The notes beneath the pieces were generated by a model. It saw only the letters and a program-made list of their open reading frames with translations. It had not been told where the DNA came from and did not search any database. From the NCBI GenBank assembly GCA_964552375.1, contig CAZKFX010000002.1, positions 1 through 63,085 on the forward strand: a DNA stretch of 63,085 nt. Direction: 5' to 3'. The DNA comes from an uncultured Candidatus Saccharibacteria bacterium (GTDB lineage: Bacteria; Patescibacteriota; Minisyncoccia; Minisyncoccales; CAZJYT01). A program made the position numbers and the translations under genes. Shown here in pieces: positions 1 to 63,085 of this stretch. The first letter of the stretch is position 1. Each line of letters starts with the position of its first letter.

Positions 1-1355
1 AAAAAACAAAAAAACTGAAAAATGCAAGAAAGAGAAAAGGAAAGAGGAAGAGCAATTACTTTAAAATTTTTTAAATCTTTTAAATTCAAAACGCTAGTTA
101 TAAAATTTTTGAAAGGATTTGAAAAAGACAAAAGCCAAATAAAAAATAAACAAAAAATTAAATTTAAAACTGTTCCCAAAATATTAATTAAGGCTGGGGT
201 TTTGGAATCTTTTTGGGCATAAAACCCTTTAGCAAACAAAAGATTTAAGCTTTGAGCAAAAATACCCAAAGAAAACATTCCTAAACAAGCTCCGGTTAAT
301 TGAACATCTGCCAAATCAAATTTTCCGGTCTTTAAAACGATTTCAACAATTAAATTTCTAAAAATAAAAAAAGAAAAACTTATGGGTAAAATAAAAATGA
401 GAGTTTTTTTAAAAACAGAAAAAAACAATTTTTTGAAATTTTTAAAATCTCTTTTGGCAAAATTTAAACTTAAAAAAGGAAAACTGGCACTTGAAAAAGA
501 GGCACCAAAAAAAGTTAAAATTGGTCGGACAAAATTTTCTGATAAATTGAGGGCAGAAATACTTCCTGAACCCAATTTTGAGGCTAGAGCATTAATAATA
601 ATTAAATTAACTTGATTAGCCCCCAACCCTAAAACTCTTGGAATCATTAATTTTATCGTTTCTATAAAATCTTTGTCAAAAATATTAAAAACCTTTTTTG
701 GTCTAAATCCAAGCTTAATTAAAATAGGAAGCTGAATTAAAAGATGTAAAAGACAACCAAAAATTACCCCAAAAGCTAAACCTGGCAACCCAAAATAAGG
801 TAAAAAAAATAAAATTCCAAAAATAATTCCTAGGTTATATAATATCGGAGAGAGGGCGGTAATTAAAAACCTATTAAAAATTCTTAAAACCCCAGACAAA
901 ATAGTGCTAATTCCCAAAATAATAGGGCTCAAAAGTAAAATTCTTGTCAAAAGAATTGTCATTTCTTTTTTTTCACCAAAAAATCCAGGAGCAACAAAAA
1001 AGATAAGTTTTGGAGTCAAAAAAAACAAAATTGTAGAAATTAAAATTAAAAAAAATAAAAACAAATTTAAAAGATTGGAAAGATACCAAAAAGCCGATTT
1101 TTTACTTTTAACTAATTTTTCACTGAAAATTGGCAAAATAGCTGAACCTAAAGCTCCAACAATTAAAGTCATTGAAATAAAATCCGGGATTTTAAAAGAG
1201 GCATAATAGATATCAAGTTCTTTTCCTAAACCAAATTTTCCGGCCAAAAGTCTGTCACGAATAAAACCCAAAAGAGCACTAATAAAAGAACAAACTCCTA
1301 AAATGAGAACTGCAAAATTGATATTTTTTGTTTCAAAATTCAAAAATTTGAACAC
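1..1355 (-). CDS. murJ: Lipid II flippase MurJ/MviN (non-ATG start; 3' end runs off the left edge)
   Basis: Absent from the ATG-only ORF track. I translated the minus strand by hand from GTG at 1355 (alternative TTG at 1343). It is stop-free down to position 3 and encodes a polytopic membrane protein: VFKFLNFETKNINFAVLILGVCSFISALLGFIRDRLLAGKFGLGKELDIYYASFKIPDFISMTLIVGALGSAILPIFSEKL ... TIKLMIPRVLGLGANQVNLIIINALASKLGSGSISALNLSENFVRPILTFFGASFSSASFP ... LFAKGFYAQKDSKTPALINI. The LGFIRDxxxAxxFG, FKIPxF and FYAxKDxKTP blocks are MurJ hallmarks. The plus-strand ORFs 22-222, 382-615 and 904-1206 are its antisense shadows. Confidence 0.8.
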   Translation of the reverse strand, partial: MFKFLNFETKNINFAVLILGVCSFISALLGFIRDRLLAGKFGLGKELDIYYASFKIPDFISMTLIVGALGSAILPIFSEKLVKSKKSAFWYLSNLLNLFLFFLILISTILFFLTPKLIFFVAPGFFGEKKEMTILLTRILLLSPIILGISTILSGVLRIFNRFLITALSPILYNLGIIFGILFFLPYFGLPGLAFGVIFGCLLHLLIQLPILIKLGFRPKKVFNIFDKDFIETIKLMIPRVLGLGANQVNLIIINALASKLGSGSISALNLSENFVRPILTFFGASFSSASFPFLSLNFAKRDFKNFKKLFFSVFKKTLIFILPISFSFFIFRNLIVEIVLKTGKFDLADVQLTGACLGMFSLGIFAQSLNLLFAKGFYAQKDSKTPALINILGTVLNLIFCLFFIWLLSFSNPFKNFITSVLNLKDLKNFKVIALPLSFSLSCIFQFFCF

Positions 1356-1358
1356 AAA

Positions 1359-2057
1359 TTATTTTAATTTTCTTAAAATTAAAATAGGGGTCTGTTGAGA
1401 ATCTTGACCTGCAGGATTGTCTTTTAATATTTCTAAAAGAAGTTTTTCTTTTCCTTTTAAATCTTCACTTTTTCCTAAAATATTTCCTCCCAAATCATTT
1501 ATATCTGCAATAACAAAAGAAAATCCATATTTTTCTTTCATTTTTTGGCAAATTTTGTCACAATTTACTGGAGGTAAAATTCCCATTTCTGAATATTGCG
1601 AAAATGCCTCTCCATAGAATCCATCCAATTGATTAATTTGATGTCCAACTAAATGATAAAAAACCCCAGAAATTCCAAAAATTTTAAAAATTTTTCCAAA
1701 AATTCCAGCAAAAATGACCCTCCAAAGTCCAGCTAAATTAATGGCAACTTGCATTTTCAAAGGATTTCCCACAGAAAAACCATGTGGAGTCTTTGTGGCA
1801 AACTTTGACAAAAATCTTGCCCAAAAACCTACTTTTAAATCCTTTTTGTAAATTATCCTTTTTTGCAAAATAGAAATGATTTTATGACAAAAAACTATTA
1901 TGTCATCTTTTTTCAAATATCTCAATACATATCCTTCAAAGATTTTTTCTAAATTGTCTTTTTCACAAATAAAATGAGTTTTAATAGGATATCTTTCCCA
2001 CTTTTCTCCAAAAACCTCAATTTGTAATTTTTTTCCAGGATTAGCTTTCAAATTCAT
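1359..2057 (-). CDS. F420-0:gamma-glutamyl ligase (CofE)-like superfamily protein, function unknown here
   Basis: 232-aa ORF ending 3 nt before the murJ start. Three blocks match the CofE-type fold consensus as I recall it. KKDDIIVFCHKIISILQKRII corresponds to GDvlvvxxKivSkaeGr. GFSFVIADINDLGGNILG corresponds to vgViItDtxGR. The C-terminal NPAGQDSQQTPILILRKL corresponds to GexxxxiPvvivRG. Confidence 0.45.
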   Translation of the reverse strand: MNLKANPGKKLQIEVFGEKWERYPIKTHFICEKDNLEKIFEGYVLRYLKKDDIIVFCHKIISILQKRIIYKKDLKVGFWARFLSKFATKTPHGFSVGNPLKMQVAINLAGLWRVIFAGIFGKIFKIFGISGVFYHLVGHQINQLDGFYGEAFSQYSEMGILPPVNCDKICQKMKEKYGFSFVIADINDLGGNILGKSEDLKGKEKLLLEILKDNPAGQDSQQTPILILRKLK

Positions 2058-2125
2058 TAATTTTGAAAGGTTGCCAAATACACTCTTTATTAGATATACT
2101 AAATAAAAAGAAAAATCTCAAAGTT

Positions 2126-3793
2126 ATGGAAGTATTTGAACTTTTTTTTAATCCTCCCTCAAAAAAAGAAGATAAATTAAAAAGTGAAAAAATTTTTGAT
2201 AGTTTTTGTTATGAACCTACAAATCCATATGAAGAAAAATTGGGAAATCTTTATATAGTCGGTCAATTGTCGCATCCTCTTCCTAAAAATTTAAGATTTT
2301 TAGAAAAAATCTCAGAATTTATCAAAGAAAAATACTACAGCAATTATTTTAAAGACCCAGAAACTGCCCTAAAAGAAGCTCTCAAAGAACTTAATAGTTT
2401 TTTTGAAGAAGAATTAAAAAGAGACCATACTCAATGGATGGGAAATTTGGATTTAGCTATTTTATCTCTTTCGCCTCATCAAAAAGAGATTGAATTGAAT
2501 TTTACTAAAATTGGAAAATTAAAAATTTTACTTTTAAAAGAAGATGGGCAAATTATAGATATTGGTTCCAAATTAGAGCATCAAGAAATTGAACCTTACC
2601 CCTTAAGAGTTTTTTCAAATATCCTTAGTGGAAAAATACCTCAAAAAGACACTTTGGGAATTTTTACTAAAGAAGTTTTTGATAATTTTCAAAATGAAAA
2701 TTTGATTTTAAATTTAGCCAAACAGGGAAAATTGACAGAAAAAAAGATAAAAAAAGTTTTAAAACCAGTAGAAAGCAAACTAAAAAAAATTTCAGGTCTT
2801 GCCCTTTTAATTAATCTTGAAAATAAGTTTCAAACCCATTCAGTTTTAAATGTAAAAGAAAGCTTTTCTTTTTTAAAAATGGTTCTTTCTAAAATTTCGT
2901 TTTTAAAAGGATTAATTTTAAAACCCTTTTCCATATTATTTTCTAAAATTAATTATTTTTTCTCTAATTTTTTTAAAGAGAGAGTTTTTTCAAAAACCAT
3001 TCCTTTTCTTTCAAAAAGAAATTTAATTTTAATTTTGGCTTTCGTTTCAATATTGGTGGTTGGAAGATTTTTAATCTTTCTTCAAGGAAAAAATGAAAAA
3101 GTTTTTTTAAAAGGAGAAATTCAAGAAAGTTTATTTGAAAAAAATCAAAATTTAAAAGATTTTTCTGAGATTTTAGAATTTAAATCAAAAGATTGCTCTC
3201 CTACTAATTTTTTAAAAATTGGAAATTCTTTCTATTTTTATTCTCATTTTTGTGAAAAAACATATAAATTTGATTTGAAAGACCAAAAATTGAATACCTT
3301 AAAAAAACCTCCAAAAATAATTTCTCTTTTAAAAAAGAAAGAATTTTTAGATGTAGCAATTTTTGGGGGAAATTTTTATTTTTTGGAAAAAGAGGGGCAA
3401 ATCATAAAATATTTACCCCAAAAAGAAAAAGAAATAAAATGGCTAAATCCTTTTACTAAAAAACCAAAAGGCGTCAAATCAATAGCGGTAGATGGATCAA
3501 TTTGGGTTTTAACGAAAGATAATAAAATTGAAAATTATTATTTGGGAAAATTTAAAAAGGGGTTTTCTTTAAAAAATGAAAACTTTAGTCAAATTTTTAC
3601 AAGTTTTTTTCTTAAAAATCTTTATCTTTTAAATCCTTCTCAAAATAAAATTGTGATTTTAACCAAAAAAGGAGAATTTTCAAGGGAGATTAAAAATCAA
3701 AAGTTTGATAATCTTTTAGATATTTTTGTCTCTAATGACGAAAAAACAATTTGGGTTTTAAATGGTAAAAAATTATACAAGTTTTCAATTTAA
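2126..3793 (+). CDS. Hypothetical single-pass membrane protein with a repeat-rich (beta-propeller-like) C-terminal region
   Basis: ORF track gives 2063-3793. I moved the start to ATG 2126 (MEVFELFF...) because 2063 lies 5 nt from the divergent CofE-like start and upstream of a TTGCCA-18nt-TATACT element (2071-2100). One hydrophobic helix (LILILAFVSILVVGRFLIFL) sits mid-protein. The C-terminal part has recurring strand-like motifs: FYFYS, FYFLEKEG, IWVLTKDN, LYLLNPSQ, IWVLNGKK. No family recognised. Confidence 0.5.
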   Translation: MEVFELFFNPPSKKEDKLKSEKIFDSFCYEPTNPYEEKLGNLYIVGQLSHPLPKNLRFLEKISEFIKEKYYSNYFKDPETALKEALKELNSFFEEELKRDHTQWMGNLDLAILSLSPHQKEIELNFTKIGKLKILLLKEDGQIIDIGSKLEHQEIEPYPLRVFSNILSGKIPQKDTLGIFTKEVFDNFQNENLILNLAKQGKLTEKKIKKVLKPVESKLKKISGLALLINLENKFQTHSVLNVKESFSFLKMVLSKISFLKGLILKPFSILFSKINYFFSNFFKERVFSKTIPFLSKRNLILILAFVSILVVGRFLIFLQGKNEKVFLKGEIQESLFEKNQNLKDFSEILEFKSKDCSPTNFLKIGNSFYFYSHFCEKTYKFDLKDQKLNTLKKPPKIISLLKKKEFLDVAIFGGNFYFLEKEGQIIKYLPQKEKEIKWLNPFTKKPKGVKSIAVDGSIWVLTKDNKIENYYLGKFKKGFSLKNENFSQIFTSFFLKNLYLLNPSQNKIVILTKKGEFSREIKNQKFDNLLDIFVSNDEKTIWVLNGKKLYKFSI

Positions 3794-3800
3794 AATAAAT

Positions 3801-4388
3801 ATGCGAGAAAAAATTGAAAAAAAGATAGAAAACCCAGAAAAAGAAAGAAAATTGACCCCGAAACAAAGATATGTTTTAGATTTTACTATTGAGGGGAAAG
3901 TTTTAAAAGAAATAAAAAATTTTAAAATTTCTTCTTTAAAAAAACTAAAAGGAAAACAAAGAGAAACTGCAGTAGAAAATCTTAAAAGTAATAATGTTTT
4001 AAAAATAGAAAATGATAAAATTGAAAAAATAAATTGGGAAAATTTGGAAAGATTTTTTGAAAAGACAAGAGGAGGTCAAATTTTAAAATTTATTAATGAA
4101 TATGAGGTTTTAAATGTCCCTTTGCTAGAAAAATTGCTTGATGTCTCCCCTACTCCTATTAGAAAAGAAACCTTTGCTCTTTTGTCTTGTGGATTGGTAG
4201 CGAGAGTAAAAGTTAAAGAAAAATATTTTTTTGTTCCTTTAAAAACAGCGGAAGAATTAGAAAAAATCAGGAGAGAAAAACCTTTCATAAGATCAAGAGA
4301 AAAAAGGTGGGAAGAAAAAATAATGAAAAAATTTGAAGAAAATTTAGAAAAAATTTCAAAAAATTCTTCTGATAAACTGAGCTCTTAA
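3801..4388 (+). CDS. Hypothetical protein (lysine/glutamate-rich)
   Basis: ORF track gives 3762-4388. ATG 3801 (MREKIEKKIENPEK...) avoids overlap with the upstream stop at 3793. The 3' end overlaps the convergent aroC by 33 nt. No motif recognised. Confidence 0.45.
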   Translation: MREKIEKKIENPEKERKLTPKQRYVLDFTIEGKVLKEIKNFKISSLKKLKGKQRETAVENLKSNNVLKIENDKIEKINWENLERFFEKTRGGQILKFINEYEVLNVPLLEKLLDVSPTPIRKETFALLSCGLVARVKVKEKYFFVPLKTAEELEKIRREKPFIRSREKRWEEKIMKKFEENLEKISKNSSDKLSS

Positions 4389-5450
4389 AGCAAAATCACA
4401 CAAAACCAAACCTAAAACAGACTCAACCACGGGAACCGCTCTAGGAACTATACAAGGATCATGTCTGCCATTTATTTTTAATATTTCCATTTTCTTTTTT
4501 TTGATATTGACAGTTAATTGGGGTTTTGAGATTGAAGAAGGAGGTTTGATAGCTACTTTTAAAATTAAAGGCATTCCATTAGAAATTCCTCCCAATACTC
4601 CTCCAGCATTATTGGTCTTTGTTAAAACTTTCTCATTTTTTAAAAAAAATAAATCATTATTTTCAGAGCCTTTAATTTTTGAAACCTCAAAACCTCTGCC
4701 AAATTCCACTCCTTTCACTCCGGGAATTGCAAAAAGAGCTTTTGAGATTTCACCGTCTAAACTATCAAAGATTGGTTCTCCCAATCCCACAGGTAAATTT
4801 AAACAAATAGCTTCTATCTTTCCCCCAATACTGTCACCCTCTTTTTTTACTTTTTCAATAATTTTTTTCATTTCTTTGGCATCTTTTAAATTAGCACATC
4901 TAACTTCGTTTTTATAAACATTTCTTTTAATTTCAGAGATTTTAGCCTTTCTTGCAGTTTTTCCACCAATTTCAATGGTGTGAGCCAAAATTTCAATATT
5001 TAATTTTTCTTTTAAAATTTTTTTAGCAATTGCCCCAGCCATTACCAAAGCCAAAGTCATTCTTCCTGAAAAAAACCCTCCACCTCTCAAATCAGCAAAA
5101 CCTCCATATTTCAAAAAAGCAGTAAAATCAGCGTGACCAGGTCTCAATAATCCTTCATTTATTTTTTTGTAATCTTTTGAAAGAACATCTTTGTTCCAAA
5201 CCAAAAGACAAATAGGAGCTCCAGTGGTTTTTCCATTTAAAACTCCTGACAAAATTTCTACTTTGTCTTTTTCTTTTCTTTGAGTAAAAATTTGAGAAGA
5301 TCCAGGTTTTCTTTTTTCTACTTCTTTTTGAATATCTTTTTCTTTTAATTTTAAACCAGCAGGACATCCCTCAACAACTACCCCTACACATTTTCCATGA
5401 CTTTCTCCAAAAACTGTAATTTTGAAAATTTTTCCAAGAGAAAAACTCAT
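4356..5450 (-). CDS. aroC: Chorismate synthase
   Basis: Signature blocks: FKITVFGESHGKCVGVVVEGCPAGL, LRPGHADFTAFLKYGG, GRHDPCIVPRAVPVVE. Length is typical at 364 aa. Confidence 0.93.
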   Translation of the reverse strand: MSFSLGKIFKITVFGESHGKCVGVVVEGCPAGLKLKEKDIQKEVEKRKPGSSQIFTQRKEKDKVEILSGVLNGKTTGAPICLLVWNKDVLSKDYKKINEGLLRPGHADFTAFLKYGGFADLRGGGFFSGRMTLALVMAGAIAKKILKEKLNIEILAHTIEIGGKTARKAKISEIKRNVYKNEVRCANLKDAKEMKKIIEKVKKEGDSIGGKIEAICLNLPVGLGEPIFDSLDGEISKALFAIPGVKGVEFGRGFEVSKIKGSENNDLFFLKNEKVLTKTNNAGGVLGGISNGMPLILKVAIKPPSSISKPQLTVNIKKKKMEILKINGRHDPCIVPRAVPVVESVLGLVLCDFALRAQFIRRIF

Positions 5451-5457
5451 AATTAAT

Positions 5458-6693
5458 TTAAAAAATTAAATTTTTTAAAATTTTGAAAAATTCAGGATAA
5501 GATTTTTTCACGCAATTTGGATTTTTGATTTTTGTTTTGCCCTTTGAAATCAATCCTAAAATAGAAAAAGCCATAGCAATTCTATGATCTTTTGTATCAA
5601 TTTCAATACCTTGGGGTTCTCCTCCTTCAATTAAAAATTTCCCTTTTTTTCTTTTAACAAAAATTTTCATTTTTTTTAAATTTTTTTCCATCTCTCTTAA
5701 TCTATTTGACTCTTTATATTTTAGTCTTTCAATTCCTGAAATTTCTGTTTTTCCTGAAGCTCCCACTCCCAAAACACAAATTATAGGAAACAAATCTGGA
5801 CAATCTTTTACATTGAATTTAAAACTTTTTATTTTTGATTTTTCTACCAAAATAAAATCTTTTTCGATTTTAAAATTAACATTAGCTTTTTTAAGCACTT
5901 CAATTATTTTTCTATCTGCCTGACAACTTTTAAAATTTAAATTTTTGACTTTTATCTTTCCAGTCAAAGCTCCAGCAACCAAAAAAGGAGAAACTGACGA
6001 CCAATCTCCTTCTACAAAATAATCAGTAGCTTTATAGTTTTGTCTTTTTATTCTAAACCATCTTAAATTTTTTTTATATTCCACTTTTACCCCAAATTTC
6101 TTTTGCATTTCAATTGTCATTAAAAGATAAGGTTTTGATTCTAAAGGTGTTGTCAATATTATTTCAACTTCTTTTTTACAAAATGGAGAAATCAAAAGAA
6201 GCCCTGAAATAAATTGAGAGCTTATATTACCTCTTATTTTTGTTTTACCACCTAAAAAATTGTTTTCTAAAATTACATATTTTCCTTTTTTTTGGCATTT
6301 GACACCCAAATTTTTTAAAGCTTTTAACAAAGGAAGAATTGGCCTTTTAAGTAAACTTTCTTTTCCGGTTAAATAACATTTTCCCTTTATTAGAGCACAA
6401 ATTGCGCTTAAAAATCTAAAAGTAGTCCCAGATTCTCTACAAAACAAAGGAGTTTTTGGTGTAGAAAAATTGCCACCTTTTATCTTTAAAAAATTATCTT
6501 CCTTTTTAATTTTTATTCCTATTTTTTTAAGGCAAGAAATTGTAGCTTTGGTATCATCACAAATTAAGGGATTGAAAATTTTACTTTCACCCTTAGTTAA
6601 ACCAGCCAAAATTAAAGCCCTATGAGTATAACTCTTTGAAGGAGGAGCAAAGATTTTACCAAAAACTCTACCTTTTTTAATTAACATTTTCAA
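5458..6693 (-). CDS. aroA: 3-phosphoshikimate 1-carboxyvinyltransferase (EPSP synthase)
   Basis: Signature blocks: PPSKSYTHRALILAGL, RESGTTFRFLSA, LLKRPILPLLKAL, DHRIAMAFSILGL. 411 aa. Confidence 0.92.
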   Translation of the reverse strand: MKMLIKKGRVFGKIFAPPSKSYTHRALILAGLTKGESKIFNPLICDDTKATISCLKKIGIKIKKEDNFLKIKGGNFSTPKTPLFCRESGTTFRFLSAICALIKGKCYLTGKESLLKRPILPLLKALKNLGVKCQKKGKYVILENNFLGGKTKIRGNISSQFISGLLLISPFCKKEVEIILTTPLESKPYLLMTIEMQKKFGVKVEYKKNLRWFRIKRQNYKATDYFVEGDWSSVSPFLVAGALTGKIKVKNLNFKSCQADRKIIEVLKKANVNFKIEKDFILVEKSKIKSFKFNVKDCPDLFPIICVLGVGASGKTEISGIERLKYKESNRLREMEKNLKKMKIFVKRKKGKFLIEGGEPQGIEIDTKDHRIAMAFSILGLISKGKTKIKNPNCVKKSYPEFFKILKNLIF

Positions 6694-7501
6694 AAAATTT
6701 TTTAATTTTTATCATTTCTCTTTCAAATTTTTGAGAATTTTTATTATTAACGATTTTTAACCAAAATTTCACCTTTTTGAGAAATTCTCTTTCAACCAAT
6801 TCAATATCTGGCAATTGAAAATGCAATTTACTATAAAATTTAGGTGAGGAAAAAGCAACACTTTTGATTAAAGTTAGCAATTTTTCAAAAGAAGGAGTAA
6901 AAATATCTTTGTTTTCTTTTGAAAAATTATCCAAATAAAAGGAACCTGCTGTTAAACCTACAAAATGAGGAATACCTAAAATTAAAGTCATTAATTTATC
7001 ATGTTCTTTGGGAGACATCAATTTTACTTTAAAATTTCTTTTTTCTAACCAAATTTTAAATTCTTTGGCAAATTTTTTTTCTTTTGGATTTGTAGGAGTT
7101 AAAATGAAATTTAAATTTTTCTTTTTTGCCTGAGGCCCAAACAAGGGATGAGTTCCCAAAATTAGATTTTTTTTCAAAAATTTGTGCATAATTTTAAGAG
7201 GAAATTCTTTGAGAGAACAAATATCTAAAATTTTTTGATTTTTTCTTAAAAAAGGTGCTATCTCTTTTATTAAATTTTCAAAATCTTCAATTAAAACAGA
7301 AATTAAAATAAAATCTGCAAATTTTACTGCTTGTTTGTTATCTTTACAGATTTTAATATTTTGATATTTTTTAAATTTAAAAAGTTTCTCTTTTTTCAAA
7401 TCACTTACAAAAACCTCACTTTTTTGTTTGGCAAAAAACTTGGCAAAATAACTTCCCATTTGACCTCCTGCTCCCAAAATGGCAATTTTTTTAATTTCCA
7501 T
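6677..7501 (-). CDS. tyrA: Prephenate dehydrogenase
   Basis: N-terminal Rossmann motif IAILGAGGQMGSYFAKFF, plus LGTHPLFGP (HPMFGP-type motif). It sits between pheA and aroA. Confidence 0.8.
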   Translation of the reverse strand: MEIKKIAILGAGGQMGSYFAKFFAKQKSEVFVSDLKKEKLFKFKKYQNIKICKDNKQAVKFADFILISVLIEDFENLIKEIAPFLRKNQKILDICSLKEFPLKIMHKFLKKNLILGTHPLFGPQAKKKNLNFILTPTNPKEKKFAKEFKIWLEKRNFKVKLMSPKEHDKLMTLILGIPHFVGLTAGSFYLDNFSKENKDIFTPSFEKLLTLIKSVAFSSPKFYSKLHFQLPDIELVEREFLKKVKFWLKIVNNKNSQKFEREMIKIKKFFENVN

Positions 7502-8339
7502 TTTTAGCTATCGGATAAGAACCCAAAATTTTTATAAAGGTTGTCTTTTTTTTCAAGTCCTCTAAAGCTTTTTTTATTTTTTCTTCTTTAATGTTTCCAA
7601 TAAAATCCAAATAAAAATGATATTCCCAGGGCTTTCCGATAATTGGACGAGATTCAATTTTTGTCAAATTTATCTTTCTTTTGGCAAATGGTTTTAAAGC
7701 TTCATATAAAGCTCCTGGTAAATGCTTTAATCCAAAAACAATAGAAGTTTTACTTTCTTTAGTAAAATTTCTTTCAGTTTTTGAAATAACTAAAAAACGA
7801 GTGAAATTTTTTTTATTTGTCTCAATCCCTCTTTTTAAAATTTCCATTCCATAAATTTTTCCTGCCCATTCTGAAGCTACAGCTCCACTATCTTTTTTTG
7901 TTTTTCTTTTCAATATCTTTACTGCTCCAGCTGTATCATAAACTGGAATTGCTTTTACTTTCAATTTTTGTAAAAATTCTCTACACTGAGATAAGGCTTG
8001 CCAATGTGAATAAACTTTTTTTAAATTTTCAATCTTTGTTCCTTTTTTCCCTATTAAACACAACTTTATTCTCAAAATTTGCTCGCCATAAATTTTCAAG
8101 TTAAATTTTAACAAAAGATCATAGTTTTCTCCTATTGTTCCTCCCAAAGAATTCTCTATAGGCACGATACCAAAATTTGATTTTTCTTTTTTAACACTCT
8201 CAAAAACCTCATAAAAACTTTCACAAGGCAAGGTTTCTATTTTTTCACCAAAAAATTTAATTGCTGCCATTTCAGAAAAGGCTCCCTTTTCTCCCTGGAA
8301 AGAAACTTTAATCTTTTTGGATTTTTTTGGCATTTTCAA
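7491..8339 (-). CDS. pheA: Prephenate dehydratase with C-terminal ACT domain
   Basis: Signature blocks: KVSFQGEKGAFSEMAA, VPIENSLGGTIGENYD, TRFLVIS, LTKIESRPIIGKPWEYHFYLDF. Confidence 0.88.
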   Translation of the reverse strand: MKMPKKSKKIKVSFQGEKGAFSEMAAIKFFGEKIETLPCESFYEVFESVKKEKSNFGIVPIENSLGGTIGENYDLLLKFNLKIYGEQILRIKLCLIGKKGTKIENLKKVYSHWQALSQCREFLQKLKVKAIPVYDTAGAVKILKRKTKKDSGAVASEWAGKIYGMEILKRGIETNKKNFTRFLVISKTERNFTKESKTSIVFGLKHLPGALYEALKPFAKRKINLTKIESRPIIGKPWEYHFYLDFIGNIKEEKIKKALEDLKKKTTFIKILGSYPIAKNGN

Positions 8340-9243
8340 TTAAAAATTTAAATATTTTTTTGACAAAAATTAAATCTAAAGATTTCTCTTTTGCTAATTT
8401 TTGGACCATTTCCATCAATTTTTTTTCTCTTTCTTTATCTTCAATTTGTATTTGGGCTTTCTTTTTTAATTTTTTCAACTCTAAAACAATTTCTTTTCTT
8501 TTTGATAAAATTTCAATTAATCTAAAAGTTATTTTGTCTAATTTTTTTCTTAGCTTTAAAATTTCTTTCCAGGCTTTAAGTTGTTCAATAGTCAATTGAC
8601 CAGGACCTGTTTTATCTTTTAAAGCAAAATAAGAAAAGAAATTGTCTTCAATTGTTTCTAATCTTGACCTTTTCCCCAATTCTCCCATAGAAATTAAAAT
8701 TGATTTTTTTCTTTCTTTTTTTAACTGTTTTAAAAATTTTAAAATTATTTGATTTTCTCTCTTGGTTTTTGGCAAAAAAGCAAATTTTAAAATATCTGGT
8801 TTTAAAGCTTCCATTCTCTTTTTTATCTCTTTTAGCTTTTTTAAATTTACTTTATCTTTAAAATTATGATAACTCAAAATTATCTTCGTTTTTGAATTTC
8901 CTTTCAATTCCTTAGCATTCTTTTTTAATTTCTCTAAAAATTCCAATTCTATATCTAAAAAGTCAAAATTTAAAAGAATAGCTTTTTTTATCAAATTTTG
9001 CTTTTTTTCAAAAGGAATTTGAAAAACTCCACCTTCTTTTTTTTCTCTCAATGTTAAAATGAAAGGAATTTTCAATTTTTTTGAAATTTCTTTTAATTTT
9101 TCTAAATCTTTTTCACAAATTTGCAAAAAACTATCTCCTCTTATTTCAATTACTTTTGCTCCCTCTTTTTTAGCTAATTTTGTTTTGTCTATTATCTCTT
9201 TTAAATCTCCTTTAAAAAATAAAGGAACAACGATTTTTCCCAT
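8308..9243 (-). CDS. aroD: Bifunctional type I 3-dehydroquinate dehydratase / AroQ-class chorismate mutase fusion
   Basis: The N-terminal ~215 aa carry type I DHQase blocks: VIEIRGD, ILTLREKKEGG, LDIELE, IILSYHNF, ILKFAF (Schiff-base Lys position), ISMGELGKRSRL, GPGQLTIEQL. The C-terminal ~90 aa look like a chorismate mutase helix bundle: LRKKLDKITFRLIEILSKRKEIVLELKKLK ... REKKLMEMVQKLAKEKSLDLIFVKKIFKFLIENAKKIQ. Confidence 0.8.
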   Translation of the reverse strand: MGKIVVPLFFKGDLKEIIDKTKLAKKEGAKVIEIRGDSFLQICEKDLEKLKEISKKLKIPFILTLREKKEGGVFQIPFEKKQNLIKKAILLNFDFLDIELEFLEKLKKNAKELKGNSKTKIILSYHNFKDKVNLKKLKEIKKRMEALKPDILKFAFLPKTKRENQIILKFLKQLKKERKKSILISMGELGKRSRLETIEDNFFSYFALKDKTGPGQLTIEQLKAWKEILKLRKKLDKITFRLIEILSKRKEIVLELKKLKKKAQIQIEDKEREKKLMEMVQKLAKEKSLDLIFVKKIFKFLIENAKKIQKD

Positions 9244-9272
9244 ATTCTCTTTTTTAAAATGCTTCTTTTTTA

Positions 9273-9302
9273 ATTATAACTTAAAAAGCTAAAATTTAAC
9301 AA
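9273..9302 (-). promoter_or_regulatory. Candidate sigma-70-type promoter of the aro operon
   Basis: Minus strand reads TTGTTA (9302-9297), an 18-nt spacer, then TATAAT (9278-9273). This lies about 30 nt upstream of the aroD-CM ATG and directly after the upstream gene's stop. The AT-rich background raises the chance-match risk. Confidence 0.4.
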
Positions 9303-9314
9303 TAAAAATTATTC

Positions 9315-9977
9315 TCATTTCCCAGCTAAAAGAGCAGAGATAATTCCTACTAAAAATATTCCATCAAAAACCCCAGCTCCTCCAATTGATAAATATCCTC
9401 CATATTTTTGGATTTCTTTTAAATGTAAAATGTCGGCTCCAATTAAAGTTCCCAAGACTCCAGCTATAAAAGCAGTAGGAGCTGGATATTGAGGAGCAAA
9501 CAAAAGAGCAAAAACAGCAGAAAAGAACGGAGGCACAAAAACTGGCAGACAAATTCCTTTTTTTGGAATTACCCTTGCTAGACAAAAACACAAAAGAATC
9601 ATCAAAAGAGTAGCTAAAATTACTGGTTCTAAAGGAAATTTCATTTTCCAAAGGGAAAATAAAAAATAAAGAGAAAGTAAAATCGGAATTACTCCTCCCC
9701 CAAAATTAATCGCAATTCCCTCAATTTCAAAAAAAGGAATATTAAATAAATTAAAAAAATAAGATTTCTTTTTTAAAATTATTCTTTTTTTTGTAAGTGG
9801 TAAATTAAAAAAAGAACCAATTAACATTAAAAAAAGCAAAAAAAGAGTTAAAGCGGGAGAAAATCCTAAATTTTCAAACCCCAAAGTAATGATTTTAAAA
9901 TATAAAAAAACAAAAATCGCTGGTAAAGAAATAATAAAAAGAAAAATTAAAAATAAAATAGTTGGGAAATAAATCAT
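9315..9977 (-). CDS. Integral membrane protein, DUF1614-like
   Basis: Polytopic hydrophobic ORF. INFGGGVIPILLSLYF and SIGGAGVFDGIFLVGIISALL resemble DUF1614 blocks, from memory. I chose ATG 9977 (MIYFPTILF...) rather than 10049, which would overlap secA by 65 nt. Confidence 0.5.
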   Translation of the reverse strand: MIYFPTILFLIFLFIISLPAIFVFLYFKIITLGFENLGFSPALTLFLLFLMLIGSFFNLPLTKKRIILKKKSYFFNLFNIPFFEIEGIAINFGGGVIPILLSLYFLFSLWKMKFPLEPVILATLLMILLCFCLARVIPKKGICLPVFVPPFFSAVFALLFAPQYPAPTAFIAGVLGTLIGADILHLKEIQKYGGYLSIGGAGVFDGIFLVGIISALLAGK

Positions 9978-9984
9978 AAAATTT

Positions 9985-12423
9985 TCATCCGTATTTTGGC
10001 CAACAGCATTTTTTATATTTTTTTCCAGATCCACAAGGACAAGGATCATTTCTTCCTACTTTTATTTTTTCTGTTTTTTGAGAAAAATTTCTTGAAATTT
10101 CAACACTTGGTTGAAAATCAATTTGCTCAATTGGTGTTTCCAAAATTCCCCTCAAAATACCTTTTTCTAAATTTGAAAGCAATCTTTTAAAAATTTTATG
10201 ACCTTCTTGCTTATATTCTACTAAAGGATCCCTTTGTCCATATGCTCTCCATTTTACTGATTCCTTTAAAGCTTCCATTTCTTCTAAGTGGTTCATCCAT
10301 AAAAAATCTAAAGTTCTCAAAGCCAAAAACTTTGCTATTTGGTTGAAATTTTCTTTTGTAAATTTTTTACATTTTTCTTTTAAAAGTTTTTTTTCCTCTT
10401 TTGTTAAATTCCATTTCTCAATTTCTTTTTCCCAATCTTTTATTTCTAAAAACTCTCTTCTCTTTTTATAAATTATTTGTCTATGTTTGTTTAAAACATC
10501 ATCATATTCCAAAAGGTGCTTTCTCAAATCAAAATTCATTGCTTCCACTTTTGCTTGAGCTTGTTCTATCAATTTAGAAACCAAATCTGCCTCAATTGGC
10601 TCTGTTTCTGGAATTTTTAAGATTGACATTAAAGATTTAATTTTTTCTCCTCCAAAAATTCGTAACAAATCATCTTCTAAAGAAAGAAAAAATTGAGAAG
10701 AACCAGGATCACCTTGTCTTCCCGCTCTTCCTCTTAGTTGATCATCAATTCTTCTTGCTTCATGGCGTTCAGTACCAATTACATGAAGACCTCCCAATTT
10801 TCTTACTTTTTCAGCTTCAACAGGATCTGGGGGATTACCTCCTAAAATTATATCTACTCCTCTTCCTGCCATATTTGTAGCAATAGTCACTGCTCCTAAT
10901 TTTCCAGCCTGAGCTATAATTTCTCCTTCTTTTTCATGATTTTTGGCATTAAGAATCTGGTGAGTAATTCCTTCTCTTTCTAAAAGTTTTCCTAAATATT
11001 CATTATTTTCAATTGAGGTTGTTCCCACTAAAACAGGTTGTCCTTTTTGATGTCTTTTTTTAATTTCTTTGACCACTGCTTCAAATTTGCCTCTTTTTGT
11101 TTTATATACTCTATCAGGCAAATCTTTTCTAATCATTGGTTTGTTAGTAGGAATGACAATAACTTCTAAATTGTAAATTTTCTCAAATTCTTCAGCTGAA
11201 GTGTAAGCTGTTCCTGTCATTCCTGCTAATTTTTTATACATTCTAAAATAATTTTGGAAAGTAATAGAGGCTAAAGTAATAGATTCTGGTTGAATTTCAA
11301 CTCCTTCTTTTGCTTCAATAGCTTGATGAAGTCCGCCCGACCATCTTCTTCCAGGCATTAATCTTCCGGTAAATTCGTCCACAATAATTACTTTACCATC
11401 TTTGACTACATAATCCCTGTCTTTTTTAAATAAAGTGTGGGCTCTTAAAGATTGTTCCAAATAATGAAGATATTTCCATCCTTTTTGGGCATAAATATTT
11501 TCTATTCCTAAAATTTTTTCTACTTTCTCTATTCCATTTTCTGTCAAATTTACTGTTTTTAATTTTTCGTCTATTTCATAATCTTTTTCAGGATCAAGTT
11601 TAGGGATGATTTTTGAAAATTCTTTGTACCATTTTGAGCTTTCAACATCTGGAACAGAAATTATCAATGGTGTTCTTGCCTCATCAATAAGAATTGAATC
11701 TATTTCATCTATAATAGCATAATGAAAACCTCTTTGAACTCTATCTTTTAGATCATAAACCATATTATCTCTTAAATAATCAAAGCCAAATTCATGATTT
11801 GTGCCATAAGTAATATCTGCTAAATATGCTTTTTTTCTTTCGCAAGGTCTCAAAAAATCTTCTACTACTTTAAAAGAACCTAATTCATCTCTTATTTTAT
11901 CTTTTTCCCAAAGATCTTTTTTATAATCTGGATCATATAAAAAAGATTGTTCATGATTTAAGCATCCTACTTTCAATCCCAAAAGATGATAAATTTGGCC
12001 CATCCAGACAGTATCTCTTCTTGCTAAATAATCATTAACAGTTACCAAATGACAACCTTTTTCTTCTAAAGCATTTAAATAAAGAGGTAAAGTGGCAGTC
12101 AAGGTTTTTCCTTCTCCGGTTTTCATTTCAGCAATTTTTCCTTCATGTAAAACAATTCCTCCCATCAATTGAACATCAAAATGTCTTTGACCCAAAGTTC
12201 TTTTGGCAGCTTCTCTAACTAAGGCAAAGGCTTCTGGTAAAATATCATTTAGTGTCTCTCCTTTTTTCAATCTTCTTTTAAATTCTAAGGTTTTCTCTTT
12301 AAAATCTCTTTCAGAGAATTTTTCAAACTCTGGCTCCAAAGAGTTTATTTTATCTACAATTTTCTTTAGCTTTTTTAAATATTTATCATGAGGATTACCA
12401 AAGATTTTTTCTAAAAGACCCAT
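9985..12423 (-). CDS. secA: Preprotein translocase ATPase SecA
   Basis: Signature blocks: [14 protein letters not shown] (Walker A), [32 protein letters not shown], and the C-terminal zinc motif [13 protein letters not shown]. 812 aa. Confidence 0.97.
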
Positions 12424-12453
12424 AAAAAGTTAATTTTTTAAAAAGAGAAAAAA

Positions 12454-12723
12454 TTACTTTTTAGAAAGAGAGGCAAGCAATTTTGCCATTTTTGATTTTT
12501 TTCTTTTAGCTGTATTCTCTTTTATTACTTTTTCTTTTACTGCTTTGTCTAAAAATTTATAAAAAGTAGGTAACATCTCTTTAGCTTTTTCAATTTCTTT
12601 TTTCTCTATTAATTTTTTAATTTCTTTTGCCAATTTTTTTATCCTCTTTTTATGAAAAAGATTGTGGGCTCTTTTCCTTAAACTTTGTCTTAAAGCTTTT
12701 TTGGCTGATTTAGTTTTTGGCAT
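12454..12723 (-). CDS. rpsT: 30S ribosomal protein S20
   Basis: MPKTKSAKKALRQSLRKRAHNLFHKKRIK is a typical S20 N-terminus. I prefer the start at 12723 over 12741. It overlaps the uvrB 3' end by 14 nt. Confidence 0.85.
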   Translation of the reverse strand: MPKTKSAKKALRQSLRKRAHNLFHKKRIKKLAKEIKKLIEKKEIEKAKEMLPTFYKFLDKAVKEKVIKENTAKRKKSKMAKLLASLSKK

Positions 12724-14668
12724 ATGTTTTTTCTTTACCACTTTTTATTTTTTTAATCAAGTCTCTAATTTCGGCTGCTCTTTCAAAATCCAAATTCTTG
12801 GCTGCTTGTCTCATTTCTTTTTCTAAAAGTTTAATATCTCTCACCATACTAAATTCTGCTAAAACCTCTTTCTCGCTTGAAACAAAAGGCCAATCTCTTA
12901 TGGGTTTTACTATAGGTTTTGGAGAAATTTTGTGCTCTTTGTTGTATTTTTCTTGAATTTTCCTTCGCCTTTTTATTTCATCAATAGCTTTTTTCATTGA
13001 TTTTGTAATTTTATCAGCATATAAAATACAATGTCCTTCTGGATGTCTTGCTGCTCTTCCCATTATTTGAATTAAGGTAGTATCTGATCTCAAAAAACCT
13101 TCTTTATCAGCATCCAAAATTCCAATTAAAGCTACTTCTGGTAAATCTAAACCTTCTCTTAACAAATTAATTCCTACCAAAACATCGTATTTTCCTTCTC
13201 TTAATTCTTTTAAAATTTGAGGCCTTTTTAGAGTTTTTATTTCAGAATGGAGCCATTGGCAAGAAATTTTTTCTTGTTCTAAATAATCTGAAAGAGTTTC
13301 TGCCAATCTTTTTGTTAAAGTCAAAACCAAAGTTCTTTGTTTTTTTGCAATTCTTTTTTTAATTTCTTCAATCAAATCTTTGACTTGATTTTTTGTTGGC
13401 CTGATTTCAACTGAAGGTTCTAACAATCCGGTAGGTCTTATTAATTGTTCTACTATATATTTCCCTGCTTTTTTTCTTTCATATTCTTGAGGAGTAGCAG
13501 AGACATAAATTATTTGATTTATTTTTTGATTAAATTCCTCAAAAGTTAAAGGTCTATTATCAATAGCAGAAGGTAATCTAAATCCATATTCAATTAAAGT
13601 TTCTTTTCTTGATCTGTCTTGCTTTGCCATAGCCTGCAATTGAGGAATTGTCAAATGAGATTCATCCACAAACACCAAAAATTCTTTTTTAAAATAATCT
13701 AACAAAGTAAAAGGAGGGCTACCTGGTTCTCTAAATTCTAAATGTCTTGAATAATTTTCAATTCCGTGACAATAACCTGTTTGTTCTATCATTTCCAAAT
13801 CATATTTTGTTCTTTGTTCCAATCTTTGAGCTTCTAAAAATTTTTTCTGTTTTTTCAATTCTTTTACTCTTTCTTGCAATTCCAATCTAATATTCTCTAA
13901 AGCAATTTTTAGCTTTTCTTGAGGAGTTACCCAAAAATGAGCAGGATAAAGTCTAAAATTTGAAATTTGTTTTTTAAATTCCATTTTCAAATCAGCTTGA
14001 GCTATTGAAAGTTTGTCAATTTCATCTCCAAAAAATTCTACTCTTAAAATTTCTTTTCCTGTGACTAAAAAAATATCAATTATATTTCCTCTTGCTCTAA
14101 AACTTGAAGGTAAAAAATCATAATCTCGTCTTTGATAACCAAGAGAAACCAAATGGGAAATAAAATCTTTCCTTTTTATTTTCTTTCCTACTTTTAACTC
14201 TAAAGAAACCTTTTGATAATCTTCAGGAGAACCAATATTGTAAATACAAGAAACAGAAGCAACAACAATAACATCATCTCTTGTCAAAACATCCTGAACC
14301 GCACTATGTCTCAATCTATCAATTTCCTCGTTAATTTTGGCATCTTTTTCAATGTAGGTATCTGTTTGAGGGATATAAGCTTCTGGTTGATAATAATCAT
14401 AATAACTAACGAAAAAATTCACTCCAGCATCAGGAAAAAATTCTTTAAATTCTTGATATAATTGAGCAGCCAAAACCTTGTTTGGAGAAATAACCAAAAC
14501 AGGTTTTTGAATTTTTTCAATAACACTAGCCATAGTCATTGTCTTTCCAGAACCAGTCACTCCCAACAATACTTGATGTTTCACCCCAGCTTTTAAATTT
14601 TTAACTAATTTTTCAATTGCTTGGGGTTGATCTCCTGTGGGTTTAAAGGGACTTTTTAATTTAAACAT
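12710..14668 (-). CDS. uvrB: Excinuclease ABC subunit B
   Basis: Signature blocks: LLGVTGSGKTMTMA (Walker A), VFVDESH, and the C-terminal UVR motif LEKEMRQAAKNLDFERAAEIRD. 652 aa. Confidence 0.97.
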   Translation of the reverse strand: MFKLKSPFKPTGDQPQAIEKLVKNLKAGVKHQVLLGVTGSGKTMTMASVIEKIQKPVLVISPNKVLAAQLYQEFKEFFPDAGVNFFVSYYDYYQPEAYIPQTDTYIEKDAKINEEIDRLRHSAVQDVLTRDDVIVVASVSCIYNIGSPEDYQKVSLELKVGKKIKRKDFISHLVSLGYQRRDYDFLPSSFRARGNIIDIFLVTGKEILRVEFFGDEIDKLSIAQADLKMEFKKQISNFRLYPAHFWVTPQEKLKIALENIRLELQERVKELKKQKKFLEAQRLEQRTKYDLEMIEQTGYCHGIENYSRHLEFREPGSPPFTLLDYFKKEFLVFVDESHLTIPQLQAMAKQDRSRKETLIEYGFRLPSAIDNRPLTFEEFNQKINQIIYVSATPQEYERKKAGKYIVEQLIRPTGLLEPSVEIRPTKNQVKDLIEEIKKRIAKKQRTLVLTLTKRLAETLSDYLEQEKISCQWLHSEIKTLKRPQILKELREGKYDVLVGINLLREGLDLPEVALIGILDADKEGFLRSDTTLIQIMGRAARHPEGHCILYADKITKSMKKAIDEIKRRRKIQEKYNKEHKISPKPIVKPIRDWPFVSSEKEVLAEFSMVRDIKLLEKEMRQAAKNLDFERAAEIRDLIKKIKSGKEKTYAKN

Positions 14669-14680
14669 AATCTAATTTTA

Positions 14681-17185
14681 TTAATATCTTTTTATAATCT
14701 CAAATTTATCTGTAATTTCAATCTTTTCTCCTTTTTTTATTTTTCCTGCCAAAATTGCTTCTGCTAAAAGATTTCCTATTTTCTCTTGAATTACTCTTTC
14801 CATAGGTCTAGCTCCAAACTCTGGAGAAAACCCAAGTTCTACTATTTTCTCTTTTAGAGGTTGGGTAATTATCAAATCAATTCCCTTTTCTTTTAATTTT
14901 AATTGAATTTCCTTTAGCAAAATTTCTGAAATTTCTAACAAATTTTCTTTAGAAAGAGGTTTGAAAGCAACCACTGCATCAAAACGATTTAACAATTCTG
15001 GTCTAAAAATTCCATTTTTAATTAAATAATCTATTAATTCTTTTTGAAATTCCTTCCAAGGTTTATTTTTTCTAACCGCCTCAAAAATTAATTGATAACC
15101 TGCATTGGAAGTACAAATTAAAATTGTATTTTTAAAATTAACTTTTCTTCCTAAACCATCTGTCAAATGTCCTTCATCTAAAACCTGCAAAAACAAATTT
15201 AAAATATTGGGATGAGCTTTTTCAAACTCATCTAACAAAACTAAAGAAAAAGGTTTTTCTCTTACAGGTTGAGTAAGTAATCCTTCTTGTTCTCTTGAGC
15301 CTAAAAGTCGGGAAATATCATTTAAGGTCTGAAATTCAGACATATCTAATCTAATTATTCTTTTTTCAGAACCAAAATAAATTTTAGCTAAAACTTTAGC
15401 GGTTTGAGTTTTTCCAACCCCTGTAGGTCCCAAAAACAAAAAGCTTCCCATGGGTCCTTTTCTTACTTTCAATTCCGTTCTTGCCCTTCTTAAAGCAGAG
15501 CAAATTTCTTTAATAGCTTGCTCTTGATCAATTAATCTTTGATGAATTAATTTTTCCAAATTCAAAAGAATTTTTCTTTCTTTTGATTCAATCTCACCTA
15601 CTGGAATTTTGGTTCTTTCTTTAATTACATAATGGACATGTTTTGAAAGCAAAACCTTTTCTTGAGTTTGAGTCAAATAAATAATGGTTTCTTCTAACAA
15701 ATCAATTGCCTTTTCTGGAAAAGGAATAGCGGGAAGATATTTTTTTGAAAGCTTAATAATATCTCTTAATGCTAAATAAGAAATTAATTTTTTGTATTTT
15801 CTTTCTAAAAATAAAGCCAATCTCATTAACAAAATTAATGTCTCTTTTTCTGAAATTTCAGAAATCTCTACTTTTTCAAAAAGTTCTAACATTAAAGGAT
15901 TTAATTCAATATATCTATGTAATCCTTCAAAGGTGGTAATAGCAATAGTTTGAAATTCAGCTAAATGTAAATAAGAAGATAAAATTCCAGAAATATTCAC
16001 CATTCCAGGGCCTGTGCTTTGTCCTACATAGTTGTGAAATTTATCAATAACCAAAATTACATTTTTAGCTGAGATTACTTCTTTAAAAATTTTATCTAAA
16101 GTTAATTCTACAAGATGGGGATCTAAAATTTGAGCTTGCAATTTGGCAATATTTAATAAAACAAATCTCTTGTGATTTATTTGAGGTAAACTCTCACCCA
16201 AATCACTTTTTACTGCTAAAGCATAAACCAAACTTTTTCTTCCACTTCCTTTTTCTCCAACTATTAAAACATCATTTTTGCTTTCTTGACGAGCCAAAAT
16301 TCTCTCTGCTTCTTTCAATTCCTCTTCGTGTCCTAAAAAGTCTGGATATCCTTGTCTTCTTACTACCCTTGTCAAATCAATAGAAAATCTATCTAAAGTA
16401 ATTGTAAAACCTGCTGCCCAATCTCTGGCAATAGATCCCCATTTTACTAAATTTTTCCATTCCCAAAATTTTTTTTGTTCATTTGTTTTATTAACTAAAT
16501 ATTCATAAACAGAAATTAAATTTTCCAAATCTTCAATTTTAATCTCAATTTCAATCAAGAGCTTTTGAAAAATCAAATTATATTTTGCCAAAGCCAACAA
16601 TAAATCTTGGGGTTTTACTCTTTCATGTCCTTTTTTTTGAGCAATTTTCAAACTTTCAAAAATTACCTTTTCAAAATTTTCTTTTTCGTCTTTTAATTTC
16701 CTTAAATATTTTGCTAAAAATTTTTGCAATTGCTTTGAACTTAAATTTATTCTCAAAAAAATAAAATCTAACTCTGGACATTTCTCTAAAAGATGATAAA
16801 AAAGCGAAAAAGTATTCTTTTTTGATTTTAAAATAACTTTAGCTACCTCAAAACTTAAAAATTCTGCCAAATTATATTTTTTTGGATCTTTTAAGGCTTC
16901 TTTGAGAGTTATTTTTAATTTTGGATTTTTTAATTTTGTCTCAAAAAAAACTTTTTGATACCAACTAAATATAAAAAATGGCAAAAAAAAGAGACAAATT
17001 CCTAAAAATCGTTTTTGAAGAGAAAAAGAAAAGGTATTAATTTTATAACCTGCTAAAAATAAAATTAAAAAAATCAAAAACAAAATCCCAAACAGTTTTT
17101 GAAAAAAGGGGGCAAATTTGAAAGCTGGATCTTTTGACAACTTTATTGCTTTAAAGATTTTTGTTTTTTTTAAATCAAAATTCAT
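14681..17185 (-). CDS. Membrane-anchored Clp/Hsp100-family AAA+ ATPase (degenerate first module, intact second module)
   Basis: N-terminal hydrophobic helices (FGILFLIFLILFLAGY, FLGICLFFLPFFIFSWY) are followed by Clp_N-like repeats (LSFEVAKVILKS..., VIFESLKIAQKKGHERVKPQDLLLAL). Module 1 has VGEKGSGRKS and VIDKFH. Module 2 has LGPTGVGKTQTAK, LVLLDEFEKAHPNILNLFLQVLDEGHLTD and GARPMERVIQ. I saw no long ClpB M-domain and no IGF/VGF ClpP-docking loop. Confidence 0.8.
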   Translation of the reverse strand: MNFDLKKTKIFKAIKLSKDPAFKFAPFFQKLFGILFLIFLILFLAGYKINTFSFSLQKRFLGICLFFLPFFIFSWYQKVFFETKLKNPKLKITLKEALKDPKKYNLAEFLSFEVAKVILKSKKNTFSLFYHLLEKCPELDFIFLRINLSSKQLQKFLAKYLRKLKDEKENFEKVIFESLKIAQKKGHERVKPQDLLLALAKYNLIFQKLLIEIEIKIEDLENLISVYEYLVNKTNEQKKFWEWKNLVKWGSIARDWAAGFTITLDRFSIDLTRVVRRQGYPDFLGHEEELKEAERILARQESKNDVLIVGEKGSGRKSLVYALAVKSDLGESLPQINHKRFVLLNIAKLQAQILDPHLVELTLDKIFKEVISAKNVILVIDKFHNYVGQSTGPGMVNISGILSSYLHLAEFQTIAITTFEGLHRYIELNPLMLELFEKVEISEISEKETLILLMRLALFLERKYKKLISYLALRDIIKLSKKYLPAIPFPEKAIDLLEETIIYLTQTQEKVLLSKHVHYVIKERTKIPVGEIESKERKILLNLEKLIHQRLIDQEQAIKEICSALRRARTELKVRKGPMGSFLFLGPTGVGKTQTAKVLAKIYFGSEKRIIRLDMSEFQTLNDISRLLGSREQEGLLTQPVREKPFSLVLLDEFEKAHPNILNLFLQVLDEGHLTDGLGRKVNFKNTILICTSNAGYQLIFEAVRKNKPWKEFQKELIDYLIKNGIFRPELLNRFDAVVAFKPLSKENLLEISEILLKEIQLKLKEKGIDLIITQPLKEKIVELGFSPEFGARPMERVIQEKIGNLLAEAILAGKIKKGEKIEITDKFEIIKRY

Positions 17186-17595
17186 TGAATTTTAAAAATA
17201 AAATCTAAAAAAGTCTCTTTTCCTTGGATTAATTGAAAGCTCAAAATTAAACTTAAAATTAAAAGAAAAGGTAAAAACAACCAGCCCAAAAAAACTAAAA
17301 GCCCTAAAACAAATATTGAAATTTCAAAAATTATTCCTATTAAAATAACAATTGTTCTTAAAATAGCTCCTATAGTTCTTGTCACTAAATTTGAAAGGAA
17401 GACCAAAACAAATTGAGCAACATCAAAACTTTTAGGATATTCCCACCGATAACCATGCCACCAATAAAAAATAGTTTTTAAAAGTAAAGGAATGGAAAAA
17501 TAATAAAGTCCAAATTTTAAAAAATTTTTCCAAGCCTTCAAAATTTTTTGAGGAACTTCAAAAAAATGCCAAGATAAATATTGAAAGATTAACAT
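17182..17595 (-). CDS. Small polytopic membrane protein (hypothetical), translationally coupled to the Clp-like ATPase
   Basis: 137-aa ORF with several hydrophobic helices (YYFSIPLLLKTIFYWW, IVILIGIIFEISIFVLGLLVFLGWLFLPFLLILSLIL). Its stop overlaps the downstream ATG in an ATGA (17182-17185). Confidence 0.55.
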   Translation of the reverse strand: MLIFQYLSWHFFEVPQKILKAWKNFLKFGLYYFSIPLLLKTIFYWWHGYRWEYPKSFDVAQFVLVFLSNLVTRTIGAILRTIVILIGIIFEISIFVLGLLVFLGWLFLPFLLILSLILSFQLIQGKETFLDFIFKIQ

Positions 17596-17637
17596 TATTT
17601 TTTAAGATAACAAATAAAATTTTTGCTCTCAAGAAAA

Positions 17638-19077
17638 TTAATAAGCTTTAGCAAACAACCACTTTCTTTTGGCTTTTTTTTGACAAAGCACACATTTTCC
17701 ATTTTTCAAAGGTTCGTTTAAAGGTAAAACTCTCGTTGTAGCTTTAGTTTTTTCTTTTATTTTTATTTCACATTCTGGCCTTTCACACCAAAATGCTTTA
17801 ACAAATCCCTTTTTTTCATTTATTATTTCTTTAAATTCCGAAAAATTGGAAACTTCAAAAATATGATTTTTAAGAAAATTTTCACTTTTTAAAAAGAGGT
17901 CTCTTTGAATAAATTTTAAAATTTCTTTTATCTTTTTCAAAACAGAATTCATTGGAATTGAAATTTTTTCAAAATTATCTCTTCTTACTAAAGTTAGTTT
18001 TCCTTCTTTTAACTCTTTTTCTCCTAATTCCACTCTCAGGGGTACCCCTTTTAATTCCCATTCGTTAAATTTCCAACCTATAGAATATTCTTTTCTTAAA
18101 TCTATTTTTACTCTTAAATTTTTTAATTTGTGTTTAATCTCTCTAGCTTTTTTTATTAAATTTTCATTGTTTTCTTTCTTAAATATTGGCAAAATTACAA
18201 CTTGAATTGGAGCTAAATGAGGAGGCAAAATCAAACCTTGGTCATCTCCATGAACCATAATTAAAGCCCCAATACTTCTTGTAGATAACCCAAAGCAAGA
18301 CTGGAAAGGCATTTTCTTTTTTCCATCTTTATCAATAAAATTAATATTAAAAGCTTTAGCAAAGTTTTGACCTAAATTATGAGAAGTGCATCCTTGAAGA
18401 GCTTTTCCATCTGGCATTAACATTTCATAAGTGAATGTTTCTTTAGCTCCAGGAAATTTTTCTAACTCCGATTTTTTCCCAAAAACCCCAGCAATAGAAA
18501 AAAAATCTTGATATAATTTAATGTAAGTATTTAAAGCCCACTTTACTTGTTCAATATTTTCCTTTTCATTTATATGAACGGTGTGGGCTTCTTGCCATAA
18601 AAACTCAGTGGTTCTCAAAAATAATCTTGGTCTCATCTCCCATCTTATCACATTGCACCATTGATTAATTTTTAAAGGTAAATCACGCCAAGACTTTATC
18701 CATTTTGAAAACATTTCATAAATTATCGTCTCTGATGTAGGTCTTACCACTAATTTTTCTTTTAGTTTTTTTCCTCCACCAGTAGTAACAACTGCTAATT
18801 GAGGCGAAAATCCCTCAACGTGTTCTTTTTCTTTTTTTAAAAATCTTTCTGGAATAAAAAGTGGAAAATAAACATTTTCAATACCTGCTTTTTTAAATTC
18901 ATCATCCAAAATTTTTTGAATTCTTTCCCAAATGGCATATCCATAAGGTCTCAAAATCATGCATCCTCTTACTGGAGCGTAATCAGCTAATTTTGCTTTT
19001 AATATTACATCTTGATACCACTGAGAAAAATTCTCTGATTTTTTAGTAATTTCTTTTTTCTCAATTTTTTCTTTCAT
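17638..19077 (-). CDS. proS: Prolyl-tRNA synthetase (short archaeal/eukaryote-like type)
   Basis: FSQWYQDVILKAKLADYAPVRGCMILRPYGYAIWE, plus class II core blocks (FRTTEFLWQEAHT, GLSTRSIGALIMVHGDDQGL). It has no bacterial-type editing insertion and is 479 aa. Confidence 0.93.
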   Translation of the reverse strand: MKEKIEKKEITKKSENFSQWYQDVILKAKLADYAPVRGCMILRPYGYAIWERIQKILDDEFKKAGIENVYFPLFIPERFLKKEKEHVEGFSPQLAVVTTGGGKKLKEKLVVRPTSETIIYEMFSKWIKSWRDLPLKINQWCNVIRWEMRPRLFLRTTEFLWQEAHTVHINEKENIEQVKWALNTYIKLYQDFFSIAGVFGKKSELEKFPGAKETFTYEMLMPDGKALQGCTSHNLGQNFAKAFNINFIDKDGKKKMPFQSCFGLSTRSIGALIMVHGDDQGLILPPHLAPIQVVILPIFKKENNENLIKKAREIKHKLKNLRVKIDLRKEYSIGWKFNEWELKGVPLRVELGEKELKEGKLTLVRRDNFEKISIPMNSVLKKIKEILKFIQRDLFLKSENFLKNHIFEVSNFSEFKEIINEKKGFVKAFWCERPECEIKIKEKTKATTRVLPLNEPLKNGKCVLCQKKAKRKWLFAKAY

Positions 19078-19089
19078 AAAATTTTAAAA

Positions 19090-20223
19090 TTAATCAGGTT
19101 TAATAATTAGTTTTCCAAATTGAATAATGTCTTTGTAGGTAATCAAAACCATCAAAAAAATTAAAATCAAAAATCCAATCAAATTTATTTTTTGTTCTAT
19201 TTTGGGAGGAATTTCTTTTCCTAAAATAAACTCACTGGTAAGAAAAATTGCTTTTCCTCCATCTAAGGCGGGAAAAGGGAAAAAATTTATTAAAGCTAGT
19301 GTCAAAGAAATGATAGCTATTAAATTTAAAATAGCAAAAAACCCTTCTTTTAAAGTAAGCTTTGTTATAGCTAAAATTCCCACAGGCCCTACAATTCCTT
19401 TAGAGATAGGTTGTATACTCTTTTGTTGGAAAGATTTGGTTATTAAAAAAGAAAATCCATAAAAAGTAAAATCACTCAAATTTAAAGAATGTAAAAAACC
19501 ACTCAAAATTTTCTCTGGTAAAGATGGATAACTTATTTTTACAATCTCTTTCAATTTTACTCCAAGAGGTCCTTCTCCTTTTGGATATTCTTTTCTTGGA
19601 ATTATCTCAATAGTTTTTTCTTTGTCTTTTGAATCTTTTATAACCAAAAAAATTTTTTTTCCTTTATTTTGATAAACAAAATCTACAAAATCTTCAACTT
19701 TAGAAAATTTTCTTTGATTAGCTCTGACTATAATATCATTTGGTTTGAGGCCACTTTTTTGAGCAGGAGAGTTTTTGGCTACATCAAAAACAACTATTAA
19801 GTTTTCTTGCCTGCCAAAAGGAAAGTCATAATTAAAATCTGGCCAAACTCCCAATTTAACACTAAATCCAGAGTAAATTAACAAAAGATAAAATAAAAAA
19901 ACTGCCACTAAAAAATTAGCAATTACTCCGCCAGCAACGATTAACAATTTAACTTTAAGTGCTTTTGAATAAAAACTTTTAGGATCTTTTTTTTCTTCAA
20001 TAGTATTAGGGGTTTCTCCAAATAATTTTACAAAACCTCCTAAAGGAAAAATTCCTAAAGAATATATTGTTTCTCCTTTCTTTTTTTTCCAAATTGTTGG
20101 AGGAAATCCAATAGAAAATTCCTCTACCTTCACCCCAAATTTTTTGGCTAATAAAAAATGGCCAAGTTCATGCACCAAAATTAAAAAACCCAAAACAAAA
20201 ATAAAAATAAAAAAAGAAATCAT
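19090..20223 (-). CDS. rseP: Site-2 (M50) zinc metalloprotease RseP
   Basis: Signature blocks: HELGHFLLAKKFGV (HExxH), a central PDZ-like segment, and NFFPFPALDGGK (NxxPxxxLDGG). Confidence 0.88.
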   Translation of the reverse strand: MISFFIFIFVLGFLILVHELGHFLLAKKFGVKVEEFSIGFPPTIWKKKKGETIYSLGIFPLGGFVKLFGETPNTIEEKKDPKSFYSKALKVKLLIVAGGVIANFLVAVFLFYLLLIYSGFSVKLGVWPDFNYDFPFGRQENLIVVFDVAKNSPAQKSGLKPNDIIVRANQRKFSKVEDFVDFVYQNKGKKIFLVIKDSKDKEKTIEIIPRKEYPKGEGPLGVKLKEIVKISYPSLPEKILSGFLHSLNLSDFTFYGFSFLITKSFQQKSIQPISKGIVGPVGILAITKLTLKEGFFAILNLIAIISLTLALINFFPFPALDGGKAIFLTSEFILGKEIPPKIEQKINLIGFLILIFLMVLITYKDIIQFGKLIIKPD

Positions 20224-20226
20224 TTT

Positions 20227-20784
20227 TTATTCCATTATTTCTTTTTTCTTTTTCTCTACTAAATTTTTAATTTCTTCATTATATTCATCTATTATCTTTT
20301 GAAGTTCTTTTTTGGCTTTGAATTTTTCATCTTCAGAAATTATTCCTTCTCTTTGTAATCTTTGAATTTTAGACCAAGCCTCATCTCTCCATCTTCTAAT
20401 TGTCTTTGTCGCGTCTTCTTTTTTTTGAGAAACTAATTTTATTAATTCTTCTCTATATTCTTGGGTTAATGGAGGAAGAGAAATTCTAATTGTATTATTT
20501 TGAACTGAAATATTAAAGCCTCTTTTGACTTTTTCTAATGTCCTCACAATTGACTCTATATAAGATTTGTCCCAAGGCTGAATTAAAATCTGACGCCCTT
20601 TCTCAATTGAAATCGTTGCCAATTGCTTTAAAGGGAATTTTTGACCAAAACAATCTATCATTATATCTTCTACTATAGCAGGTGATGGTCTTGAGGTTCT
20701 AACTTTTGCTAATTCTCTTTTTAAAAAATCTACCGCTTTGTCTAATTCTGGTTTAATTTTTTCAAGAATTTCTTTATAACTCAT
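20227..20784 (-). CDS. frr: Ribosome recycling factor
   Basis: 185 aa. Signature blocks: LAKVRTSRPSPAIVEDIMIDCFGQKFPLKQLATIS and PPLTQEYREELIK. Confidence 0.95.
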   Translation of the reverse strand: MSYKEILEKIKPELDKAVDFLKRELAKVRTSRPSPAIVEDIMIDCFGQKFPLKQLATISIEKGRQILIQPWDKSYIESIVRTLEKVKRGFNISVQNNTIRISLPPLTQEYREELIKLVSQKKEDATKTIRRWRDEAWSKIQRLQREGIISEDEKFKAKKELQKIIDEYNEEIKNLVEKKKKEIME

Positions 20785-21647
20785 AGTTTTAACATTAAAT
20801 TTTCCAAAGCTAATTTTTTGTTAATATTAAAATTTGAGGTCAAAAAAAAGGTCTCTTGAATAAATTCTATTATATTTTTCAATCTTTTTAAAGAAAGATT
20901 TTTAAATTTTTCAGGTTCTCTCCCTTCTAATTTCTTTTTTAAAATATCTCTTAAATAAAATAACCAAATTTTCAAGATTTCATTACAATTTTCTGTTATT
21001 TCCTTAACATATTGAAATCTTTGATCCAAATTCTTTTCAAAAAGAGAAATTAAATCAAAAATGGTTTTTTTATAAAATTTGATTTTTTGAGGAGAAGAAA
21101 TTAAATCAAAAGCCACTCCGGGCCTTCCCGAACAAAACTCTGCTAATTTTTCAGCAGTTTCTTTCTGAAAACCTCTTTCTTTAAAAATTTTTTCAATTTC
21201 TTTTTGAGGTAAAGGAAAAAATTTAATTATCTGACATCTCGATAAAATTGTTGGCAAAAGTCTTGCTTCATTTTCTGTAATTAAAATGAAAACTGTCTTA
21301 CCTAAAGGTTCTTCTAAGGTCTTCAAAAAGCAATTTTGGGCTTGAAAGTTCATTAAATGTGCTCTGTCTATAATTACTCCTTTAAACGGTGCAAAACTCC
21401 TCTTTAGAGAAATTTTTGAAATTAATTCTTTTATTTGAGAAATTTTGATTTCTTCATTAATGGGCGACAAAAAAATGAAATCTGGATGATTTTTTAAAGG
21501 GCTTTTGAAAACATAAGATAAAAATTCTAAAGCTAAGGTTTTTTTTCCAATTTTTTCAGGTCCAGAAAACAAAAGAGCATGAGGCAATTTATTAATTTTG
21601 GCTGATTCCACTAAAAATCTCCATTGTTTTTGATGGCCAATTATCAT
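20781..21647 (-). CDS. holB: DNA polymerase III delta-prime subunit (clamp-loader AAA+)
   Basis: Signature blocks: HALLFSGPEKIGKKTLA, FLKTLEEP, TILSRCQIIKF. Its stop TGA overlaps the frr ATG. Confidence 0.8.
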   Translation of the reverse strand: MIIGHQKQWRFLVESAKINKLPHALLFSGPEKIGKKTLALEFLSYVFKSPLKNHPDFIFLSPINEEIKISQIKELISKISLKRSFAPFKGVIIDRAHLMNFQAQNCFLKTLEEPLGKTVFILITENEARLLPTILSRCQIIKFFPLPQKEIEKIFKERGFQKETAEKLAEFCSGRPGVAFDLISSPQKIKFYKKTIFDLISLFEKNLDQRFQYVKEITENCNEILKIWLFYLRDILKKKLEGREPEKFKNLSLKRLKNIIEFIQETFFLTSNFNINKKLALENLMLKL

Positions 21648-21681
21648 AATATTTTACATAATATTTTATCATAATATTTTA
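21645..21681. repeat. Three tandem copies of a 12-nt unit (CATAATATTTTA, one extra T between copies 2 and 3)
   Basis: Copies at 21645-21656, 21657-21668 and 21670-21681 are identical. Copy 1 contains the holB start codon (minus-strand ATG 21647-21645). Copy 3 contains the mreB stop codon (21681-21679). Confidence 0.85.
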
Positions 21682-22686
21682 TTTTTTTGCCACAAGACAT
21701 CTTTTATAAATTTCTAAATTTTCTAACATAGCTCCTGTTCCTCTGGCTACACAAAAAAGGGGATCTTTGGCTAATTTAAAAGGAATTCCAATTGATTGAG
21801 AAATTTTTTTAGGTAAATTTCTCAAAAGAGAACCTCCTCCAGCCAAAATTCCTCCTATATCCATAATGTCAGCTGATAATTCAGGAGGAGTATCTCTTAA
21901 TACTTGCTTTATTGCTAAAATAATTTCTTCTATTACCTCAGAAAGAGCAATAGCAATTTCATTAGAAGAAATCTGAATATTTCTTGGTAGCCCAGAAATT
22001 AAATCTCTTCCTTTAATTTCCATTTTCTTTTCTTCTTTTTCTGGTAAAGCGGTTCCAATTTCAATTTTTATTTTTTCTGCCATTTGCTCTCCAATAGCTA
22101 AATTATATTTTTTTCTTATATATTCTGCAATAGCAAAATCCATTTTATCTCCAGCAATTCTTACAGATTTCCAACTTACTATTCCACCTAAAGAAATTAC
22201 TGCTACTTCTGTTGTCCCTCCACCAATATCTACAATTAAATGCCCCAAAGAACTTTCTATTGGAAGACCAGCTCCAATAGCAGACAAAATGGGTTCTTTT
22301 GCCAAAAATACTTGTTTTGCACCAGCAGAAATTCCAGCCTCAATTACCGCTCTACTTTCTGTAGAAGTACAACCTGCTGGCACTCCAATTACTAAATCTG
22401 GTTTAAAAATCCTAAAATATCCTAAAATTTTTCTCAAAAAATATCTTATCATTGCTTGAGTTACTCTATAATCTGCAATTACTCCTTCCCTTAAAGGTCT
22501 ATACACTTTAATATTATCTGGCGTCTTTCCCATCATTTCTTTTGCTCTCTCACCTACTGCCAAAATTTTATTCTCAATTAAAGAAACCGCAACCACCGAG
22601 GGTTCTTTTAAAACCACTCCTCTTTTTGGAACAAAAACTGCACAATTGCAAGTTCCCAAATCTATACCAATTTTTTTTACTAACAT
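21679..22686 (-). CDS. mreB: Rod-shape-determining actin homolog MreB
   Basis: Signature blocks: IGIDLGTCNCAVF, VIGVPAGCTSTESRAV, VDIGGGTTEVAVISLGG, LAGGGSLLRNL. Confidence 0.95.
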   Translation of the reverse strand: MLVKKIGIDLGTCNCAVFVPKRGVVLKEPSVVAVSLIENKILAVGERAKEMMGKTPDNIKVYRPLREGVIADYRVTQAMIRYFLRKILGYFRIFKPDLVIGVPAGCTSTESRAVIEAGISAGAKQVFLAKEPILSAIGAGLPIESSLGHLIVDIGGGTTEVAVISLGGIVSWKSVRIAGDKMDFAIAEYIRKKYNLAIGEQMAEKIKIEIGTALPEKEEKKMEIKGRDLISGLPRNIQISSNEIAIALSEVIEEIILAIKQVLRDTPPELSADIMDIGGILAGGGSLLRNLPKKISQSIGIPFKLAKDPLFCVARGTGAMLENLEIYKRCLVAKK

Positions 22687-23942
22687 ATTCTCTCAATATT
22701 TGCTCCCAAATTTTTTAATTTTTCTTCAATTTTTTCATAACCTCGGTCAATCTGATGAATATTTTCAATAATTGTTTCTCCTTTGGCCTTTAATCCGGCT
22801 AAAATTAAAGAAGCTCCTGCCCTAATATCCCAAGATTCAATTTTGTTTCCTATTAAATTTGTCCTTCCAAAAACAAAGGCTCGATGGGGATCTACTATTT
22901 CAATATCAGCCCCCATTTTTCTTAATTCTTGAACAAAATTTAATCTGTTTTCATAAAGAGGATCATGAATTAAACTCTTTCCTTTTGCCTGAGTTAAAAG
23001 AGGAATCATAGGAGGGATTAAATCGGTAGGAAAACCAGGAAAAGGAAAGGCTTGAATTTTAGTTGCTCTTAAATAAGGTGAAGGATGTAAAATTAAACTA
23101 TTTTTTTTCATTTCCATTTTTACCCCAATCTCTTTTAATTTTTTTAAAAAAGAAGTCAAATGATCAAAAATCACATTTTTTACTTTTACCCTTCCCTGAG
23201 TAATAACTGCTCCAATAATAAAAGTTCCAGCTTCTAAAGGATCGGGAATAATTTTATGATAAGCTCCTTTTAACTTTTTTGTCCCTTCAATTTCAATCTC
23301 ATGAGTTCCCAATCCTTTTATTTTAGCCCCCATCTTTTTTAAAAAATTTCCTAAATCTTGAACCTGAGGCTCAGCTGCAGCCAATTTAATTTTGGTCTTT
23401 CCTTTTGCCAAAGTCCCTACCATCATCATATTTTCTGTGGCGGTAACTGAAAAATCTATTATTATTTCTTTACCTTGGATTTTTTCTTTTTTTCTTTTAA
23501 AAAAATAAAATTGATTATTTTGAGAAATTTCAGCTCCCATTTTTTTAAATCCCTCCAAATGAGAAGTTATTGGTCTCAGACCAATTCTATCTCCTCCAGG
23601 ATGTGAAAATTTAAAGCTTTTAAACCTCAAAAAAAGAGGAGCTAACAACAATACTGAAATTCTACTTTTCCCAATTTCTTCAAAATCTAAATTTTCAGGA
23701 AAAATATCTTTGTTGTTAATTTTAATTTTTCTTTTATCTAACCATTCAATTTTAGAACCAATTTTTCTTAAAATTTTGAGCAAACTCAAAATATCAGAAA
23801 CCAATGGTAAATTATCAATAATACAATCTTCATTTGTCAACAAAGTAGCAGCCAAAATGGCTCCTGCTGAATTCTTTGATCCTCCAATTTCTACCTCTCC
23901 ATTTAATTTTTTTCCTCCTTTAATAACAAATTTTTCTTTCAT
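22680..23942 (-). CDS. murA: UDP-N-acetylglucosamine 1-carboxyvinyltransferase (Asp in place of the fosfomycin-target Cys)
   Basis: Signature blocks: IKGGKKLNGEVEIGGSKNSAGAILAA, HPGGDRIGLRPI, FPGFPTDL, DIRAGASLILAGL. 420 aa. Confidence 0.95.
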   Translation of the reverse strand: MKEKFVIKGGKKLNGEVEIGGSKNSAGAILAATLLTNEDCIIDNLPLVSDILSLLKILRKIGSKIEWLDKRKIKINNKDIFPENLDFEEIGKSRISVLLLAPLFLRFKSFKFSHPGGDRIGLRPITSHLEGFKKMGAEISQNNQFYFFKRKKEKIQGKEIIIDFSVTATENMMMVGTLAKGKTKIKLAAAEPQVQDLGNFLKKMGAKIKGLGTHEIEIEGTKKLKGAYHKIIPDPLEAGTFIIGAVITQGRVKVKNVIFDHLTSFLKKLKEIGVKMEMKKNSLILHPSPYLRATKIQAFPFPGFPTDLIPPMIPLLTQAKGKSLIHDPLYENRLNFVQELRKMGADIEIVDPHRAFVFGRTNLIGNKIESWDIRAGASLILAGLKAKGETIIENIHQIDRGYEKIEEKLKNLGANIERIC

Positions 23943-24023
23943 TTGTTTTTAGTTTAACAAAATTTATAAAATTTTACCAAATTTTTCTTTTTGCTTTATT
24001 ACAAATTTCAACAATTTTCTCTG

Positions 24024-25130
24024 CTACCTTTTCCCAAGTGAAATTTCTTCCAAATTGCCAGGCTTTTTTCTGGTTTTTTCTATCTCTTGGGGATTTTGAA
24101 TTAAATAAGAAATTACTGAACAGATAGAATTTACATTTTCAAACTCAATAAAAAATCTCCTTTTCTCTCTTAACATCTCTTTGGCATAAATAAAAGGAGT
24201 GGAAATTACGCAATTTCCGGTAGTGATAGCATTGGTTAAGGTGCCACTAGATACTTGCTCTTTGGTTTGGTAAGGAAGTAAAATTAAATCTGGAATTTTC
24301 AAATAATTTATAAGTTCTTTTAAAGGAAAGAGTTTTTTTACAAAAACTACATTTTCTTCCAAATTTAATTTTTTTATAAAAAGTTTGAATTCTTTTAAAT
24401 AATTTTTGGCAGGATGTAAAGGATGAGGGCCTCCTAAAAATATTAATTTTGCCTGAGGATAAAGAGGATGAATTTCAGAAAAAGCTTTTAAAGCCTCTTC
24501 ATAACCCTTATGAGGAGTGATAAATCCAAAAATTAAAATTACAATATTTTTTTCAAGTCCCAATCTCTTTTTAGCTTCAAAACAAGAAATTTTAGGAAAA
24601 GAAATACTTCCGTGAGGAATAATTTTTATTTTGGAAGAATTTTTACAAATTTTTTGAAGTCTTTTTTTTCCAATTTCACACATTACAACCATTTTTTTAA
24701 AAAACAAAGAAAGCTTTTTTAAAAGAGTTATTAATTCTTTCTTTTTTTTATCTAATTTTCCTTGGGGATTGGGTAGAGAATGCATTATTCCTATTGCAGG
24801 CTTTTTAATTGTCTTTAAAAAATGAATCAAATATTCCCCGTTTTTGCCACCATAAATGTTAAATTCATGATGAATTATTGCTAAATTAAAAGGAGATTTA
24901 TTAAAAAATTCTCCTGCTTTTTGATAATCTTTTAAATTTTCTTTTTGAACTTTCATTATTACCTCTCTTGGATATTTAAATTTTTGATTTGGAGGAACTA
25001 CCGCTATTACTTTCCATTTAATTTTGGGGTCAGCTTTTGAAATAGCTTTTGCCATTTCTTTGGCAAAACAAGCTATTCCACAGGGTTGAGGAGGAAAAGA
25101 GCAAAAATATAAAATATTGAGCTCTTTCAT
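24024..25130 (-). CDS. GT4-family (GT-B fold) glycosyltransferase with an apparent 3'-terminal frameshift
   Basis: GT-B / GT4-like layout: LYFCSFPPQPCGIACFAKE at the N-terminus, ILIFGFITPHKGYEEALKAF, LLPYQTKEQVSSGTLTNAITTGNCVISTP. The conserved C-terminal helix (AWQFGRNFTWEKVAEKIVEICNKAKRKIW*) is encoded in another frame down to 23974 (see findings). Confidence 0.8.
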   Translation of the reverse strand: MKELNILYFCSFPPQPCGIACFAKEMAKAISKADPKIKWKVIAVVPPNQKFKYPREVIMKVQKENLKDYQKAGEFFNKSPFNLAIIHHEFNIYGGKNGEYLIHFLKTIKKPAIGIMHSLPNPQGKLDKKKKELITLLKKLSLFFKKMVVMCEIGKKRLQKICKNSSKIKIIPHGSISFPKISCFEAKKRLGLEKNIVILIFGFITPHKGYEEALKAFSEIHPLYPQAKLIFLGGPHPLHPAKNYLKEFKLFIKKLNLEENVVFVKKLFPLKELINYLKIPDLILLPYQTKEQVSSGTLTNAITTGNCVISTPFIYAKEMLREKRRFFIEFENVNSICSVISYLIQNPQEIEKTRKKPGNLEEISLGKR

Positions 25131-25179
25131 ATCTTGGTTTAAAGAGAAATTTAATATTATAACACATTATTTTCTTTAA

Positions 25180-26019
25180 TTAAAAATCAGAAAGAGTTTT
25201 TTGAACTCTCTTTGGGTAGATTTTTTCAAGATCTTTTGCGTTTTCTTTTGGAATAACTCCTTGGTTTTCTTTTAAAATTTTTACAATTTTTTCTACTCTT
25301 TGTAAAAAAGCTGAAATTTCTCTTTGGTCCAAAAGCTCTTCTTTTTCTATGATTTTCTTAAACTCGTCTTTTCTTTCTGAAAGAAAATCTTCTAAATCTT
25401 TTAATAATTCTGGAGGAAGTTTTTTGTCTAATATTTCAGGATTTATTTCCAAAGGTCTTTCAAAAAAACTCTCTTCATTATCAATGGCATATATTTGAGA
25501 TTTGTTTTCATCAATCAAAATATTTCCTCTTCTATCTTTGTGAGCAATAATGTAATCAAGAACCCAAAGATAAAACAATTGATTTTCTATATTATTTGGA
25601 ATTTTTCCTTTAAATTTTTCTTTTGAAAAAACTTGAGCTTCAGGAATCCACAATTGAAAAGAACCTTTTTCTTTTATTGTTTCTTCAACTCCTGAAATTT
25701 TAATTTTTATTTCCATTTCTCTAATCTCTGTAGGAGGAACCAAAGACAACTGAGGAAATAAAAATTTGCTTAAAAGATAAACCGCTTTTTCTTTTCTGTT
25801 AAGTTCACCTCTACCTGGTTTAAAAATTCCAGAAATTCCAGAGTCTAAATTTACTAAAAAAACATTAAAAGGCTTACCTAATACTTTTTCTGATTTAATT
25901 AAGAAAGCTTCTTTTGGATTTTCAGTTTCTAATTTTTTTAAAATTTCTCTTTCTTTCTCATTTATTGGCAATTCAATTTCTTTTTTTAAAATTTTTTCTC
26001 TTGATTCTCTCATTTTCAA
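25180..26019 (-). CDS. Type II phosphatidylinositol-4-kinase-like (PI3/PI4-kinase superfamily) protein
   Basis: Blocks align with the human PI4K2A sequence as I remember it. [13 protein letters not shown] matches [22 protein letters not shown] matches [20 protein letters not shown] matches [31 protein letters not shown] matches [30 protein letters not shown] matches VAAIDNGLAF. Its start overlaps the upstream stop (26016-26019). Confidence 0.6.
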   Translation of the reverse strand: [279 protein letters not shown]

Positions 26020-28487
26020 AGCTCTTTTAATTTTGCTCTTTTTATAATTTCTCTCTCTACAGCTTTTTTGGGTCTTGAGTATTTCAATTTTGAAATTTTT
26101 TTAATAATTTCTACTATCTCTGGATTTCCTTTTTTGGGAGGCAAAGTCTGCATTTTAAAAGGAGAAGAAATTTTATTTTTAATCATCAATTTAATAATTA
26201 CATTAAAATTATCTAAATTTACTAAATCATATCTGGAAAATTCAGGCTCAAATTGTTTTTCTAAAAATTCAGCATCTGTTGCTCCAACCCTTAAAGCTGC
26301 AATAGTCCCTACATTTCCCATTACCGCATTTCTAATTTCTTCTTTTAATTGAGGAATGTATTGATGGGCTAAAATTAAATTTAATCTATATTTTCTTGCC
26401 TCAGATAAAATTACAGCAACAGAATCTGTAGTAAAATTTTGAAACTCATCAATGTATAAATAAAAGTCTCTTCTCTGTTCTTCTGGAATTTTAGCTCTCT
26501 TCATTGCCGCCATTTGCATTTTAGAAACCAAAATTAAACCTAAAAGAGAACTGTTTACCTCTCCAGTCAATCCTTTTGATAAATTTGCCAAAAATATTTT
26601 CCCTTCATCCATAATTTTTGACAAATCAAAACTAGAATGAGATTGACCAATAATATTTCTCATCATCTCATTTTCTACAAATCTTCCTACTTTTGAGACC
26701 ACATAACCTAACATATCTGATTTTGTCTCTCCAGTGGTTTGGCGCCATTCTTTTAACCAGAAATTTCTTACTAAGGGATCAGTTACCTTTTTCAATTTGC
26801 TTTCCATAAAATCATCGTCTGTAAAAATTCTGGGGATTTCGACTAAAGTTCCTGGATTTTTTTGATCTGCCATCAAAGCTAACATTGCATTTCTCATATA
26901 ATGTTCAAACATAGGACCTATAATTTCTGGAGGGAACAATTTGTGAAAAATGGCTATCATTTCAGAAACCGCAAAATCTTTCTGTTCTGGGGTTTCGTAT
27001 TCTAACATATTCAACCCCATTGGTCTTTCCAAATCAAAAGGTTCAAACAAAACAACATCATCAATTCTTTCTTTTGGAATATTAGCTAATGTAGCCTCAA
27101 TTAAATCACCGTGAGGATCAATTACCCCTACTCCCCTCCCTGCTTTAATATCTTGTCTTATCATTTCTCTTAACAAGGTTGATTTTCCAGTTCCAGTTTG
27201 TCCTACAATATAAAAATGTCTCCTTCTATCTTCTACAGAGGCCATATAAACCATCTTTTCTTCTCCTCTAAAAACTACCTTTCCTATTAAAATTTCTCCA
27301 AAAGAAGGCAATTCTACTGGTGGTGGAGCACTAGTACTTTTTACTGATTTTATATAAGGTGTTTCAATAAATTTGGTTGGGAAATGATAAATACTTGTCA
27401 ATTCTTCCACATTTAAAATTATTTTTTGACTATTGTCAAAATTGCGAAAACTAAAATCATAAATTAATTTTTTCAGTCTTCTCCCTGTTAATCTTTGACA
27501 ATAAAAGCTATTCATTGAAAGCAAAGAAAATTGACCAAAAGCTGATTCCAAATGAGTTAAAATTTCTCTTGCTCTTTCTTTTGTCTGAGCTGAAGCTAAC
27601 AGCCTAATATTTACCTCAAAAACCCTTTTTTGAATTTTCTCTTCTATGGCTTTAATTGTTCTTTCTTCAACTCGCATTTCTTTTTGAGGTTGAGTAGGTG
27701 AAGTTTGGTTTGGTTTTTGTAATTGTGGTTTTTTAGTAAAAATTCCACCAAAAAAATTAAAGATTAAATCTAAAATCCAATTTCTTGAAGCTTCATTTAT
27801 CGCTTGTCTTAAAGATTTTCCTTCTTTTATTTTGGCCAACAATCTTTCTCCCATTATTTTCCATTTTTCTTCCGGAAAAGGTCTTAAAATTAATTGAAGA
27901 GCAGCTCCTTCTTCTGGGTTTATTTTAGAAAGAGAATCAGTAATCAGAGAGAGGGGATCTTTTTCCAAAGTTTTATAAGTGTTAAGAGGAAAAAAAGCTT
28001 TTTCTGTTAATTTAAGATAGGCGCCAGCTGTCTCACCTCCTGGTTCAAAAATTGTGTAATCTTGAGGAATTTTTTCTATTATTGCTCTTGGATAAACTCC
28101 GTGAATATATTTTTCAATAGCTGATTCTAAAAATTTGGGAACCGCAATATAAAAAGAAATATCATTTTCTCCCAATTGAGAAGCAATTTCTAAGGCAATT
28201 TCTATGGGGCTTTCAAAAAATTTTTTTCTAAATTGCAAAAAATTGGCATAAATTTGTTCCATTTGAGCAATTATTTGTTTTTCTTGAATTGTCTCTCCTT
28301 CTTTCTTTTTCTCATATTTTGGCATCGTCACCAAAAAAAGCACTTTATTTAAAGAACGAAATATTCTCTCTTTTTTATTCTTTTGATTCCAAAAAAAGTA
28401 CAAAATTAAAACCAAAAAAGAGAAAATTAAAAAAGAGAGAATTTGAAAAAAATTGACTTCAAAATTCTTAAATAAAATTTCTCTCAT
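26016..28487 (-). CDS. Membrane-anchored VirD4/TraG/TraD-like (type IV coupling-protein-like) P-loop NTPase
   Basis: N-terminal TM helix (FFQILSFLIFSFLVLILYFFW), then a ~380-aa domain of unknown type, then HFYIVGQTGTGKSTLL (Walker A), GVGVIDPHGDL, FYLYIDEFQNF (Walker B) and EARKYRLNLILAHQYIPQL (TraG-D_C-like end). HerA/FtsK-like alternatives are not excluded without a search. Confidence 0.7.
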   Translation of the reverse strand: MREILFKNFEVNFFQILSFLIFSFLVLILYFFWNQKNKKERIFRSLNKVLFLVTMPKYEKKKEGETIQEKQIIAQMEQIYANFLQFRKKFFESPIEIALEIASQLGENDISFYIAVPKFLESAIEKYIHGVYPRAIIEKIPQDYTIFEPGGETAGAYLKLTEKAFFPLNTYKTLEKDPLSLITDSLSKINPEEGAALQLILRPFPEEKWKIMGERLLAKIKEGKSLRQAINEASRNWILDLIFNFFGGIFTKKPQLQKPNQTSPTQPQKEMRVEERTIKAIEEKIQKRVFEVNIRLLASAQTKERAREILTHLESAFGQFSLLSMNSFYCQRLTGRRLKKLIYDFSFRNFDNSQKIILNVEELTSIYHFPTKFIETPYIKSVKSTSAPPPVELPSFGEILIGKVVFRGEEKMVYMASVEDRRRHFYIVGQTGTGKSTLLREMIRQDIKAGRGVGVIDPHGDLIEATLANIPKERIDDVVLFEPFDLERPMGLNMLEYETPEQKDFAVSEMIAIFHKLFPPEIIGPMFEHYMRNAMLALMADQKNPGTLVEIPRIFTDDDFMESKLKKVTDPLVRNFWLKEWRQTTGETKSDMLGYVVSKVGRFVENEMMRNIIGQSHSSFDLSKIMDEGKIFLANLSKGLTGEVNSSLLGLILVSKMQMAAMKRAKIPEEQRRDFYLYIDEFQNFTTDSVAVILSEARKYRLNLILAHQYIPQLKEEIRNAVMGNVGTIAALRVGATDAEFLEKQFEPEFSRYDLVNLDNFNVIIKLMIKNKISSPFKMQTLPPKKGNPEIVEIIKKISKLKYSRPKKAVEREIIKRAKLKEL

Positions 28488-28879
28488 TTTTTAAATTTTT
28501 TAAAAAACCCATCTTTTGCTAAAATATCATGGAAAACATCTAAAATATAAGGGTCATCAAGTTTTTGAGCCACTTTAACTGCAAAAGAAATTCCATAAAC
28601 TTGAGCCAAATCTAACAATTTTGTAATTTTTCCTTTAGCATCCAAAGTTTTAATTTTTTGAGCTTTAAAATTAATTTTTTGTTGAGCCTTAGGAGAAAAT
28701 TTCATTAATTCAATTTCTCTTTTTAGCTTTTCTTTAATTATTTTCTCTCTTTCGGTCAAAACTTCTTTTTTTTCTGTCTTTTTTTCTATTACCTCTTCAA
28801 AAACTTTCTCTACTAATTTTTCTGGTTTTTCAATCCCAATTTCTTTTTTTTCTTTATATTTTTTATTTTTTTCCACCAT
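28484..28879 (-). CDS. Hypothetical small protein (charged N-terminal half, helical C-terminal domain)
   Basis: 131-aa ORF starting 5 nt after the murF-like stop. Its own stop overlaps the ATPase start (28484-28487). C-terminal block: ITKLLDLAQVYGISFAVKVAQKLDDPYILDVFHDILAKDGFF. No family recognised. Confidence 0.5.
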   Translation of the reverse strand: MVEKNKKYKEKKEIGIEKPEKLVEKVFEEVIEKKTEKKEVLTEREKIIKEKLKREIELMKFSPKAQQKINFKAQKIKTLDAKGKITKLLDLAQVYGISFAVKVAQKLDDPYILDVFHDILAKDGFFKKFKK

Positions 28880-28884
28880 AAAAT

Positions 28885-29949
28885 TTACTTTAATTTGATT
28901 TTCTCAACAACGCTTTCCATTTTCATTTCTTTTGAACCCAAAACTAAAATTAAATCATTTTCTCTAATTTCATTTTTTAATTTTTCTATCCCTTCTTTTA
29001 TTGTATCAAATTGAAAAATTTTTTCTAAAGGCAAACCTTTTTCAAAAGCCCCCTTGGCCACAAACTTTGCTCTCTGACCAAAAGTAAATAAAAGATCACA
29101 ACATTCTTTTAACTTTTCTCCCAACATTTGATGAATTTCAATTGTATATTTACCCAATCCTACAATATCTCCTAAAACAGCAATTTTTCTTTTAAAAAGA
29201 GAAATTTTTTTAAAAATTTCTAAAGCCTCCATAATTGAAAAGATTCCTTCTATTTTAGAATTATCAAAAATTTTAGAATTTTTTATTCCACAAATTAATC
29301 TCATTTTTCCTGGTCTTCCCTTATAACCCTTCAAAGATTGAGTAATTTCAATTAAATTTAAATTCAAAACCTTACACAAAGCACAAGTTGCCAAAACAGC
29401 AAAAATATATTCTTTACCAAATAAATTTTCTAACCAAATGGGTAAAATTTTATTTTCAAAATTTAATTTAAAATTTGTCCCTGAATTTATTTTAATATCT
29501 GTTGCTTTAAAATCAGCTAAATTCGCAAAACCAAAAGTAATTTCTCTTAAATTAGTCTCGTCTCTAATCTCTCTGATTGTTTCGTCATCATAATTTAAAA
29601 TTAAATAGCCGAAAGGAGGCAATTTTTTAGCATATTTTCTAATTTCTTTTGTCTTTTCTCTTTCTCCAGCAAAAAAATCTTTATCATGAGGAATTTCTCC
29701 AATATGAGTTAAAATTAAAATTGGCAATTGAGAAAGAGAAACAAATTTTTCTACTTTTTTCTCTTTTTTAAAATCTATTTTTTCTACTAAAATATCTCTT
29801 TTTTTACCTAAAACCTTTTCAATAATGTCAAAAGTAATTTCTTTACCATTGCCCCAAACCATTACTACTTTTGGTTTTTTAAAAAGAAATCTCCAAAAAT
29901 TGAAAAAAGAAAAATTATTCATAATCTGGAGGAATTTCTTTGTAAGCAA
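28885..29949 (-). CDS. Mur-ligase-family protein, MurF-like, lacking the N-terminal domain and with an atypical P-loop
   Basis: The central and C-terminal Mur ligase domains are recognisable: LTHIGEIPHDKDFFAGEREKTKEIRKYAK, GYLILNYDD, KGYKGRPGKMRL, IAVLGDIVGLGKYTIEIHQMLGE, DLILVLGSKEMKME. The P-loop region reads VWGNGKEIT, not the usual GSNGKTTT. The start is uncertain: 29949 overlaps ftsI by 35 nt, and the alternatives are 29922 and 29862. Confidence 0.6.
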   Translation of the reverse strand: MLTKKFLQIMNNFSFFNFWRFLFKKPKVVMVWGNGKEITFDIIEKVLGKKRDILVEKIDFKKEKKVEKFVSLSQLPILILTHIGEIPHDKDFFAGEREKTKEIRKYAKKLPPFGYLILNYDDETIREIRDETNLREITFGFANLADFKATDIKINSGTNFKLNFENKILPIWLENLFGKEYIFAVLATCALCKVLNLNLIEITQSLKGYKGRPGKMRLICGIKNSKIFDNSKIEGIFSIMEALEIFKKISLFKRKIAVLGDIVGLGKYTIEIHQMLGEKLKECCDLLFTFGQRAKFVAKGAFEKGLPLEKIFQFDTIKEGIEKLKNEIRENDLILVLGSKEMKMESVVEKIKLK

Positions 29950-31567
29950 TAATATATTTTGCCAATTTTTTAAAAATTAAGGTTGCCGATAGCCCAGAAC
30001 CAATAACTCCTTTTGGCTCATTTAATTTAACATAAATTAAAAATTTTGGATCATAAGCAGGAAAAAAACCTAAAAAAGAATGAATAGTTTTGTCTGAATA
30101 ACCAGCTTTTTTGATTCCCAAAGCTGGCCAGGGAATTTGAGCGGTTCCTGTTTTTCCAGCAATAAAATAACCTGGAATTTTTGCTCTTTTTCCATATCCT
30201 TTTTCTACTACATTCACAAGCATTTTTGTTAATTCTTTTGCGACAGTCTCAGAAATCACTCTGGGATTTTGAATTTCTATTTCTCCTTTGGTTATCCTTG
30301 GTTTTATTAATTTTCCTCCATTAGCTATAGCCCCATAGGCTCTTACCAATTGAATAGGAGTAATAACAATTCCTTGACCAAAAGAGGCTGTAGCTAAATT
30401 TATTTTTTTTAGTGTCATTAATTGTTCGTTTTCTGAAAATACCTCCCCTTCCAAATCAATACCTGTTTTTTCAAAAAACCCAAATCTTTTTAAATATTCC
30501 AAAAAAAGTCTTTCTCCTAATTTTTGTTCTACAAAAACCGCTCCTGTGTTAATTGACTTTTCCAAAATTTTACTCATTGAGCTTTCTCCCCAAATTTTAT
30601 TTTGCCAATTTCTAATAATTTTTCCTTCAATTTTAACAAATCCTTTATCAAAAAAAGTCATTTGTGAAGTAATCTTTCCTTCATTTAAAGCTCCAGCCAT
30701 AACAATTGGTTTTAAAACAGAACCTGGTTCATAGAGCTCTTGAATATTTGGATTTTTAAAAATTTCCCATTTTTCTTCTTGAGCATATTCAAAAAATCTA
30801 TTAGGATCGAAAGAAGGAAAAGAAGCCATGGCTAATATTTCTCCAGTATTAGGATCTGAAACAATAATTTGTCCTTCAGTAATTTTCAATTTCTCTTTAG
30901 CTTCTCTCAATAATTTTTCTGCTTGAAATTGGATATTATAATCAATTGTTAAAAATATATCTTTTCCTTTTTTTGATTCTTTTTGAGCAAAAACTGCCAA
31001 ATATTTCCAAGGAGTAAGTAATTTTTCTTTTAAAACCTCCTTTCCTCGCAAAATATTATCATAATATCCTTCTATTCCATATTGACCTTTTCCTTGAGCA
31101 TTTACAAAACCTACAATATGGCAAGCTATCTCTTTTTGTGGATAAAATCTAAAATCTTTCTGACCAAAGTAAACACCTTTTAAATCTTTCAAAGCCAAAA
31201 ATTCTTTTTCAGAAACTCTATTTTTTATTAATTGAAAGCAATTTTCTTCAAAAACCTTTTTTTTCATCTCTTTTAAGGGGAGATTTAACACTTCAGAGAG
31301 TAATTTTGCTATTTTTTCTTTTTCTTTAATCTCTTTGGGACAAATATATAAAAATTTTTCTTTTTTATTTGTTGCTAATATTTCTCCTCCCCTAAAATAA
31401 ATTTTCCCCCTTTCTCCTGTTTCTCTTTTTAAAATTTTGTGCTGGCCTTGGGCTAAAGCTTGATAGTATTGGCTTTTTTTTACTTGTAAAAAATAAAGCC
31501 TAAAAACCAACGTTAAAGAAAAAAACAAAATTAAAAAGAAAATTATTTTAAATCTTAAATTTTTCAT
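29915..31567 (-). CDS. ftsI: Class B penicillin-binding protein (FtsI/PBP2-type transpeptidase)
   Basis: N-terminal TM helix, then SxxK (GSVLKP), SxN (KSINTG) and KTG (AGKTGTAQ) motifs in the canonical order. Confidence 0.9.
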   Translation of the reverse strand: MKNLRFKIIFFLILFFSLTLVFRLYFLQVKKSQYYQALAQGQHKILKRETGERGKIYFRGGEILATNKKEKFLYICPKEIKEKEKIAKLLSEVLNLPLKEMKKKVFEENCFQLIKNRVSEKEFLALKDLKGVYFGQKDFRFYPQKEIACHIVGFVNAQGKGQYGIEGYYDNILRGKEVLKEKLLTPWKYLAVFAQKESKKGKDIFLTIDYNIQFQAEKLLREAKEKLKITEGQIIVSDPNTGEILAMASFPSFDPNRFFEYAQEEKWEIFKNPNIQELYEPGSVLKPIVMAGALNEGKITSQMTFFDKGFVKIEGKIIRNWQNKIWGESSMSKILEKSINTGAVFVEQKLGERLFLEYLKRFGFFEKTGIDLEGEVFSENEQLMTLKKINLATASFGQGIVITPIQLVRAYGAIANGGKLIKPRITKGEIEIQNPRVISETVAKELTKMLVNVVEKGYGKRAKIPGYFIAGKTGTAQIPWPALGIKKAGYSDKTIHSFLGFFPAYDPKFLIYVKLNEPKGVIGSGLSATLIFKKLAKYIIAYKEIPPDYE

Positions 31568-31887
31568 TGTTTTTTCACTACTTTAATTGAAGGTACTTTC
31601 AAATATTCAATCTTTTCTATTTTTTCAAAATTCAAATTTGCCAAAAGCTTTCTCAAATTTTCTAAAGAGGTAGCTTGAGAAAGAGTAATTTCTAATTTAT
31701 CTTTTTCTTTCGTTAAAACTTCCAATCTTTTAGATTTTTCTTTCAAAATGGCTATTTTTTGAGCTAAAAAGTAAAATTGATAAATATAAAGAATTACTAA
31801 AAATATTAAAAAAATCAAACCTTTCTTTAAAATAAAATTTTCTATTTTAAATTTATTTTTTCTTTTAAATTTTTTTCTTTTTTTCAT
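31564..31887 (-). CDS. ftsL: FtsL-like cell-division protein
   Basis: 107 aa with a basic N-terminus, one TM helix (GLIFLIFLVILYIYQFYFL) and then a coiled coil. It occupies the canonical position between rsmH and ftsI. Confidence 0.6.
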   Translation of the reverse strand: MKKRKKFKRKNKFKIENFILKKGLIFLIFLVILYIYQFYFLAQKIAILKEKSKRLEVLTKEKDKLEITLSQATSLENLRKLLANLNFEKIEKIEYLKVPSIKVVKKQ

Positions 31888-31890
31888 GTT

Positions 31891-32787
31891 TTAAATTTTT
31901 ATTGCTACTCTTAATTTTGCCGACCTTGATTTTAAATTTTGAACTATTTCCTCTTTTTGCGGAACTATTGGTTTTTTAGTTAAAATTTTCAATTTTGATT
32001 TATTTTCTTTAAAAAAATTTTTTACAATTTTGTCTTCTCCTGAATGAAAAGAAATAACAGCTATTTTTCCTCCAGATTTTAAAATCTCTAAAGCCTGCTC
32101 CAAACCCCTTTTTAAATTTTCCAACTCATTATTAACCGCTATCCTTAAAGCCAAAAAAACTCTCGTTGCAAAATGAATTCTTTTGAAATGATACCACTTG
32201 GGTGTTGCCTTTTTGATAATTTGTACCAATTGAAAGGTTGTCTCAATTTTCTTTTCTTTTCTTTCTTTAACAATTTTTTCAGAAATTCTTTTAGCAAATC
32301 TTTCTTGAGCATATTCTTTCAATATTCTCTCTATTTCTTTTTTACTCCATTTGTTTAAAATATCTTTGGCTGTCAATTCATTTATCTTTCCATCGTATCT
32401 CATATTTAAGGGTTCATTTTTCAAAAAGGTAAATCCTCTTTTGGATTCTTCTAAATGCCAACTTGAAAGACCAAGATCAAAAAGTATTCCTTTGATATTT
32501 TCAAATTTTTCTCTTTTTACAATTTCTTTTAAATTTGTAAAAGAACTATTTACCAAAATTAATCTTTCTCTTTTTTCTTTCCATTCTTTTTTATTTCTTA
32601 TTTCCTTTCTCATTTTTTCATAAAGCTCAGGATCAATTTCAATTGCTAAAACTTTTCCTTTTGGTTTTGTTCTTTCTAAAATTTTCAAGGTATGACCTCC
32701 TTGGCCAAAAGTAGCATCAATAAAATTTTCATTTGGTTTTGGATCTAAATAATCTATGATCTCTTTTGAAAGAACTGGAAAGTGCAT
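31891..32787 (-). CDS. rsmH: 16S rRNA (cytosine1402-N4)-methyltransferase
   Basis: Signature blocks: HFPVLSKEIIDYL, DATFGQGGHT, LFDLGLSSWHLE, ISFHSGEDKIVK. Confidence 0.93.
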   Translation of the reverse strand: MHFPVLSKEIIDYLDPKPNENFIDATFGQGGHTLKILERTKPKGKVLAIEIDPELYEKMRKEIRNKKEWKEKRERLILVNSSFTNLKEIVKREKFENIKGILFDLGLSSWHLEESKRGFTFLKNEPLNMRYDGKINELTAKDILNKWSKKEIERILKEYAQERFAKRISEKIVKERKEKKIETTFQLVQIIKKATPKWYHFKRIHFATRVFLALRIAVNNELENLKRGLEQALEILKSGGKIAVISFHSGEDKIVKNFFKENKSKLKILTKKPIVPQKEEIVQNLKSRSAKLRVAIKI

Positions 32788-32796
32788 TGCAATTTT

Positions 32797-33228
32797 TTAA
32801 ATTCCTAATTCCTCTAATTTTTCTGCCATATTCTCAATTTCTTTTTCTCTTTTTTGTTTATATTCTTGCCATAATTCTTTTGCCCAAATTTCAATCCTAT
32901 TGGAAAGGCCCAACAAAACAACATTTTTTTTAAGTTGTGCAAATTCCTTTAAATAATCTGGAATTAAAATCCTTCCCAATTTGTCCAATTCAACATTTAC
33001 TGCTCCAGAAAGCAAAATTCTGGCAAAAGCTCTTGCATCTGGTTTGCTCAAAGGTAGGCTTTCTAATTTTTTGGCTACTTTCTCCCAAACCTTTAGAGGA
33101 TACAAAACTAAACAATTATCTAAACCTCGTGTAATAACTGCCTTTTTACCTAATTCTTTCCTAAATTTTACAGGAATTGAGACTCTCTTTTTTTCATCTA
33201 TAGTAAATACATATTCTCCAATAAACAT
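32797..33228 (-). CDS. mraZ: Transcriptional regulator MraZ
   Basis: MFIGEYVFTIDEKKRVSIP plus a second half-site, LDKLGRILIP, give the duplicated DxxGRxxxP motif. I prefer the start at 33228 over 33252 because a copy of the upstream repeat lies between the two ATGs. Confidence 0.9.
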   Translation of the reverse strand: MFIGEYVFTIDEKKRVSIPVKFRKELGKKAVITRGLDNCLVLYPLKVWEKVAKKLESLPLSKPDARAFARILLSGAVNVELDKLGRILIPDYLKEFAQLKKNVVLLGLSNRIEIWAKELWQEYKQKREKEIENMAEKLEELGI

Positions 33229-33232
33229 ACAA

Positions 33233-33358
33233 TTTTCCACAATTTTAGCCATTTTTCAACATATTTTTCCACAATTTCCCACTATTAAAAATAGCCTTTT
33301 TTGTCTATTAAGTCAAATCAAAAAATTCAGCTAAAATTTCTTTTTTTCCACAATTTTT
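33233..33358 (-). promoter_or_regulatory. Three exact copies of a 13-mer (minus strand AAATTGTGGAAAA) plus an adjacent GTGGG box: candidate MraZ operator
   Basis: On the plus strand, TTTTCCACAATTT occurs at 33233-33245, 33265-33277 and 33344-33356. An extra CCCAC (minus GTGGG) lies at 33278-33282, 10 nt from the GTGG of copy 2. All of these lie immediately upstream of mraZ. Confidence 0.45.
33288..33316 (-). promoter_or_regulatory. Candidate dcw-operon promoter (Pmra)
   Basis: Minus strand reads TTGACT (33316-33311), a 17-nt spacer, then TATTTT (33293-33288). The GTGG boxes start right downstream. The -10 element is weak. Confidence 0.35.
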
Positions 33359-33419
33359 CCCCAATTTAAAAACTAACAGATGGCAAGTTCCTAATTTTAA
33401 AAAATATATCCTTAGTCTC

Positions 33420-33448
33420 TTGATTATTTTTAAAAATTGCTTTAAAAT
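33420..33448 (+). promoter_or_regulatory. Candidate promoter of the cupin-DUF5679-AK-like operon
   Basis: TTGATT (33420-33425), a 17-nt spacer, then TAAAAT (33443-33448). The ATG at 33460 is only 11 nt downstream, so the leader would be very short or absent. Confidence 0.45.
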
Positions 33449-33459
33449 TTTTACTATCT

Positions 33460-33819
33460 ATGCAATTTAAAAAAGTAGAAAAACCGTGGGGATATTTTAT
33501 TACTATTTGGAAAGAAGAGAACATAAATATAAAAATTATTCATGTCAATCCAAAAAGCAGACTTTCTCTACAAAGTCATAAATTCAGAAATGAACTATGG
33601 ATTTTATTAGAAGGAAATTTAACTTGTCAAATTGGAAATAAAAAAATAAAAATGAAAAAGAACACCGCTTATTTTATTCCCAAAAAAACAAAACATAGAT
33701 TGTGTGCACAAAAAAAAGGTGGTAAAATTTTAGAAATTTCTTTTGGAAAATTTGACGAAAAAGATATTATTAGATATGAAGATGACTATGGGAGAGTCAC
33801 TAAAAAGGTCGGAACTTAA
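33460..33819 (+). CDS. Cupin-domain protein (type II phosphomannose isomerase C-terminal-domain-like)
   Basis: Signature blocks: KPWGYFITI, SLQSHKFRNELWILLEG (cupin motif 1), IPKKTKHRL (motif 2), IIRYEDDYGR at the C-terminus. Confidence 0.7.
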   Translation: MQFKKVEKPWGYFITIWKEENINIKIIHVNPKSRLSLQSHKFRNELWILLEGNLTCQIGNKKIKMKKNTAYFIPKKTKHRLCAQKKGGKILEISFGKFDEKDIIRYEDDYGRVTKKVGT

Positions 33820-33843
33820 AACTAAAATAAATTAAAAATTTTT

Positions 33844-34026
33844 ATGGCAACTGAAGCTTTTTGTGTCAAATGTAAAACAAAAAGAGAAATGAAAGATGAA
33901 AAAGAGATCGAAATTAAAGGAAAGGGAGGAAGTAAAAGAAGAGCTGTAACTGGAGTTTGTCCTGTGTGTGGGACAAAAATGTTTAAAATTTTAGGTAAAA
34001 AGGAAACAAAAGAAGAGAAAAAATGA
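33844..34026 (+). CDS. DUF5679-like zinc-ribbon protein
   Basis: 60 aa with two CxxC pairs (CVKCKTKREM ... GVCPVCGTKMFKI), the typical DUF5679 pattern from memory. The stop overlaps the next ATG (34023-34026). Confidence 0.6.
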   Translation: MATEAFCVKCKTKREMKDEKEIEIKGKGGSKRRAVTGVCPVCGTKMFKILGKKETKEEKK

Positions 34027-35048
34027 AAGGTTTTTGTTTTGATCTAAGTAATCCCAAAGATCAAAAAAGGTATTTTTTATTAAAAGCTAAAAAAGAAATA
34101 AAAAAATTAAAAACCTTTTTAGAAAAAAAGGGGTTTTTGGCTATTTTGGTAGGAAAGAAAAATTCTGGAAAGGGCACTTATTCTAAAATGTTGGCTGAAG
34201 TCATAGATAGAGAAAAAATTTATCATTTTTCAGTGGGAGATATGATAAGAGAGATTGATAAAAAATTGAAAGATGAAAAAAAGAGAAAGGTATTTGTTGA
34301 AAAATTAAAAAAAAATTATCGGGGAAGTCTCTCTATTAAAGAAATTTTGGAAATTTTAGAAAAAAGAAGCACACAAACTCTTTTACCCACAGAGTTGATT
34401 TTAAATCTTATAAAAATTGAAATTAAAAAAATAAAAGGTAAAAGGGGTTTGTTTATTGATGGTTTTCCTCGAGATTTAGAGCAATTAAATTTCTCTCTGT
34501 TTTTAAAAGATATAATTTCTTATCAAAAATTCCCTGATTTTTTTGTCTTAATTGATATCCCAAATTTAGTAATTGAGGAAAGAATAAAATGGAGAAGAAT
34601 TTGTCCTCTTTGTCAAACTTCAAGAAATTTAAAACTACTTCCCACATCAAAAATAGGATATGATAAAGAAAAAAAAGAGTTTTATTTAATTTGTGACAAT
34701 CCTAATTGTCCGGGAGAAAGAATGATAAGAAAGGAAGGTGATGAATTAGGAATAGAGCCAATAAAAGAAAGGTTAGAAAAAGATGAAAAATTAATAAAAA
34801 AAATCCTTAATTTAAGAGGAATTCCCAAAATTTTGTTAAAAAATTCTCTACCATTAAATGAGGCAAAAAAAATTTTTGAAGATTATGAAATTACTCAAGA
34901 ATATTATTTTGAGTTAAAAGGAAATAAAGTAAAAATTAATCAAAAACCTTGGATTTTTTCATTAAAAGGAGAACCTTATATTAGTTTGTTGCCCCAACCT
35001 GTGGTAGTTTGTTTGATTAAAAAAATAGTAGAGGTTTTAAATTTATAA
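34023..35048 (+). CDS. Adenylate-kinase-family protein with N- and C-terminal extensions
   Basis: Signature blocks: VGKKNSGKGTYSKMLA (GxxxxGKGT P-loop), FSVGDMIRE, LFIDGFPRDLEQ, and a four-Cys LID (CPLCQTSRN ... CDNPNC). At 341 aa it is much longer than the ~190-215 aa of canonical Adk. Confidence 0.6.
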   Translation: MKGFCFDLSNPKDQKRYFLLKAKKEIKKLKTFLEKKGFLAILVGKKNSGKGTYSKMLAEVIDREKIYHFSVGDMIREIDKKLKDEKKRKVFVEKLKKNYRGSLSIKEILEILEKRSTQTLLPTELILNLIKIEIKKIKGKRGLFIDGFPRDLEQLNFSLFLKDIISYQKFPDFFVLIDIPNLVIEERIKWRRICPLCQTSRNLKLLPTSKIGYDKEKKEFYLICDNPNCPGERMIRKEGDELGIEPIKERLEKDEKLIKKILNLRGIPKILLKNSLPLNEAKKIFEDYEITQEYYFELKGNKVKINQKPWIFSLKGEPYISLLPQPVVVCLIKKIVEVLNL

Positions 35049-35052
35049 AAAT

Positions 35053-37251
35053 TTATACATTTTGCCAATCTTTTTCTTCTTTATTTTCGTTATCTTCTCT
35101 AATTAAAACCTCTCTTGGTTTGGAACCGTCAGGAGGTCCTACAATTCCATTTTTTTCTAAAATATCTAAAAGTCTTGCTGCTCTGGCATATCCTATTCTT
35201 AACCTTCTTTGTAAAAGAGAAGCAGAAGCTTTTTTGGCTTCAATAACAATTTTTTTTGCTTCTTCATATAAAGGATCTTTATCTGAATCTTCGTCCGGAA
35301 AAGAAAAAGCAATTTCTTGTGGCATTTGAGGACCCTCTATTAAAATTTGTTCTGGAATTTTGAAAAATTCTTTTTGGTCTTTATATTTAAGGCTTATCCA
35401 AGAGACAACTTTTCTTATTTCTTTTTCTGAAATAAAGGGTGCTTGAATTCTTTTTGGTTTTCCTAATTCTGGAGAGAAAAACAAAAAGTCTCCCCTACCA
35501 ATTAACTTTTCTGCTCCCCCCATATCTAAAATTGTTCTAGAATCAACTTGAGAAGCTACTTGAAAAGCTACTCTGGCTGTAATATTAGCCTTAATTAAAC
35601 CAGTAATTACCTCTACTGAAGGTCTTTGAGTGGCAACTATTAAATGAATACCTACCGCCCTAGCCTTTTGAGCTAATTTTACAATTCCTGCTTCCATTTC
35701 TCTCCCCTTAAAAGCCATTAAATCAGCTAATTCATCAATAATTAAAATTATATAAGGTAAAACTTCTTTTTGGTTTTTTATCATCTTTTCATTATAGCTT
35801 CTAATATCTCTGGCTTTCGCCTCTGATAAAACATCAAATCTTCTCTCCATTTCTGTAATTAGCCATTTTAAAACATTCACTGTATGTTGGGCATTATAAA
35901 TTACTGAACAAAGTAAATGAGGGAGATCATTATAAATAGGAAATTCTACTCTTTTGGGATCAACTAAAATTAATCTAATGATTTCAGGGCTTCCACCAAA
36001 AATATTAAAATTGTTAGGAGGACGATATAAAAGACTCAATAAAATAGAGTTCAAAAAGAGAGTTTTTCCAGAACCTGTAGCTCCAGCTACTAATAAATGA
36101 GGCATTTTTTCTAAATCAGTATAAACTGGATTACCAGAAACATCTCTTCCCAAAACAATCGGCAAAGAATACCAAGAATTTTGAAAAAGAGGGTTTTTAA
36201 TTAATTCTCTTAATCTCACTTTGGCCCGAATTTTATTTGGAACCTCTACTCCTACTAATGATTTTCCAGGAATGGGAGCTTCAATTCTAATAGGATGACT
36301 GGCTAAAGCTAAAGCTAAATCATTTGAAAGGGTAGTAATTTTTGATAATTTTATTCCTTCAGCAGGTTTAAAAGTATATTGAGTCACAGTAGGTCCAATA
36401 TTTACCCCTCCCATTTCTACTGGAATCCCAAAATTTTGAAGGGTTTTTTTAATGATAGCTGAATTTTGTTTAATATCACCACTAGTGGGAATTTCACTTT
36501 CTTTTTCTAAAAGCTCAAATGGAGGAGGAGAATAAAAAGATTTTTTTGGCTTGGAAATAGAAGTGATTTTCAATTGGGGCATTGGAGAAATCATGGGACG
36601 AGGTTTTATTTCTAATTTTTTTGGAGGACTAACTTCTTTTAATTTTAATTGAGGAGGTCTACTTAAAATTTCTCTAATAATTGACTTTTTCTCTCTTTTT
36701 TCTTTTTTTTCAACAGAAATTTCTCTTTCTTTTAGAGAGGGTCTAAAAACCTGCCAAAAAATAATAACTCCCAAAATCAAAAAACCAAAACAAATAATAA
36801 AACTTAACCAAGAACCAAATAAAATATTTAAAATTTTTCCTATAAAAATTTTACCCAAAACACCTCCTTTCCCCTTCCAAAGAGAAAAAATTCCAGAGGC
36901 TCCTACAATAAAGAAAACAGAGGCTAAAAAAAGATTAGAAAAATCTTTTCTTTTTTTCACCAAGAAAAAAGAAAAAATTGCCAAAGATAAAAATAAAATA
37001 GGAAAAAAGAAAATTGCTTTACCAACCAAAAAATAAAAAATTTCAAAAAAAATTTTTCCTGCTCTTCCTCCAAGATCAAAAAAACTCAAAAAAGAAACAA
37101 GAGAAAGAAAAACCATTAAAAAGCCAAAAATTAACCTTTGAGTTTGCTCAGAAAGAGAAAGCGAAAAATGAGAAAAAAGAGAAAAAATTTTAAAGGGCTT
37201 TTTCTTTTTTGGTTTAAAATTTCTTTTTATCTTTTTGGATTTCTTTCTCAT
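35053..37251 (-). CDS. ftsK: DNA translocase FtsK/SpoIIIE
   Basis: N-terminal TM helices and a proline/lysine-rich linker, then LLVAGATGSGKTLFLNS (Walker A), ILIIDELADLM (Walker B) and the C-terminal gamma domain SLLQRRLRIGYARAARLLDILEKNGIVGP. Confidence 0.92.
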   Translation of the reverse strand: MRKKSKKIKRNFKPKKKKPFKIFSLFSHFSLSLSEQTQRLIFGFLMVFLSLVSFLSFFDLGGRAGKIFFEIFYFLVGKAIFFFPILFLSLAIFSFFLVKKRKDFSNLFLASVFFIVGASGIFSLWKGKGGVLGKIFIGKILNILFGSWLSFIICFGFLILGVIIFWQVFRPSLKEREISVEKKEKREKKSIIREILSRPPQLKLKEVSPPKKLEIKPRPMISPMPQLKITSISKPKKSFYSPPPFELLEKESEIPTSGDIKQNSAIIKKTLQNFGIPVEMGGVNIGPTVTQYTFKPAEGIKLSKITTLSNDLALALASHPIRIEAPIPGKSLVGVEVPNKIRAKVRLRELIKNPLFQNSWYSLPIVLGRDVSGNPVYTDLEKMPHLLVAGATGSGKTLFLNSILLSLLYRPPNNFNIFGGSPEIIRLILVDPKRVEFPIYNDLPHLLCSVIYNAQHTVNVLKWLITEMERRFDVLSEAKARDIRSYNEKMIKNQKEVLPYIILIIDELADLMAFKGREMEAGIVKLAQKARAVGIHLIVATQRPSVEVITGLIKANITARVAFQVASQVDSRTILDMGGAEKLIGRGDFLFFSPELGKPKRIQAPFISEKEIRKVVSWISLKYKDQKEFFKIPEQILIEGPQMPQEIAFSFPDEDSDKDPLYEEAKKIVIEAKKASASLLQRRLRIGYARAARLLDILEKNGIVGPPDGSKPREVLIREDNENKEEKDWQNV

Positions 37252-37353
37252 TATATTTTATTTTAAATTTGTTTAATTTTAAAATCAAATAACTTAAAAA
37301 GTCCCAAATTTAAATATTTTTTCAATTTTAAATGAGGAGTTTCCAAAAAAATT

Positions 37354-40300
37354 TTACCGAGAAAAACCAGTTCCCGCAGGAATGAGTTTTCCTAAAATTA
37401 CATTTTCTTTTAATCCTAATAATTTATCTTCTTGAGCTTCTAAAGCTGCTTTAATTAAAACTCGAGAGGTTTCTTGGAAAGAAGCTGCAGACAAGAAAGA
37501 ATCTGTAGTTAAAGCAACAGTAGAAATTCCTAATAGAATAGGAGTTGCTTTAACTAATTTTTTCTTTTCTTTTTTTAATATTTGATTTGTTTCAAAAAGT
37601 TTTTGTTTAGAAATAATTTCTCCTCTAATGAAATCTGAATCTTGAGGATCTTTTACTTTTACCCGAGAAAACATTTGAGAAACAATAGTTTCTAAATGTT
37701 TATCATGAATACTTACTCCTTGACCAACATAAATTCTTTGAATTTCTTTAATTATATACCTTTGAGTAATCTCTTTGCCAGCCACTTTGAACAATTCCTT
37801 AATGTCTAAATTACCTTCACATAAAGCTTGTCCCCTCTTTACAACATCTCCTATTTTTACCGAAAGAGAAAATCGAGAAGGAATTTTATATTCCACAACT
37901 TCTTTTTCTGGAGTTTCTATTTTAACAATTTTATCAGGTGTAATTTTTACTACTTTACCATCAACTTGAGAAATTACTGCTTTTTCCTTTAAAGGTTGCG
38001 CCTCAAAAATCTCCTCTACTCGTGGCAATCCCATTGTAATATCTCCTCCACCAACAACTCCACCAGTATGGAAAGTCCTCATAGTCAATTGAGTCCCTGG
38101 TTCTCCAATTGCCTGAGCAGCAACAATACCTACCGCTTCTCCTAATTTTACCATTTTGTTTTTTCCTAAATCCCATCCATAACATTTTTGGCAAATTCCA
38201 TAAATAGATTTACAAGATAAAGGAGATCTTACCCTCACAGCTGGAATTTTAGCTTTCTTAATTTCTTCAGCTTTATGCCAATCTATAATTTCTCCTTTTT
38301 TTACAATTTCTTTTCCTTTTTTATTTTTTATATCCTCCAAAGCTATCCTTCCTACAATTTTAAATACAAAATCTTGACCAATTTCTTCAGCGTCTTCCAA
38401 ATACACAACAATTCCTTCTGTATCTCCACAATCTTCCTCTCTGACAATTATTCCATGAGATACATCTATCAATCTCCGAGTTAAATAACCAGCGGTAGAA
38501 GTTCTCAAAGCAGTATCTGCAGTCCCCTTTCTTGCTCCATGAGTAGAAATGAAATATTCCAAAATATTTAGTCCTTCTTTATAAGAACTTAAAACCGGCA
38601 ATTCAATTATCTCACCTAAAGGATTAATTACCAATCCCTTCATTCCAGCCATTTGAACAGGTTGAATCCAACTTCCTCTTGCTCCAGCATCAATCATTGT
38701 ATAAACAGAACCTTCTTTTGGTAAAACTTCAGGAACCAATTTTTCTATCTCATTTTTTACTTTCATCCAAATATCAATTATTTTCTCTCTTCTTTCTTCT
38801 TTAGATAAAAGCCCTTTTTGATAATAACTTTCAATTAATTTTACTTTCTCTTTTGCTTTTTCTAAAATTTCCTTTTTTTGAGGAGGAGTTATTAAATCTT
38901 TCCAACCCCAAGTAACTCCTGAAAAGGTAGAATATTCAAACCCTAAATCTTTAATCCCATCTAAAATTTCTCTTACTTTTTCATGAGGATATTTTTCAAT
39001 AATCTGGGCAACAATTTTCTCTAATTTTTTCTCTGTAATTTTTTCATTTTGGAAAGGAAAGTCTTCAGGTAAAACCTGATTAAAAATAATTCTACCGACA
39101 GAAGTTTCTATTAATTTACCCTTTATATTAACTTTAATTTTCTGATGAAGAGAAATTGTTTTGAATTCGTAAGCCAAAATTGCTTCTTCAGGACAACTAA
39201 AGATTTTTAAATTTTCTTCGTCTTTCTTCTCATCTTTCATTCTGGTTAAATAATAACATCCTAATACAATATCTTGATAAAGAGTAACAATAGGAAGACC
39301 TACAGCAGGTTTTAAAAGATTATGAACAGAAAGCATTAATTCTCTAGCCTCTTTCTGGGCCTCTTTAGAAAGTGGAACAAAAACCGCCATTTGATCTCCA
39401 TCAAAATCAGCATTGTAAGCTTTACATACCATTGGATGAATTCTAATTGCCTTGCCCTCAATTAAAACCGGATAAAAAGCTTGAATTCCTAATCTGTGTA
39501 AGGTGGGGGCTCTGTTTAACAATACTAATTTATCCTTTACAACTTCTTCCAAAAAGGCCCATACTTCGTCTGTTTCATCCTCAATTAGTCTCAAGGCACT
39601 TTTTACATTAAAAGCTAATTGATTTTCTAAAAGTTTCCTTATCACAAAGGGTTTAAATAATTCTAAAGCCATTTTTTTAGGAAGACCACATTGATCCAAT
39701 CTTAATTCTGGACCGACAACAATTACTGATCTTCCAGAATAATCTACTCTCTTTCCTAAAAGATTTTGACGAAATCTTCCTTGTTTTCCTTTTAACATAT
39801 CTGCCAATGATTTTAACATCCTCTTTCCTCCGGTTGATGCTTTTGTCATCAAAGCTCCCCTTCTCATTCCATTATCAATTAAAGCATCTACTGCTTCTTG
39901 AAGCATTCTCTTTTCGTTCCTTACGATTACTTCAGGAGCATTTATTTCCAAAAGATATTTTAATCTATTATTTCTATTAATTACTCTCCGATAAAGATCA
40001 TTTAAATCAGAAGAGGCATATCTTCCTCCATCCAACTGAATAGTAGGACGCAAATCAGGAGGTAAGACAGGAATAACAGTAAGAAACATCCATTCTGGCC
40101 TAATCCCTGCTCTATAAAGACTACGAAAGAGTTTTAATCTTCGCCGAATTTTTTTCTCTTCTTCTTTTCCTTTTGAGTTTTCTAGTTCCTTTTTTAATTT
40201 TTCAATCTCTGATTTTAGATCAATTTTGGCAAAAATTTTTCTTACAGTTTCTGCCCCAGTACCAGCAGAAAAAATCATTCCATACTTCATTGATAAATAT

Positions 40301-40911
40301 CTATATTCTTTTTCAGATAAAATTTTTAAGGGTTTAATTGATAAAACCTCGTTTTTAGTTTTGTCTCTTTTCTTTTTCAATTCTGTCAATTCTTTTTCTA
40401 ATTCTTTTTTATCTTTAATTTGAGATTTTTTTTCTTTAACTTTTTGGCGGTATTCTTTTTCTATATCTTCTAATATCTTTTTCTTTGCTTTCTCATCTAC
40501 TTCTGTAATTAAAAAAGCAGAAAAATAAATTACTTTTTCTAACTGAGGCTGAGATATATCTAAAATCAAACCCATTCTTGAAGGAACCCCTCTTAAAAAC
40601 CAAATATGAGATACAGGAGTTGCCAATTTAATATGACCCATTCTTTCTCTTCTTACTTCTGATTTTGTAATTTCCACTCCACATCTATCACAAACTATCC
40701 CTCTATATCTTACTCCTTTATATTTACCGCAATAACATTGATAATCTCTTTCAGGACCAAAAATTCTTTCGCAAAAAAGTCCTCCTTTTTCTGGTCTTTG
40801 AGTGCGATAATTAATTGTCTCTGGAATTGTTACCTCTCCATGAGACCAACTTAAAATTTCTTGAGGAGAGGCTAATTTTATTCTAATTGCCTCTAAATCT
40901 TGGACTCGCAT
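37354..40911 (-). CDS. rpoC: DNA-directed RNA polymerase subunit beta-prime
   Basis: Zinc motif [23 protein letters not shown], catalytic [14 protein letters not shown], and trigger-loop/bridge-helix blocks. 1185 aa. Confidence 0.98.
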
Positions 40912-40918
40912 AAATTTT

Positions 40919-43900
40919 TTATTTTTTTCTTTTTTCTTTTACTTGAACTGCTAGACCTAAAGATTTTAATTCAGCAACTAATAGTTTAAAAGAAGCTGGA
41001 ATATGAGGAGTTTTAATCTCCTCTCCCTTTAAAATGTTATTATAAGTAGCAGCTCTTCCTGAAATATCATCTGATTTTATTGTTAGCATTTCTTGAAGAG
41101 TATAAGCAGCCCCATATCCTTCTAAGGCCCAAACCTCCATTTCACCAAATCTTTGACCTCCAAATTGAGCTTTTCCTCCTAATGGTTGTTGAGTAATTAA
41201 AGAATAAGGACCAACGCTTCTGGCATGAATTTTATCTTCTACCATGTGAATTAATTTCATTAGGTAAATATATCCTACGGTAACTTTTTCTGGAAAGGGC
41301 AATCCCGTTTTTCCATCATACAATGTCACCTTTCCATCTTCTGGAAGACCTGCTTTTTTCAATTCTTCTTTTATTTCCTCTTCTTTCGCTCCAGCCAAAG
41401 CAGGAGAAATGGCAATATAATTTAGTTTTTTTGCCGCCCAACCCAAATGAGTCTCTAAAATCTGACCCAAATTCATTCTTGAAACAACACTTAATGGATT
41501 TAAAATAATATCTACCGGAGTACCATCTTCCATAAAAGGCATATCCTCAATTGGTAATACCTTAGAAATAACTCCTTTGTTTCCATGCCGACCTGCTAAT
41601 TTATCTCCTGCTTGAATTTTTCTTATCTGACCTATCTCTACCTCCACTCTTTTTATCACTCCAGGTTCTAATTTGTCTCCTTTTTCTCTTGAAAAAACTT
41701 TCACGTTAATAACTCTTCCTTTTTTTCCATGCTCTAATCTTAAAGAAGTATCTTTCACTTCTTTGGCTTTTTCTCCAAAAATCACTCTCAAAAGCCTTTC
41801 TTCTGTTGTTAGCTCTCCTTCTCCTTTAGGAGAGATTTTTCCTACTAAAATATCATTAGCTTGAACTTCAGCTCCAATTCTTACTATTCCTTCTGAATCT
41901 AAATTCTTTAATTTTTCTTCTGAAACATTTGGAATATCATTAGTAGTAACTTCTGGTCCCAATTTGGTTTCTCTCACATCACAAGTGAAATTTTCAATAT
42001 GAAGAGAAGTAAAAACATCTTCTCTTACCAATCTTTCTGAAATTAAAATGGCATCTTCAAAGTTTCCACCTCTCCATGGCATAAAAGCCACTAAAAGATT
42101 TTTTCCTAAAGCCAAATATCCCTTATCAACAGCAGCTCCATCTGCTAAAATTTGTCCTTTTTTTACTTTTTCTCCTACTTTTACCAAAGGTCTCTGGCGC
42201 AAACAAGTATATTGATTAGTCCTAATAAAAGTTCTCAATTTATAATTTTTGATTTTTCCATCTTCTGTTTTAATTTTAATATGTCTGGCATCTACCTCTT
42301 CTACAATTCCATTTTCTTGAGCATAAATTGAATAACCAGAATCTCTTGCTACTTTTTCTTCCATTCCAGTCATAACTAAGGGCATTTCAGGTTTTACCAA
42401 AGGAACCGCTTGTCTTTGCATATTTGAACCCATCAAAGCTCTGTTGGCATCATCATTTTGCAAAAATGGAATAAGAGAGGTAGCAACAGAAATTGATTGA
42501 TTAGGAGAAATATCAATAAAATCAATTTGTTCTTTTTTAATTAAGCGGGGCTCTCCTCTTACTCTTGCTTCAACTTCGTCTGGAATAATATTTCCATTTT
42601 CATCAATTGGAACATCGGCTGGAGCAATATTATATTTTTCTTCTTCTGTTGCATTTAAATATCTAATTTTTGAAGTAACTTTTCCATTTTTCACTTCAAA
42701 ATAAGGCGTCTCTAAAAAACCAAAAGGATTAACTTTAGCAAAACAAGCCAAATATCCTACCAAACCAATATTAGGTCCTTCTGGGGTCTGAATGGGACAA
42801 ATTCTTCCATAATAAGATGGTTGAACATCACGAACTTCAAATCCTGCTCTTTCTCTAGTCAACCCTCCAGGACCTGTAGCAGTTAATCTTCTTTTGTGTT
42901 CTACCTCTGCCAGAGGATTTTGATTATCCATAAATTGACAAATCTGAGAAGAAGTAAAAAATTCTTTAATTACCGTCATTAAAGGACGAGGATTAATTAA
43001 CTGACTGGGAGTAAGTGTGGAAGAATCTAAAGTGGACATTCTATCTTTGGCAATTCTGGCAACGCGCATAAAACCTATTCTCAATCTGTTAATTAATAAT
43101 TCATTGAAAGTTCTTACTCTTCTGTTTCCTAAATGATCAATCTGATCAGATTTTGCTTGAGGATCATTATTCAATCTAATAATTTCTCTAATTGTAGCAA
43201 TTACATCTTCTACTTTTAAAACTCTATCTTCTAAACTAATTTTTTCTTCAAATTCTTTTTCGTCTTTACATTCTTCTCTTTTAAGTTCAGGCAATCTTTG
43301 ATACATTCTCCATCTTCCCACTTTTGATAAATCGTATCTTTCAAAATTGAAAAACATATTTTCTAAAAGTTCTCTACCACTCTCAGGAGTAGCTAATTCT
43401 CCGGGCTTTAAATGGCTATAAATTTCCACTAAAGCCTCTTTACAGTTTTTGGTAGGATCTCTTTTTAAAGTTTCTTCAATATATTTTATTTCTCCTGTAT
43501 CTACATCCTTGAACTTTTCTTTTATATCTTCTTCTTTTAATCCAAAAGCTTTCAACAAAGTTGTCACCGGGACTTTTCTTTTCCTATCAATTTTTACTCC
43601 AATAAAGCCGTTGGATTCTGTTTCAAACTCCAACCAGGCTCCCCTATTAGGAATAATTTTTGCTCCAAAATATTTTTTTCCTCCAATTGTATTAAAACTA
43701 AAAAAAGCTCCTGGAGAGCGAATTAATTGAGAAATAGCTACCCTTTCTACTCCATTTAAAATAAAACTCCCCCTAGGAGTCATAAGGGGGAAATCTGTTA
43801 AAAAAATCTCTTGTTCTTTAATTTCTTTTGTTTTTAAATTAACCAATCTCACTTTAGCTCTTAATGGAGCTTCATAAGAATCATTTCTTTCTTTGGCCTC

Positions 43901-44119
43901 TAAATCGTTTTTATATTTTGATTCGCCTAAATGATAACTCAAAAAATAAAGCTCAAATTCTTTTCCTGTATAATCTCTAATCGGAGAAATTTCCTCAAAA
44001 AGCTCTTTTAAATCTTTTTCCCAAAATCTCTTCCAGCTCTCTTTTTGAATAGCAAGTAAATAAGGCAACTCTAATGAAACTTTAGATTTGGAAAAATCTT
44101 TAAATTTAAGCTTTTTCAT
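40919..44119 (-). CDS. rpoB: DNA-directed RNA polymerase subunit beta
   Basis: Signature blocks: [67 protein letters not shown]. 1066 aa. Confidence 0.98.
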
Positions 44120-44198
44120 ACAAAAAAGAAAAAAGGCCTCTTTACCTTCTCTTGAAGGAAAAAAATTATTCTCGCTTATTTATTCACGATTTTTGATA

Positions 44199-44228
44199 AT
44201 TTTATTCATTTAACTTGTAATATGTCAA
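44199..44228 (-). promoter_or_regulatory. Candidate proximal rpoBC promoter
   Basis: Minus strand reads TTGACA (44228-44223), an 18-nt spacer, then TAAAAT (44204-44199). Confidence 0.4.
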
Positions 44229-44264
44229 GTCTTTTGAATTCTTAATTACCTAAGAATAAATCAC

Positions 44265-44294
44265 ATTATATCATTGAAATATTTATTTTGTCAA
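44265..44294 (-). promoter_or_regulatory. Candidate distal rpoBC promoter (extended -10)
   Basis: Minus strand reads TTGACA (44294-44289), an 18-nt spacer ending in TGA, then TATAAT (44270-44265). This gives a TGnTATAAT element and would leave a ~140-nt leader. Confidence 0.5.
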
Positions 44295-44405
44295 GAGGGG
44301 TAATATTATTATTATCTGGCTACCTTGGTAATACTTTTTATTGTACCTACCTTATATATTTATTGCTTACCTGCTTACTCTAATTAAGCAATATCTTTTT
44401 AGATT

Positions 44406-45074
44406 TTAAATTTGTAGATGTCTAACCTCTGTTAGTTTTTTTAAAACAAAAAATGCTTTGTTGATTTGGGTATCATCAATGAGAATCGTCAATTCTGTAG
44501 TTGTAGAAAAAAGCTCAATAATATTTATATTCTCAAAAGAAAGTCTTTTTAAAATTTGATAAAAAATACCAGACTGAAAAACCACTTTTGGAGAAAATCT
44601 TAAAGTAATAGCTGAAAGATTATCTTTTTTGAAGATTAACTTTTCATCTTTAAAAATTTTTTCAATTTCTTTTTGAATTTCAAAATTTATTAAAAAAGTA
44701 GTCTCTCTCACTCCCTCAGAAAAAATACAAATTGTGTCTTTTTTTTCCTTTTTTATTTTTTGTAAAATTTCCATTTTTTTAAATAAACTTTGCGAATTAG
44801 CAAAAGTTAAAACCGAAAGATTTGATCTCAAAGTCAAATCTAAAATATTTAAAAACCTTTCTTTTTCTTTATCTTCATTTTGAAATTTTTTTTGAGCTCT
44901 CTTCAAAGCCATTACAATAGCACCTTCTTTTGTTGATTTTAAAATCCTTTTTTCAACCTCAGGTTTTAATTTTCTAGCTAAAGCTGAAAGATTAATTATT
45001 TTTTCTGAAAGAGCTTTTTCTAAAAAAGGATAATCTTTTATTATTTCGTTTATAACATCATTTACACTCTTCAT
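44406..45074 (-). CDS. ACT-domain protein resembling the aspartokinase regulatory region (possible regulator)
   Basis: The C-terminal GIFYQILKRLSFENINIIELFSTTTELTILIDDTQINKAFFVLKKL closely resembles the aspartokinase ACT pattern (pGvaaxifxaLaxxxINIxmIsqxxSExxIsxvvxxxdxxkAvxxLh). A second ACT-like unit lies upstream. The N-terminal ~60 aa are helical (INLSALARKL). It is divergent from the dap operon. Confidence 0.45.
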   Translation of the reverse strand: MKSVNDVINEIIKDYPFLEKALSEKIINLSALARKLKPEVEKRILKSTKEGAIVMALKRAQKKFQNEDKEKERFLNILDLTLRSNLSVLTFANSQSLFKKMEILQKIKKEKKDTICIFSEGVRETTFLINFEIQKEIEKIFKDEKLIFKKDNLSAITLRFSPKVVFQSGIFYQILKRLSFENINIIELFSTTTELTILIDDTQINKAFFVLKKLTEVRHLQI

Positions 45075-45094
45075 AATGTTAAAATTTTAACATT
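45075..45094. promoter_or_regulatory. Perfect 20-nt palindrome abutting the ACT-protein start codon
   Basis: AATGTTAAAATTTTAACATT is its own reverse complement. It contains the minus-strand -10 box (TAAAAT, 45089-45084). Confidence 0.6.
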
Positions 45095-45112
45095 TTAGTT
45101 AAATTTTGTCAA
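45084..45112 (-). promoter_or_regulatory. Candidate promoter of the ACT-protein gene (near-leaderless)
   Basis: Minus strand reads TTGACA (45112-45107), a 17-nt spacer, then TAAAAT (45089-45084). Only 9 nt separate the -10 box from the ATG at 45074. Confidence 0.5.
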
Positions 45113-45134
45113 AAATTTTTAAAAATTTGACAAA
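45105..45134. promoter_or_regulatory. Inverted repeat TTTGTCAAA-12nt-TTTGACAAA supplying the -35 boxes of both divergent promoters
   Basis: The arms lie at 45105-45113 and 45126-45134. Each arm reads TTGACA on the strand it would serve. Confidence 0.55.
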
Positions 45135-45156
45135 TTATCTTTCCTTTTGCTATGGT
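45127..45156 (+). promoter_or_regulatory. Candidate dapB-dapA-dapL promoter
   Basis: TTGACA (45127-45132), an 18-nt spacer, then TATGGT (45151-45156). The ATG at 45152 falls inside this -10 box, which favours the start at 45170. Confidence 0.45.
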
Positions 45157-45169
45157 AAAACAAAAAATT

Positions 45170-45913
45170 ATGAGAATTGCCTTATTGGGATACGGAAAAA
45201 TGGGAAAGGAATTAGAAAGATTGATTACAAAAGAAAAAAAGCATGAAATTGTCTCAATTAGTTTTAAAAATGAAAAAGAAAAAATTGACACAAAAGGAAT
45301 TAAAAAGGCAGATGTTGTAATTGATTTCACTTCTCCTCAAATTGTTTTAGAAAATATCAAAAAAATTTGTAATTTAAGAAAAAATATGGTCGTGGGAACT
45401 ACTGGTTGGTATCAACATTTAAATGAAGTTGAAAAAATGGTTAAAAAAAGTAATATTGGATTAATTTATAGTCCAAATTTTTCAATTGGAGCAAATATCT
45501 TTTTCAAAATTATTTCCTTTTCCGCAAAACTTTTATCAAATTTTTCAAATTATTATGATGTCTTTGGATTTGAAATTCACCATAGAGGCAAAAAAGATAG
45601 TCCTTCTGGAACTGCTTTAAAAATTGCCAAAGAAATTTTAAAAAATTTCCAAACTAAAAAAACTATACAAACAGAAAAATTAAATCGGAAAATTTATCCT
45701 GAAGAATTGCATTTTGCTTCAATAAGAGGGGGAAGGAATCCAGGATTTCATCAAGTAGTCTTTGACAGTCCTGCTGATGAAATTGTTTTGTCTCATTCTG
45801 CCCACAATCGTGAAGGATTTGCCAAAGGAGCTATTTTAGCAGCTGAATTTATCAAAGATAAAAAAGGTTTTTATAACTTTGAAGAAATTTTTTTAAAAGG
45901 TCGCTTTTTTTAA
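45170..45913 (+). CDS. dapB: 4-hydroxy-tetrahydrodipicolinate reductase
   Basis: Signature blocks: MRIALLGYGKMGKEL (Rossmann motif at the N-terminus), VVGTTGW, YSPNFSIGAN, EIHHRGKKDSPSGTA. The ORF track start at 45152 is the alternative. Confidence 0.9.
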   Translation: MRIALLGYGKMGKELERLITKEKKHEIVSISFKNEKEKIDTKGIKKADVVIDFTSPQIVLENIKKICNLRKNMVVGTTGWYQHLNEVEKMVKKSNIGLIYSPNFSIGANIFFKIISFSAKLLSNFSNYYDVFGFEIHHRGKKDSPSGTALKIAKEILKNFQTKKTIQTEKLNRKIYPEELHFASIRGGRNPGFHQVVFDSPADEIVLSHSAHNREGFAKGAILAAEFIKDKKGFYNFEEIFLKGRFF

Positions 45914-45933
45914 AAAAAAATTTTAAAAAAAAT

Positions 45934-46824
45934 ATGGAAAAAATTGATTTAAAAGGAGCCATTCCAGCTTTGGTTACTCCTTTTAAAGAAGATAAAAGCT
46001 TGGATTTGGAAAGATTAAGAGAATTAATTAGATTCCAAATCAAAGGAGGTGTAGATGGAATTGTCTTTTGTGGAACTACTGGAGAAGGAGCAACTTTAAC
46101 TCCAAAAGAATATCATCAAATTATTAAAGTAGCTAAAGAAGAAATTGGAGGAAAAATACCAATAATTGTAGGAACAGGTTCAAATGATACCCAAAAGGCA
46201 ATTTATCTCTCTCAAATTGCCAAAGAGGAAGGAGCAGATGCTTTATTAATCGTCTCTCCTTATTACAACAAACCTACTCCTCAAGGATTGGTACTTCATT
46301 ACAAAGAAATTGCAAAAGCAGTCAATTTGCCAATTATTCTTTATAATGTTCCATCAAGAACCGGAACAAATATGGTGCCAGAGGTTGTTTTTAGAATAAT
46401 TAATGAAGTGCCTCAAGTTATTGGAATAAAAGAAGCTTCGGGAAATATAAATCAAATGGCCCAAATTTTGAAAAATGCTCCAAAAAACTTTGTTTTGCTT
46501 TCTGGAGACGATGCTTTAACTTTGCCTGCAATGGCTTTGGGAGCTAAAGGTTGCATTAGTGTAGTTGCTAATGAAGTGCCAGAAGAATTTTCTAAACTTT
46601 GTCATTTAGCTTTAGAGGGAAATTTCAAAAAAGCAAGAGAAATTCATTTTAGGCTTTTGAGTTTAATGAAGGTAAATTTTATTGAGACAAATCCTATTCC
46701 TGTAAAAACTGCTTTATCTATGATGGGTAAAACAAAAGAGGTTTTTAGATTACCTCTTTGTCCTCTACAAGAAAAAAACAGAGAGATTTTAGAAAATGTA
46801 TTGAAAGAGCTAAATTTGATTTAA
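45934..46824 (+). CDS. dapA: 4-hydroxy-tetrahydrodipicolinate synthase
   Basis: Signature blocks: ALVTPF, VFCGTTGEGATLT, ILYNVPSRTG, and IGIKEASG (catalytic Lys context). Confidence 0.93.
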   Translation: MEKIDLKGAIPALVTPFKEDKSLDLERLRELIRFQIKGGVDGIVFCGTTGEGATLTPKEYHQIIKVAKEEIGGKIPIIVGTGSNDTQKAIYLSQIAKEEGADALLIVSPYYNKPTPQGLVLHYKEIAKAVNLPIILYNVPSRTGTNMVPEVVFRIINEVPQVIGIKEASGNINQMAQILKNAPKNFVLLSGDDALTLPAMALGAKGCISVVANEVPEEFSKLCHLALEGNFKKAREIHFRLLSLMKVNFIETNPIPVKTALSMMGKTKEVFRLPLCPLQEKNREILENVLKELNLI

Positions 46825-46828
46825 AAGA

Positions 46829-48019
46829 ATGGCAAAAATTAATCCCAATTTTAAAAAACTTCCTCAAAACTACTTATTTTCTGAGATCAAAAAGAAAAAA
46901 CAAGAATATTTAAAAAAGCATCCCAAAGCTGAAATTTATGATTTAAGTATTGGAGATACTACTCAACCTATTGTTCCTTCAGTAATTGAGGGTTTAAAAA
47001 GAGGAGTTGAAAAATTGGCAAAAAGAAAAACTTATACAGGATATGGTCAAACAGAAGGAAATATTAAATTAAGGAAAGCTATCTCTAAATTTTATCAAAA
47101 AAGAGGAGTAAAAATTTCACCTTCTGAAATTTTCATTTCAGATGGCGCAAAAACAGATTGTGCTAATATTAGCTCTCTTTTTTCACCAAAAAGTAAAATA
47201 GCTATTTGTGATCCAGTTTATCCTGTTTACAGAGATGCTAATCTCTTTTGGGGAAAGAAAATAATTTATTTGCCCGCAACGAAAGAAAATTCTTTTTTAC
47301 CCAAAGTTCCCAAACAAAAAGTAGATTTAATTTTTTTGTGTAGTCCCAACAATCCAACGGGAGCAGTAATGACAAAATCTCATTTAAGAGATTTTATAAA
47401 ATACGCTATAGAAAACAAAGCAATCATAATTTTTGATGCTGCCTATTCAGAATTTATTCAAGACAAAAATCTCCCAAAAAGTATTTATCAAATTGAAGGA
47501 GCAAAAAAATGTGCCATTGAAATTCAGAGTTTTTCAAAATCAGCTGGATTTACAGGAGTAAGATTGGGTTGGACGATTGTTCCTAATGAATTAGAAACTG
47601 AAGATGTTTTTGAAAAAGGTAAAATCAACTCTTTGTGGCAAAAGAGACAATCTATAATGTTTAATGGAGCATCAAATATTTCTCAAGAAGGAGGATTGGC
47701 AGTTTTGTCTTCAAAAGGACAAAGAGAAACCAAAAAACAAATTAAATATTATTTAGAAAACGCAAAAATTATCAAAGATGGTTTAAGATCTTTAAAGTTA
47801 GAAGTTTTTGGAGGTGAAAATTCACCTTATTTGTGGGTAAAATGTCCTAAAAATCTTACCTCATGGCAATTTTTCAAAGAGCTTTTAGAAAAAGCTAATG
47901 TAATTTGTGTTCCAGGAGAAGGATTTGGAAAATATGGAAAAAATTATGTTAGGTTTTCAGCTTTTGCTCTGAGAGAAAAAATAAAAAAGGCAATCAGAAA
48001 TATCAGAGAAAATTTATAA
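46829..48019 (+). CDS. dapL: LL-diaminopimelate aminotransferase (DapL type)
   Basis: N-terminus INPNFKKLPQNYLFSEIKKKKQEYLKKHP, plus LSIGDTTQP, YTGYGQTEGNIKLRKAIS, IFISDGAKTDCANI, CDPVYPVYRDAN and SFSKSAGFTGVRLGW (PLP Lys). Confidence 0.85.
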   Translation: MAKINPNFKKLPQNYLFSEIKKKKQEYLKKHPKAEIYDLSIGDTTQPIVPSVIEGLKRGVEKLAKRKTYTGYGQTEGNIKLRKAISKFYQKRGVKISPSEIFISDGAKTDCANISSLFSPKSKIAICDPVYPVYRDANLFWGKKIIYLPATKENSFLPKVPKQKVDLIFLCSPNNPTGAVMTKSHLRDFIKYAIENKAIIIFDAAYSEFIQDKNLPKSIYQIEGAKKCAIEIQSFSKSAGFTGVRLGWTIVPNELETEDVFEKGKINSLWQKRQSIMFNGASNISQEGGLAVLSSKGQRETKKQIKYYLENAKIIKDGLRSLKLEVFGGENSPYLWVKCPKNLTSWQFFKELLEKANVICVPGEGFGKYGKNYVRFSAFALREKIKKAIRNIRENL

Positions 48020-48463
48020 AAAAGTAATTTGGCGAAAATTTTTTGAAATTATTTTAAATTCCAACCAAAAAATATCCTTTGGTAGAATATTTTTAATTTT
48101 TTGAGCCCATTCAATTGCTATCAGATTTTGAGAATTTGAAATCATTTCTTTAAATCCCAATTTTAAAATTTGTTCTGGATCTTCAATTCGATAGCAATCA
48201 ATATGAAAAAAATTTTTAATTTTAAATTTTTTACTTTTTATTTTGTATTTTTTAATTATCAAAAATGTAGGACTAAAAACATTTTCTTTTATTTCCAAAG
48301 CCTCTGCCAATCCCTTCAAAAAAGTTGTTTTACCGCTTCCCAAACTTCCTGAAAGGGCAATTAAAACAGCTTTTTTTGATTTTTTATTTTTCAAAATTTC
48401 TTTTAACAATCTTTTTGCCAATTTTTTTGTGTCTGATGGGCTTTTAGTAATAAATTTGACCAT
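48014..48463 (-). CDS. tsaE: tRNA t6A37 biosynthesis ATPase TsaE
   Basis: Signature blocks: LSGSLGSGKTTFLKGLAEAL, SPTFLIIKKY, HIDCYRI. I prefer the start at 48463 (MVKFITKSPSDTKKLAKRL) over 48502. Confidence 0.85.
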   Translation of the reverse strand: MVKFITKSPSDTKKLAKRLLKEILKNKKSKKAVLIALSGSLGSGKTTFLKGLAEALEIKENVFSPTFLIIKKYKIKSKKFKIKNFFHIDCYRIEDPEQILKLGFKEMISNSQNLIAIEWAQKIKNILPKDIFWLEFKIISKNFRQITFL

Positions 48464-48502
48464 GAAAGAAAAATAAGGTAAATTAATACAATAAAATATC
48501 AT

Positions 48503-49825
48503 ATGGTTACAGAAAGAGCAAAAATTACAGGAGAGGTAGAAATTCCAGCTCCGATATTAAAAGAAATAAGAGAACAAATAAAAAATCTTTTAAAGTTGCA
48601 AGAGAAAATTATAGAATGTATTAATAGAAGAAATTTTAGCACCAGTGAATTAATGGCTATTGTGCTAGCAGGAGCTATAGCTTTAAATGCTTCTGATATT
48701 CATTTTGAGCCTCAAGAAAAGAAAATAAGACTGAGAATGAGAATAGATGGAATATTACACGATGTGGTAGATTTTGATCCTAAAATTTATCAAAGAATTA
48801 TTTCAAGAGTAAAACTTCTTTCAAAATTAAAATTAAATATTACTACCCAACCTCAAGATGGAAGATTTACTATTTTGATGGGAGAAACTGTAATTGAAAT
48901 TAGAACCTCTATTTTACCTGCTGAATGGGGAGAGGCAATTGTAATGAGAACTTTAAATCCAGAAAATTTATTAGAAATTGAAGCTTTGGGATTGAGAAAA
49001 GATTTAGTTGAAATTTTCAATAGAGAAATTAGAAGACCCAATGGAATGATAATTGTTACAGGACCTACAGGTTCAGGAAAAACAACTACTCTTTATGCAG
49101 TTTTAAAAAGAATAAACAGCCCTGAAGTAAAAATTATTACTCTTGAAGATCCAGTAGAATATCATTTGGAAGGAATTTCTCAAACTCAGATAGATCCCAA
49201 AAGAGGTTATACTTTTGCCAGTGGTTTGAGAGCCATTTTAAGACAAGATCCTGATGTTATCTTAGTGGGCGAAATGAGAGATTTAGAAACAGCAGAAATT
49301 GCTTGTCAAGCTGCTTTAACAGGACATTTGGTATTTTCTACTTTACATACAAATGATGCTGCTGGAGCAGTAGCTAGATTAATAGATTTGGGAGTAAAAC
49401 CTGTCACTATTGCTCCTGCTTTAAATATGGTAATTGCTCAGAGATTGCCAAGAAGGGTATGTAAAAAATGTTTTCAATGGAAAGAACCTACAGAAAAAGA
49501 AAAAGAGAAAATAAAAAGAGGATTGAAAGATGTAAAAAAAGAAATTTTACCTTCTTCTTTTCTTGAAGGAAATTTTAAAATTCCAAAGGCTATAGGTTGT
49601 GAAGATTGTAATTTTACTGGCTATCGGGGAAGGATTGGAATTTATGAATTTTTTTTGGTAGATGATGAAATGGAAAGGTTTATTTTAAAATCTCCTTCAA
49701 TTGTAGAAATGAGAGAACTGGCAATAAAAAAAGGAATGGTTTTAATGCATGCAGACGGTTTAATTAAGGTCTTGGAAGGAATTACTACTTTAGAAGAAAT
49801 AGAAAGGGTAACTGGAGAAAGTTAA
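48503..49825 (+). CDS. GspE/PilB-family type II/IV secretion (pilus assembly) ATPase, short form
   Basis: Signature blocks: ASDIHFEP, VTGPTGSGKTTTLYA (Walker A), ILVGEMRDLETA, TGHLVFSTLHTN (His box), and a CKKC...CEDC tetracysteine. It has no long N-terminal GSPII domain. Confidence 0.88.
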   Translation: MVTERAKITGEVEIPAPILKEIREQIKNLLKLQEKIIECINRRNFSTSELMAIVLAGAIALNASDIHFEPQEKKIRLRMRIDGILHDVVDFDPKIYQRIISRVKLLSKLKLNITTQPQDGRFTILMGETVIEIRTSILPAEWGEAIVMRTLNPENLLEIEALGLRKDLVEIFNREIRRPNGMIIVTGPTGSGKTTTLYAVLKRINSPEVKIITLEDPVEYHLEGISQTQIDPKRGYTFASGLRAILRQDPDVILVGEMRDLETAEIACQAALTGHLVFSTLHTNDAAGAVARLIDLGVKPVTIAPALNMVIAQRLPRRVCKKCFQWKEPTEKEKEKIKRGLKDVKKEILPSSFLEGNFKIPKAIGCEDCNFTGYRGRIGIYEFFLVDDEMERFILKSPSIVEMRELAIKKGMVLMHADGLIKVLEGITTLEEIERVTGES

Positions 49826-49847
49826 AAATTAAAAAATTTACAAATAT

Positions 49848-50582
49848 ATGAGTGGTCATTCTCACGCAAAAAATGTAAAGAGAATAAAAGAGGCTGATGC
49901 GAAAAAGAGAAGTAAAATTTTCTCTAAAATTTCTCGTTTAATTTTAGTAGCTGTTAGAGAAGGAGGACCAAACCCTGAAATTAATTCCAAATTGCGTTTG
50001 GCAATAGAAATGGCAAGGCAGTTTAACATGCCAAAAGAAAACATTGAAAGGGCAATAAAGAGAGCTGTAGGTGAAAGAGAAGGAGAAAAATTAGAAGAAA
50101 TTTGTCTTGAAGCTTTAGGTCCTGGAGGAGTAGCAATTATTATTGAAGGAATTACAGATAACAAAAGAAGGACTTTAAATGAAATTAAACAAATTTTAAG
50201 TGAAAATCAAGGAAAATTAGTAGCTGAGGGAGGAGTAAAATGGATGTTTGAAAAAAAAGGATGCATTTGTGTTAACTCTAAAGAACCTCCTAACAATCAA
50301 AAAAATAAAGAAGATTTAGAATTAATAGCAATTGAAGCTGGTGCCCAAGATCTTTATTGGGAAAAAGATATTTTGGAAATATATACTGAAATTAAAGATT
50401 TAGAAAAAGTGAAAAAAGAATTAGAAAATAGAGGAATAAAAGTAGAATCTGCAACATTAGACTGGGTACCAAAAGAAAGAATTAAAGTAGATGAAAACAC
50501 AAAGAAAAATTGTGAAAAATTATTTTTTGCTTTAGATGAAAATGATGCAGTTCAAGAAATTTATTCAAATTTAAAATTATGA
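49848..50582 (+). CDS. yebC: YebC/PmpR-family transcriptional regulator
   Basis: MSGHSHAKNVKRIKEADAKKRSKIFSKISR and the family-typical length of 244 aa. Confidence 0.92.
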   Translation: MSGHSHAKNVKRIKEADAKKRSKIFSKISRLILVAVREGGPNPEINSKLRLAIEMARQFNMPKENIERAIKRAVGEREGEKLEEICLEALGPGGVAIIIEGITDNKRRTLNEIKQILSENQGKLVAEGGVKWMFEKKGCICVNSKEPPNNQKNKEDLELIAIEAGAQDLYWEKDILEIYTEIKDLEKVKKELENRGIKVESATLDWVPKERIKVDENTKKNCEKLFFALDENDAVQEIYSNLKL

Positions 50583-51580
50583 AAAAAACTTTAAAACAAA
50601 TTTTACAATTTCAATCTTTATGGCTTTTTATTTTTTTAATTTTAATTTTAACTTTTGTCTTAAATCCAAAAGAGAAAAAAAATTTTAATCCACCTTCTTT
50701 TTATCTTCAAACTCCTTCTCAAGCCAGTTTAATGCTAAAACCTAAAATTTCAAATTATTTTTTATCTCTTGAGCTTCCTTTAGTTAAAAAAAATAGTTTA
50801 AAATCTATCTCTCCTCCTTATCTCTTCCAGCCAGAAACTTTAGGAATTAAAGTAGGAAAAGAAAATTTTGAGAAAAATGAGATTAAAAAATATATTGTTA
50901 AAAAAGGAGATACCATTTGGTCAATTGCTGAAAAATTTAAAATCTCTCCTCAAACTATAAAATGGGCAAATAGTCTTGAAAGTTCTTTAATTTTACCAGG
51001 CCAAAAATTAATTATTCTTCCTGTAGATGGGGTTTTACATATAGTTAAAAAGGGAGATACTGTAAGTGAAATAGCCAAAAAATATAAAGTGAAACCAAAA
51101 GAAATTATTGAGTTTAATAACCTTTCTCCAGATGGAAAGTTATTTGTTAATGAAGTTTTAATTATTCCTGGAGGTAAAATACCAACAAAAAAGAGCACTC
51201 TAAAAGAGAATAAAAAAAGTAAATTTAATGTCTCAAAAGAAAAATTTTATTATCCGTGGGGTTATTGCACATTTTGGGTAGAATATAAATGGAAAAAAAA
51301 CCATCACAGAACAGTTCCTACTTCTTGGGGGAATGCTAAAAATTGGCTAAAGAGAGCAAAAAATCAAGGATATAAAGTCTGTTTTGGAAGAAATTGTCCC
51401 CCAAAAGTAGGAGCTATTATTTCTTTGAAAGTTTCTAACCCTTTAGGGCATGTAGCTTATGTGGAAGATGTAAAAGGAAATGTTGTAATTTTTTCTGAAA
51501 TGAATTATTATGGATTTGGAAAAATGAATTATAGAAGATTAAAAATAGGAGACAAAAGAATTTTAGGATATATTTATTAA
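50579..51580 (+). CDS. Secreted peptidoglycan hydrolase: two LysM domains plus a C-terminal CHAP domain
   Basis: N-terminal signal/TM segment (LWLFIFLILILTFVL). LysM repeats: YIVKKGDTIWSIAEKFKISPQTIKWANSL and HIVKKGDTVSEIAKKYKVKPKEIIEFNNL. CHAP-like blocks: WGYCTFWVEYKW (Cys) and LGHVAYVEDV (His). Confidence 0.8.
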   Translation: MKKTLKQILQFQSLWLFIFLILILTFVLNPKEKKNFNPPSFYLQTPSQASLMLKPKISNYFLSLELPLVKKNSLKSISPPYLFQPETLGIKVGKENFEKNEIKKYIVKKGDTIWSIAEKFKISPQTIKWANSLESSLILPGQKLIILPVDGVLHIVKKGDTVSEIAKKYKVKPKEIIEFNNLSPDGKLFVNEVLIIPGGKIPTKKSTLKENKKSKFNVSKEKFYYPWGYCTFWVEYKWKKNHHRTVPTSWGNAKNWLKRAKNQGYKVCFGRNCPPKVGAIISLKVSNPLGHVAYVEDVKGNVVIFSEMNYYGFGKMNYRRLKIGDKRILGYIY

Positions 51581-51582
51581 GA

Positions 51583-53115
51583 TTAAACAAAATTTTCCTC
51601 TCTTAATCTAAAAGATAAAGCCTCAGCTACATGAGAATATAAAATTTTTTCTGATTCTTCTAAATCTGCAATAGTTCTCGCTACCTTTAAAATCCGGTGA
51701 TAACCCCTAACAGATAACTTTCCTTTATCGACAAATTTTCTCAAAAGAGTTTGAGATTTATTATCAATCGCACAATATTTTTCAATTTTTGAAAGAGAAA
51801 TTTGAGAATTAAGAGAAAATTTCTCTTTTTTATATCTTTCTTTTTGAATTTCTCTTGCTCTTGCTACTTTTTCTTTTATTTTTTCTGAACAAAATTTTTT
51901 CTCTTTATTTATCAATTCTTCAAATTCTACTTTAGGAACTCTAATAAATAAATCAATTCTGTCCATTAAAGGACCCGACAATTTTCTTTGATACATTCTT
52001 ATTTGAGAAATACTACAAGTGCAAGTTCCCTCTTCGTCTCCATAATATCCACAAGGGCAAGGATTAGAAGCTGCAATAAGAGTAAAACTAGCAGGAAAAC
52101 AAACACTTTGACGAGCCCTTAAAATAGTAATTTTCCCTTCTTCTAGGGGTTCTCTGAGAGATTCTAAGACATCACGATGGAATTCTGGAAATTCATCTAA
52201 AAATAACACTCCTCTGTGAGCTAAAGTAATTTCTCCTGGACGTGGAGGATTTCCTCCACCAATAAGAGCTACTTCAGAAGCAGTGTGATGAGGAGCTCTA
52301 AAGGGCCTTTGCCAAAAGAATGGATTTTCAAAAGACAAAAGTCCGGCAATGCTATAAATTTTTGTCACCTCTATTGCTTCTTTAAAAGAAAGCGGAGGCA
52401 AAATAGAAATGATAGATTTTGCCAAAAGAGTTTTCCCAGTTCCTGGAGGACCTATCATTAAAAGATTGTGACCTCCTGAAGCTGAAATTTCTAAAGCTCT
52501 TTTTGCAAAACTTTGTCCTTTTATATCTCTCAAATCAATACAATTTTCAGTTTTAAAAATAAAGTTTTCAAGAGAAGTTTTTGTAGGTAAAATTTTTATT
52601 TTCCCTTCTAAATAATTTATTGTCTCTCTTAAATCTCTCACTCCAATTACTTTTATTCCTTCTATTAAACCCGCTTCTAAAGCATTTTCTTTTGGTAAAA
52701 TTATCTCTGAAAATCCTTTTTCTTTTCCTAAAATAGCAAAAGAAAGGGCTCCTTTAATAGGTCTTAACCTTCCATCTAAAGCTAATTCTCCCAAAAATAA
52801 TCTTTTTGAACTATCAAAATTTATTTTTTTCTCAGCTAAAAGATATCCTAAAGCAATTGGCAAATCATAAATTGACCCTTCTTTTTTTAAATCAGCGGGA
52901 GCTAAAGAAACCAAAACCTTTATTGGTTGAGAATGAGGAGAAAGAAACCCTGAATTTTCTAAAGCTGAGGCTACTCTTTCTTTTGCTTCTTGAACCGCTT
53001 TGTCAGGCAAACCTACAATATTAAAAGAACGAAGTCCAAAAGAAGTTTCAGTTTCTACTTCAATAATTTGGGCTTTTAGCCCAAAGACAGCACCAGAGAA
53101 AACTTTTGAAGGCAT
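51583..53115 (-). CDS. comM: Mg-chelatase-like AAA+ protein ComM/YifB
   Basis: Lon-like N-domain (GLPDKAVQEAKERV), MIGPPGTGKTLLAK, GVLFLDEFPEF and the Cys cluster NPCPCGYYGDEEGTCTC. Confidence 0.92.
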   Translation of the reverse strand: MPSKVFSGAVFGLKAQIIEVETETSFGLRSFNIVGLPDKAVQEAKERVASALENSGFLSPHSQPIKVLVSLAPADLKKEGSIYDLPIALGYLLAEKKINFDSSKRLFLGELALDGRLRPIKGALSFAILGKEKGFSEIILPKENALEAGLIEGIKVIGVRDLRETINYLEGKIKILPTKTSLENFIFKTENCIDLRDIKGQSFAKRALEISASGGHNLLMIGPPGTGKTLLAKSIISILPPLSFKEAIEVTKIYSIAGLLSFENPFFWQRPFRAPHHTASEVALIGGGNPPRPGEITLAHRGVLFLDEFPEFHRDVLESLREPLEEGKITILRARQSVCFPASFTLIAASNPCPCGYYGDEEGTCTCSISQIRMYQRKLSGPLMDRIDLFIRVPKVEFEELINKEKKFCSEKIKEKVARAREIQKERYKKEKFSLNSQISLSKIEKYCAIDNKSQTLLRKFVDKGKLSVRGYHRILKVARTIADLEESEKILYSHVAEALSFRLREENFV

Positions 53116-53126
53116 AATTTATCACT

Positions 53127-54191
53127 TTACTCTTGATTGTTTTGCTCATTTTTTTTCTCTTTTTCCACCTCCTTGAGAATATCTTCAAATATTTTTTCTT
53201 TTCTTTGAAATTCTTGATCGAGCTTTTCTTCTTTTTCTCCTTCTTTTTCTTTATTCTCTAATTTTTCATCCTTTTTTTCTTGTGGTAATTTTTCTTTTTC
53301 TTCTTCTATCTTCTCTTTCTCTTCTTTTTTTTCTTTTTTCTCTAATTCTTCTTTCTCTGATAAAGAAAGTTTCAAGGGTGGTTTTTCTAATCTTTCCAAT
53401 TTAGCTCTTAATTCTTCCAATCTTTCTTCTAATTTTTCTTCTTTTTCCAAAAAAGTTTGATATTTTTCTTGATTTTGTTTTAATTTTTCAGACAAATTTT
53501 TGAATGTTGTATTTAAACTCCATTTTCTTTCTTCTATTTTTTCTCTTTCTTTTTCTTTCTCTCTCCTTTCTTTTTCTATCTCTGTTTCTTTTTTTTCTAT
53601 TTCAAAAAGTTCTCTTTCAATAGCCTCTTCTTGGGTTTTAATTTGTGAAAGTTGTCTTTCTATCTCTCTTTTTTGTTTAGAAATTGCTGCTATTTGATCT
53701 CCTAAAGGAGTAAGTGTGTTTTCAATCTTTCCCATTTCTTCTTCTACTTTTGCAATTTCCAATTTTAAATTTATTTTCTCTAATTGTTCCCTCAACACTT
53801 TTTCTTCATTCAATATTTTTTTGTAATCTGTCTCAATTTCTGCGTATTTTCTTTCCAAATCTCTAATTTCCTCTCTAACTCGCCATTTGTCTTGTTCAGT
53901 AAGATGAAGGGTGTCTGAAATTTTGTGTCTTTCTCTTTCCCATTTTTGTCTTTCTTCAGAAGTTTTAGCCTCTCTCTCTTTTTGTTCAATTTCTCTCTTT
54001 TTTTCTTCCAAACTCTCTTCTTCTTTTAAAATTAATCTTAACTCCTCTCTTAATCTTGCTAATTCTTTCTCAATAGGAAGACGTTTTTTTCTTTCTTCTA
54101 TTCTCTTTTTCTCCAATTCTAAAGATTTTAATTTTTCTTCTAATACAATTTTTTCTTCTTTTAATTTTAAAATTAAATTATCTTTTGGCAT
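53127..54191 (-). CDS. E/K/R-rich coiled-coil protein (paralog of the upstream gene)
   Basis: 354 aa, almost entirely charged heptad-like sequence with no TM segment. It shares Trp-containing blocks with its neighbour (EERQKWERERHKIS...QDKWRVREEIRDLERK; EKIEERKWS). Confidence 0.6.
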   Translation of the reverse strand: MPKDNLILKLKEEKIVLEEKLKSLELEKKRIEERKKRLPIEKELARLREELRLILKEEESLEEKKREIEQKEREAKTSEERQKWERERHKISDTLHLTEQDKWRVREEIRDLERKYAEIETDYKKILNEEKVLREQLEKINLKLEIAKVEEEMGKIENTLTPLGDQIAAISKQKREIERQLSQIKTQEEAIERELFEIEKKETEIEKERREKEKEREKIEERKWSLNTTFKNLSEKLKQNQEKYQTFLEKEEKLEERLEELRAKLERLEKPPLKLSLSEKEELEKKEKKEEKEKIEEEKEKLPQEKKDEKLENKEKEGEKEEKLDQEFQRKEKIFEDILKEVEKEKKNEQNNQE

Positions 54192-54195
54192 TTTT

Positions 54196-55770
54196 TTATT
54201 TTTTTCTTTTTATTAACCCCTTTAATTTTTGAAAGAAAGATTTTTTTTGAGGAAGTTGTTCTTTTTTTTCTTCCTCTTCTTCCTCTCTTTCTGAAATCTC
54301 TTTTTCGATGGGTTCTTTTTTTGCTAAAACTTCCTTTGCCTGTTGAAATTTCTTTTCTAAATCTTCAAACTTTTTCCCTTCTTTTTCTTTAAACTCTTCT
54401 TCTTTTTCTTTTATTTTTAATTTTGAAGGCTCAACTTTAGTTTCTGTTTTTTCTAAAGTCTCCATTGCTTTTTCTTTTGAAGGTTCGGTTTTCTCTACCT
54501 TTTTTGAAATTCCAGCTTCTTCTGATTTTTGGGGTTTTTTTATTAGCTCGGTTTGGACTTTCTCTTCTATTTCTTTTTCTTCTCTTTCAAAGATTGACTT
54601 TTCTTCTTTTTTTATTTCTTCTTTCAATTCAATTTTTTCTTTTTCTTTTAATTCTGTTTCTTTTGTCTGTCCTAATCTTGTTTTTGCTTTTGGAAAAACT
54701 TCCATTTCACCCAAAGCAATTTTGAGTTCTGTTATTTTGTTTTCAATCTCATCTTTTTCTTTATTAATTTTTAATACTTTCTCTCTCGCCTCTTCTAATT
54801 TTTTTTCTATTTTCTTTTTCTCATCTTCTATTTGCCACCTTTGTTTTTCTATTTCTCTTCTCTCTTTTGATTTTTCCCACCACTCATTTTCTATTTTTCT
54901 AGCTTCAGGTGAAAAGGGAGATTTTTTTCTAATTTCTTCTTTTTGACTTTCTAAAGTTTTTACCTTTGTCTCAATTTCTTTTTCTTTCCCTATTACCTCA
55001 TCAAGTTTTCTTTGAATATTTTCTCTTTCTTGAAAAATCTCTCTTTCTTTTTCTCTAGCCTCATTTAGTTTTTTTTCAATTTCTTCAAGTCTTTTTTGAA
55101 GTTTTATTTTCTCAATTTGATTAAAAACCCTTTGAAAATTAGCTTGATATTTTTCTTCTTTTATGTTTAATTTTTCTTCTTCTAACTTTACTTGTAAAAG
55201 TTCTCTTTCTTTTTCTTCTATCTTTTTTACCCATTCCTCTCTTTTTTGTTGAAGCTCATGTAGTCTTTTTTCAAGTTCTTGTCTCTTTAACTCCCATTCT
55301 CTTGCTTTTTGAAAATCAATTTCTTGAGCTTCTTTTTCTTTTTTCTCAATTTCTTTTCTTTCTTTTTCTATTTTTTCTTCCTGATCTAAAAATATTTTTG
55401 CTTTCCCCTTTAAATCTTCTATCTCTTGAGAAATTAAATCTTTTTTTTGTTTTATTTCTGTTTTTAAAGAGATAATATTTTCAAGTTCTTTTTGAATTTT
55501 TTCAATCTCTTTTTCTAAATCATCTATATTTTGAGAAACCGTAAAACTTCGTGGAGATTTTGAAAAAGAAATTTTCTCTTTTTTTTCTGGCTCTTTTTTT
55601 TCTATTACTTTTTCTTTTTTCGACTTCTCTTCTTCTATCATTTCAATATCTTCTCCCATCTCAATACCTTCTCTCTTTCTTTTAACTTCCTCAATATCTT
55701 CTTTCATTGTCTTTATTTTTAAATCAGAAAAATCTTGGTTTAAATTGTCTTTTTTATCTTTCATATTCAT
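54196..55770 (-). CDS. E/K-rich coiled-coil protein
   Basis: 524 aa. N-terminal block LKIKTMKEDIEEVK, then long charged helices with Trp blocks (AREWELKRQELEKR; ARKIENEWWEKSKERREIEKQRWQIEDEKKKIEKK). It ends 4 nt before the paralog. Confidence 0.6.
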   Translation of the reverse strand: MNMKDKKDNLNQDFSDLKIKTMKEDIEEVKRKREGIEMGEDIEMIEEEKSKKEKVIEKKEPEKKEKISFSKSPRSFTVSQNIDDLEKEIEKIQKELENIISLKTEIKQKKDLISQEIEDLKGKAKIFLDQEEKIEKERKEIEKKEKEAQEIDFQKAREWELKRQELEKRLHELQQKREEWVKKIEEKERELLQVKLEEEKLNIKEEKYQANFQRVFNQIEKIKLQKRLEEIEKKLNEAREKEREIFQERENIQRKLDEVIGKEKEIETKVKTLESQKEEIRKKSPFSPEARKIENEWWEKSKERREIEKQRWQIEDEKKKIEKKLEEAREKVLKINKEKDEIENKITELKIALGEMEVFPKAKTRLGQTKETELKEKEKIELKEEIKKEEKSIFEREEKEIEEKVQTELIKKPQKSEEAGISKKVEKTEPSKEKAMETLEKTETKVEPSKLKIKEKEEEFKEKEGKKFEDLEKKFQQAKEVLAKKEPIEKEISEREEEEEEKKEQLPQKKSFFQKLKGLIKRKK

Positions 55771-55804
55771 ATTTTAGATATTTTCTCATTTTTTTAAAGA
55801 AAAA

Positions 55805-57937
55805 TCAACCTTTTTTAGAAAAAGTTTTTTTAAAAGAAAAGGAAGGGCGCGAAACTAATGAAAGATTAATTCTTCCCAATTCATCTATAGAAATTACTTT
55901 TACCATCACAACATTGCCTGGTTTTAATTTCCTTTTACCTAAAAATTGAGAAACATGTAATAAGGCTTCTTTTCCTGGAAGAATTTCTATTAAGGCTCCA
56001 AAATGTAATATTCTGGTCACTCTTCCTTGAAAAATTTGGCCTACTTTTATTTCTTTAGTAATATTTTTTATCCACGAAATTGCCTTTTTTGCTGCTTCTT
56101 CTTTTTCGGCAGTAACAAATATTTTTCCATCTTCTTCAATGTCTATGGAAACTTCACATTGCTCAATAATTTCGTGAATTACTCTTCCTCCAGGACCAAT
56201 TATTTCTCTAATTTTGTCAGGATTAACTTTAATAGTTAGCACTCTCGGAGCATAAATTGAAAGTTTTTCTCTTGGCTTTGAGATTACTTTTTCCATTTGT
56301 TCTAAAATTTGAATTCTTGCCATTTTGCCTCTTTCCAAAGCCTCTTTTAAAATCTTCTTTGTAATTCCTAAAATCTTTACATCCATTTGAATAGCTGTAA
56401 TTCCATCTTTAGTCCCTGCTATTTTAAAATCCATATCTCCGTGATGATCTTCGGGACCTTGAATGTCAGTCAAAATTTTATAATTCTGATAATCTTTTAA
56501 AGCCAAACCTATAGCAATCCCGCTCACCATTTTTTTAATTGGCACTCCCCCATCCATCAAAGCCAAAGAAGAAGATGAAACCGCAGCCATAGAAGTAGAA
56601 CCATTAGAAGAAAGAATTTCAGAAACTACTCTAATAGTATAAGGAAATTCTTCAAAAGAAGGAATTAAAGGAAAAAGGGCCTTTTCAACTAATACCCCGT
56701 GTCCAATTTCTCTTCTGCTAGGTCCTTTTAAAGGTTTTATTTCACCCGCGCAATAAGGAGGAAAATTGTAATGATGTATAAATCTTTTTTTTCCTACTTT
56801 TTCCATTCCTTCCAATAATTGAAAATCAGCAGGTCCTCCCAAAGTCAAAATAGAAAGAGATTTTGTTCTACCCCTACAGAAAAGTCCAGAACCATGACTT
56901 CGGGGAATTAATCCTACTTCACAATGTAAAGGTCTTATTTCATCTAATTTCCTACCATCTGGTCTTTTTTCTTTTTCAACAATATTTGAATGAATTATTT
57001 CATTCAATTTTTCATCAAAAAACTCTTTAGCAAAATGGCTTTCTCCAGGATATTTTTCCTCAATCTCTTCAACTAATTTTTCTCTTAAATCTTCTATTTT
57101 TTCTTTTTTTTCTTTCTCCTCTAATTCCTCTCCAAAAATGATTTTTTCTAATTTATCTCCCAAAATTTCTTTTGCTTCATTTTCTATTTGTGGCTTTTCT
57201 TCTTTTGACAAAACGATTTTTCTTTTTCCAACTTTTTCTTGAATCTCTTTTTGAAAATCAAAAAGTTTTTTTAAGTAAGGAAGAGCAAATTCAAAAGCTT
57301 CAACAATTTCGCTCTCTGTCGCCTCCACAAACCCTCCTTCAATCATATTAATCAAAATTTCTTCTTTTTCTAATTTTAAAGAAGGAGGAGGGAAAATAAC
57401 AGAAAAAACAACATCTATTTTACTTTTTTCTTTTTGTTCATAAGTAGGATTTATCACAAAATCATTTCCTATTTTCCCTACCCTAAGAGCTGAAACTGGA
57501 CCTCTCCAAGGAATATCTGAAGTTAGCAAAGCTAAAGAGGTAGCAAGAATTCCTAAAACATCGGGATCATTTTCTCCATCCCAAGACAAAACCGTATTAA
57601 TCACTTGAACCTCTCTCTTTAATTCTTTTGGAAACAAAGGTCTAATAGCCCTATCTATCAATCTAGCATTACAAATTGCTTCATCAGAGGGTCTGCCTTC
57701 TCTTTTTACATATCTTGGTCCTCTAATTTTACCTGCTGCATAATATCTTTCTTCATATTCTACAGTAAGAGGGAAAAAGTTTATCCCTTTTTTTTCATGA
57801 TTTGACATAACAACTGTAGAAAGAACCATAGTTTGACCATATTGTAAAAAACAAGCTCCATTGGCTTTTTCTGGAATATCTGAAAGGAAAACTATTAATT
57901 TTCTTTTTCCTAATTCAATCTCAAATTTTCTTTCCAT
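55805..57937 (-). CDS. pnp: Polyribonucleotide nucleotidyltransferase (PNPase)
   Basis: Two RNase PH domains (RPDGRKLDEIRPL, HGSGLFCRGRTKSL), a KH domain (IREIIGPGGRVIHEII) and an S1 domain (GQIFQGRVTRILHFGALIEI). Confidence 0.97.
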   Translation of the reverse strand: MERKFEIELGKRKLIVFLSDIPEKANGACFLQYGQTMVLSTVVMSNHEKKGINFFPLTVEYEERYYAAGKIRGPRYVKREGRPSDEAICNARLIDRAIRPLFPKELKREVQVINTVLSWDGENDPDVLGILATSLALLTSDIPWRGPVSALRVGKIGNDFVINPTYEQKEKSKIDVVFSVIFPPPSLKLEKEEILINMIEGGFVEATESEIVEAFEFALPYLKKLFDFQKEIQEKVGKRKIVLSKEEKPQIENEAKEILGDKLEKIIFGEELEEKEKKEKIEDLREKLVEEIEEKYPGESHFAKEFFDEKLNEIIHSNIVEKEKRPDGRKLDEIRPLHCEVGLIPRSHGSGLFCRGRTKSLSILTLGGPADFQLLEGMEKVGKKRFIHHYNFPPYCAGEIKPLKGPSRREIGHGVLVEKALFPLIPSFEEFPYTIRVVSEILSSNGSTSMAAVSSSSLALMDGGVPIKKMVSGIAIGLALKDYQNYKILTDIQGPEDHHGDMDFKIAGTKDGITAIQMDVKILGITKKILKEALERGKMARIQILEQMEKVISKPREKLSIYAPRVLTIKVNPDKIREIIGPGGRVIHEIIEQCEVSIDIEEDGKIFVTAEKEEAAKKAISWIKNITKEIKVGQIFQGRVTRILHFGALIEILPGKEALLHVSQFLGKRKLKPGNVVMVKVISIDELGRINLSLVSRPSFSFKKTFSKKG

Positions 57938-58455
57938 TATTTTTTGGATTTTTTTAATTTTAACAAAAATTTTTTGGGATTTTTCCCTAAATCAATAAAT
58001 TCGTCTGCCGCTTCTTTTAATTTAGAAGAGGTAGACCTTCCAAAAGCAATCACCTCTACTCTTTTACCTTGATTTTTTAAATATTCAACCAATTGCAAAA
58101 AATCTCCATCTCCAGAAACCAAAACAATCACATCAACACTTGGAGCTATCCTAATGGCATCTACAGTAATCCCTACATCCCAATCTGCTTTTTTTAAACC
58201 ACCGTAATATTCTTGCAATTCTTTTTCTCTTGTTTCTATTCCTAACTTTTTTAAAGCCTCAATAAAAGGTCTTTCTTCACCTGTCTTTGTTCTTACTACA
58301 TAGGCTAAAGCTCTAATTAAAGTTCTCTGAGAAATAGCTGTTTTTAAAACTTCTTTAAAATTTACTCTGGCGTTATATAAATTTTTAGCAGAGTGATAAA
58401 GATTTTGGACATCAATTAAAATTCCCAATCTTTGTCCAGAGTGTTTCAAAACCAT
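57937..58455 (-). CDS. NYN-domain (LabA/DUF88-like, PIN-fold) putative ribonuclease
   Basis: Signature blocks: RLGILIDVQNLYHSAKNLY, ADWDVGITVDAI, IVLVSGDGDFLQLVEYLKNQGKRVEVIAF. The stop TAA shares one base with the pnp ATG (TAATG at 57937). Confidence 0.8.
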   Translation of the reverse strand: MVLKHSGQRLGILIDVQNLYHSAKNLYNARVNFKEVLKTAISQRTLIRALAYVVRTKTGEERPFIEALKKLGIETREKELQEYYGGLKKADWDVGITVDAIRIAPSVDVIVLVSGDGDFLQLVEYLKNQGKRVEVIAFGRSTSSKLKEAADEFIDLGKNPKKFLLKLKKSKK

Positions 58456-58475
58456 AAAAAATTTTTCATTAAATT

Positions 58476-58742
58476 TTATTTTTTCAAGCCCAAAGAAACA
58501 ATTAATTTTTCATATCTTTCAGGAGCTGTCCTTTTTAAATAATTAAGAAGTCTCTTCCTCTTGCCTATCAATTTGAAAAGACCTCTCTTTGAATGAAAAT
58601 CCTTCCGATGCTCTTTTAAATGAGAAATTAGATTTTTAATCCTTTCTGTTAAAAGAGCTATCTGCACCTCTGGAGAACCCGTATCTGATTCATGTAATTG
58701 ATATTTTTTAATTATTTGGGCTTTTTTTTCTGGATCTAACAT
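58476..58742 (-). CDS. rpsO: 30S ribosomal protein S15
   Basis: [39 protein letters not shown]. 88 aa. Confidence 0.95.
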
Positions 58743-58770
58743 ATTTTTTTATTTTTTAAACCTAGATTTT

Positions 58771-59919
58771 TTAACCTTTTTCTTTTTCTGTTTCTTCTTT
58801 TTCTAATTCTTCTGGAGATTTTACTTCAATTTTCCAACCTGTCAATTGAGAAGCCAATCTTACATTTTGACCTTCTTTACTAATAGCTAAAGGAAGTTGC
58901 TCTTTAGGGACTATTGCCAAGGCTTTGTTTTTTGACAAAATTTTTACTTCTAAAACCTTTGCTGGAGAAAGAGCATTGGCAATATATTCTTTGGGGTCTT
59001 CAGAATATTGAATAATGTCAATTCTTTCTCCTCCTAATTCATTTATTACAGCTTGAACTCTTATTCCTCTCTGCCCCACCACAGCTCCAATAGGATCAAT
59101 TCCTTTTTCCTTTGAAAAAACTGCAATTTTTGTCCGAGAACCAGCCTCCCTTGCAATTGATTTTATTTGAACTTGACCCGCTGAAATCTCTGGAACTTCT
59201 AATTCAAAAAGTTTAGAAACCAACTTTGGATATTTCCTAGACAAAATAATATTTGGACCTTTTGGAGTTTGTTCAACTCTCAATATAAAAACTTTTAATC
59301 TTTGACCTAACCGATAAAATTCTCCATTCACCTGTTCTTCTTTTGGTAAAAGTCCCAAACTTCTTCCCAAATTTAAATAAACATTTTTTCCTTCAATTCT
59401 TTGAACTATTCCCGAAACAACCTCTCCCTCTTTAGCTTTATATTCTTTAAAAGCAAATTCTTTTTCAGATTCTCTAATCTTTTGAATAATCACTTGTTTT
59501 GCTGTCTGACTGGCTATCCTTCCAAAATCTGTCTCTGTTTTTAAAGGAATTTTTAATTCTTCATTTACTTTTATTTCTGGATTGATTTTCTTTGCCTCTT
59601 CTAAAAGAATATGTCTTTCTGGATTAAATCTTATTTTCTTTTTCATTTTAGCTCTCTCTGAGGGGGGTAAATTTTTTAATTCTTCTAACTCTTTTTCAGA
59701 ATAAATCATGTCTTTATCAACTACCAACTTTACTTGCCAAAATTCTACTTTTCCTGTCTCTGGATCTAACTTTGCCCGAATAATTTGTCCCTTTTTTCCA
59801 TATTCTTTTTTATAAGCCGAAGCAAGAGCTGCCTGAACAGACTCTAAAATTGTCTCTTTTGGAAGTTTTTTTTCTTCAGCTAATTGATTTAAAAGAAGAT
59901 TAAAAGTTTTTAAATCCAT
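58771..59919 (-). CDS. nusA: Transcription termination/antitermination factor NusA
   Basis: N-terminal domain, an S1 domain (EGEVVSGIVQRIEGKNVYLNLG) and two KH domains (IGAVVGQRGIRVQAVINELGGERIDII; AISKEGQNVRLASQLTGWKIEV). Confidence 0.95.
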   Translation of the reverse strand: MDLKTFNLLLNQLAEEKKLPKETILESVQAALASAYKKEYGKKGQIIRAKLDPETGKVEFWQVKLVVDKDMIYSEKELEELKNLPPSERAKMKKKIRFNPERHILLEEAKKINPEIKVNEELKIPLKTETDFGRIASQTAKQVIIQKIRESEKEFAFKEYKAKEGEVVSGIVQRIEGKNVYLNLGRSLGLLPKEEQVNGEFYRLGQRLKVFILRVEQTPKGPNIILSRKYPKLVSKLFELEVPEISAGQVQIKSIAREAGSRTKIAVFSKEKGIDPIGAVVGQRGIRVQAVINELGGERIDIIQYSEDPKEYIANALSPAKVLEVKILSKNKALAIVPKEQLPLAISKEGQNVRLASQLTGWKIEVKSPEELEKEETEKEKG

Positions 59920-59924
59920 AAAAT

Positions 59925-60947
59925 TTATTTTTTTTCTTCTAAAATTGTTTTTAAAACAATTTTTTTTCCTTCTCTTAAAACTGTCATTTCAATTTCATCA
60001 CCAACCTCATGTTTGTTTAAAATTTCTGCCAAAGGATTATCTTCAGTAATTTTTTCTCCATTAATTTCTAAAATTATATCATATTCTTTCAAGCCGGCCT
60101 TATCTGCAGCTGAATTTTTCACTACGGGTTCTTCTCCTAAGGTTTCTCTAATAATAAGGGCGCCGTAATTTACAGGTAATTTATGAATTTTTGCAATTTC
60201 ATCATTTAAAATAATATATCTTACTCCCAAAAAGGGTCTTCTTATTTTTCCATACTTTTGAACCTCTACTAAATCTCTTTTAGCATAATTTATAGGAATA
60301 GCAAAACCGATATTTTCTGCTCCCATCACCATAGCGGTATTAATTCCTATTGCTTTTGCTTCCATATTTACCAAAGGTCCTCCAGAATTTCCAGGATTAA
60401 TTGCTGCATCAGTCTGAATTAAACCTCTCAAACTGGTTGCTTTTTGAAAAAAATCTCCATAGGCAGTAATTTTTCTACTCAAACCAGAAATAATTCCTGC
60501 TGAAACTGTATCTTCAAATTCTCCCAAAGGATTCCCTACCGCAATTACCGTCTCACCCAATTCAATTTTATTTGAATCTCCCAATTCTAAATAAGGAAGA
60601 TTTTTTTCTTCAATTTTTAAAATGGCAACATCAATTAAAGGATCTCTCGCCAAAACTTTTGCTGGATATTTATGTTTGGGGTCTAAAATTACCGTATAGT
60701 CAGCTTTGGGATCCAAAACTACATGATTGCAAGTTAAAATATAACCATCTGGAGAAACAATAAAACCAGAACCTCCTCCTATTTTGGTTTTTTCTTTTTC
60801 TTTTTTCAATTTTGGAAAAATAAATTCTTGTCCCCCAAAAGGAAAAAAATAAAAACCCTCTATTTTGGGTAAATCTTTACTAATAATAATCGTTATCACC
60901 GCGGGACAGACTTTTTTTGCTACATTTACAATTAAAGAAGAAAACAT
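59925..60947 (-). CDS. htrA: HtrA/DegP-family serine protease with PDZ domain (no N-terminal signal or TM visible)
   Basis: Catalytic triad contexts ILTCNHVV (His), DVAILKI (Asp) and GNSGGPLVN (Ser), plus a C-terminal PDZ domain (AADKAGLKEYDIILEINGEKI). Confidence 0.88.
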   Translation of the reverse strand: MFSSLIVNVAKKVCPAVITIIISKDLPKIEGFYFFPFGGQEFIFPKLKKEKEKTKIGGGSGFIVSPDGYILTCNHVVLDPKADYTVILDPKHKYPAKVLARDPLIDVAILKIEEKNLPYLELGDSNKIELGETVIAVGNPLGEFEDTVSAGIISGLSRKITAYGDFFQKATSLRGLIQTDAAINPGNSGGPLVNMEAKAIGINTAMVMGAENIGFAIPINYAKRDLVEVQKYGKIRRPFLGVRYIILNDEIAKIHKLPVNYGALIIRETLGEEPVVKNSAADKAGLKEYDIILEINGEKITEDNPLAEILNKHEVGDEIEMTVLREGKKIVLKTILEEKK

Positions 60948-60959
60948 ATTTTATTCTAC

Positions 60960-60989
60960 ATTTTATCTCAAAAGATTTTGTCTTGTCAA
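60960..60989 (-). promoter_or_regulatory. Candidate htrA-nusA operon promoter (near-leaderless)
   Basis: Minus strand reads TTGACA (60989-60984), an 18-nt spacer, then TAAAAT (60965-60960). The ATG at 60947 is 12 nt downstream of the -10 box. Confidence 0.5.
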
Positions 60990-61010
60990 CTAAAGAAAAT
61001 ATGATATAAT
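60983..61010 (+). promoter_or_regulatory. Candidate tRNA-operon promoter (extended -10)
   Basis: TTGTCA (60983-60988), a 16-nt spacer ending in TGA, then TATAAT (61005-61010). The first tRNA starts 10 nt later. Its -35 box overlaps the -35 box of the divergent htrA promoter. Confidence 0.55.
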
Positions 61011-61020
61011 AAATTTTGAT

Positions 61021-61092
61021 GTCCCTGTAGCTCAAAGGAGAGAGCGCATCCCTCCTAAGGATGAGATGGAGGTTCAATTCCTCCCAGGGACA
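61021..61092 (+). tRNA. tRNA-Arg (anticodon CCU)
   Basis: Hand-folded cloverleaf. Acceptor stem GTCCCTG/CAGGGAC, D stem GCTC/GAGC, anticodon stem CATCC/GGATG with loop CTCCTAA, T arm GGAGG-TTCAATT-CCTCC, discriminator A. No encoded CCA. Confidence 0.9.
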
Positions 61093-61101
61093 AAAAATTT
61101 T

Positions 61102-61174
61102 GGGCCGTTAGCTCAGTTGGTAGAGCGCCTCGCTGGCAGTGAGGAGGTCGTCGGTTCGAGTCCGACACGGTCCA
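61102..61174 (+). tRNA. tRNA-Ala (anticodon GGC)
   Basis: Acceptor stem GGGCCGT/ACGGTCC with the G3:U70 alanine identity pair, D arm GCTC-AGTTGGTA-GAGC, anticodon loop CTGGCAG, T arm GTCGG-TTCGAGT-CCGAC, discriminator A. Confidence 0.9.
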
Positions 61175-61183
61175 CAAAAATAA

Positions 61184-62206
61184 ATGTCTTTTTCTCAAAA
61201 ATATGAAATTGCTATCGTTGGAATTGGAGGAAGAGTAGCTTCTCTTTTTGCTTTTGAACTCCAAAAAGAAGCTAAAATTTTAGGAATTGGAAAAGAAAAA
61301 CAAATAAAAGATATCAAAGAAAAAAAATTTTATATAAAAAGAAATAAAGAAAAATTAAAACCACTGGACACAAAAGTAATTACTGAAAAAGAATTTTCTC
61401 TTGATTTCCTCCCAGAATATATTATTTTGGCTACAAAAAATCCAGTAGGAAAAGTCATAGAAAATTACTATCAAAAAATCAAAACAGCAAAAAAACTTCC
61501 TGCTTTAATTTTGCCTCAAAATGGTCTAAGAGCAGAAAAAGAGGCAAGAGAAATTTTAAAAAAAGTTTTTGGAAAAAGGGCAAAAGAAATCTCAATTTTA
61601 AGAATTAGTCTTTTAAATGCCATAGAAAGTAAAAAGCTAAATGAAAAAATCATTATCTCTTATTCTCTTCCTGTTCGTTTGGGAATTTGTCTTTGTTGTG
61701 GCGAAAAACAAACAGCAGAAAAATTTTTTCTTTTTCTTAAAAAATCAAAAATTAAAGTAAAAATTTTTCCTCAAGAAAAATTAAAAGAAATGGAAATTTC
61801 CAAACTTTTTTTAAACTTAATTGGCACAGCCTGTGCCAGCAGAGATCTTTCTTTGAAAGAAGGTTTTGAAAAAAAAGAAGTATTTAAAGAAGAAATTGGA
61901 GTTTTAAAAGAATATGTAAAATTGGTAAAAAAAATGAAAAAGAATTTTTTAAATTTATTTTATCCCATAAAAATTTTTGCTTTCTTAATTGAAAAATTAC
62001 CTTTTTCTTTTTGGTGGATCTTAAGAAAACCGCTTTTAAAAATTATAGAAAAAGGAAGAAACAAAAAAGAAAAACAAAATTTAGATGAAATTGACTATTA
62101 CAACGGAGAAGTGGTAAAATTAGCAAGAGAATATAAAATCTCTGTTCCCTTTAACGAAAAAGTTTTAGAAAGATTTAAAAAAAAGGCGGGGTGCCAGAGT
62201 GGTTGA
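61184..62206 (+). CDS. Ketopantoate-reductase (ApbA/PanE)-family oxidoreductase-like protein
   Basis: Signature blocks: YEIAIVGIGGRVASLFAFEL (Rossmann-like), IILATKN, LILPQNGL, EISKLFLNLIGTACA, and the C-terminal LDEIDYYNGEVVKLAREYKISVPFNEKVLERF (ApbA_C-like). The last 22 nt read into tRNA-Ser. Confidence 0.6.
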   Translation: MSFSQKYEIAIVGIGGRVASLFAFELQKEAKILGIGKEKQIKDIKEKKFYIKRNKEKLKPLDTKVITEKEFSLDFLPEYIILATKNPVGKVIENYYQKIKTAKKLPALILPQNGLRAEKEAREILKKVFGKRAKEISILRISLLNAIESKKLNEKIIISYSLPVRLGICLCCGEKQTAEKFFLFLKKSKIKVKIFPQEKLKEMEISKLFLNLIGTACASRDLSLKEGFEKKEVFKEEIGVLKEYVKLVKKMKKNFLNLFYPIKIFAFLIEKLPFSFWWILRKPLLKIIEKGRNKKEKQNLDEIDYYNGEVVKLAREYKISVPFNEKVLERFKKKAGCQSG

Positions 62207-62271
62207 ATGGGCCTGCCTCGAAAGCAGGTATGCCTTTTTGGGCATCGGAGGTTCAAATCCTCCTCCCGCCG
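62185..62271 (+). tRNA. tRNA-Ser (anticodon CGA)
   Basis: Acceptor stem GGCGGGG/TCCCGCC, anticodon stem CCTGC/GCAGG with loop CTCGAAA, long variable arm (ATGCC-TTTTT-GGGCAT), T arm GGAGG-TTCAAAT-CCTCC, discriminator G. 87 nt. Confidence 0.88.
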
Positions 62272-62381
62272 TCAATGTTTAATTCCTTATGATTTTTGTT
62301 TGCCAACTTGGAAAAGAATTTTCACTCCCAAAGTTTTCGGCTGGGGCTGGTTAATCAATTTTTACCAATAGAACTTCTTAA

Positions 62382-62614
62382 AAGAAAAACCCCAGAGAAC
62401 GTCTCAAAAAAGTCGGGGTTGATTTATCTTTAGCTGAACTTTTGGCATTAGTAATTGAAAAAGGCAAAAAGGGAGAAAATGTTTTAACTGTTGCCTAAAA
62501 TTTAATTTTTTAAAAATCGTGAAAACTTGTAAGATAATGGAAATTGACATTTTAGATCGTGTAATTATCCCCAGAGATAATGTTTTCAATTTTGAGGAGA
62601 AAAGATTAAACTAA
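62382..62614 (+). pseudogene. radC: RadC-family (UPF0758/JAB) gene remnant: N-terminal and C-terminal fragments only, in different frames
   Basis: Fragment 1 (62382-62498, no start codon, ends in TAA) reads KKNPRERLKKVGVDLSLAELLALVIEKGKKGENVLTVA, matching the RadC N-terminal pattern RPRERLxxxGxxxLSdaELLAilLrtGxkGxsvlxlA. Fragment 2 (about 62499-62614, another frame) reads LKIVKTCKIMEIDILDRVIIPRDNVFNFEEKRLN, matching the RadC C-terminus (lgIxllDHiIigxxxxxSfxexGl). The ~150-aa JAB core between them is missing. Confidence 0.65.
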
Positions 62615-62646
62615 ATAAAAATAGTGAGTTAAAATTAATCTAAACT

Positions 62647-63085
62647 ATGCAAGATTCATTTTACGAGGAAAAAAGAAAAAATGAAAGTGAAGCAGATACA
62701 CGAGTAAAGATTATTGACCCACAATTACGAAAATCAGGCTGGAAAGAGGAGGATATTAAACGAGAATTTTGTATCAAGAAAGGAAAAATAATAATTGAAG
62801 GAGATGAAGCTAAGAGAGAAGAAAGGAAATTTGCTGATTATCTTTTATTTTATAAACAATCTTTTCCAATTGCTGTTGTTGAGGCGAAACGTTATTTTAA
62901 ACATCATGCTGATGGTATTTCTGAAGCAAAAGAAAAAGCTAAAATTTTGGGTGTTTATTTTGCTTATTCTACTAACGGTAGGAAGTTTGAGGAATTTGAT
63001 TTTTCTACCAATACTCAAACAACTTTAGAAAAATTTCCATCACCTGAAGAATTATTTGAAAGATGGCAAAAAATTACAAATCAAA
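62647..63085 (+). CDS. hsdR: Type I (or type III-like) restriction enzyme R-subunit N-terminal nuclease domain; 3' end beyond the window
   Basis: Absent from the ORF track because no stop falls inside the window. Translation from ATG 62647 reads MQDSFYEEKRKNESEADTRVKIIDPQLRKSGWKEEDIKREF...RKFADYLLFYKQSFPIAVVEAKRYFKHHADGISEAKEKAKILGVYFAYSTNGRKFEEFD. The SEADTRxxxIDxxLxxxGW, ADYxLF and AVVEAK blocks form the HSDR_N / PD-(D/E)xK pattern. Confidence 0.75.
   Translation, partial: MQDSFYEEKRKNESEADTRVKIIDPQLRKSGWKEEDIKREFCIKKGKIIIEGDEAKREERKFADYLLFYKQSFPIAVVEAKRYFKHHADGISEAKEKAKILGVYFAYSTNGRKFEEFDFSTNTQTTLEKFPSPEELFERWQKITNQ

Follow-up and report, generated by a model that had tools for sequence, protein, structure and literature searches.

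Do the three genes that follow the first dcw genes of an uncultured “Candidatus Saccharibacteria” bacterium belong together? The earlier note on this DNA read them (a small protein, an ATPase, and a kinase-like protein) as a functionally coupled module within the dcw operon. Our analysis of the window, i.e., the whole 63,085-nucleotide stretch of contig CAZKFX010000002.1, leads us to favor, with moderate confidence, two independent units that are neighbors by chance: a conserved pair comprising the small protein and the ATPase (28879-26016) and a stand-alone kinase gene (26019-25180). This reading draws on the observed order and homologies of the genes, on statistics of how often they co-occur, and on the conservation of their motifs.

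Gene layout of the locus

Three minus-strand ORFs of 131, 823, and 279 aa were recovered where they had been placed (Table 1). They follow a dcw run whose murF-like ligase is N-terminally short. The 5-nt gap between the murF-like stop and the small-protein ATG and the ATGA overlap between the small protein and the ATPase were both read directly from the sequence. The second ATGA overlap that had been described, between the ATPase and the kinase, is in fact a TTGA overlap if translation starts at TTG (26019; 279 aa) or a 2-nt gap if it starts at an ATG two codons in (26013; 277 aa), the latter being the start and length in public gene calls.

Table 1. Features at the dcw-linked locus (positions are those of the window)
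Feature	Coordinates	Strand	Basis
Small partner protein, 131 aa	28484..28879	-	ORF; searches of Pfam, NCBIfam, and PADLOC assigned no family
Membrane-anchored T4CP-type ATPase, 823 aa	26016..28487	-	ORF; T4CP Pfam families, DUF8128
PI4K-type-II-like/SCO1664-like kinase-fold protein	25180..26019	-	ORF; family profile, stand-alone gene
5' part of dcw: mraZ, rsmH, ftsL, ftsI, murF-like	28885..33252	-	ORFs, Pfam, NCBIfam
Spacer, 49 nt, with extended -10-like TGTTATAAT before GT4-murA-mreB	25131..25179	-	Consensus match only

From mraZ to the kinase stop every gap is 10 nt or less or is replaced by an overlap, as had been claimed, and no minus-strand terminator-like site was found in this interval. 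A promoter scan of the region gave 41 sites versus 39.3 expected, a chance level that is uninformative in such AT-rich DNA. Thus, co-transcription from mraZ to the kinase gene is plausible. The TGnTATAAT element reported earlier is present at 25156-25164, within the spacer ahead of the GT4 gene.

The ATPase and its small partner

The ATPase had been described as VirD4/TraG-like, and this identification is well founded: PF10412 (40.6 bits), PF01935 (37.5 bits), and PF02534 (32.9 bits) all match above their gathering thresholds, PF10412 and PF02534 over residues 414-717, and homology to plasmid-encoded coupling proteins (T4CPs) extends over the full length. The motifs GQTGTGKST, IDPHGDL, YIDEFQNF, and EARKYRLNLILAHQ all occur in the translation, and the motor comprises Walker A (GQTGTGKS, residues 429-436), Walker B (YLYIDEF, residues 676-682), and the ARKYRLNLILAHQ motif (residues 697-709). 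A single hydrophobic segment (residues ~9-35) agrees with the one N-terminal transmembrane (TM) helix proposed before; its flanking charge, net 0 before and +5 after, implies an N-out/C-in topology with the remainder of the predicted protein in the cytoplasm. The large domain that follows is not unassigned, as it corresponds to DUF8128 (PF26449; residues ~40-390) in precomputed Pfam labels. With pLDDT values of 39 and 50, the two AlphaFold models were poor, so no conclusion drawn here rests on structure. Nor is the ATPase a paralog of FtsK; a canonical FtsK, comprising alpha, motor, and gamma domains, is encoded separately at 35053-37251.

More than 6,312 relatives of the ATPase were found, the best 120 of which are 65 to 81% identical over the full length; close relatives are annotated as [quoted passage not shown] or “DUF87 domain-containing protein.” In related loci L001, L002, and L003, ATPase identity is 81, 74, and 74%, compared with 69, 54, and 54% for FtsI and 63, 60, and 55% for RsmH. 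The ATPase is under strong constraint and is better conserved than FtsI and RsmH in these three loci.

The small protein consists of a K/E-rich N-terminal region (~85 residues, 48% K+E) and a conserved C-terminal region of ~45 residues with the pattern LLxLAxxxGxxFAVxVAxxMNDPYxLDxFHDxLA (alignment A2), and no TM segment is predicted in it. All of its 189 relatives are named “hypothetical,” and none carries a Pfam domain. We surveyed 79 related ATPase loci, each from a distinct GTDB species. The small protein is encoded immediately upstream of the ATPase in 68 of them and no more than three genes away in 74, with junctions that are mostly short or overlapping. By this co-occurrence, the small protein and the ATPase are a conserved Patescibacteria pair. 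Because small-protein matches (189, versus more than 6,312 for the ATPase) are confined to Parcubacteria-type genomes, the pair may be narrower than the ATPase family; alternatively, the partner may be too divergent for detection.

Among known systems, the T4CPs of monoderm MPF_FATA-type plasmids (Bacillus, Streptomycetaceae, and haloarchaea) share the N-terminal region, DUF8128, and the motor with the window ATPase, which also has the same Walker A, Walker B, and ARK...Q motifs. A Bacillus plasmid T4CP aligns with an hhalign probability of 99.8% over 668 columns, and an Embleya plasmid T4CP matches residues 67-802 (~735 residues) by BLASTP at 2e-68. However, the plasmid proteins are only 22 to 27% identical, whereas the Patescibacteria ATPases share 65 to 81% among themselves. 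The plasmid genes adjoin replication-relaxation (relaxase-type), VirB4-like, PrgI, TcpE, and NlpC/P60 genes, no relatives of which were detectable in either the window or the 79 ATPase loci, and no small upstream partner was seen beside the plasmid genes. TrwB of R388, like VirD4, shares the P-loop motor (PDB profile match to 1e9r and 1gl6, 2.1e-5 around Walker A), to which the sequence-detected similarity is limited; unlike the window ATPase with its single helix and DUF8128, TrwB carries two TM helices and lacks a DUF8128-like domain.

A Pfam scan of 36 of the window ORFs found no VirB4, VirB6, relaxase, or integrase domain, in agreement with the earlier note, nor were these domains among the precomputed Pfam labels for the 8.6 kb before and the 5.4 kb after the window. 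The 77 kb of contig examined yielded no T4SS genes. Without relaxase, VirB4, or integrase, and with tRNAs more than 32 kb away, the region is, as had been supposed, not an integrative conjugative element.

dcw linkage and published coupling proteins

Linkage to dcw genes holds in the window but fails as a general property, being limited to the closest relatives and a few other loci. The order mraZ-rsmH-ftsL-ftsI-murF' followed by the pair is retained only in L001 to L003 and in L071, where two genes are inserted between the dcw run and the pair. ftsI lies directly upstream in L020 and L064 and on the same strand, 6 to 11 genes away, in five more loci; a generous count of dcw adjacency is ~11 of the 79 ATPase loci, a minority pattern. 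At other loci the ATPase is preceded by the envelope genes HlyD-ABC-MacB-MacB and by a TM-anchored protein of ~206 aa. Judged by these gene orders, the position after ftsI-murF' is lineage-restricted synteny and not a module property.

The arrangement had been considered unassignable to any described system, yet orphan T4CP homologues in Patescibacteria are already published. The passages on T4CPs in Quiñonero-Coronel et al. (2025, Microb Genom, PMC12102498) report 5,713 VirD4-type T4CPs, spread over 2,918 of the 3,035 Patescibacteria genomes and encoded near virB4 in just 148 cases; exaptation is raised there as a possibility. According to the same passages, T4CP homologues occur in ~500 more genomes than VirB4 (2,918 versus 2,417), and in “Candidatus Southlakia epibionticum” the T4CP homologue is dispensable while T4SS genes are essential, both of which argue that at least some Patescibacteria T4CP homologues act without a T4SS. 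The window ATPase resembles these orphans in being chromosomal, away from virB4, and without a relaxase, and the near-universal presence in the phylum described for them applies to a VirD4 family of its type. From Pfam/CONJScan-type similarity, we infer that its subfamily is among the 5,713. The small upstream partner, the DUF8128 N-domain, and the local dcw linkage do not appear in that paper's passages on T4CPs. What is new here is modest: that the ATPase has a conserved small partner, which family its N-domain belongs to, and that it is better conserved than FtsI.

These neighborhoods and published counts bear on an alternative that we consider unlikely but give appreciable weight, namely, that the pair is an exapted housekeeping machine: an autonomous, T4SS-free membrane-associated translocase or remodeling motor tied to envelope growth or division, which might, for instance, handle DNA or protein at the septum or where the cell contacts its host. 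It would account for the position after ftsI-murF' in the window, L001 to L003, and L071 and for the very high conservation of the ATPase, above that of FtsI and RsmH within the same genomes. The seven further loci with ftsI nearby, the envelope genes upstream elsewhere, the scarcity of T4CP genes near virB4, and the excess of genomes with T4CPs over those with VirB4 (PMC12102498) are also in its favor. Nevertheless, dcw adjacency is seen in a minority of loci, the canonical FtsK in the window leaves no division function obviously vacant, and the same passages state that true conjugative systems, too, often encode their T4CP far from virB4 (PMC12102498).

The kinase-like protein and the two-unit reading

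The third protein had been called PI4KII-like, and its family profile agrees, with matches to PI4K IIβ (4wtv, 1.9e-18) and IIα (7.9e-16). The protein itself scores below the curated limits of both PF00454 (2.7e-4, 21.4 bits; gathering threshold 27.1) and the SCO1664 family TIGR03843 (1.7e-10, 40.7 bits; cut-off 172.4). At E≤1e-3 its family comprises 200 representatives, of which the closest shares 44% identity; at E ≤ 0.01, TIGR03843 is matched by 40 of 40 members (best, 9.1e-30) and PF00454 by 37 of 40. Residues K65, E75, D160, R161, N164, and D178 are retained (family alignment A3), and the FKP lysine, ExxAYLVD helix, GSxQxF hinge, DYIIxNxDRxxxNxL catalytic loop, and AIDNG motif of the eukaryotic PI4KII α/β proteins align with the family profile. 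By these matches, the protein is a member of a PI4K-type-II-like/SCO1664-like family with its catalytic residues complete. At 277 aa it is much smaller than PI4KII α/β, and both their palmitoylation insert and their membrane-binding elements are missing from it. A further difference from both PI4KII and SCO1664 proteins is that its family has a distinctive partner of ~85 aa; in at least 30 of the 80 kinase loci this partner is encoded 2 to 26 nt downstream, whereas it is absent from the window in all six frames. We know of no description of such a partner for PI4KII or SCO1664 proteins. The nearest relative of the kinase lies in a pilMN/Band_7/pyrF neighborhood (pilus genes and pyrF).

The kinase was found in none of the 79 ATPase loci by BLASTP (1e-3), phmmer (E≤10), or the family HMM (E≤1), and tblastn detected no significant remnant of it in six related ATPase loci, the closest (L001 to L003 and L059) among them (best E = 1.0). 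Conversely, the ATPase lies within 8 kb of the kinase in 1 of 80 kinase loci, a chance-level case, and the small protein in none. The three-gene module fails because its members are not found together in the other genomes surveyed, an outcome of the neighborhood survey that the earlier note had itself named as evidence against its proposal. By this distribution, the kinase is a lineage-specific neighbor outside the conserved pair.

The tight ATPase-kinase spacing could still reflect a functional link specific to this lineage, in which a PI4KII-like kinase was recruited to regulate the ATPase or to be delivered by it. Besides the terminator-free junction (4-nt overlap or 2-nt gap), this is suggested by the native composition of the kinase gene (GC 0.26, GC3 0.14), by the missing ~85-aa partner, for which the kinase may have gained a new one, and by a single NCBIfam side match, in 1 of 40 family members, to the T4SS effector PI3-kinase RisK1 (5.7e-5). 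However, we rate such a module as improbable: there is no second instance in either survey; L001, with 81% ATPase identity, shares the upstream dcw genes and has neither the kinase nor a remnant; and genes are, as a rule, tightly packed all over this small genome (e.g., the overlap of the genes for a 137-aa protein and a ClpB-like protein), so the spacing is no evidence of a functional link.

Two other explanations are very improbable. (i) An anti-phage defense module of a HerA- or MADS-like ATPase with accessory proteins is suggested by a PADLOC mad8 match to the motor (1.5e-18; HerA matches are weaker), but MADS profiles are described as derived from HHpred alignments to PDB homologues (10.1101/2023.03.30.534895), and mad8 thus acts as a generic TrwB/HerA P-loop model; the mandatory mad6 and mad7 and also the methyltransferase were not found in the neighborhood, PADLOC gave no meaningful match for either the small protein or the kinase, and the ATPase gene is near-universal, housekeeping-syntenic, and highly conserved, the opposite of defense islands. 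(ii) A decayed integrated conjugative element with the T4CP as sole survivor would fit the plasmid conjugation operons in which the nearest relatives outside Patescibacteria reside, but relaxase, VirB4, and integrase genes and a boundary flanked by tRNAs are all missing nearby, all ATPase motifs are intact, its composition matches that of the flanking genes, and the 65 to 81% identity over many species at conserved chromosomal positions points to long-term vertical inheritance under selection and not to decay.

For the favored reading of a conserved pair beside an independent kinase, we propose the following. The ATPase would have descended from the T4CPs of conjugation systems of the monoderm (Gram-positive and archaeal) type and, in Patescibacteria, is a strongly conserved chromosomal protein apart from virB4 and any relaxase. 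The kinase gene would have arrived downstream of the pair in this lineage alone and lacking its customary partner, and is probably co-transcribed by position, with no conserved functional tie to the ATPase. Anchored at the inner face of the membrane by its single N-terminal helix, the ATPase probably forms a ring, as the T4CP family suggests, and ATP hydrolysis at the intact Walker A and B motifs would drive a cytoplasmic protein or DNA substrate into a membrane channel. The small protein, coupled to it in translation, may serve as an adaptor or regulator that docks through the conserved helical block at its C terminus, and the receiving channel would most probably be the chromosomal Patescibacteria T4SS, encoded elsewhere.

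Gene layout and distribution of the three genes

The three adjacent open reading frames are present exactly where the earlier note had placed them (see the table). As read from the sequence, the ATG of the small-protein gene lies 5 nt after the stop codon of a murF-like gene, and an ATGA is common to the stop of the small-protein gene and the start of the ATPase gene. The junction between the ATPase and kinase genes, for which a second ATGA overlap had been claimed, can be read either as a TTG start overlapping as TTGA or as an ATG start located 2 nt beyond the ATPase stop codon; the claimed overlap is therefore a small misreading. Public gene calls take the ATG start and give a kinase of 277 aa. 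From mraZ to the kinase stop codon, all gaps are at most 10 nt or are overlaps, as the earlier note had observed, and no minus-strand terminator-like hairpin was found within this gene run. The promoter-like element that it had pointed out, TGTTATAAT, is indeed present in the 49-nt spacer ahead of the GT4 gene. A promoter scan of the region yielded 41 sites with 39.3 expected, and both promoter and terminator scans are uninformative, being at chance level in this DNA of 27 to 30% GC. It is from spacing alone that we infer co-transcription of the gene run.

Coordinates of the features discussed in the text (window positions unless a locus is named)
Feature	Position	Strand	Basis or remark
Small protein, 131 aa	28484-28879	minus	ORF
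ATPase, 823 aa	26016-28487	minus	ORF
PI4KII-like kinase, 279 aa	25180-26019	minus	ORF
Canonical FtsK	35053-37251	minus	Pfam: FtsK_alpha, FtsK_SpoIIIE, FtsK_gamma (1e-29 to 1e-53)
T2SSE-type (PilB/PilT-like) secretion ATPase	48503-49825	plus	
Short murF-like ligase	28885-29949	minus	
137-aa and 834-aa genes	14681-17595	minus	
Aromatic amino-acid gene run	4356-9243	minus	
Adjacent 354- and 524-aa ORFs	53127-55770	minus	no Pfam match
Type I restriction-modification genes	L170:11464-15430		contig flank past the window end
~206-aa TM-anchored protein	L078:6888-7514		no Pfam family
~85-aa kinase partner	L085:8791-9057		
~85-aa kinase partner, two copies	L088:7612-7869 and 8761-9018		

The earlier note had proposed a three-gene translocase-kinase cassette embedded in the dcw operon and had suggested a neighborhood survey for the triad. 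We fetched 80 ATPase loci from distinct GTDB species (61 to 81% identity), called open reading frames, and labeled the neighbors, with counts based on 79 of these loci; on the kinase side, 80 metagenomic loci were fetched. All three genes occur together in 0 of the 79 ATPase loci and in 0 of the 80 kinase loci. The kinase is absent from the 79 ATPase loci by BLASTP, by phmmer (E ≤ 10), and by a family HMM (E ≤ 1), and a tblastn search for a kinase remnant in six related ATPase loci, the closest ones (L001 to L003 and L059) among them, gave no significant match (best E value, 1.0). Around the kinase, the ATPase was found within 8 kb in 1/80 loci and the small protein in 0/80; the single case was judged compatible with chance for a gene with about two copies per ~1-Mb genome. 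The triad thus occurs in no other examined locus, which is the very outcome that the earlier note had itself named as counting against its cassette.

The proposed dcw linkage holds only for a few lineages. The full order mraZ-rsmH-ftsL-ftsI-murF′ (the short murF-like gene)-small protein-ATPase recurs in the three closest relatives, L001 to L003, and, with two genes inserted, in L071, while ftsI directly precedes the pair of small-protein and ATPase genes in L020 and L064 and lies 6 to 11 genes upstream in five more loci. Across the ATPase family there is no conserved linkage: in most loci the genes before the pair are HlyD-ABC-MacB-MacB and that of a ~206-aa protein with a TM anchor, with a convergent efp gene behind the pair, and in others it is preceded by cation transporters or a methyltransferase. 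Because the dcw order is limited to a few loci and other contexts prevail, the linkage is a lineage-restricted synteny. A division-embedded three-gene module as a novel system is not supported. The dcw genes that are missing here are simply dispersed in the genome: a 532-aa Mur ligase and MurJ are encoded just upstream of the window (L169, the upstream contig flank).

Two neighbors of the pair deserve description. The murF-like ligase is short (345 to 354 aa), has no N-terminal domain, and aligns to the MurF model TIGR01143 at positions 129 to 416 only; its closest relatives, in L001 and L002, are equally short. The ~206-aa protein, which carries an N-terminal TM anchor, occupies position −2 in 51/79 ATPase loci (L078, for instance) and is typical of most Staskawiczbacteria-type loci, usually after HlyD, an ABC ATPase, and two MacB/FtsX permeases; an HMM search of all six frames did not find it in the window.

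Elsewhere, the window encodes an aromatic amino-acid gene run (chorismate synthase, EPSP synthase, prephenate dehydrogenase, prephenate dehydratase, and a dehydroquinase fused to chorismate mutase); this is notable, as descriptions of the Patescibacteria usually have them without amino-acid biosynthesis. The segment with the adjacent 354- and 524-aa ORFs stands out from the remaining window by its extreme strand composition (AT skew, −0.45 to −0.52; GC skew, about −0.35 to −0.42). The tRNA-Ser gene at the window end is directly followed by type I restriction-modification genes, which encode an HsdR-like helicase and an HsdM methylase.

The ATPase and its small upstream partner

All motifs quoted for the ATPase by the earlier note are present in the protein, which has Walker A (GQTGTGKS) and Walker B (YLYIDEF). 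In the Pfam check that it had proposed, three models scored above threshold: PF10412 (TrwB_AAD_bind; 40.6 bits, threshold 20.5) and PF02534 (T4SS-DNA_transf; 32.9 bits, threshold 20.1) span residues 414 to 717, and the match to DUF87 (PF01935), above its gathering threshold, is confined to residues 401 to 473. The NCBIfam VirD4-like CD1115 family matches at 1.4e-11, under the equivalog cut-off, and public annotations label the close relatives T4SS DNA-transfer or DUF87 proteins. A single hydrophobic helix (residues ~9 to 35) is preceded by a net charge of 0 and followed by one of +5, which places most of the protein in the cytoplasm; hydropathy and the positive-inside rule thus predict an N-terminal membrane anchor and a cytoplasmic motor. 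The "large unassigned domain" of the earlier note is indeed a large N-domain, but it does have a family, DUF8128 (Pfam PF26449, by precomputed annotation), and our literature search found no paper naming DUF8128.

The VirD4/TraG-like assignment is borne out by these T4CP profiles together with full-length homology to plasmid T4CPs. When plasmids were searched by tblastn, relatives turned up in 369 records, with 80% or more of the query covered in 17; the sources are Bacillus, Streptomyces, Clostridium, Staphylococcus, haloarchaea, and Sulfolobus. In the three plasmid contexts that we opened, the homolog fills the coupling-protein slot in a monoderm conjugation operon, among a replication-relaxation protein, VirB4-size ATP-binding proteins, PrgI, TcpE, "conjugal transfer proteins," and an NlpC/P60 hydrolase. 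An hhalign comparison with the Bacillus plasmid protein, whose gene adjoins a replication-relaxation gene and conjugal transfer genes, extends over 668 columns (query residues 40 to 777; 99.8% probability, 1.1e-27), and BLASTP with an Embleya plasmid T4CP, which has a VirB4-like ATPase on one side and a relaxase-type gene on the other, reaches 2e-68 over residues 67 to 802. Because the homology is full length, the ATPase, N-domain included, is a genuine member of the T4CP lineage of monoderm conjugation systems.

Several other identities were considered. The VirB4 profile PF03135 does not match the ATPase at E ≤ 1. An AlphaFold model based on a 21-sequence alignment is poor (pLDDT, 49.8), and the best Foldseek matches of this low-confidence model, TrwK/VirB4, have an E value of 2.8e-4 over 726 columns with a TM-score of ~0.19 and serve only as a lead; sequence favors a T4CP. 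The ATPase is not the ordinary FtsK or HerA paralog that the earlier note had named as an alternative. For FtsK/SpoIIIE, PF01580 reaches only 20.3 bits (threshold 24), restricted to the region around Walker A, and a role as FtsK substitute is rejected because a canonical FtsK is encoded in the window, as a complete gene 7 kb from the ATPase gene. For HerA, NF040819 gives 26 bits (cut-off, 970), the PF01935 match takes in only a small part of the protein, and neither the window nor the related loci that were looked at closely showed a NurA-like neighbor. With FtsK and the T2SSE-type ATPase, the window therefore encodes an ordinary DNA translocase and a pilus/secretion motor besides the T4CP homolog. 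The 137-aa and 834-aa genes, in which the smaller ORF overlaps the start of the larger and so mimics the layout of the pair, were rejected as a second copy: the large protein is a ClpB/ClpC-type AAA+ protein, and the 137-aa ORF has no similarity to the small protein.

Membership of a MADS/HerA-like defense system is disfavored. The PADLOC profile mad8 (PDLC04140) does match the motor at 1.5e-18, a stronger match than any of the Pfam T4CP models gives, but it is a generic P-loop profile and the sole match; mad6 and mad7, which are mandatory, were not found together with it, nor was the methyltransferase, and the neighboring genes are dcw and wall genes. According to the methods of the source publication (10.1101/2023.03.30.534895), the MADS profiles were made from HHpred alignments to PDB homologs; this generic construction explains the match, and mad8 may yield false "defense" calls on T4CP/HerA-type ATPases. 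A remnant of an integrated conjugative element, which the plasmid relatives might bring to mind, is likewise disfavored: the scanned window ORFs and contig flanks contain no VirB4, VirB6, or relaxase, and base composition is even across the region.

The small protein matches no family in Pfam, NCBIfam, or PADLOC. Its first ~85 residues are rich in K and E, and a C-terminal block of ~45 residues is conserved. It is encoded directly upstream of the ATPase in 68 of the 79 loci, a count that rises to 74 when a distance of up to three genes is allowed. In L001 to L003, conservation of the ATPase exceeds that of FtsI and RsmH of the same genomes, with identities of 81, 74, and 74% (FtsI, 69, 54, and 54%; RsmH, 63, 60, and 55%).

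The kinase-like protein and its family

A word-indexed database search with the kinase returned no close relatives, only the protein itself, whereas a search of 1.84 billion representatives gave 200 matches at E ≤ 1e-3, the nearest being 44% identical. In an alignment of 40 family members, K65, E75, D160, R161, N164, and D178 are invariant or nearly so and are all kept by the window protein; they belong to an FKP (catalytic) lysine, an ERAAY (αC) glutamate, a DRHxxN catalytic loop, and an IDN (DFG-equivalent) motif. TIGR03843 (SCO1664 family) is matched at E ≤ 0.01 by 40/40 and PF00454 by 37/40 of the aligned members. Since the family profile aligns with the PI4K IIβ and IIα structures (1.9e-18 and 7.9e-16, motifs in register), the label "PI4KII-like" proves correct at fold level. 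The PF00454 check proposed with that label falls below threshold for the window protein itself (21.4 bits, threshold 27.1), as does TIGR03843 (40.7 bits, cut-off 172.4); the protein is therefore a fold- or superfamily-level relative and not a SCO1664 equivalog. A single-sequence AlphaFold model was unusable (pLDDT, 39).

In at least 30 of the kinase loci (L082 to L161), a highly conserved ~85-aa protein (consensus MKFVEIYKLKNDGSQ...FPKDGLKFLEQLKYNFKSGYLNAS) is encoded 2 to 26 nt downstream of the kinase, and in L088 the two genes are duplicated in tandem. Loci carrying both range in GC content between about 0.3 and 0.7, and the combination looks like an uncharacterized two-gene module. A profile search of all window frames gave no match to the ~85-aa protein, and one member, from L085, has no match in PADLOC. 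The nearest relative of the kinase has a type IV pilus cluster, Band_7, and pyrF as neighbors in one direction and a 257-aa protein in the other.

Two probable units and their possible roles

The best-supported reading is that of two separate units: the pair of small protein and ATPase, and the kinase. Quiñonero-Coronel et al. 2025 (PMC12102498) report 5,713 VirD4-type T4CP homologs in 2,918 of 3,035 Patescibacteria genomes, only 148 of them near virB4, with relaxases almost absent, and describe the t4cp homolog of Southlakia as distant and non-essential, the T4SS genes as essential, and exaptation as possible. The window ATPase fits this picture of the orphan T4CPs of Patescibacteria. The T4SS of Southlakia is without recognizable coupling and relaxase proteins (Wang et al. 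2023). As far as we found, three points are new: (i) a dedicated small partner translationally coupled to the ATPase, (ii) the presence of DUF8128 in both the ATPase and bona fide plasmid T4CPs, and (iii) conservation of the ATPase above that of FtsI and RsmH in the same genomes.

We propose that the pair would consist of a membrane-tethered cytoplasmic T4CP motor and a small adaptor or regulator. By analogy, the motor would form a ring and spend ATP to pass protein or DNA to a membrane channel, most likely a chromosomal T4SS encoded elsewhere. The kinase, apparently active, would have joined the pair in no lineage but this one, and it came without the ~85-aa protein that usually accompanies it.

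The main rival to such a T4SS-coupled motor is a T4SS-independent, exapted role of the pair. It is kept in play by the high conservation of the ATPase, by a BLASTP search of the window and the 79 loci in which the plasmid relaxase, VirB4-like, PrgI, and TcpE proteins had no relatives, and by the greater number of Patescibacteria genomes with a T4CP than with VirB4 (PMC12102498). An extended version, in which a domesticated coupling protein and a newly evolved partner form a core, highly constrained envelope machine working without T4SS or relaxase, to which the kinase was added as a lineage-specific regulator, strikes us as improbable. Such a machine might transport DNA or proteins where cells divide or touch their host, and, if it existed, its role would have left a trace in those several lineages in which the pair closes the mraZ-ftsI run. 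A lineage-specific functional link between the pair and the kinase may exist but has no comparative support.

Because a translocase-kinase cassette in a division operon is not upheld, the gain is incremental: a partner gene and an N-domain assignment for an already reported orphan ATPase, together with the kinase/~85-aa pairing flagged here. Patescibacteria, which account for much of bacterial diversity, are host dependent, and secretion machinery is central to their lifestyle. A T4CP homolog that is near-universal in this phylum, is conserved above FtsI, and lies apart from T4SS genes may reasonably be considered a candidate repurposed motor, and its dedicated small partner offers a concrete handle on the ATPase for interaction and genetic work.

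Follow-up and report, generated by a model that had tools for sequence, protein, structure and literature searches.

Type II phosphatidylinositol (PI) 4-kinases (PI4KII) are commonly seen as an innovation of eukaryotes, linked to membrane traffic. The SCO1664 family (TIGR03843) of Actinomycetota and Chloroflexota is an uncharacterised group labelled 'probable kinase related to PI kinases'. The FAM20 kinases are secreted proteins of greater size that are rich in disulfides, and HipA carries additional N-terminal subdomains and has an HTH antitoxin partner.

In PI4KIIalpha, a Cys-rich palmitoylation insertion (CCPCC) with an amphipathic helix is needed for activity and membrane integration (PMC3974213), and a putative PI pocket comprising E157, Y159, R181, L184, T307, D308 and L349 has been described from MD simulation and mutagenesis (PMC3974213). 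The plant type II PI 4-kinases (PI4K-gamma), though true members of this family, have protein-kinase activity and no lipid-kinase activity (PMC3741686), hence the fold is no predictor of a lipid substrate. A SCO1664-family gene has been linked to mshC in Streptomyces (PMC4255298). A literature search found nothing on PI4K-like kinases in CPR bacteria, nor on the function of SCO1664 except the mshC linkage, and the database entries for the CPR-clade kinases described below read 'hypothetical protein', although a PF00454 match has been precomputed for many of them.

The window, which is the whole stretch of 63085 nucleotides analysed here, contains a kinase-like ORF (coordinates 25180..26019; minus strand, as for all features given below) that encodes 279 aa from a TTG start at 26019. 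The start chosen by gene callers is an ATG at 26013, giving a protein of 277 aa (P0001). The TTG overlaps the stop codon of an adjacent ATPase gene (26016-26018), and the ATG begins 2 nt past that stop. Sequence analysis found zero Cys residues, a maximum 19-residue hydropathy of 1.0 and a pI near neutral, and the protein is a small, soluble, minimal PI4KII/SCO1664-like kinase domain, a soluble core with no membrane segment. Taking the explanation as a whole, we consider it likely that the ORF encodes an intact, probably active ATP-dependent phosphotransferase with a bilobal PI3/PI4-kinase fold, whose closest characterised relatives are the eukaryotic PI4KII enzymes.

Relationship to type II PI 4-kinases and the SCO1664 family

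A preliminary description of this DNA had reported five ordered blocks resembling the catalytic core of human PI4K2A. All five were found, in order, in the 279-aa ORF, and the PI4K2A strings given there for the comparison, including AAIDNGLAF, were correct in PDB alignments. When the window protein was used alone, the PF00454 search that had been proposed returned a match (21.4 bits, E=2.7e-4; residues 147-210 only), but the score fell under the 27.1-bit gathering threshold. TIGR03843 (SCO1664 family) was matched with 40.7 bits (E=1.7e-10), under its 172.4-bit equivalog cut-off, and BLASTP aligned the protein with a C-lobe fragment of PI4K2A (E=0.001, 38% identity across 55 aa). A phmmer search of the PDB with the window sequence alone found neither PI4K2A nor any other relevant match, and a k-mer-indexed homologue search with the single sequence returned the window protein only. 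As single-sequence phmmer was blind to PI4K2A, the similarity is remote, and profiles or structure are required for it to reach significance.

An exhaustive search identified 200 representatives at E<=1e-3. A family profile made from 60 relatives was compared with the PDB, and the best matches were PI4K2B (E=1.4e-18) and PI4K2A (E=5.8e-16), with FAM20 (1e-12) and Vps34 (2e-3) lower in the same ranking. TIGR03843 was matched by 60/60 relatives and PF00454 by 56/60 at E<=0.01 (best 3e-16), and a precomputed PF00454 annotation was present on 30 of the 43 database relatives. Domain fusions gave no pointer to function, as nine family members of greater length (the largest 2154 aa) had PF00454, Fam20C or HipA_2 matches only.

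The AF2 model of the window protein was confident throughout its core (pLDDT 89.5, pTM 0.86), though profile input was needed, as modelling from the single sequence gave a pLDDT of 39. The model has the bilobal kinase fold of the PF00454 superfamily, together with a DRxxxN catalytic loop and the DFG-equivalent Asp. Comparison of a predicted structure with PI4K2A had also been suggested, and PI4K2A was the best match in Foldseek (4hnd_A; E=1e-8, TM 0.55 normalised to the query). PI4K2A/B were followed in the ranking by Fam20C and then by class III PI3K, PI4KIIIbeta and PIKKs. Foldseek probability was 1.00 to PI4K2A/B, Vps34, PI4KIIIbeta and mTOR, and TM-scores against PI4K2A were only 0.50-0.55. 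FAM20 (Fam20C, Fam20B and Fam20A) and HipA-like kinases come next in both the profile and the structure comparisons, with scores much weaker than those of PI4KII, and show that the fold group phosphorylates proteins and sugars besides lipids.

PI4K2A and PI4K2B (PDB 4hnd/4hne, 4pla and 4wtv), with which the bilobal fold is common, are both the best structural and the best profile match. The motifs shared with them, in the same order, are the FKP Lys, the helix-C Glu of SE-A-Y, VP-T, the GSFQ-F hinge, LDYII--DR--N and AIDN, and the C-lobe helices also align. Closeness to PI4K2A/B is further indicated by the presence of motifs specific to the type II enzymes (FKP, the GSFQLF hinge, LDYII-N-DR and AIDNG). 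The five-block match to PI4K2A exceeds chance, and the window protein is confirmed as truly, though distantly, related to human type II PI 4-kinases, the homology to their catalytic core that had been claimed being borne out by profile, fold and the relationship to SCO1664.

A phylogeny including SCO1664-type proteins had likewise been suggested. In an NJ distance tree of 117 sequences (268 profile columns, no support values), the window protein grouped inside a CPR clade that is sister to the SCO1664 family, with P0002, P0004, P0009 and L014 as its nearest neighbours. Members of the CPR clade share 25-44% identity with the window protein and have the same length and the same motif set. The closest relative, P0002 (44% identity), shares with it a shortened N-lobe loop, KDRRGN and IDNEE.

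In the same tree the window protein is on a long branch, and it departs from family-conserved positions by R78K, G182E, L183E and loss of the GTxY loop. The long branch and these departures might also reflect relaxed constraint.

The sequence comparisons indicate that the clade occurs widely in CPR/Patescibacteria and has the SCO1664 family (TIGR03843) of actinobacteria and Chloroflexi as its sister group. When the CPR and SCO1664 profiles were compared using hhalign, they aligned over their full length (probability 100%, E=7.8e-49), and the SCO1664 proteins are of similar size and also carry FKPxxGE, RERAAYL, VPPTVIR, GSxQ, DR and a C-terminal ELL..EV.A...R helix. However, DRxxxN and IDNG, common to the CPR clade and PI4KII, are replaced by DRKxGH and IDHG in SCO1664 proteins, and the SCO1664 profile scored 29.5 bits to PI4K2B compared with 70 for the CPR family profile. 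The CPR clade is the most PI4KII-like bacterial group within this analysis, and the window protein is a divergent new member of a recognised but uncharacterised kinase group. A compact kinase of ~270 aa with a PI4KII active site is widespread in CPR/Patescibacteria; its minimal soluble core is a tractable model of the PI4KII catalytic scaffold without the membrane insertions, and the clade is a starting point for work on the origin of the eukaryotic enzymes.

Active site of the predicted kinase

Residue conservation was counted over 60 family members. The beta-3 strand, GIFKPGRGE (residues 64-72; 25804..25830), carries the ATP-binding K67, which corresponds to K152 of PI4K2A, and E72, which corresponds to E157. 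In the family alignment, K is found at the first of these positions in 59/60 members and E at the second in 53/60, and the K152A replacement renders PI4KIIalpha inactive (PMC3974213). The helix-C segment (residues 75-87; 25759..25797) is a helix in the model (H71-87) and includes E77, which aligns with the Glu of SEAGA in PI4K2A. The loop ahead of helix C, from K67 to E77, has 9 residues, whereas the family median is 20 and PI4K2A, with the CCPCC palmitoylation insertion in this loop, has ~40.

In the LSLVPPTEI block (residues 91-99; 25723..25749), P95 is invariant and T97 nearly so. The beta-hairpin segment that follows (residues 100-118; 25666..25722; model strands E97-108 and E111-123) includes 12 extra residues found in the window protein only, and the I99-to-G119 spacing is 19 compared with a family median of 7. 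The hinge/nucleotide-pocket block (residues 119-128; 25636..25665) contains Q122 and W124, equivalent to Q261 and F263 of PI4K2A. G119 and Q122 are invariant (60/60), and an aromatic residue occupies position 124 in 60/60 members. Q261 of PI4K2A touches ADP, and PI4KIIalpha carrying F263A/I345A is inactive (PMC3974213).

The catalytic loop (residues 153-170; 25510..25563) was aligned to PI4K2A/B and contains D155, D162 (PI4K2A D308), R163 and N166, with D162 conserved in 59/60, R163 in 57/60 and N166 in 60/60. The DFG-equivalent, YAIDNEESF (residues 177-185; 25465..25491), contains I179 (PI4K2A I345) and D180 (PI4K2A D346), the latter conserved in 60/60. In the window protein, E182-E183 take the place of the G-L of the family, where 43/60 members have G at position 182 and 31/60 have L at position 183, this L aligning with L349 of PI4K2A; IDNEE also occurs in P0002, the nearest relative. 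The C-lobe helical bundle (residues 203-251; 25267..25413), in which R241 is invariant, is conserved in the CPR and SCO1664 clades.

The residues that the window protein keeps and that vary little or not at all among its relatives are K67, E72, E77, Q122, W124, D155, D162, R163, N166, I179, D180 and N181. The catalytic Asp and Asn and the metal-binding Asp recorded in the preliminary description (D162, N166 and D180) are among them, as is K67. As the nucleotide-binding and catalytic residues are all intact, an active kinase is likely, and the earlier suggestion that such activity is plausible stands as a prediction from these residues.

If the mechanism is like that of the homologous PI4KIIalpha, the ATP phosphates would be bound by K67 of beta-3, which E77 of helix C would hold in place, and the adenine pocket would be formed by Q122 and W124 of the hinge with I179. 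N166 and D180 are predicted to bind Mg2+, and D162 to act as the catalytic base toward a substrate hydroxyl. The substrate pocket appears to have been remodelled, with the 9-residue N-lobe loop and with IDNEE replacing IDNGL. Given the minimal soluble core and the remodelled pocket, the substrate is most likely a soluble protein or a small hydroxylated metabolite, and not membrane phosphatidylinositol.

Gene neighbourhood and the 86-aa partner protein

The kinase start is abutted by the stop of a gene for a membrane-anchored P-loop ATPase of 823 aa (26016..28487; DUF8128 + DUF87/HerA + TrwB/VirD4-like), and a K/E-rich protein of 131 aa, p131, is encoded upstream of the ATPase (28484..28879). 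On the other side, a GT1/GT4-family glycosyltransferase is encoded 49 nt downstream of the kinase gene (24024..25130), an adjacency confined to this organism's own contigs. Among 80 loci of close ATPase relatives, a p131 homologue was directly upstream of the ATPase gene in 70, identifying p131 as the real conserved partner of the ATPase, and a kinase-like gene was present in none. At the related kinase loci examined, the ATPase was found only on this organism's own contigs (L011 and L012).

The coupled ATPase had been put forward as a candidate substrate of the kinase. This found no comparative support, and the ATPase was rejected as partner or substrate on the basis that 0/80 ATPase loci include a kinase-like gene while 70/80 keep p131, and that the related kinase loci outside L011 and L012 have no ATPase homologue; the window kinase should not be functionally tied to the adjacent ATPase in annotation. 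The large ORFs beside the kinase gene in L022 and L028 were also considered as possible ATPases and were found to encode GyrA and an unassigned protein. The neighbourhood of ATPase, p131 and GT1 is specific to this lineage. The kinase gene has probably been inserted behind the conserved p131-ATPase pair within the cell-division/cell-wall (dcw) cluster, and is probably co-transcribed with the pair.

Most CPR-clade kinases are paired with a conserved protein of 86 aa (VEIYKLQNDGSQ...FKSGYLNAS), the gene for which adjoins the kinase gene in five of six metagenome contexts (upstream in the sixth) and at 12 further GTDB CPR loci. This protein is more conserved than the kinase (mean column identity 62% vs 26%), and it was unfused to the kinase in all of the 120 matches listed. 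It matched nothing in Pfam, NCBIfam, PADLOC or the PDB, and no HTH was detected. Its conserved S74-G75-Y76 is a candidate phospho-acceptor. The possibility that it represents a truncated DUF3090 was ruled out (hhalign probability 0.1%). The pairing of the kinase with the 86-aa protein as a two-gene unit in CPR is previously undescribed, and conservation of a kinase, usually together with a small partner, in such reduced genomes suggests an important phosphorylation step.

The partner gene was not found in the window in a six-frame search (best E=1.2), nor in 77 kb of the window's contig with the flanks included, and P0002 is likewise without an adjacent 86-aa partner. The 131-aa upstream protein was considered as a divergent form of the partner and ruled out (hmmsearch E=5.4). 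The window protein falls with P0002 in a divergent subclade that has probably lost the 86-aa partner and in which the active-site rim keeps a distinct, conserved form, and the window gene offers a naturally partner-free, pocket-remodelled variant that is useful for comparison. A broader proposal, which we put forward only tentatively and consider rather doubtful, is that the CPR clade is the closest prokaryotic relative of PI4KII and that its module with the 86-aa protein serves phospho-signalling or modification as a bacterial system of a new kind, maybe the prokaryotic stock from which PI4KII arose, with the IDNEE subclade a partner-free derivative that has a new substrate linked to the cell envelope or the ATPase operon.

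Candidate substrates and functional status

It is possible that the enzyme is a protein Ser/Thr kinase, with the 86-aa protein its target or regulator in most CPR relatives, and that in the partner-less subclade it has been retargeted to another protein, possibly one encoded in the same operon (ATPase, p131 or glycosyltransferase). Protein kinases occur among enzymes of the type II PI4K fold, as plant PI4K-gamma shows, and the next-best relatives, FAM20C and HipA-like proteins, are protein kinases. The tight linkage and better conservation of the 86-aa protein make it a plausible substrate or regulator, and the kinase start at the ATPase stop codon is also consistent with retargeting. However, the neighbourhood that includes the ATPase, p131 and GT1 is confined to this organism, no phospho-acceptor site was identifiable, and FAM20B and PI4KII act on sugar and lipid substrates, respectively, using the same fold.

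The protein could also be a small-molecule kinase that acts on a sugar, a cell-wall/glycan precursor or another hydroxylated metabolite, like the FAM20B xylosylkinase or in the metabolite role presumed for SCO1664, and we hold this too to be a possible reading. At Actinomycetota/Chloroflexota loci, the SCO1664 genes adjoin genes for His_Phos_1 (phosphatase/phosphomutase-like) and DUF3090 and, in Streptomyces, are near mshC, suggesting a metabolite phosphorylation/dephosphorylation pair, but no His_Phos_1 phosphatase, DUF3090 or mshC gene was found in the window or in the CPR kinase loci. The window gene lies between MurF-like/FtsI and GT1/MurA, certain relatives are near glycosyltransferase clusters, and a cationic or amino-sugar substrate might fit the acidic rim formed by IDNEE. 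However, the genes flanking CPR members differ from locus to locus (RNase III, RNase Y, ribosomal proteins and AbiE), and the cell-wall context of the window gene is not conserved across the kinase family. No metabolic pathway gap was identified.

A degenerating or non-catalytic remnant, either a pseudokinase or an ATP-binding scaffold left after loss of the 86-aa partner, is unlikely. The long branch, the lost partner, the substitutions of R78, G182 and L183 and the deleted GTxY loop would be compatible with decay, and FAM20A provides a pseudokinase precedent in the fold group. However, none of the residues that ATP binding and phosphotransfer require is missing, the undisrupted ORF is closely packed with its operon neighbours, and the core of the AF2 model is confident. 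As the deviations are common to P0002 at 44% identity, they appear to be under selection. The kinase gene is best considered functional and not decaying, as P0002 has the short loop, KDRRGN and IDNEE too, despite only this level of identity, and the identical protein was found in two assemblies.

The window protein is very unlikely to be a true 4-kinase of phosphatidylinositol, or of another inositol lipid, that acts on host-scavenged lipids such as the PI of actinobacterial hosts. PI4K2A/B are the best sequence and structure matches, two residues of the putative PI pocket, E157 (E72) and D308 (D162), are kept, and in Streptomyces the sister family, SCO1664, has a link to mshC, which belongs to an inositol-related pathway (PMC4255298). 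However, these two are the only equivalents of the pocket residues retained. T307 is replaced by K161 and L349 by E183, Y159 is not alignable, and R181 and L184 sit on the insertion that is absent from the window protein. At ~270 aa, compared with ~350 aa for the PI4K2A/B catalytic domain, the window protein has a 9-residue remnant in place of the ~40 residues that include the CCPCC palmitoylation insertion and amphipathic helix and contribute half of the putative PI pocket, and it is without the Cys residues, hydrophobic segment, RK-rich membrane insertion and amphipathic membrane element of PI4KII. In addition, the plant type II PI4Ks lack lipid-kinase activity (PMC3741686), and a PI-synthesis context is not conserved around family members. 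The case against a PI substrate rests on absent eukaryotic insertions and on a pocket that is only 'putative' in PI4KIIalpha, and from this comparison the protein is judged PI4KII-like and not a bona fide PI 4-kinase, with lipid-kinase activity unlikely. Annotation as 'PI3/PI4-kinase-like (type II/SCO1664-like) protein, substrate unknown', and not as a PI 4-kinase, is advised.

A role as toxin in a defence module or a toxin-antitoxin pair of the HipA-like kinase type is highly improbable: weak HipA_2 matches were seen in 19/60 relatives, the family is typically a two-gene module with a small protein and AbiEi/AbiEii genes adjoin two of the modules, but the PADLOC defence-family search was without a match, the small protein is encoded downstream and gave neither a detectable HTH nor a match to any family, the window gene is without any small partner, and the family is spread over many streamlined CPR lineages in housekeeping contexts.

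Sequence and structural evidence for a PI4KII-like kinase

The kinase-like ORF (25180–26019, minus strand) encodes 279 aa from a TTG start codon, and gene callers place the start at the ATG at 26013, two codons after the TTG, to give the 277-aa protein P0001. The preliminary description had aligned five ordered blocks with PI4K2A, and these were located at residues 64–72, 91–99, 119–128, 153–170 and 177–185; the PI4K2A strings given there were found verbatim in the PDB alignments of the family profile.

When the window protein was used as a single sequence, a phmmer search of the PDB found nothing relevant and a word-indexed homologue search retrieved only itself, while direct BLASTP against a C-lobe fragment of PI4K2A gave E=0.001. 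TIGR03843 (the SCO1664 family) matched the single sequence with E=1.7e-10. A match to PF00454 was present (E=2.7e-4) but, at 21.4 bits, lay under the 27.1-bit gathering score. When 1.84 billion cluster representatives were scanned exhaustively with HMMER, 200 relatives were identified at E<=1e-3, the closest only 44% identical. A profile (A1) was constructed from 60 of these, all of which match TIGR03843 and 56 of which match PF00454. In the PDB, the top matches to A1 were PI4K2B (1.4e-18) and PI4K2A (5.8e-16), followed by FAM20A/C (about 1e-12 to 1e-9), Vps34 (2e-3) and then PIKKs.

AF2 modelling yielded a pLDDT of 39 from the single sequence, and a pLDDT of 89.5 and pTM of 0.86 with a 43-sequence alignment. 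This second, confident model has the expected layout: a sheet in the N-lobe, helix C (71–87), a long hairpin that runs to the hinge, and a C-lobe made of helices. In a Foldseek comparison, PI4K2A ranked first (4hnd_A; E=1e-8, TM 0.55), ahead of PI4K2B, Fam20C, Vps34, PI4KIIIbeta and mTOR, consistent with the proposed kinase fold. The similarity to type II PI4K and the fold assignment are confirmed.

Active site and predicted substrate pocket

PI4KIIalpha is inactivated by K152A and by F263A/I345A, its Q261 contacts ADP, and D308 is in the catalytic loop (PMC3974213). The window protein retains K67 (equivalent to K152), E72 (E157), the helix-C Glu E77, Q122 (Q261), W124 (F263), D155, D162 (D308), R163, N166, I179 (I345), D180 (D346) and N181, and across the 60-member family alignment all twelve positions vary little or not at all. 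The catalytic Asp and Asn and the metal-binding Asp noted previously are therefore present and family-conserved as D162, N166 and D180, and the natural reading of these residues is that the window protein would be an active phosphotransferase.

The putative PI pocket of PI4KIIalpha comprises E157, Y159, R181, L184, T307, D308 and L349 (Zhou et al. 2014, PMC3974213), with R181 and L184 sitting on the palmitoylation insertion (PMC3974213). In PI4K2A, this CCPCC insertion makes up the ~40 residues that separate helix C from the FKP strand, whereas the window protein has only 9 residues in this segment, against a family median of 20. T307 is replaced by Lys and G348-L349 by Glu-Glu. The window protein also lacks cysteine and any hydrophobic segment, and its pI is close to neutral. 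Its nearest relative, P0002, at 44% identity, has the short loop, KDRRGN and IDNEE in common with it, so these appear to be selected subclade traits rather than signs of decay; a 12-residue hairpin extension is found in the window protein only. We conclude that the ATP site is probably PI4KII-like and the substrate site is not, and a soluble substrate appears more likely than membrane PI. Plant enzymes with the type II PI4K fold phosphorylate proteins and lack lipid-kinase activity (PMC3741686), and the A1 matches include FAM20B, a sugar-phosphorylating xylosylkinase (PDB 5xom), so the fold does not itself specify the class of substrate.

The CPR clade and its partner protein

A scan of GTDB species representatives with one peptide motif, whose counts are not a census, recovered 71 loci. 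These were from CPR lineages (Minisyncoccia, Azam-, Woese-, Davies-, Staskawicz-, Sung- and Zambryskibacteria, and Saccharibacteria), Chloroflexota and Actinomycetota (Corynebacterium, Arthrobacter, Micropruina and Streptomyces). A distance tree, which carries no support values, separates the CPR clade from the Actinomycetota/Chloroflexota (SCO1664) clade, and places the window protein within the former on a long basal branch with relatives P0002 and P0006. Homology between the two clades extends along the whole protein (hhalign E=7.8e-49), which bears out the suggested relationship to SCO1664-type proteins. PI4KII was matched with 70 bits by the CPR profile and with 29.5 bits (E=4e-6) by the SCO1664 profile; by this measure, the CPR clade appears far closer to PI4KII than the SCO1664 clade is. 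PI4KII and the CPR clade share DRxxxN and IDNG, in contrast to the DRKxGH and IDHG of SCO1664 proteins. Among larger relatives, P0134 (2154 aa) matches the PF00454 kinase domain in three distinct stretches (E=1.1e-23), and P0009 and P0025 (~690 aa) have a C-terminal kinase domain, the rest of each protein being unannotated.

An 85–88-aa gene is directly downstream of the kinase gene in five of six metagenomic contexts and upstream in the sixth (L001:8830–9096, L005:8873–9133, L007:6860–7117, L008:6909–7169, L009:5387–5647 and L003:7732–7995), and is beside the kinase gene in 12 further GTDB CPR loci (L013, L015–L021, L023, L029, L034 and L038). It thus adjoins the kinase gene in most of the CPR genomes examined. 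The encoded partner proteins, which are undescribed, are strongly conserved, with 62% mean column identity and the motif VEIYKLQNDGSQ...FPKDG..FLEQLKYNFKSGYLNAS. The family includes at least 362 clusters, labelled just 'hypothetical protein', and is stand-alone and confined to Patescibacteria among the matches listed; searches of Pfam, NCBIfam, PADLOC and the PDB gave zero matches. The partner gene is missing beside P0002, and neither it nor a second kinase gene was found in the window or in the 77 kb covered of the contig that carries it, which amount to ~75% of a single contig from this genome. AbiEi/AbiEii toxin-antitoxin genes adjoin the kinase and partner module in two of the six contexts (L008:9008–9739 and L009:3155–4509), and L008 also has a GIY-YIG gene close by, along with DUF3800 and a restriction enzyme; this may reflect siting in variable regions.

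SCO1664-clade genes are flanked by His_Phos_1 and DUF3090 genes instead of the ~86-aa partner, and identification of the partner as DUF3090 was ruled out by comparison. A His_Phos_1 (phosphoglycerate-mutase-like) gene directly precedes actinobacterial SCO1664 genes in L026, L032 and L043 (about 3200–3950), and DUF3090 directly precedes those of Chloroflexota/Streptomyces (L062:3210–3782 and L079:3210–3872). This confirms that the kinase/phosphatase/DUF3090 neighbourhood is conserved in the SCO1664 clade. TIGRFAMs notes on this neighbourhood already treat the SCO1664 protein as probably a kinase, with a relationship to PI kinases. The literature search found no functional study of the CPR or SCO1664 clade; SCO1664 has been linked to mshC in Streptomyces (PMC4255298).

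At the ATP site, the window protein resembles type II PI4K, but the palmitoylation insertion and PI pocket set it outside that family, and score and neighbourhood set it outside the TIGR03843 equivalog. Its wider group is the PF00454-type superfamily, in which it is a member of a CPR clade that is itself undescribed. An automatic PF00454 match is already attached to many database entries from this clade, and the window protein is a divergent addition to a known, uncharacterised kinase group; more novel are the conserved partner of 86 aa and how close the CPR clade is to PI4KII.

Gene context in the window

The kinase gene lies on the minus strand within a cell-division/cell-wall (dcw) cluster, where the gene order is MraZ, RsmH, a 107-aa ORF, FtsI, a short MurF-like ligase, a 131-aa protein (p131; 28484–28879), an 823-aa ATPase (26016–28487), the kinase, GT1, MurA and MreB. 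The ATPase stop codon abuts the kinase start, and the ATPase had been suggested as a possible kinase substrate. However, no kinase-like gene was found at any of 80 metagenome ATPase loci (63–76% identical) kept from at least 461 relatives, and the ATPase is absent from the six metagenomic contexts and, apart from the organism's own contigs (L011 and L012), from the GTDB kinase loci; the suggestion has no comparative support. A p131 homologue is upstream of the ATPase in 70 of the 80 loci, and the closest syntenic locus has FtsI, the MurF-like ligase, p131 and the ATPase followed by an unrelated 616-aa K/E-rich ORF. As the window neighbourhood is not conserved in kinase or ATPase loci, the kinase gene appears to be a lineage-specific insertion.

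The genes for K/E-rich p131 and the ATPase (26016–28879, minus strand) form a strongly conserved pair, sometimes directly after FtsI and the MurF-like ligase. The ATPase is a membrane-anchored, DUF8128/DUF87/TrwB(VirD4)-like P-loop protein with a mad8-like PADLOC match (E=1.5e-18). The Mur ligase (28885–29949, minus strand) is short at 354 aa, with partial Mur_ligase_M and Mur_ligase_C matches and no match to the N-terminal domain.

Elsewhere in the window, a contiguous late shikimate and Phe/Tyr biosynthesis cluster (4356–9243, minus strand) includes, by Pfam labels, chorismate synthase, AroA (EPSP synthase), prephenate dehydrogenase, prephenate dehydratase with ACT, and a DHquinase_I–chorismate mutase fusion, which is unusual in a CPR-like reduced genome. 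Directly after tRNA-Ser, the right-hand end of the window (62647–63085, plus strand) holds the start of a restriction-modification system of type I, with an HsdR-like helicase and an HsdM methylase, which continues past the window (L165:11464–15430).
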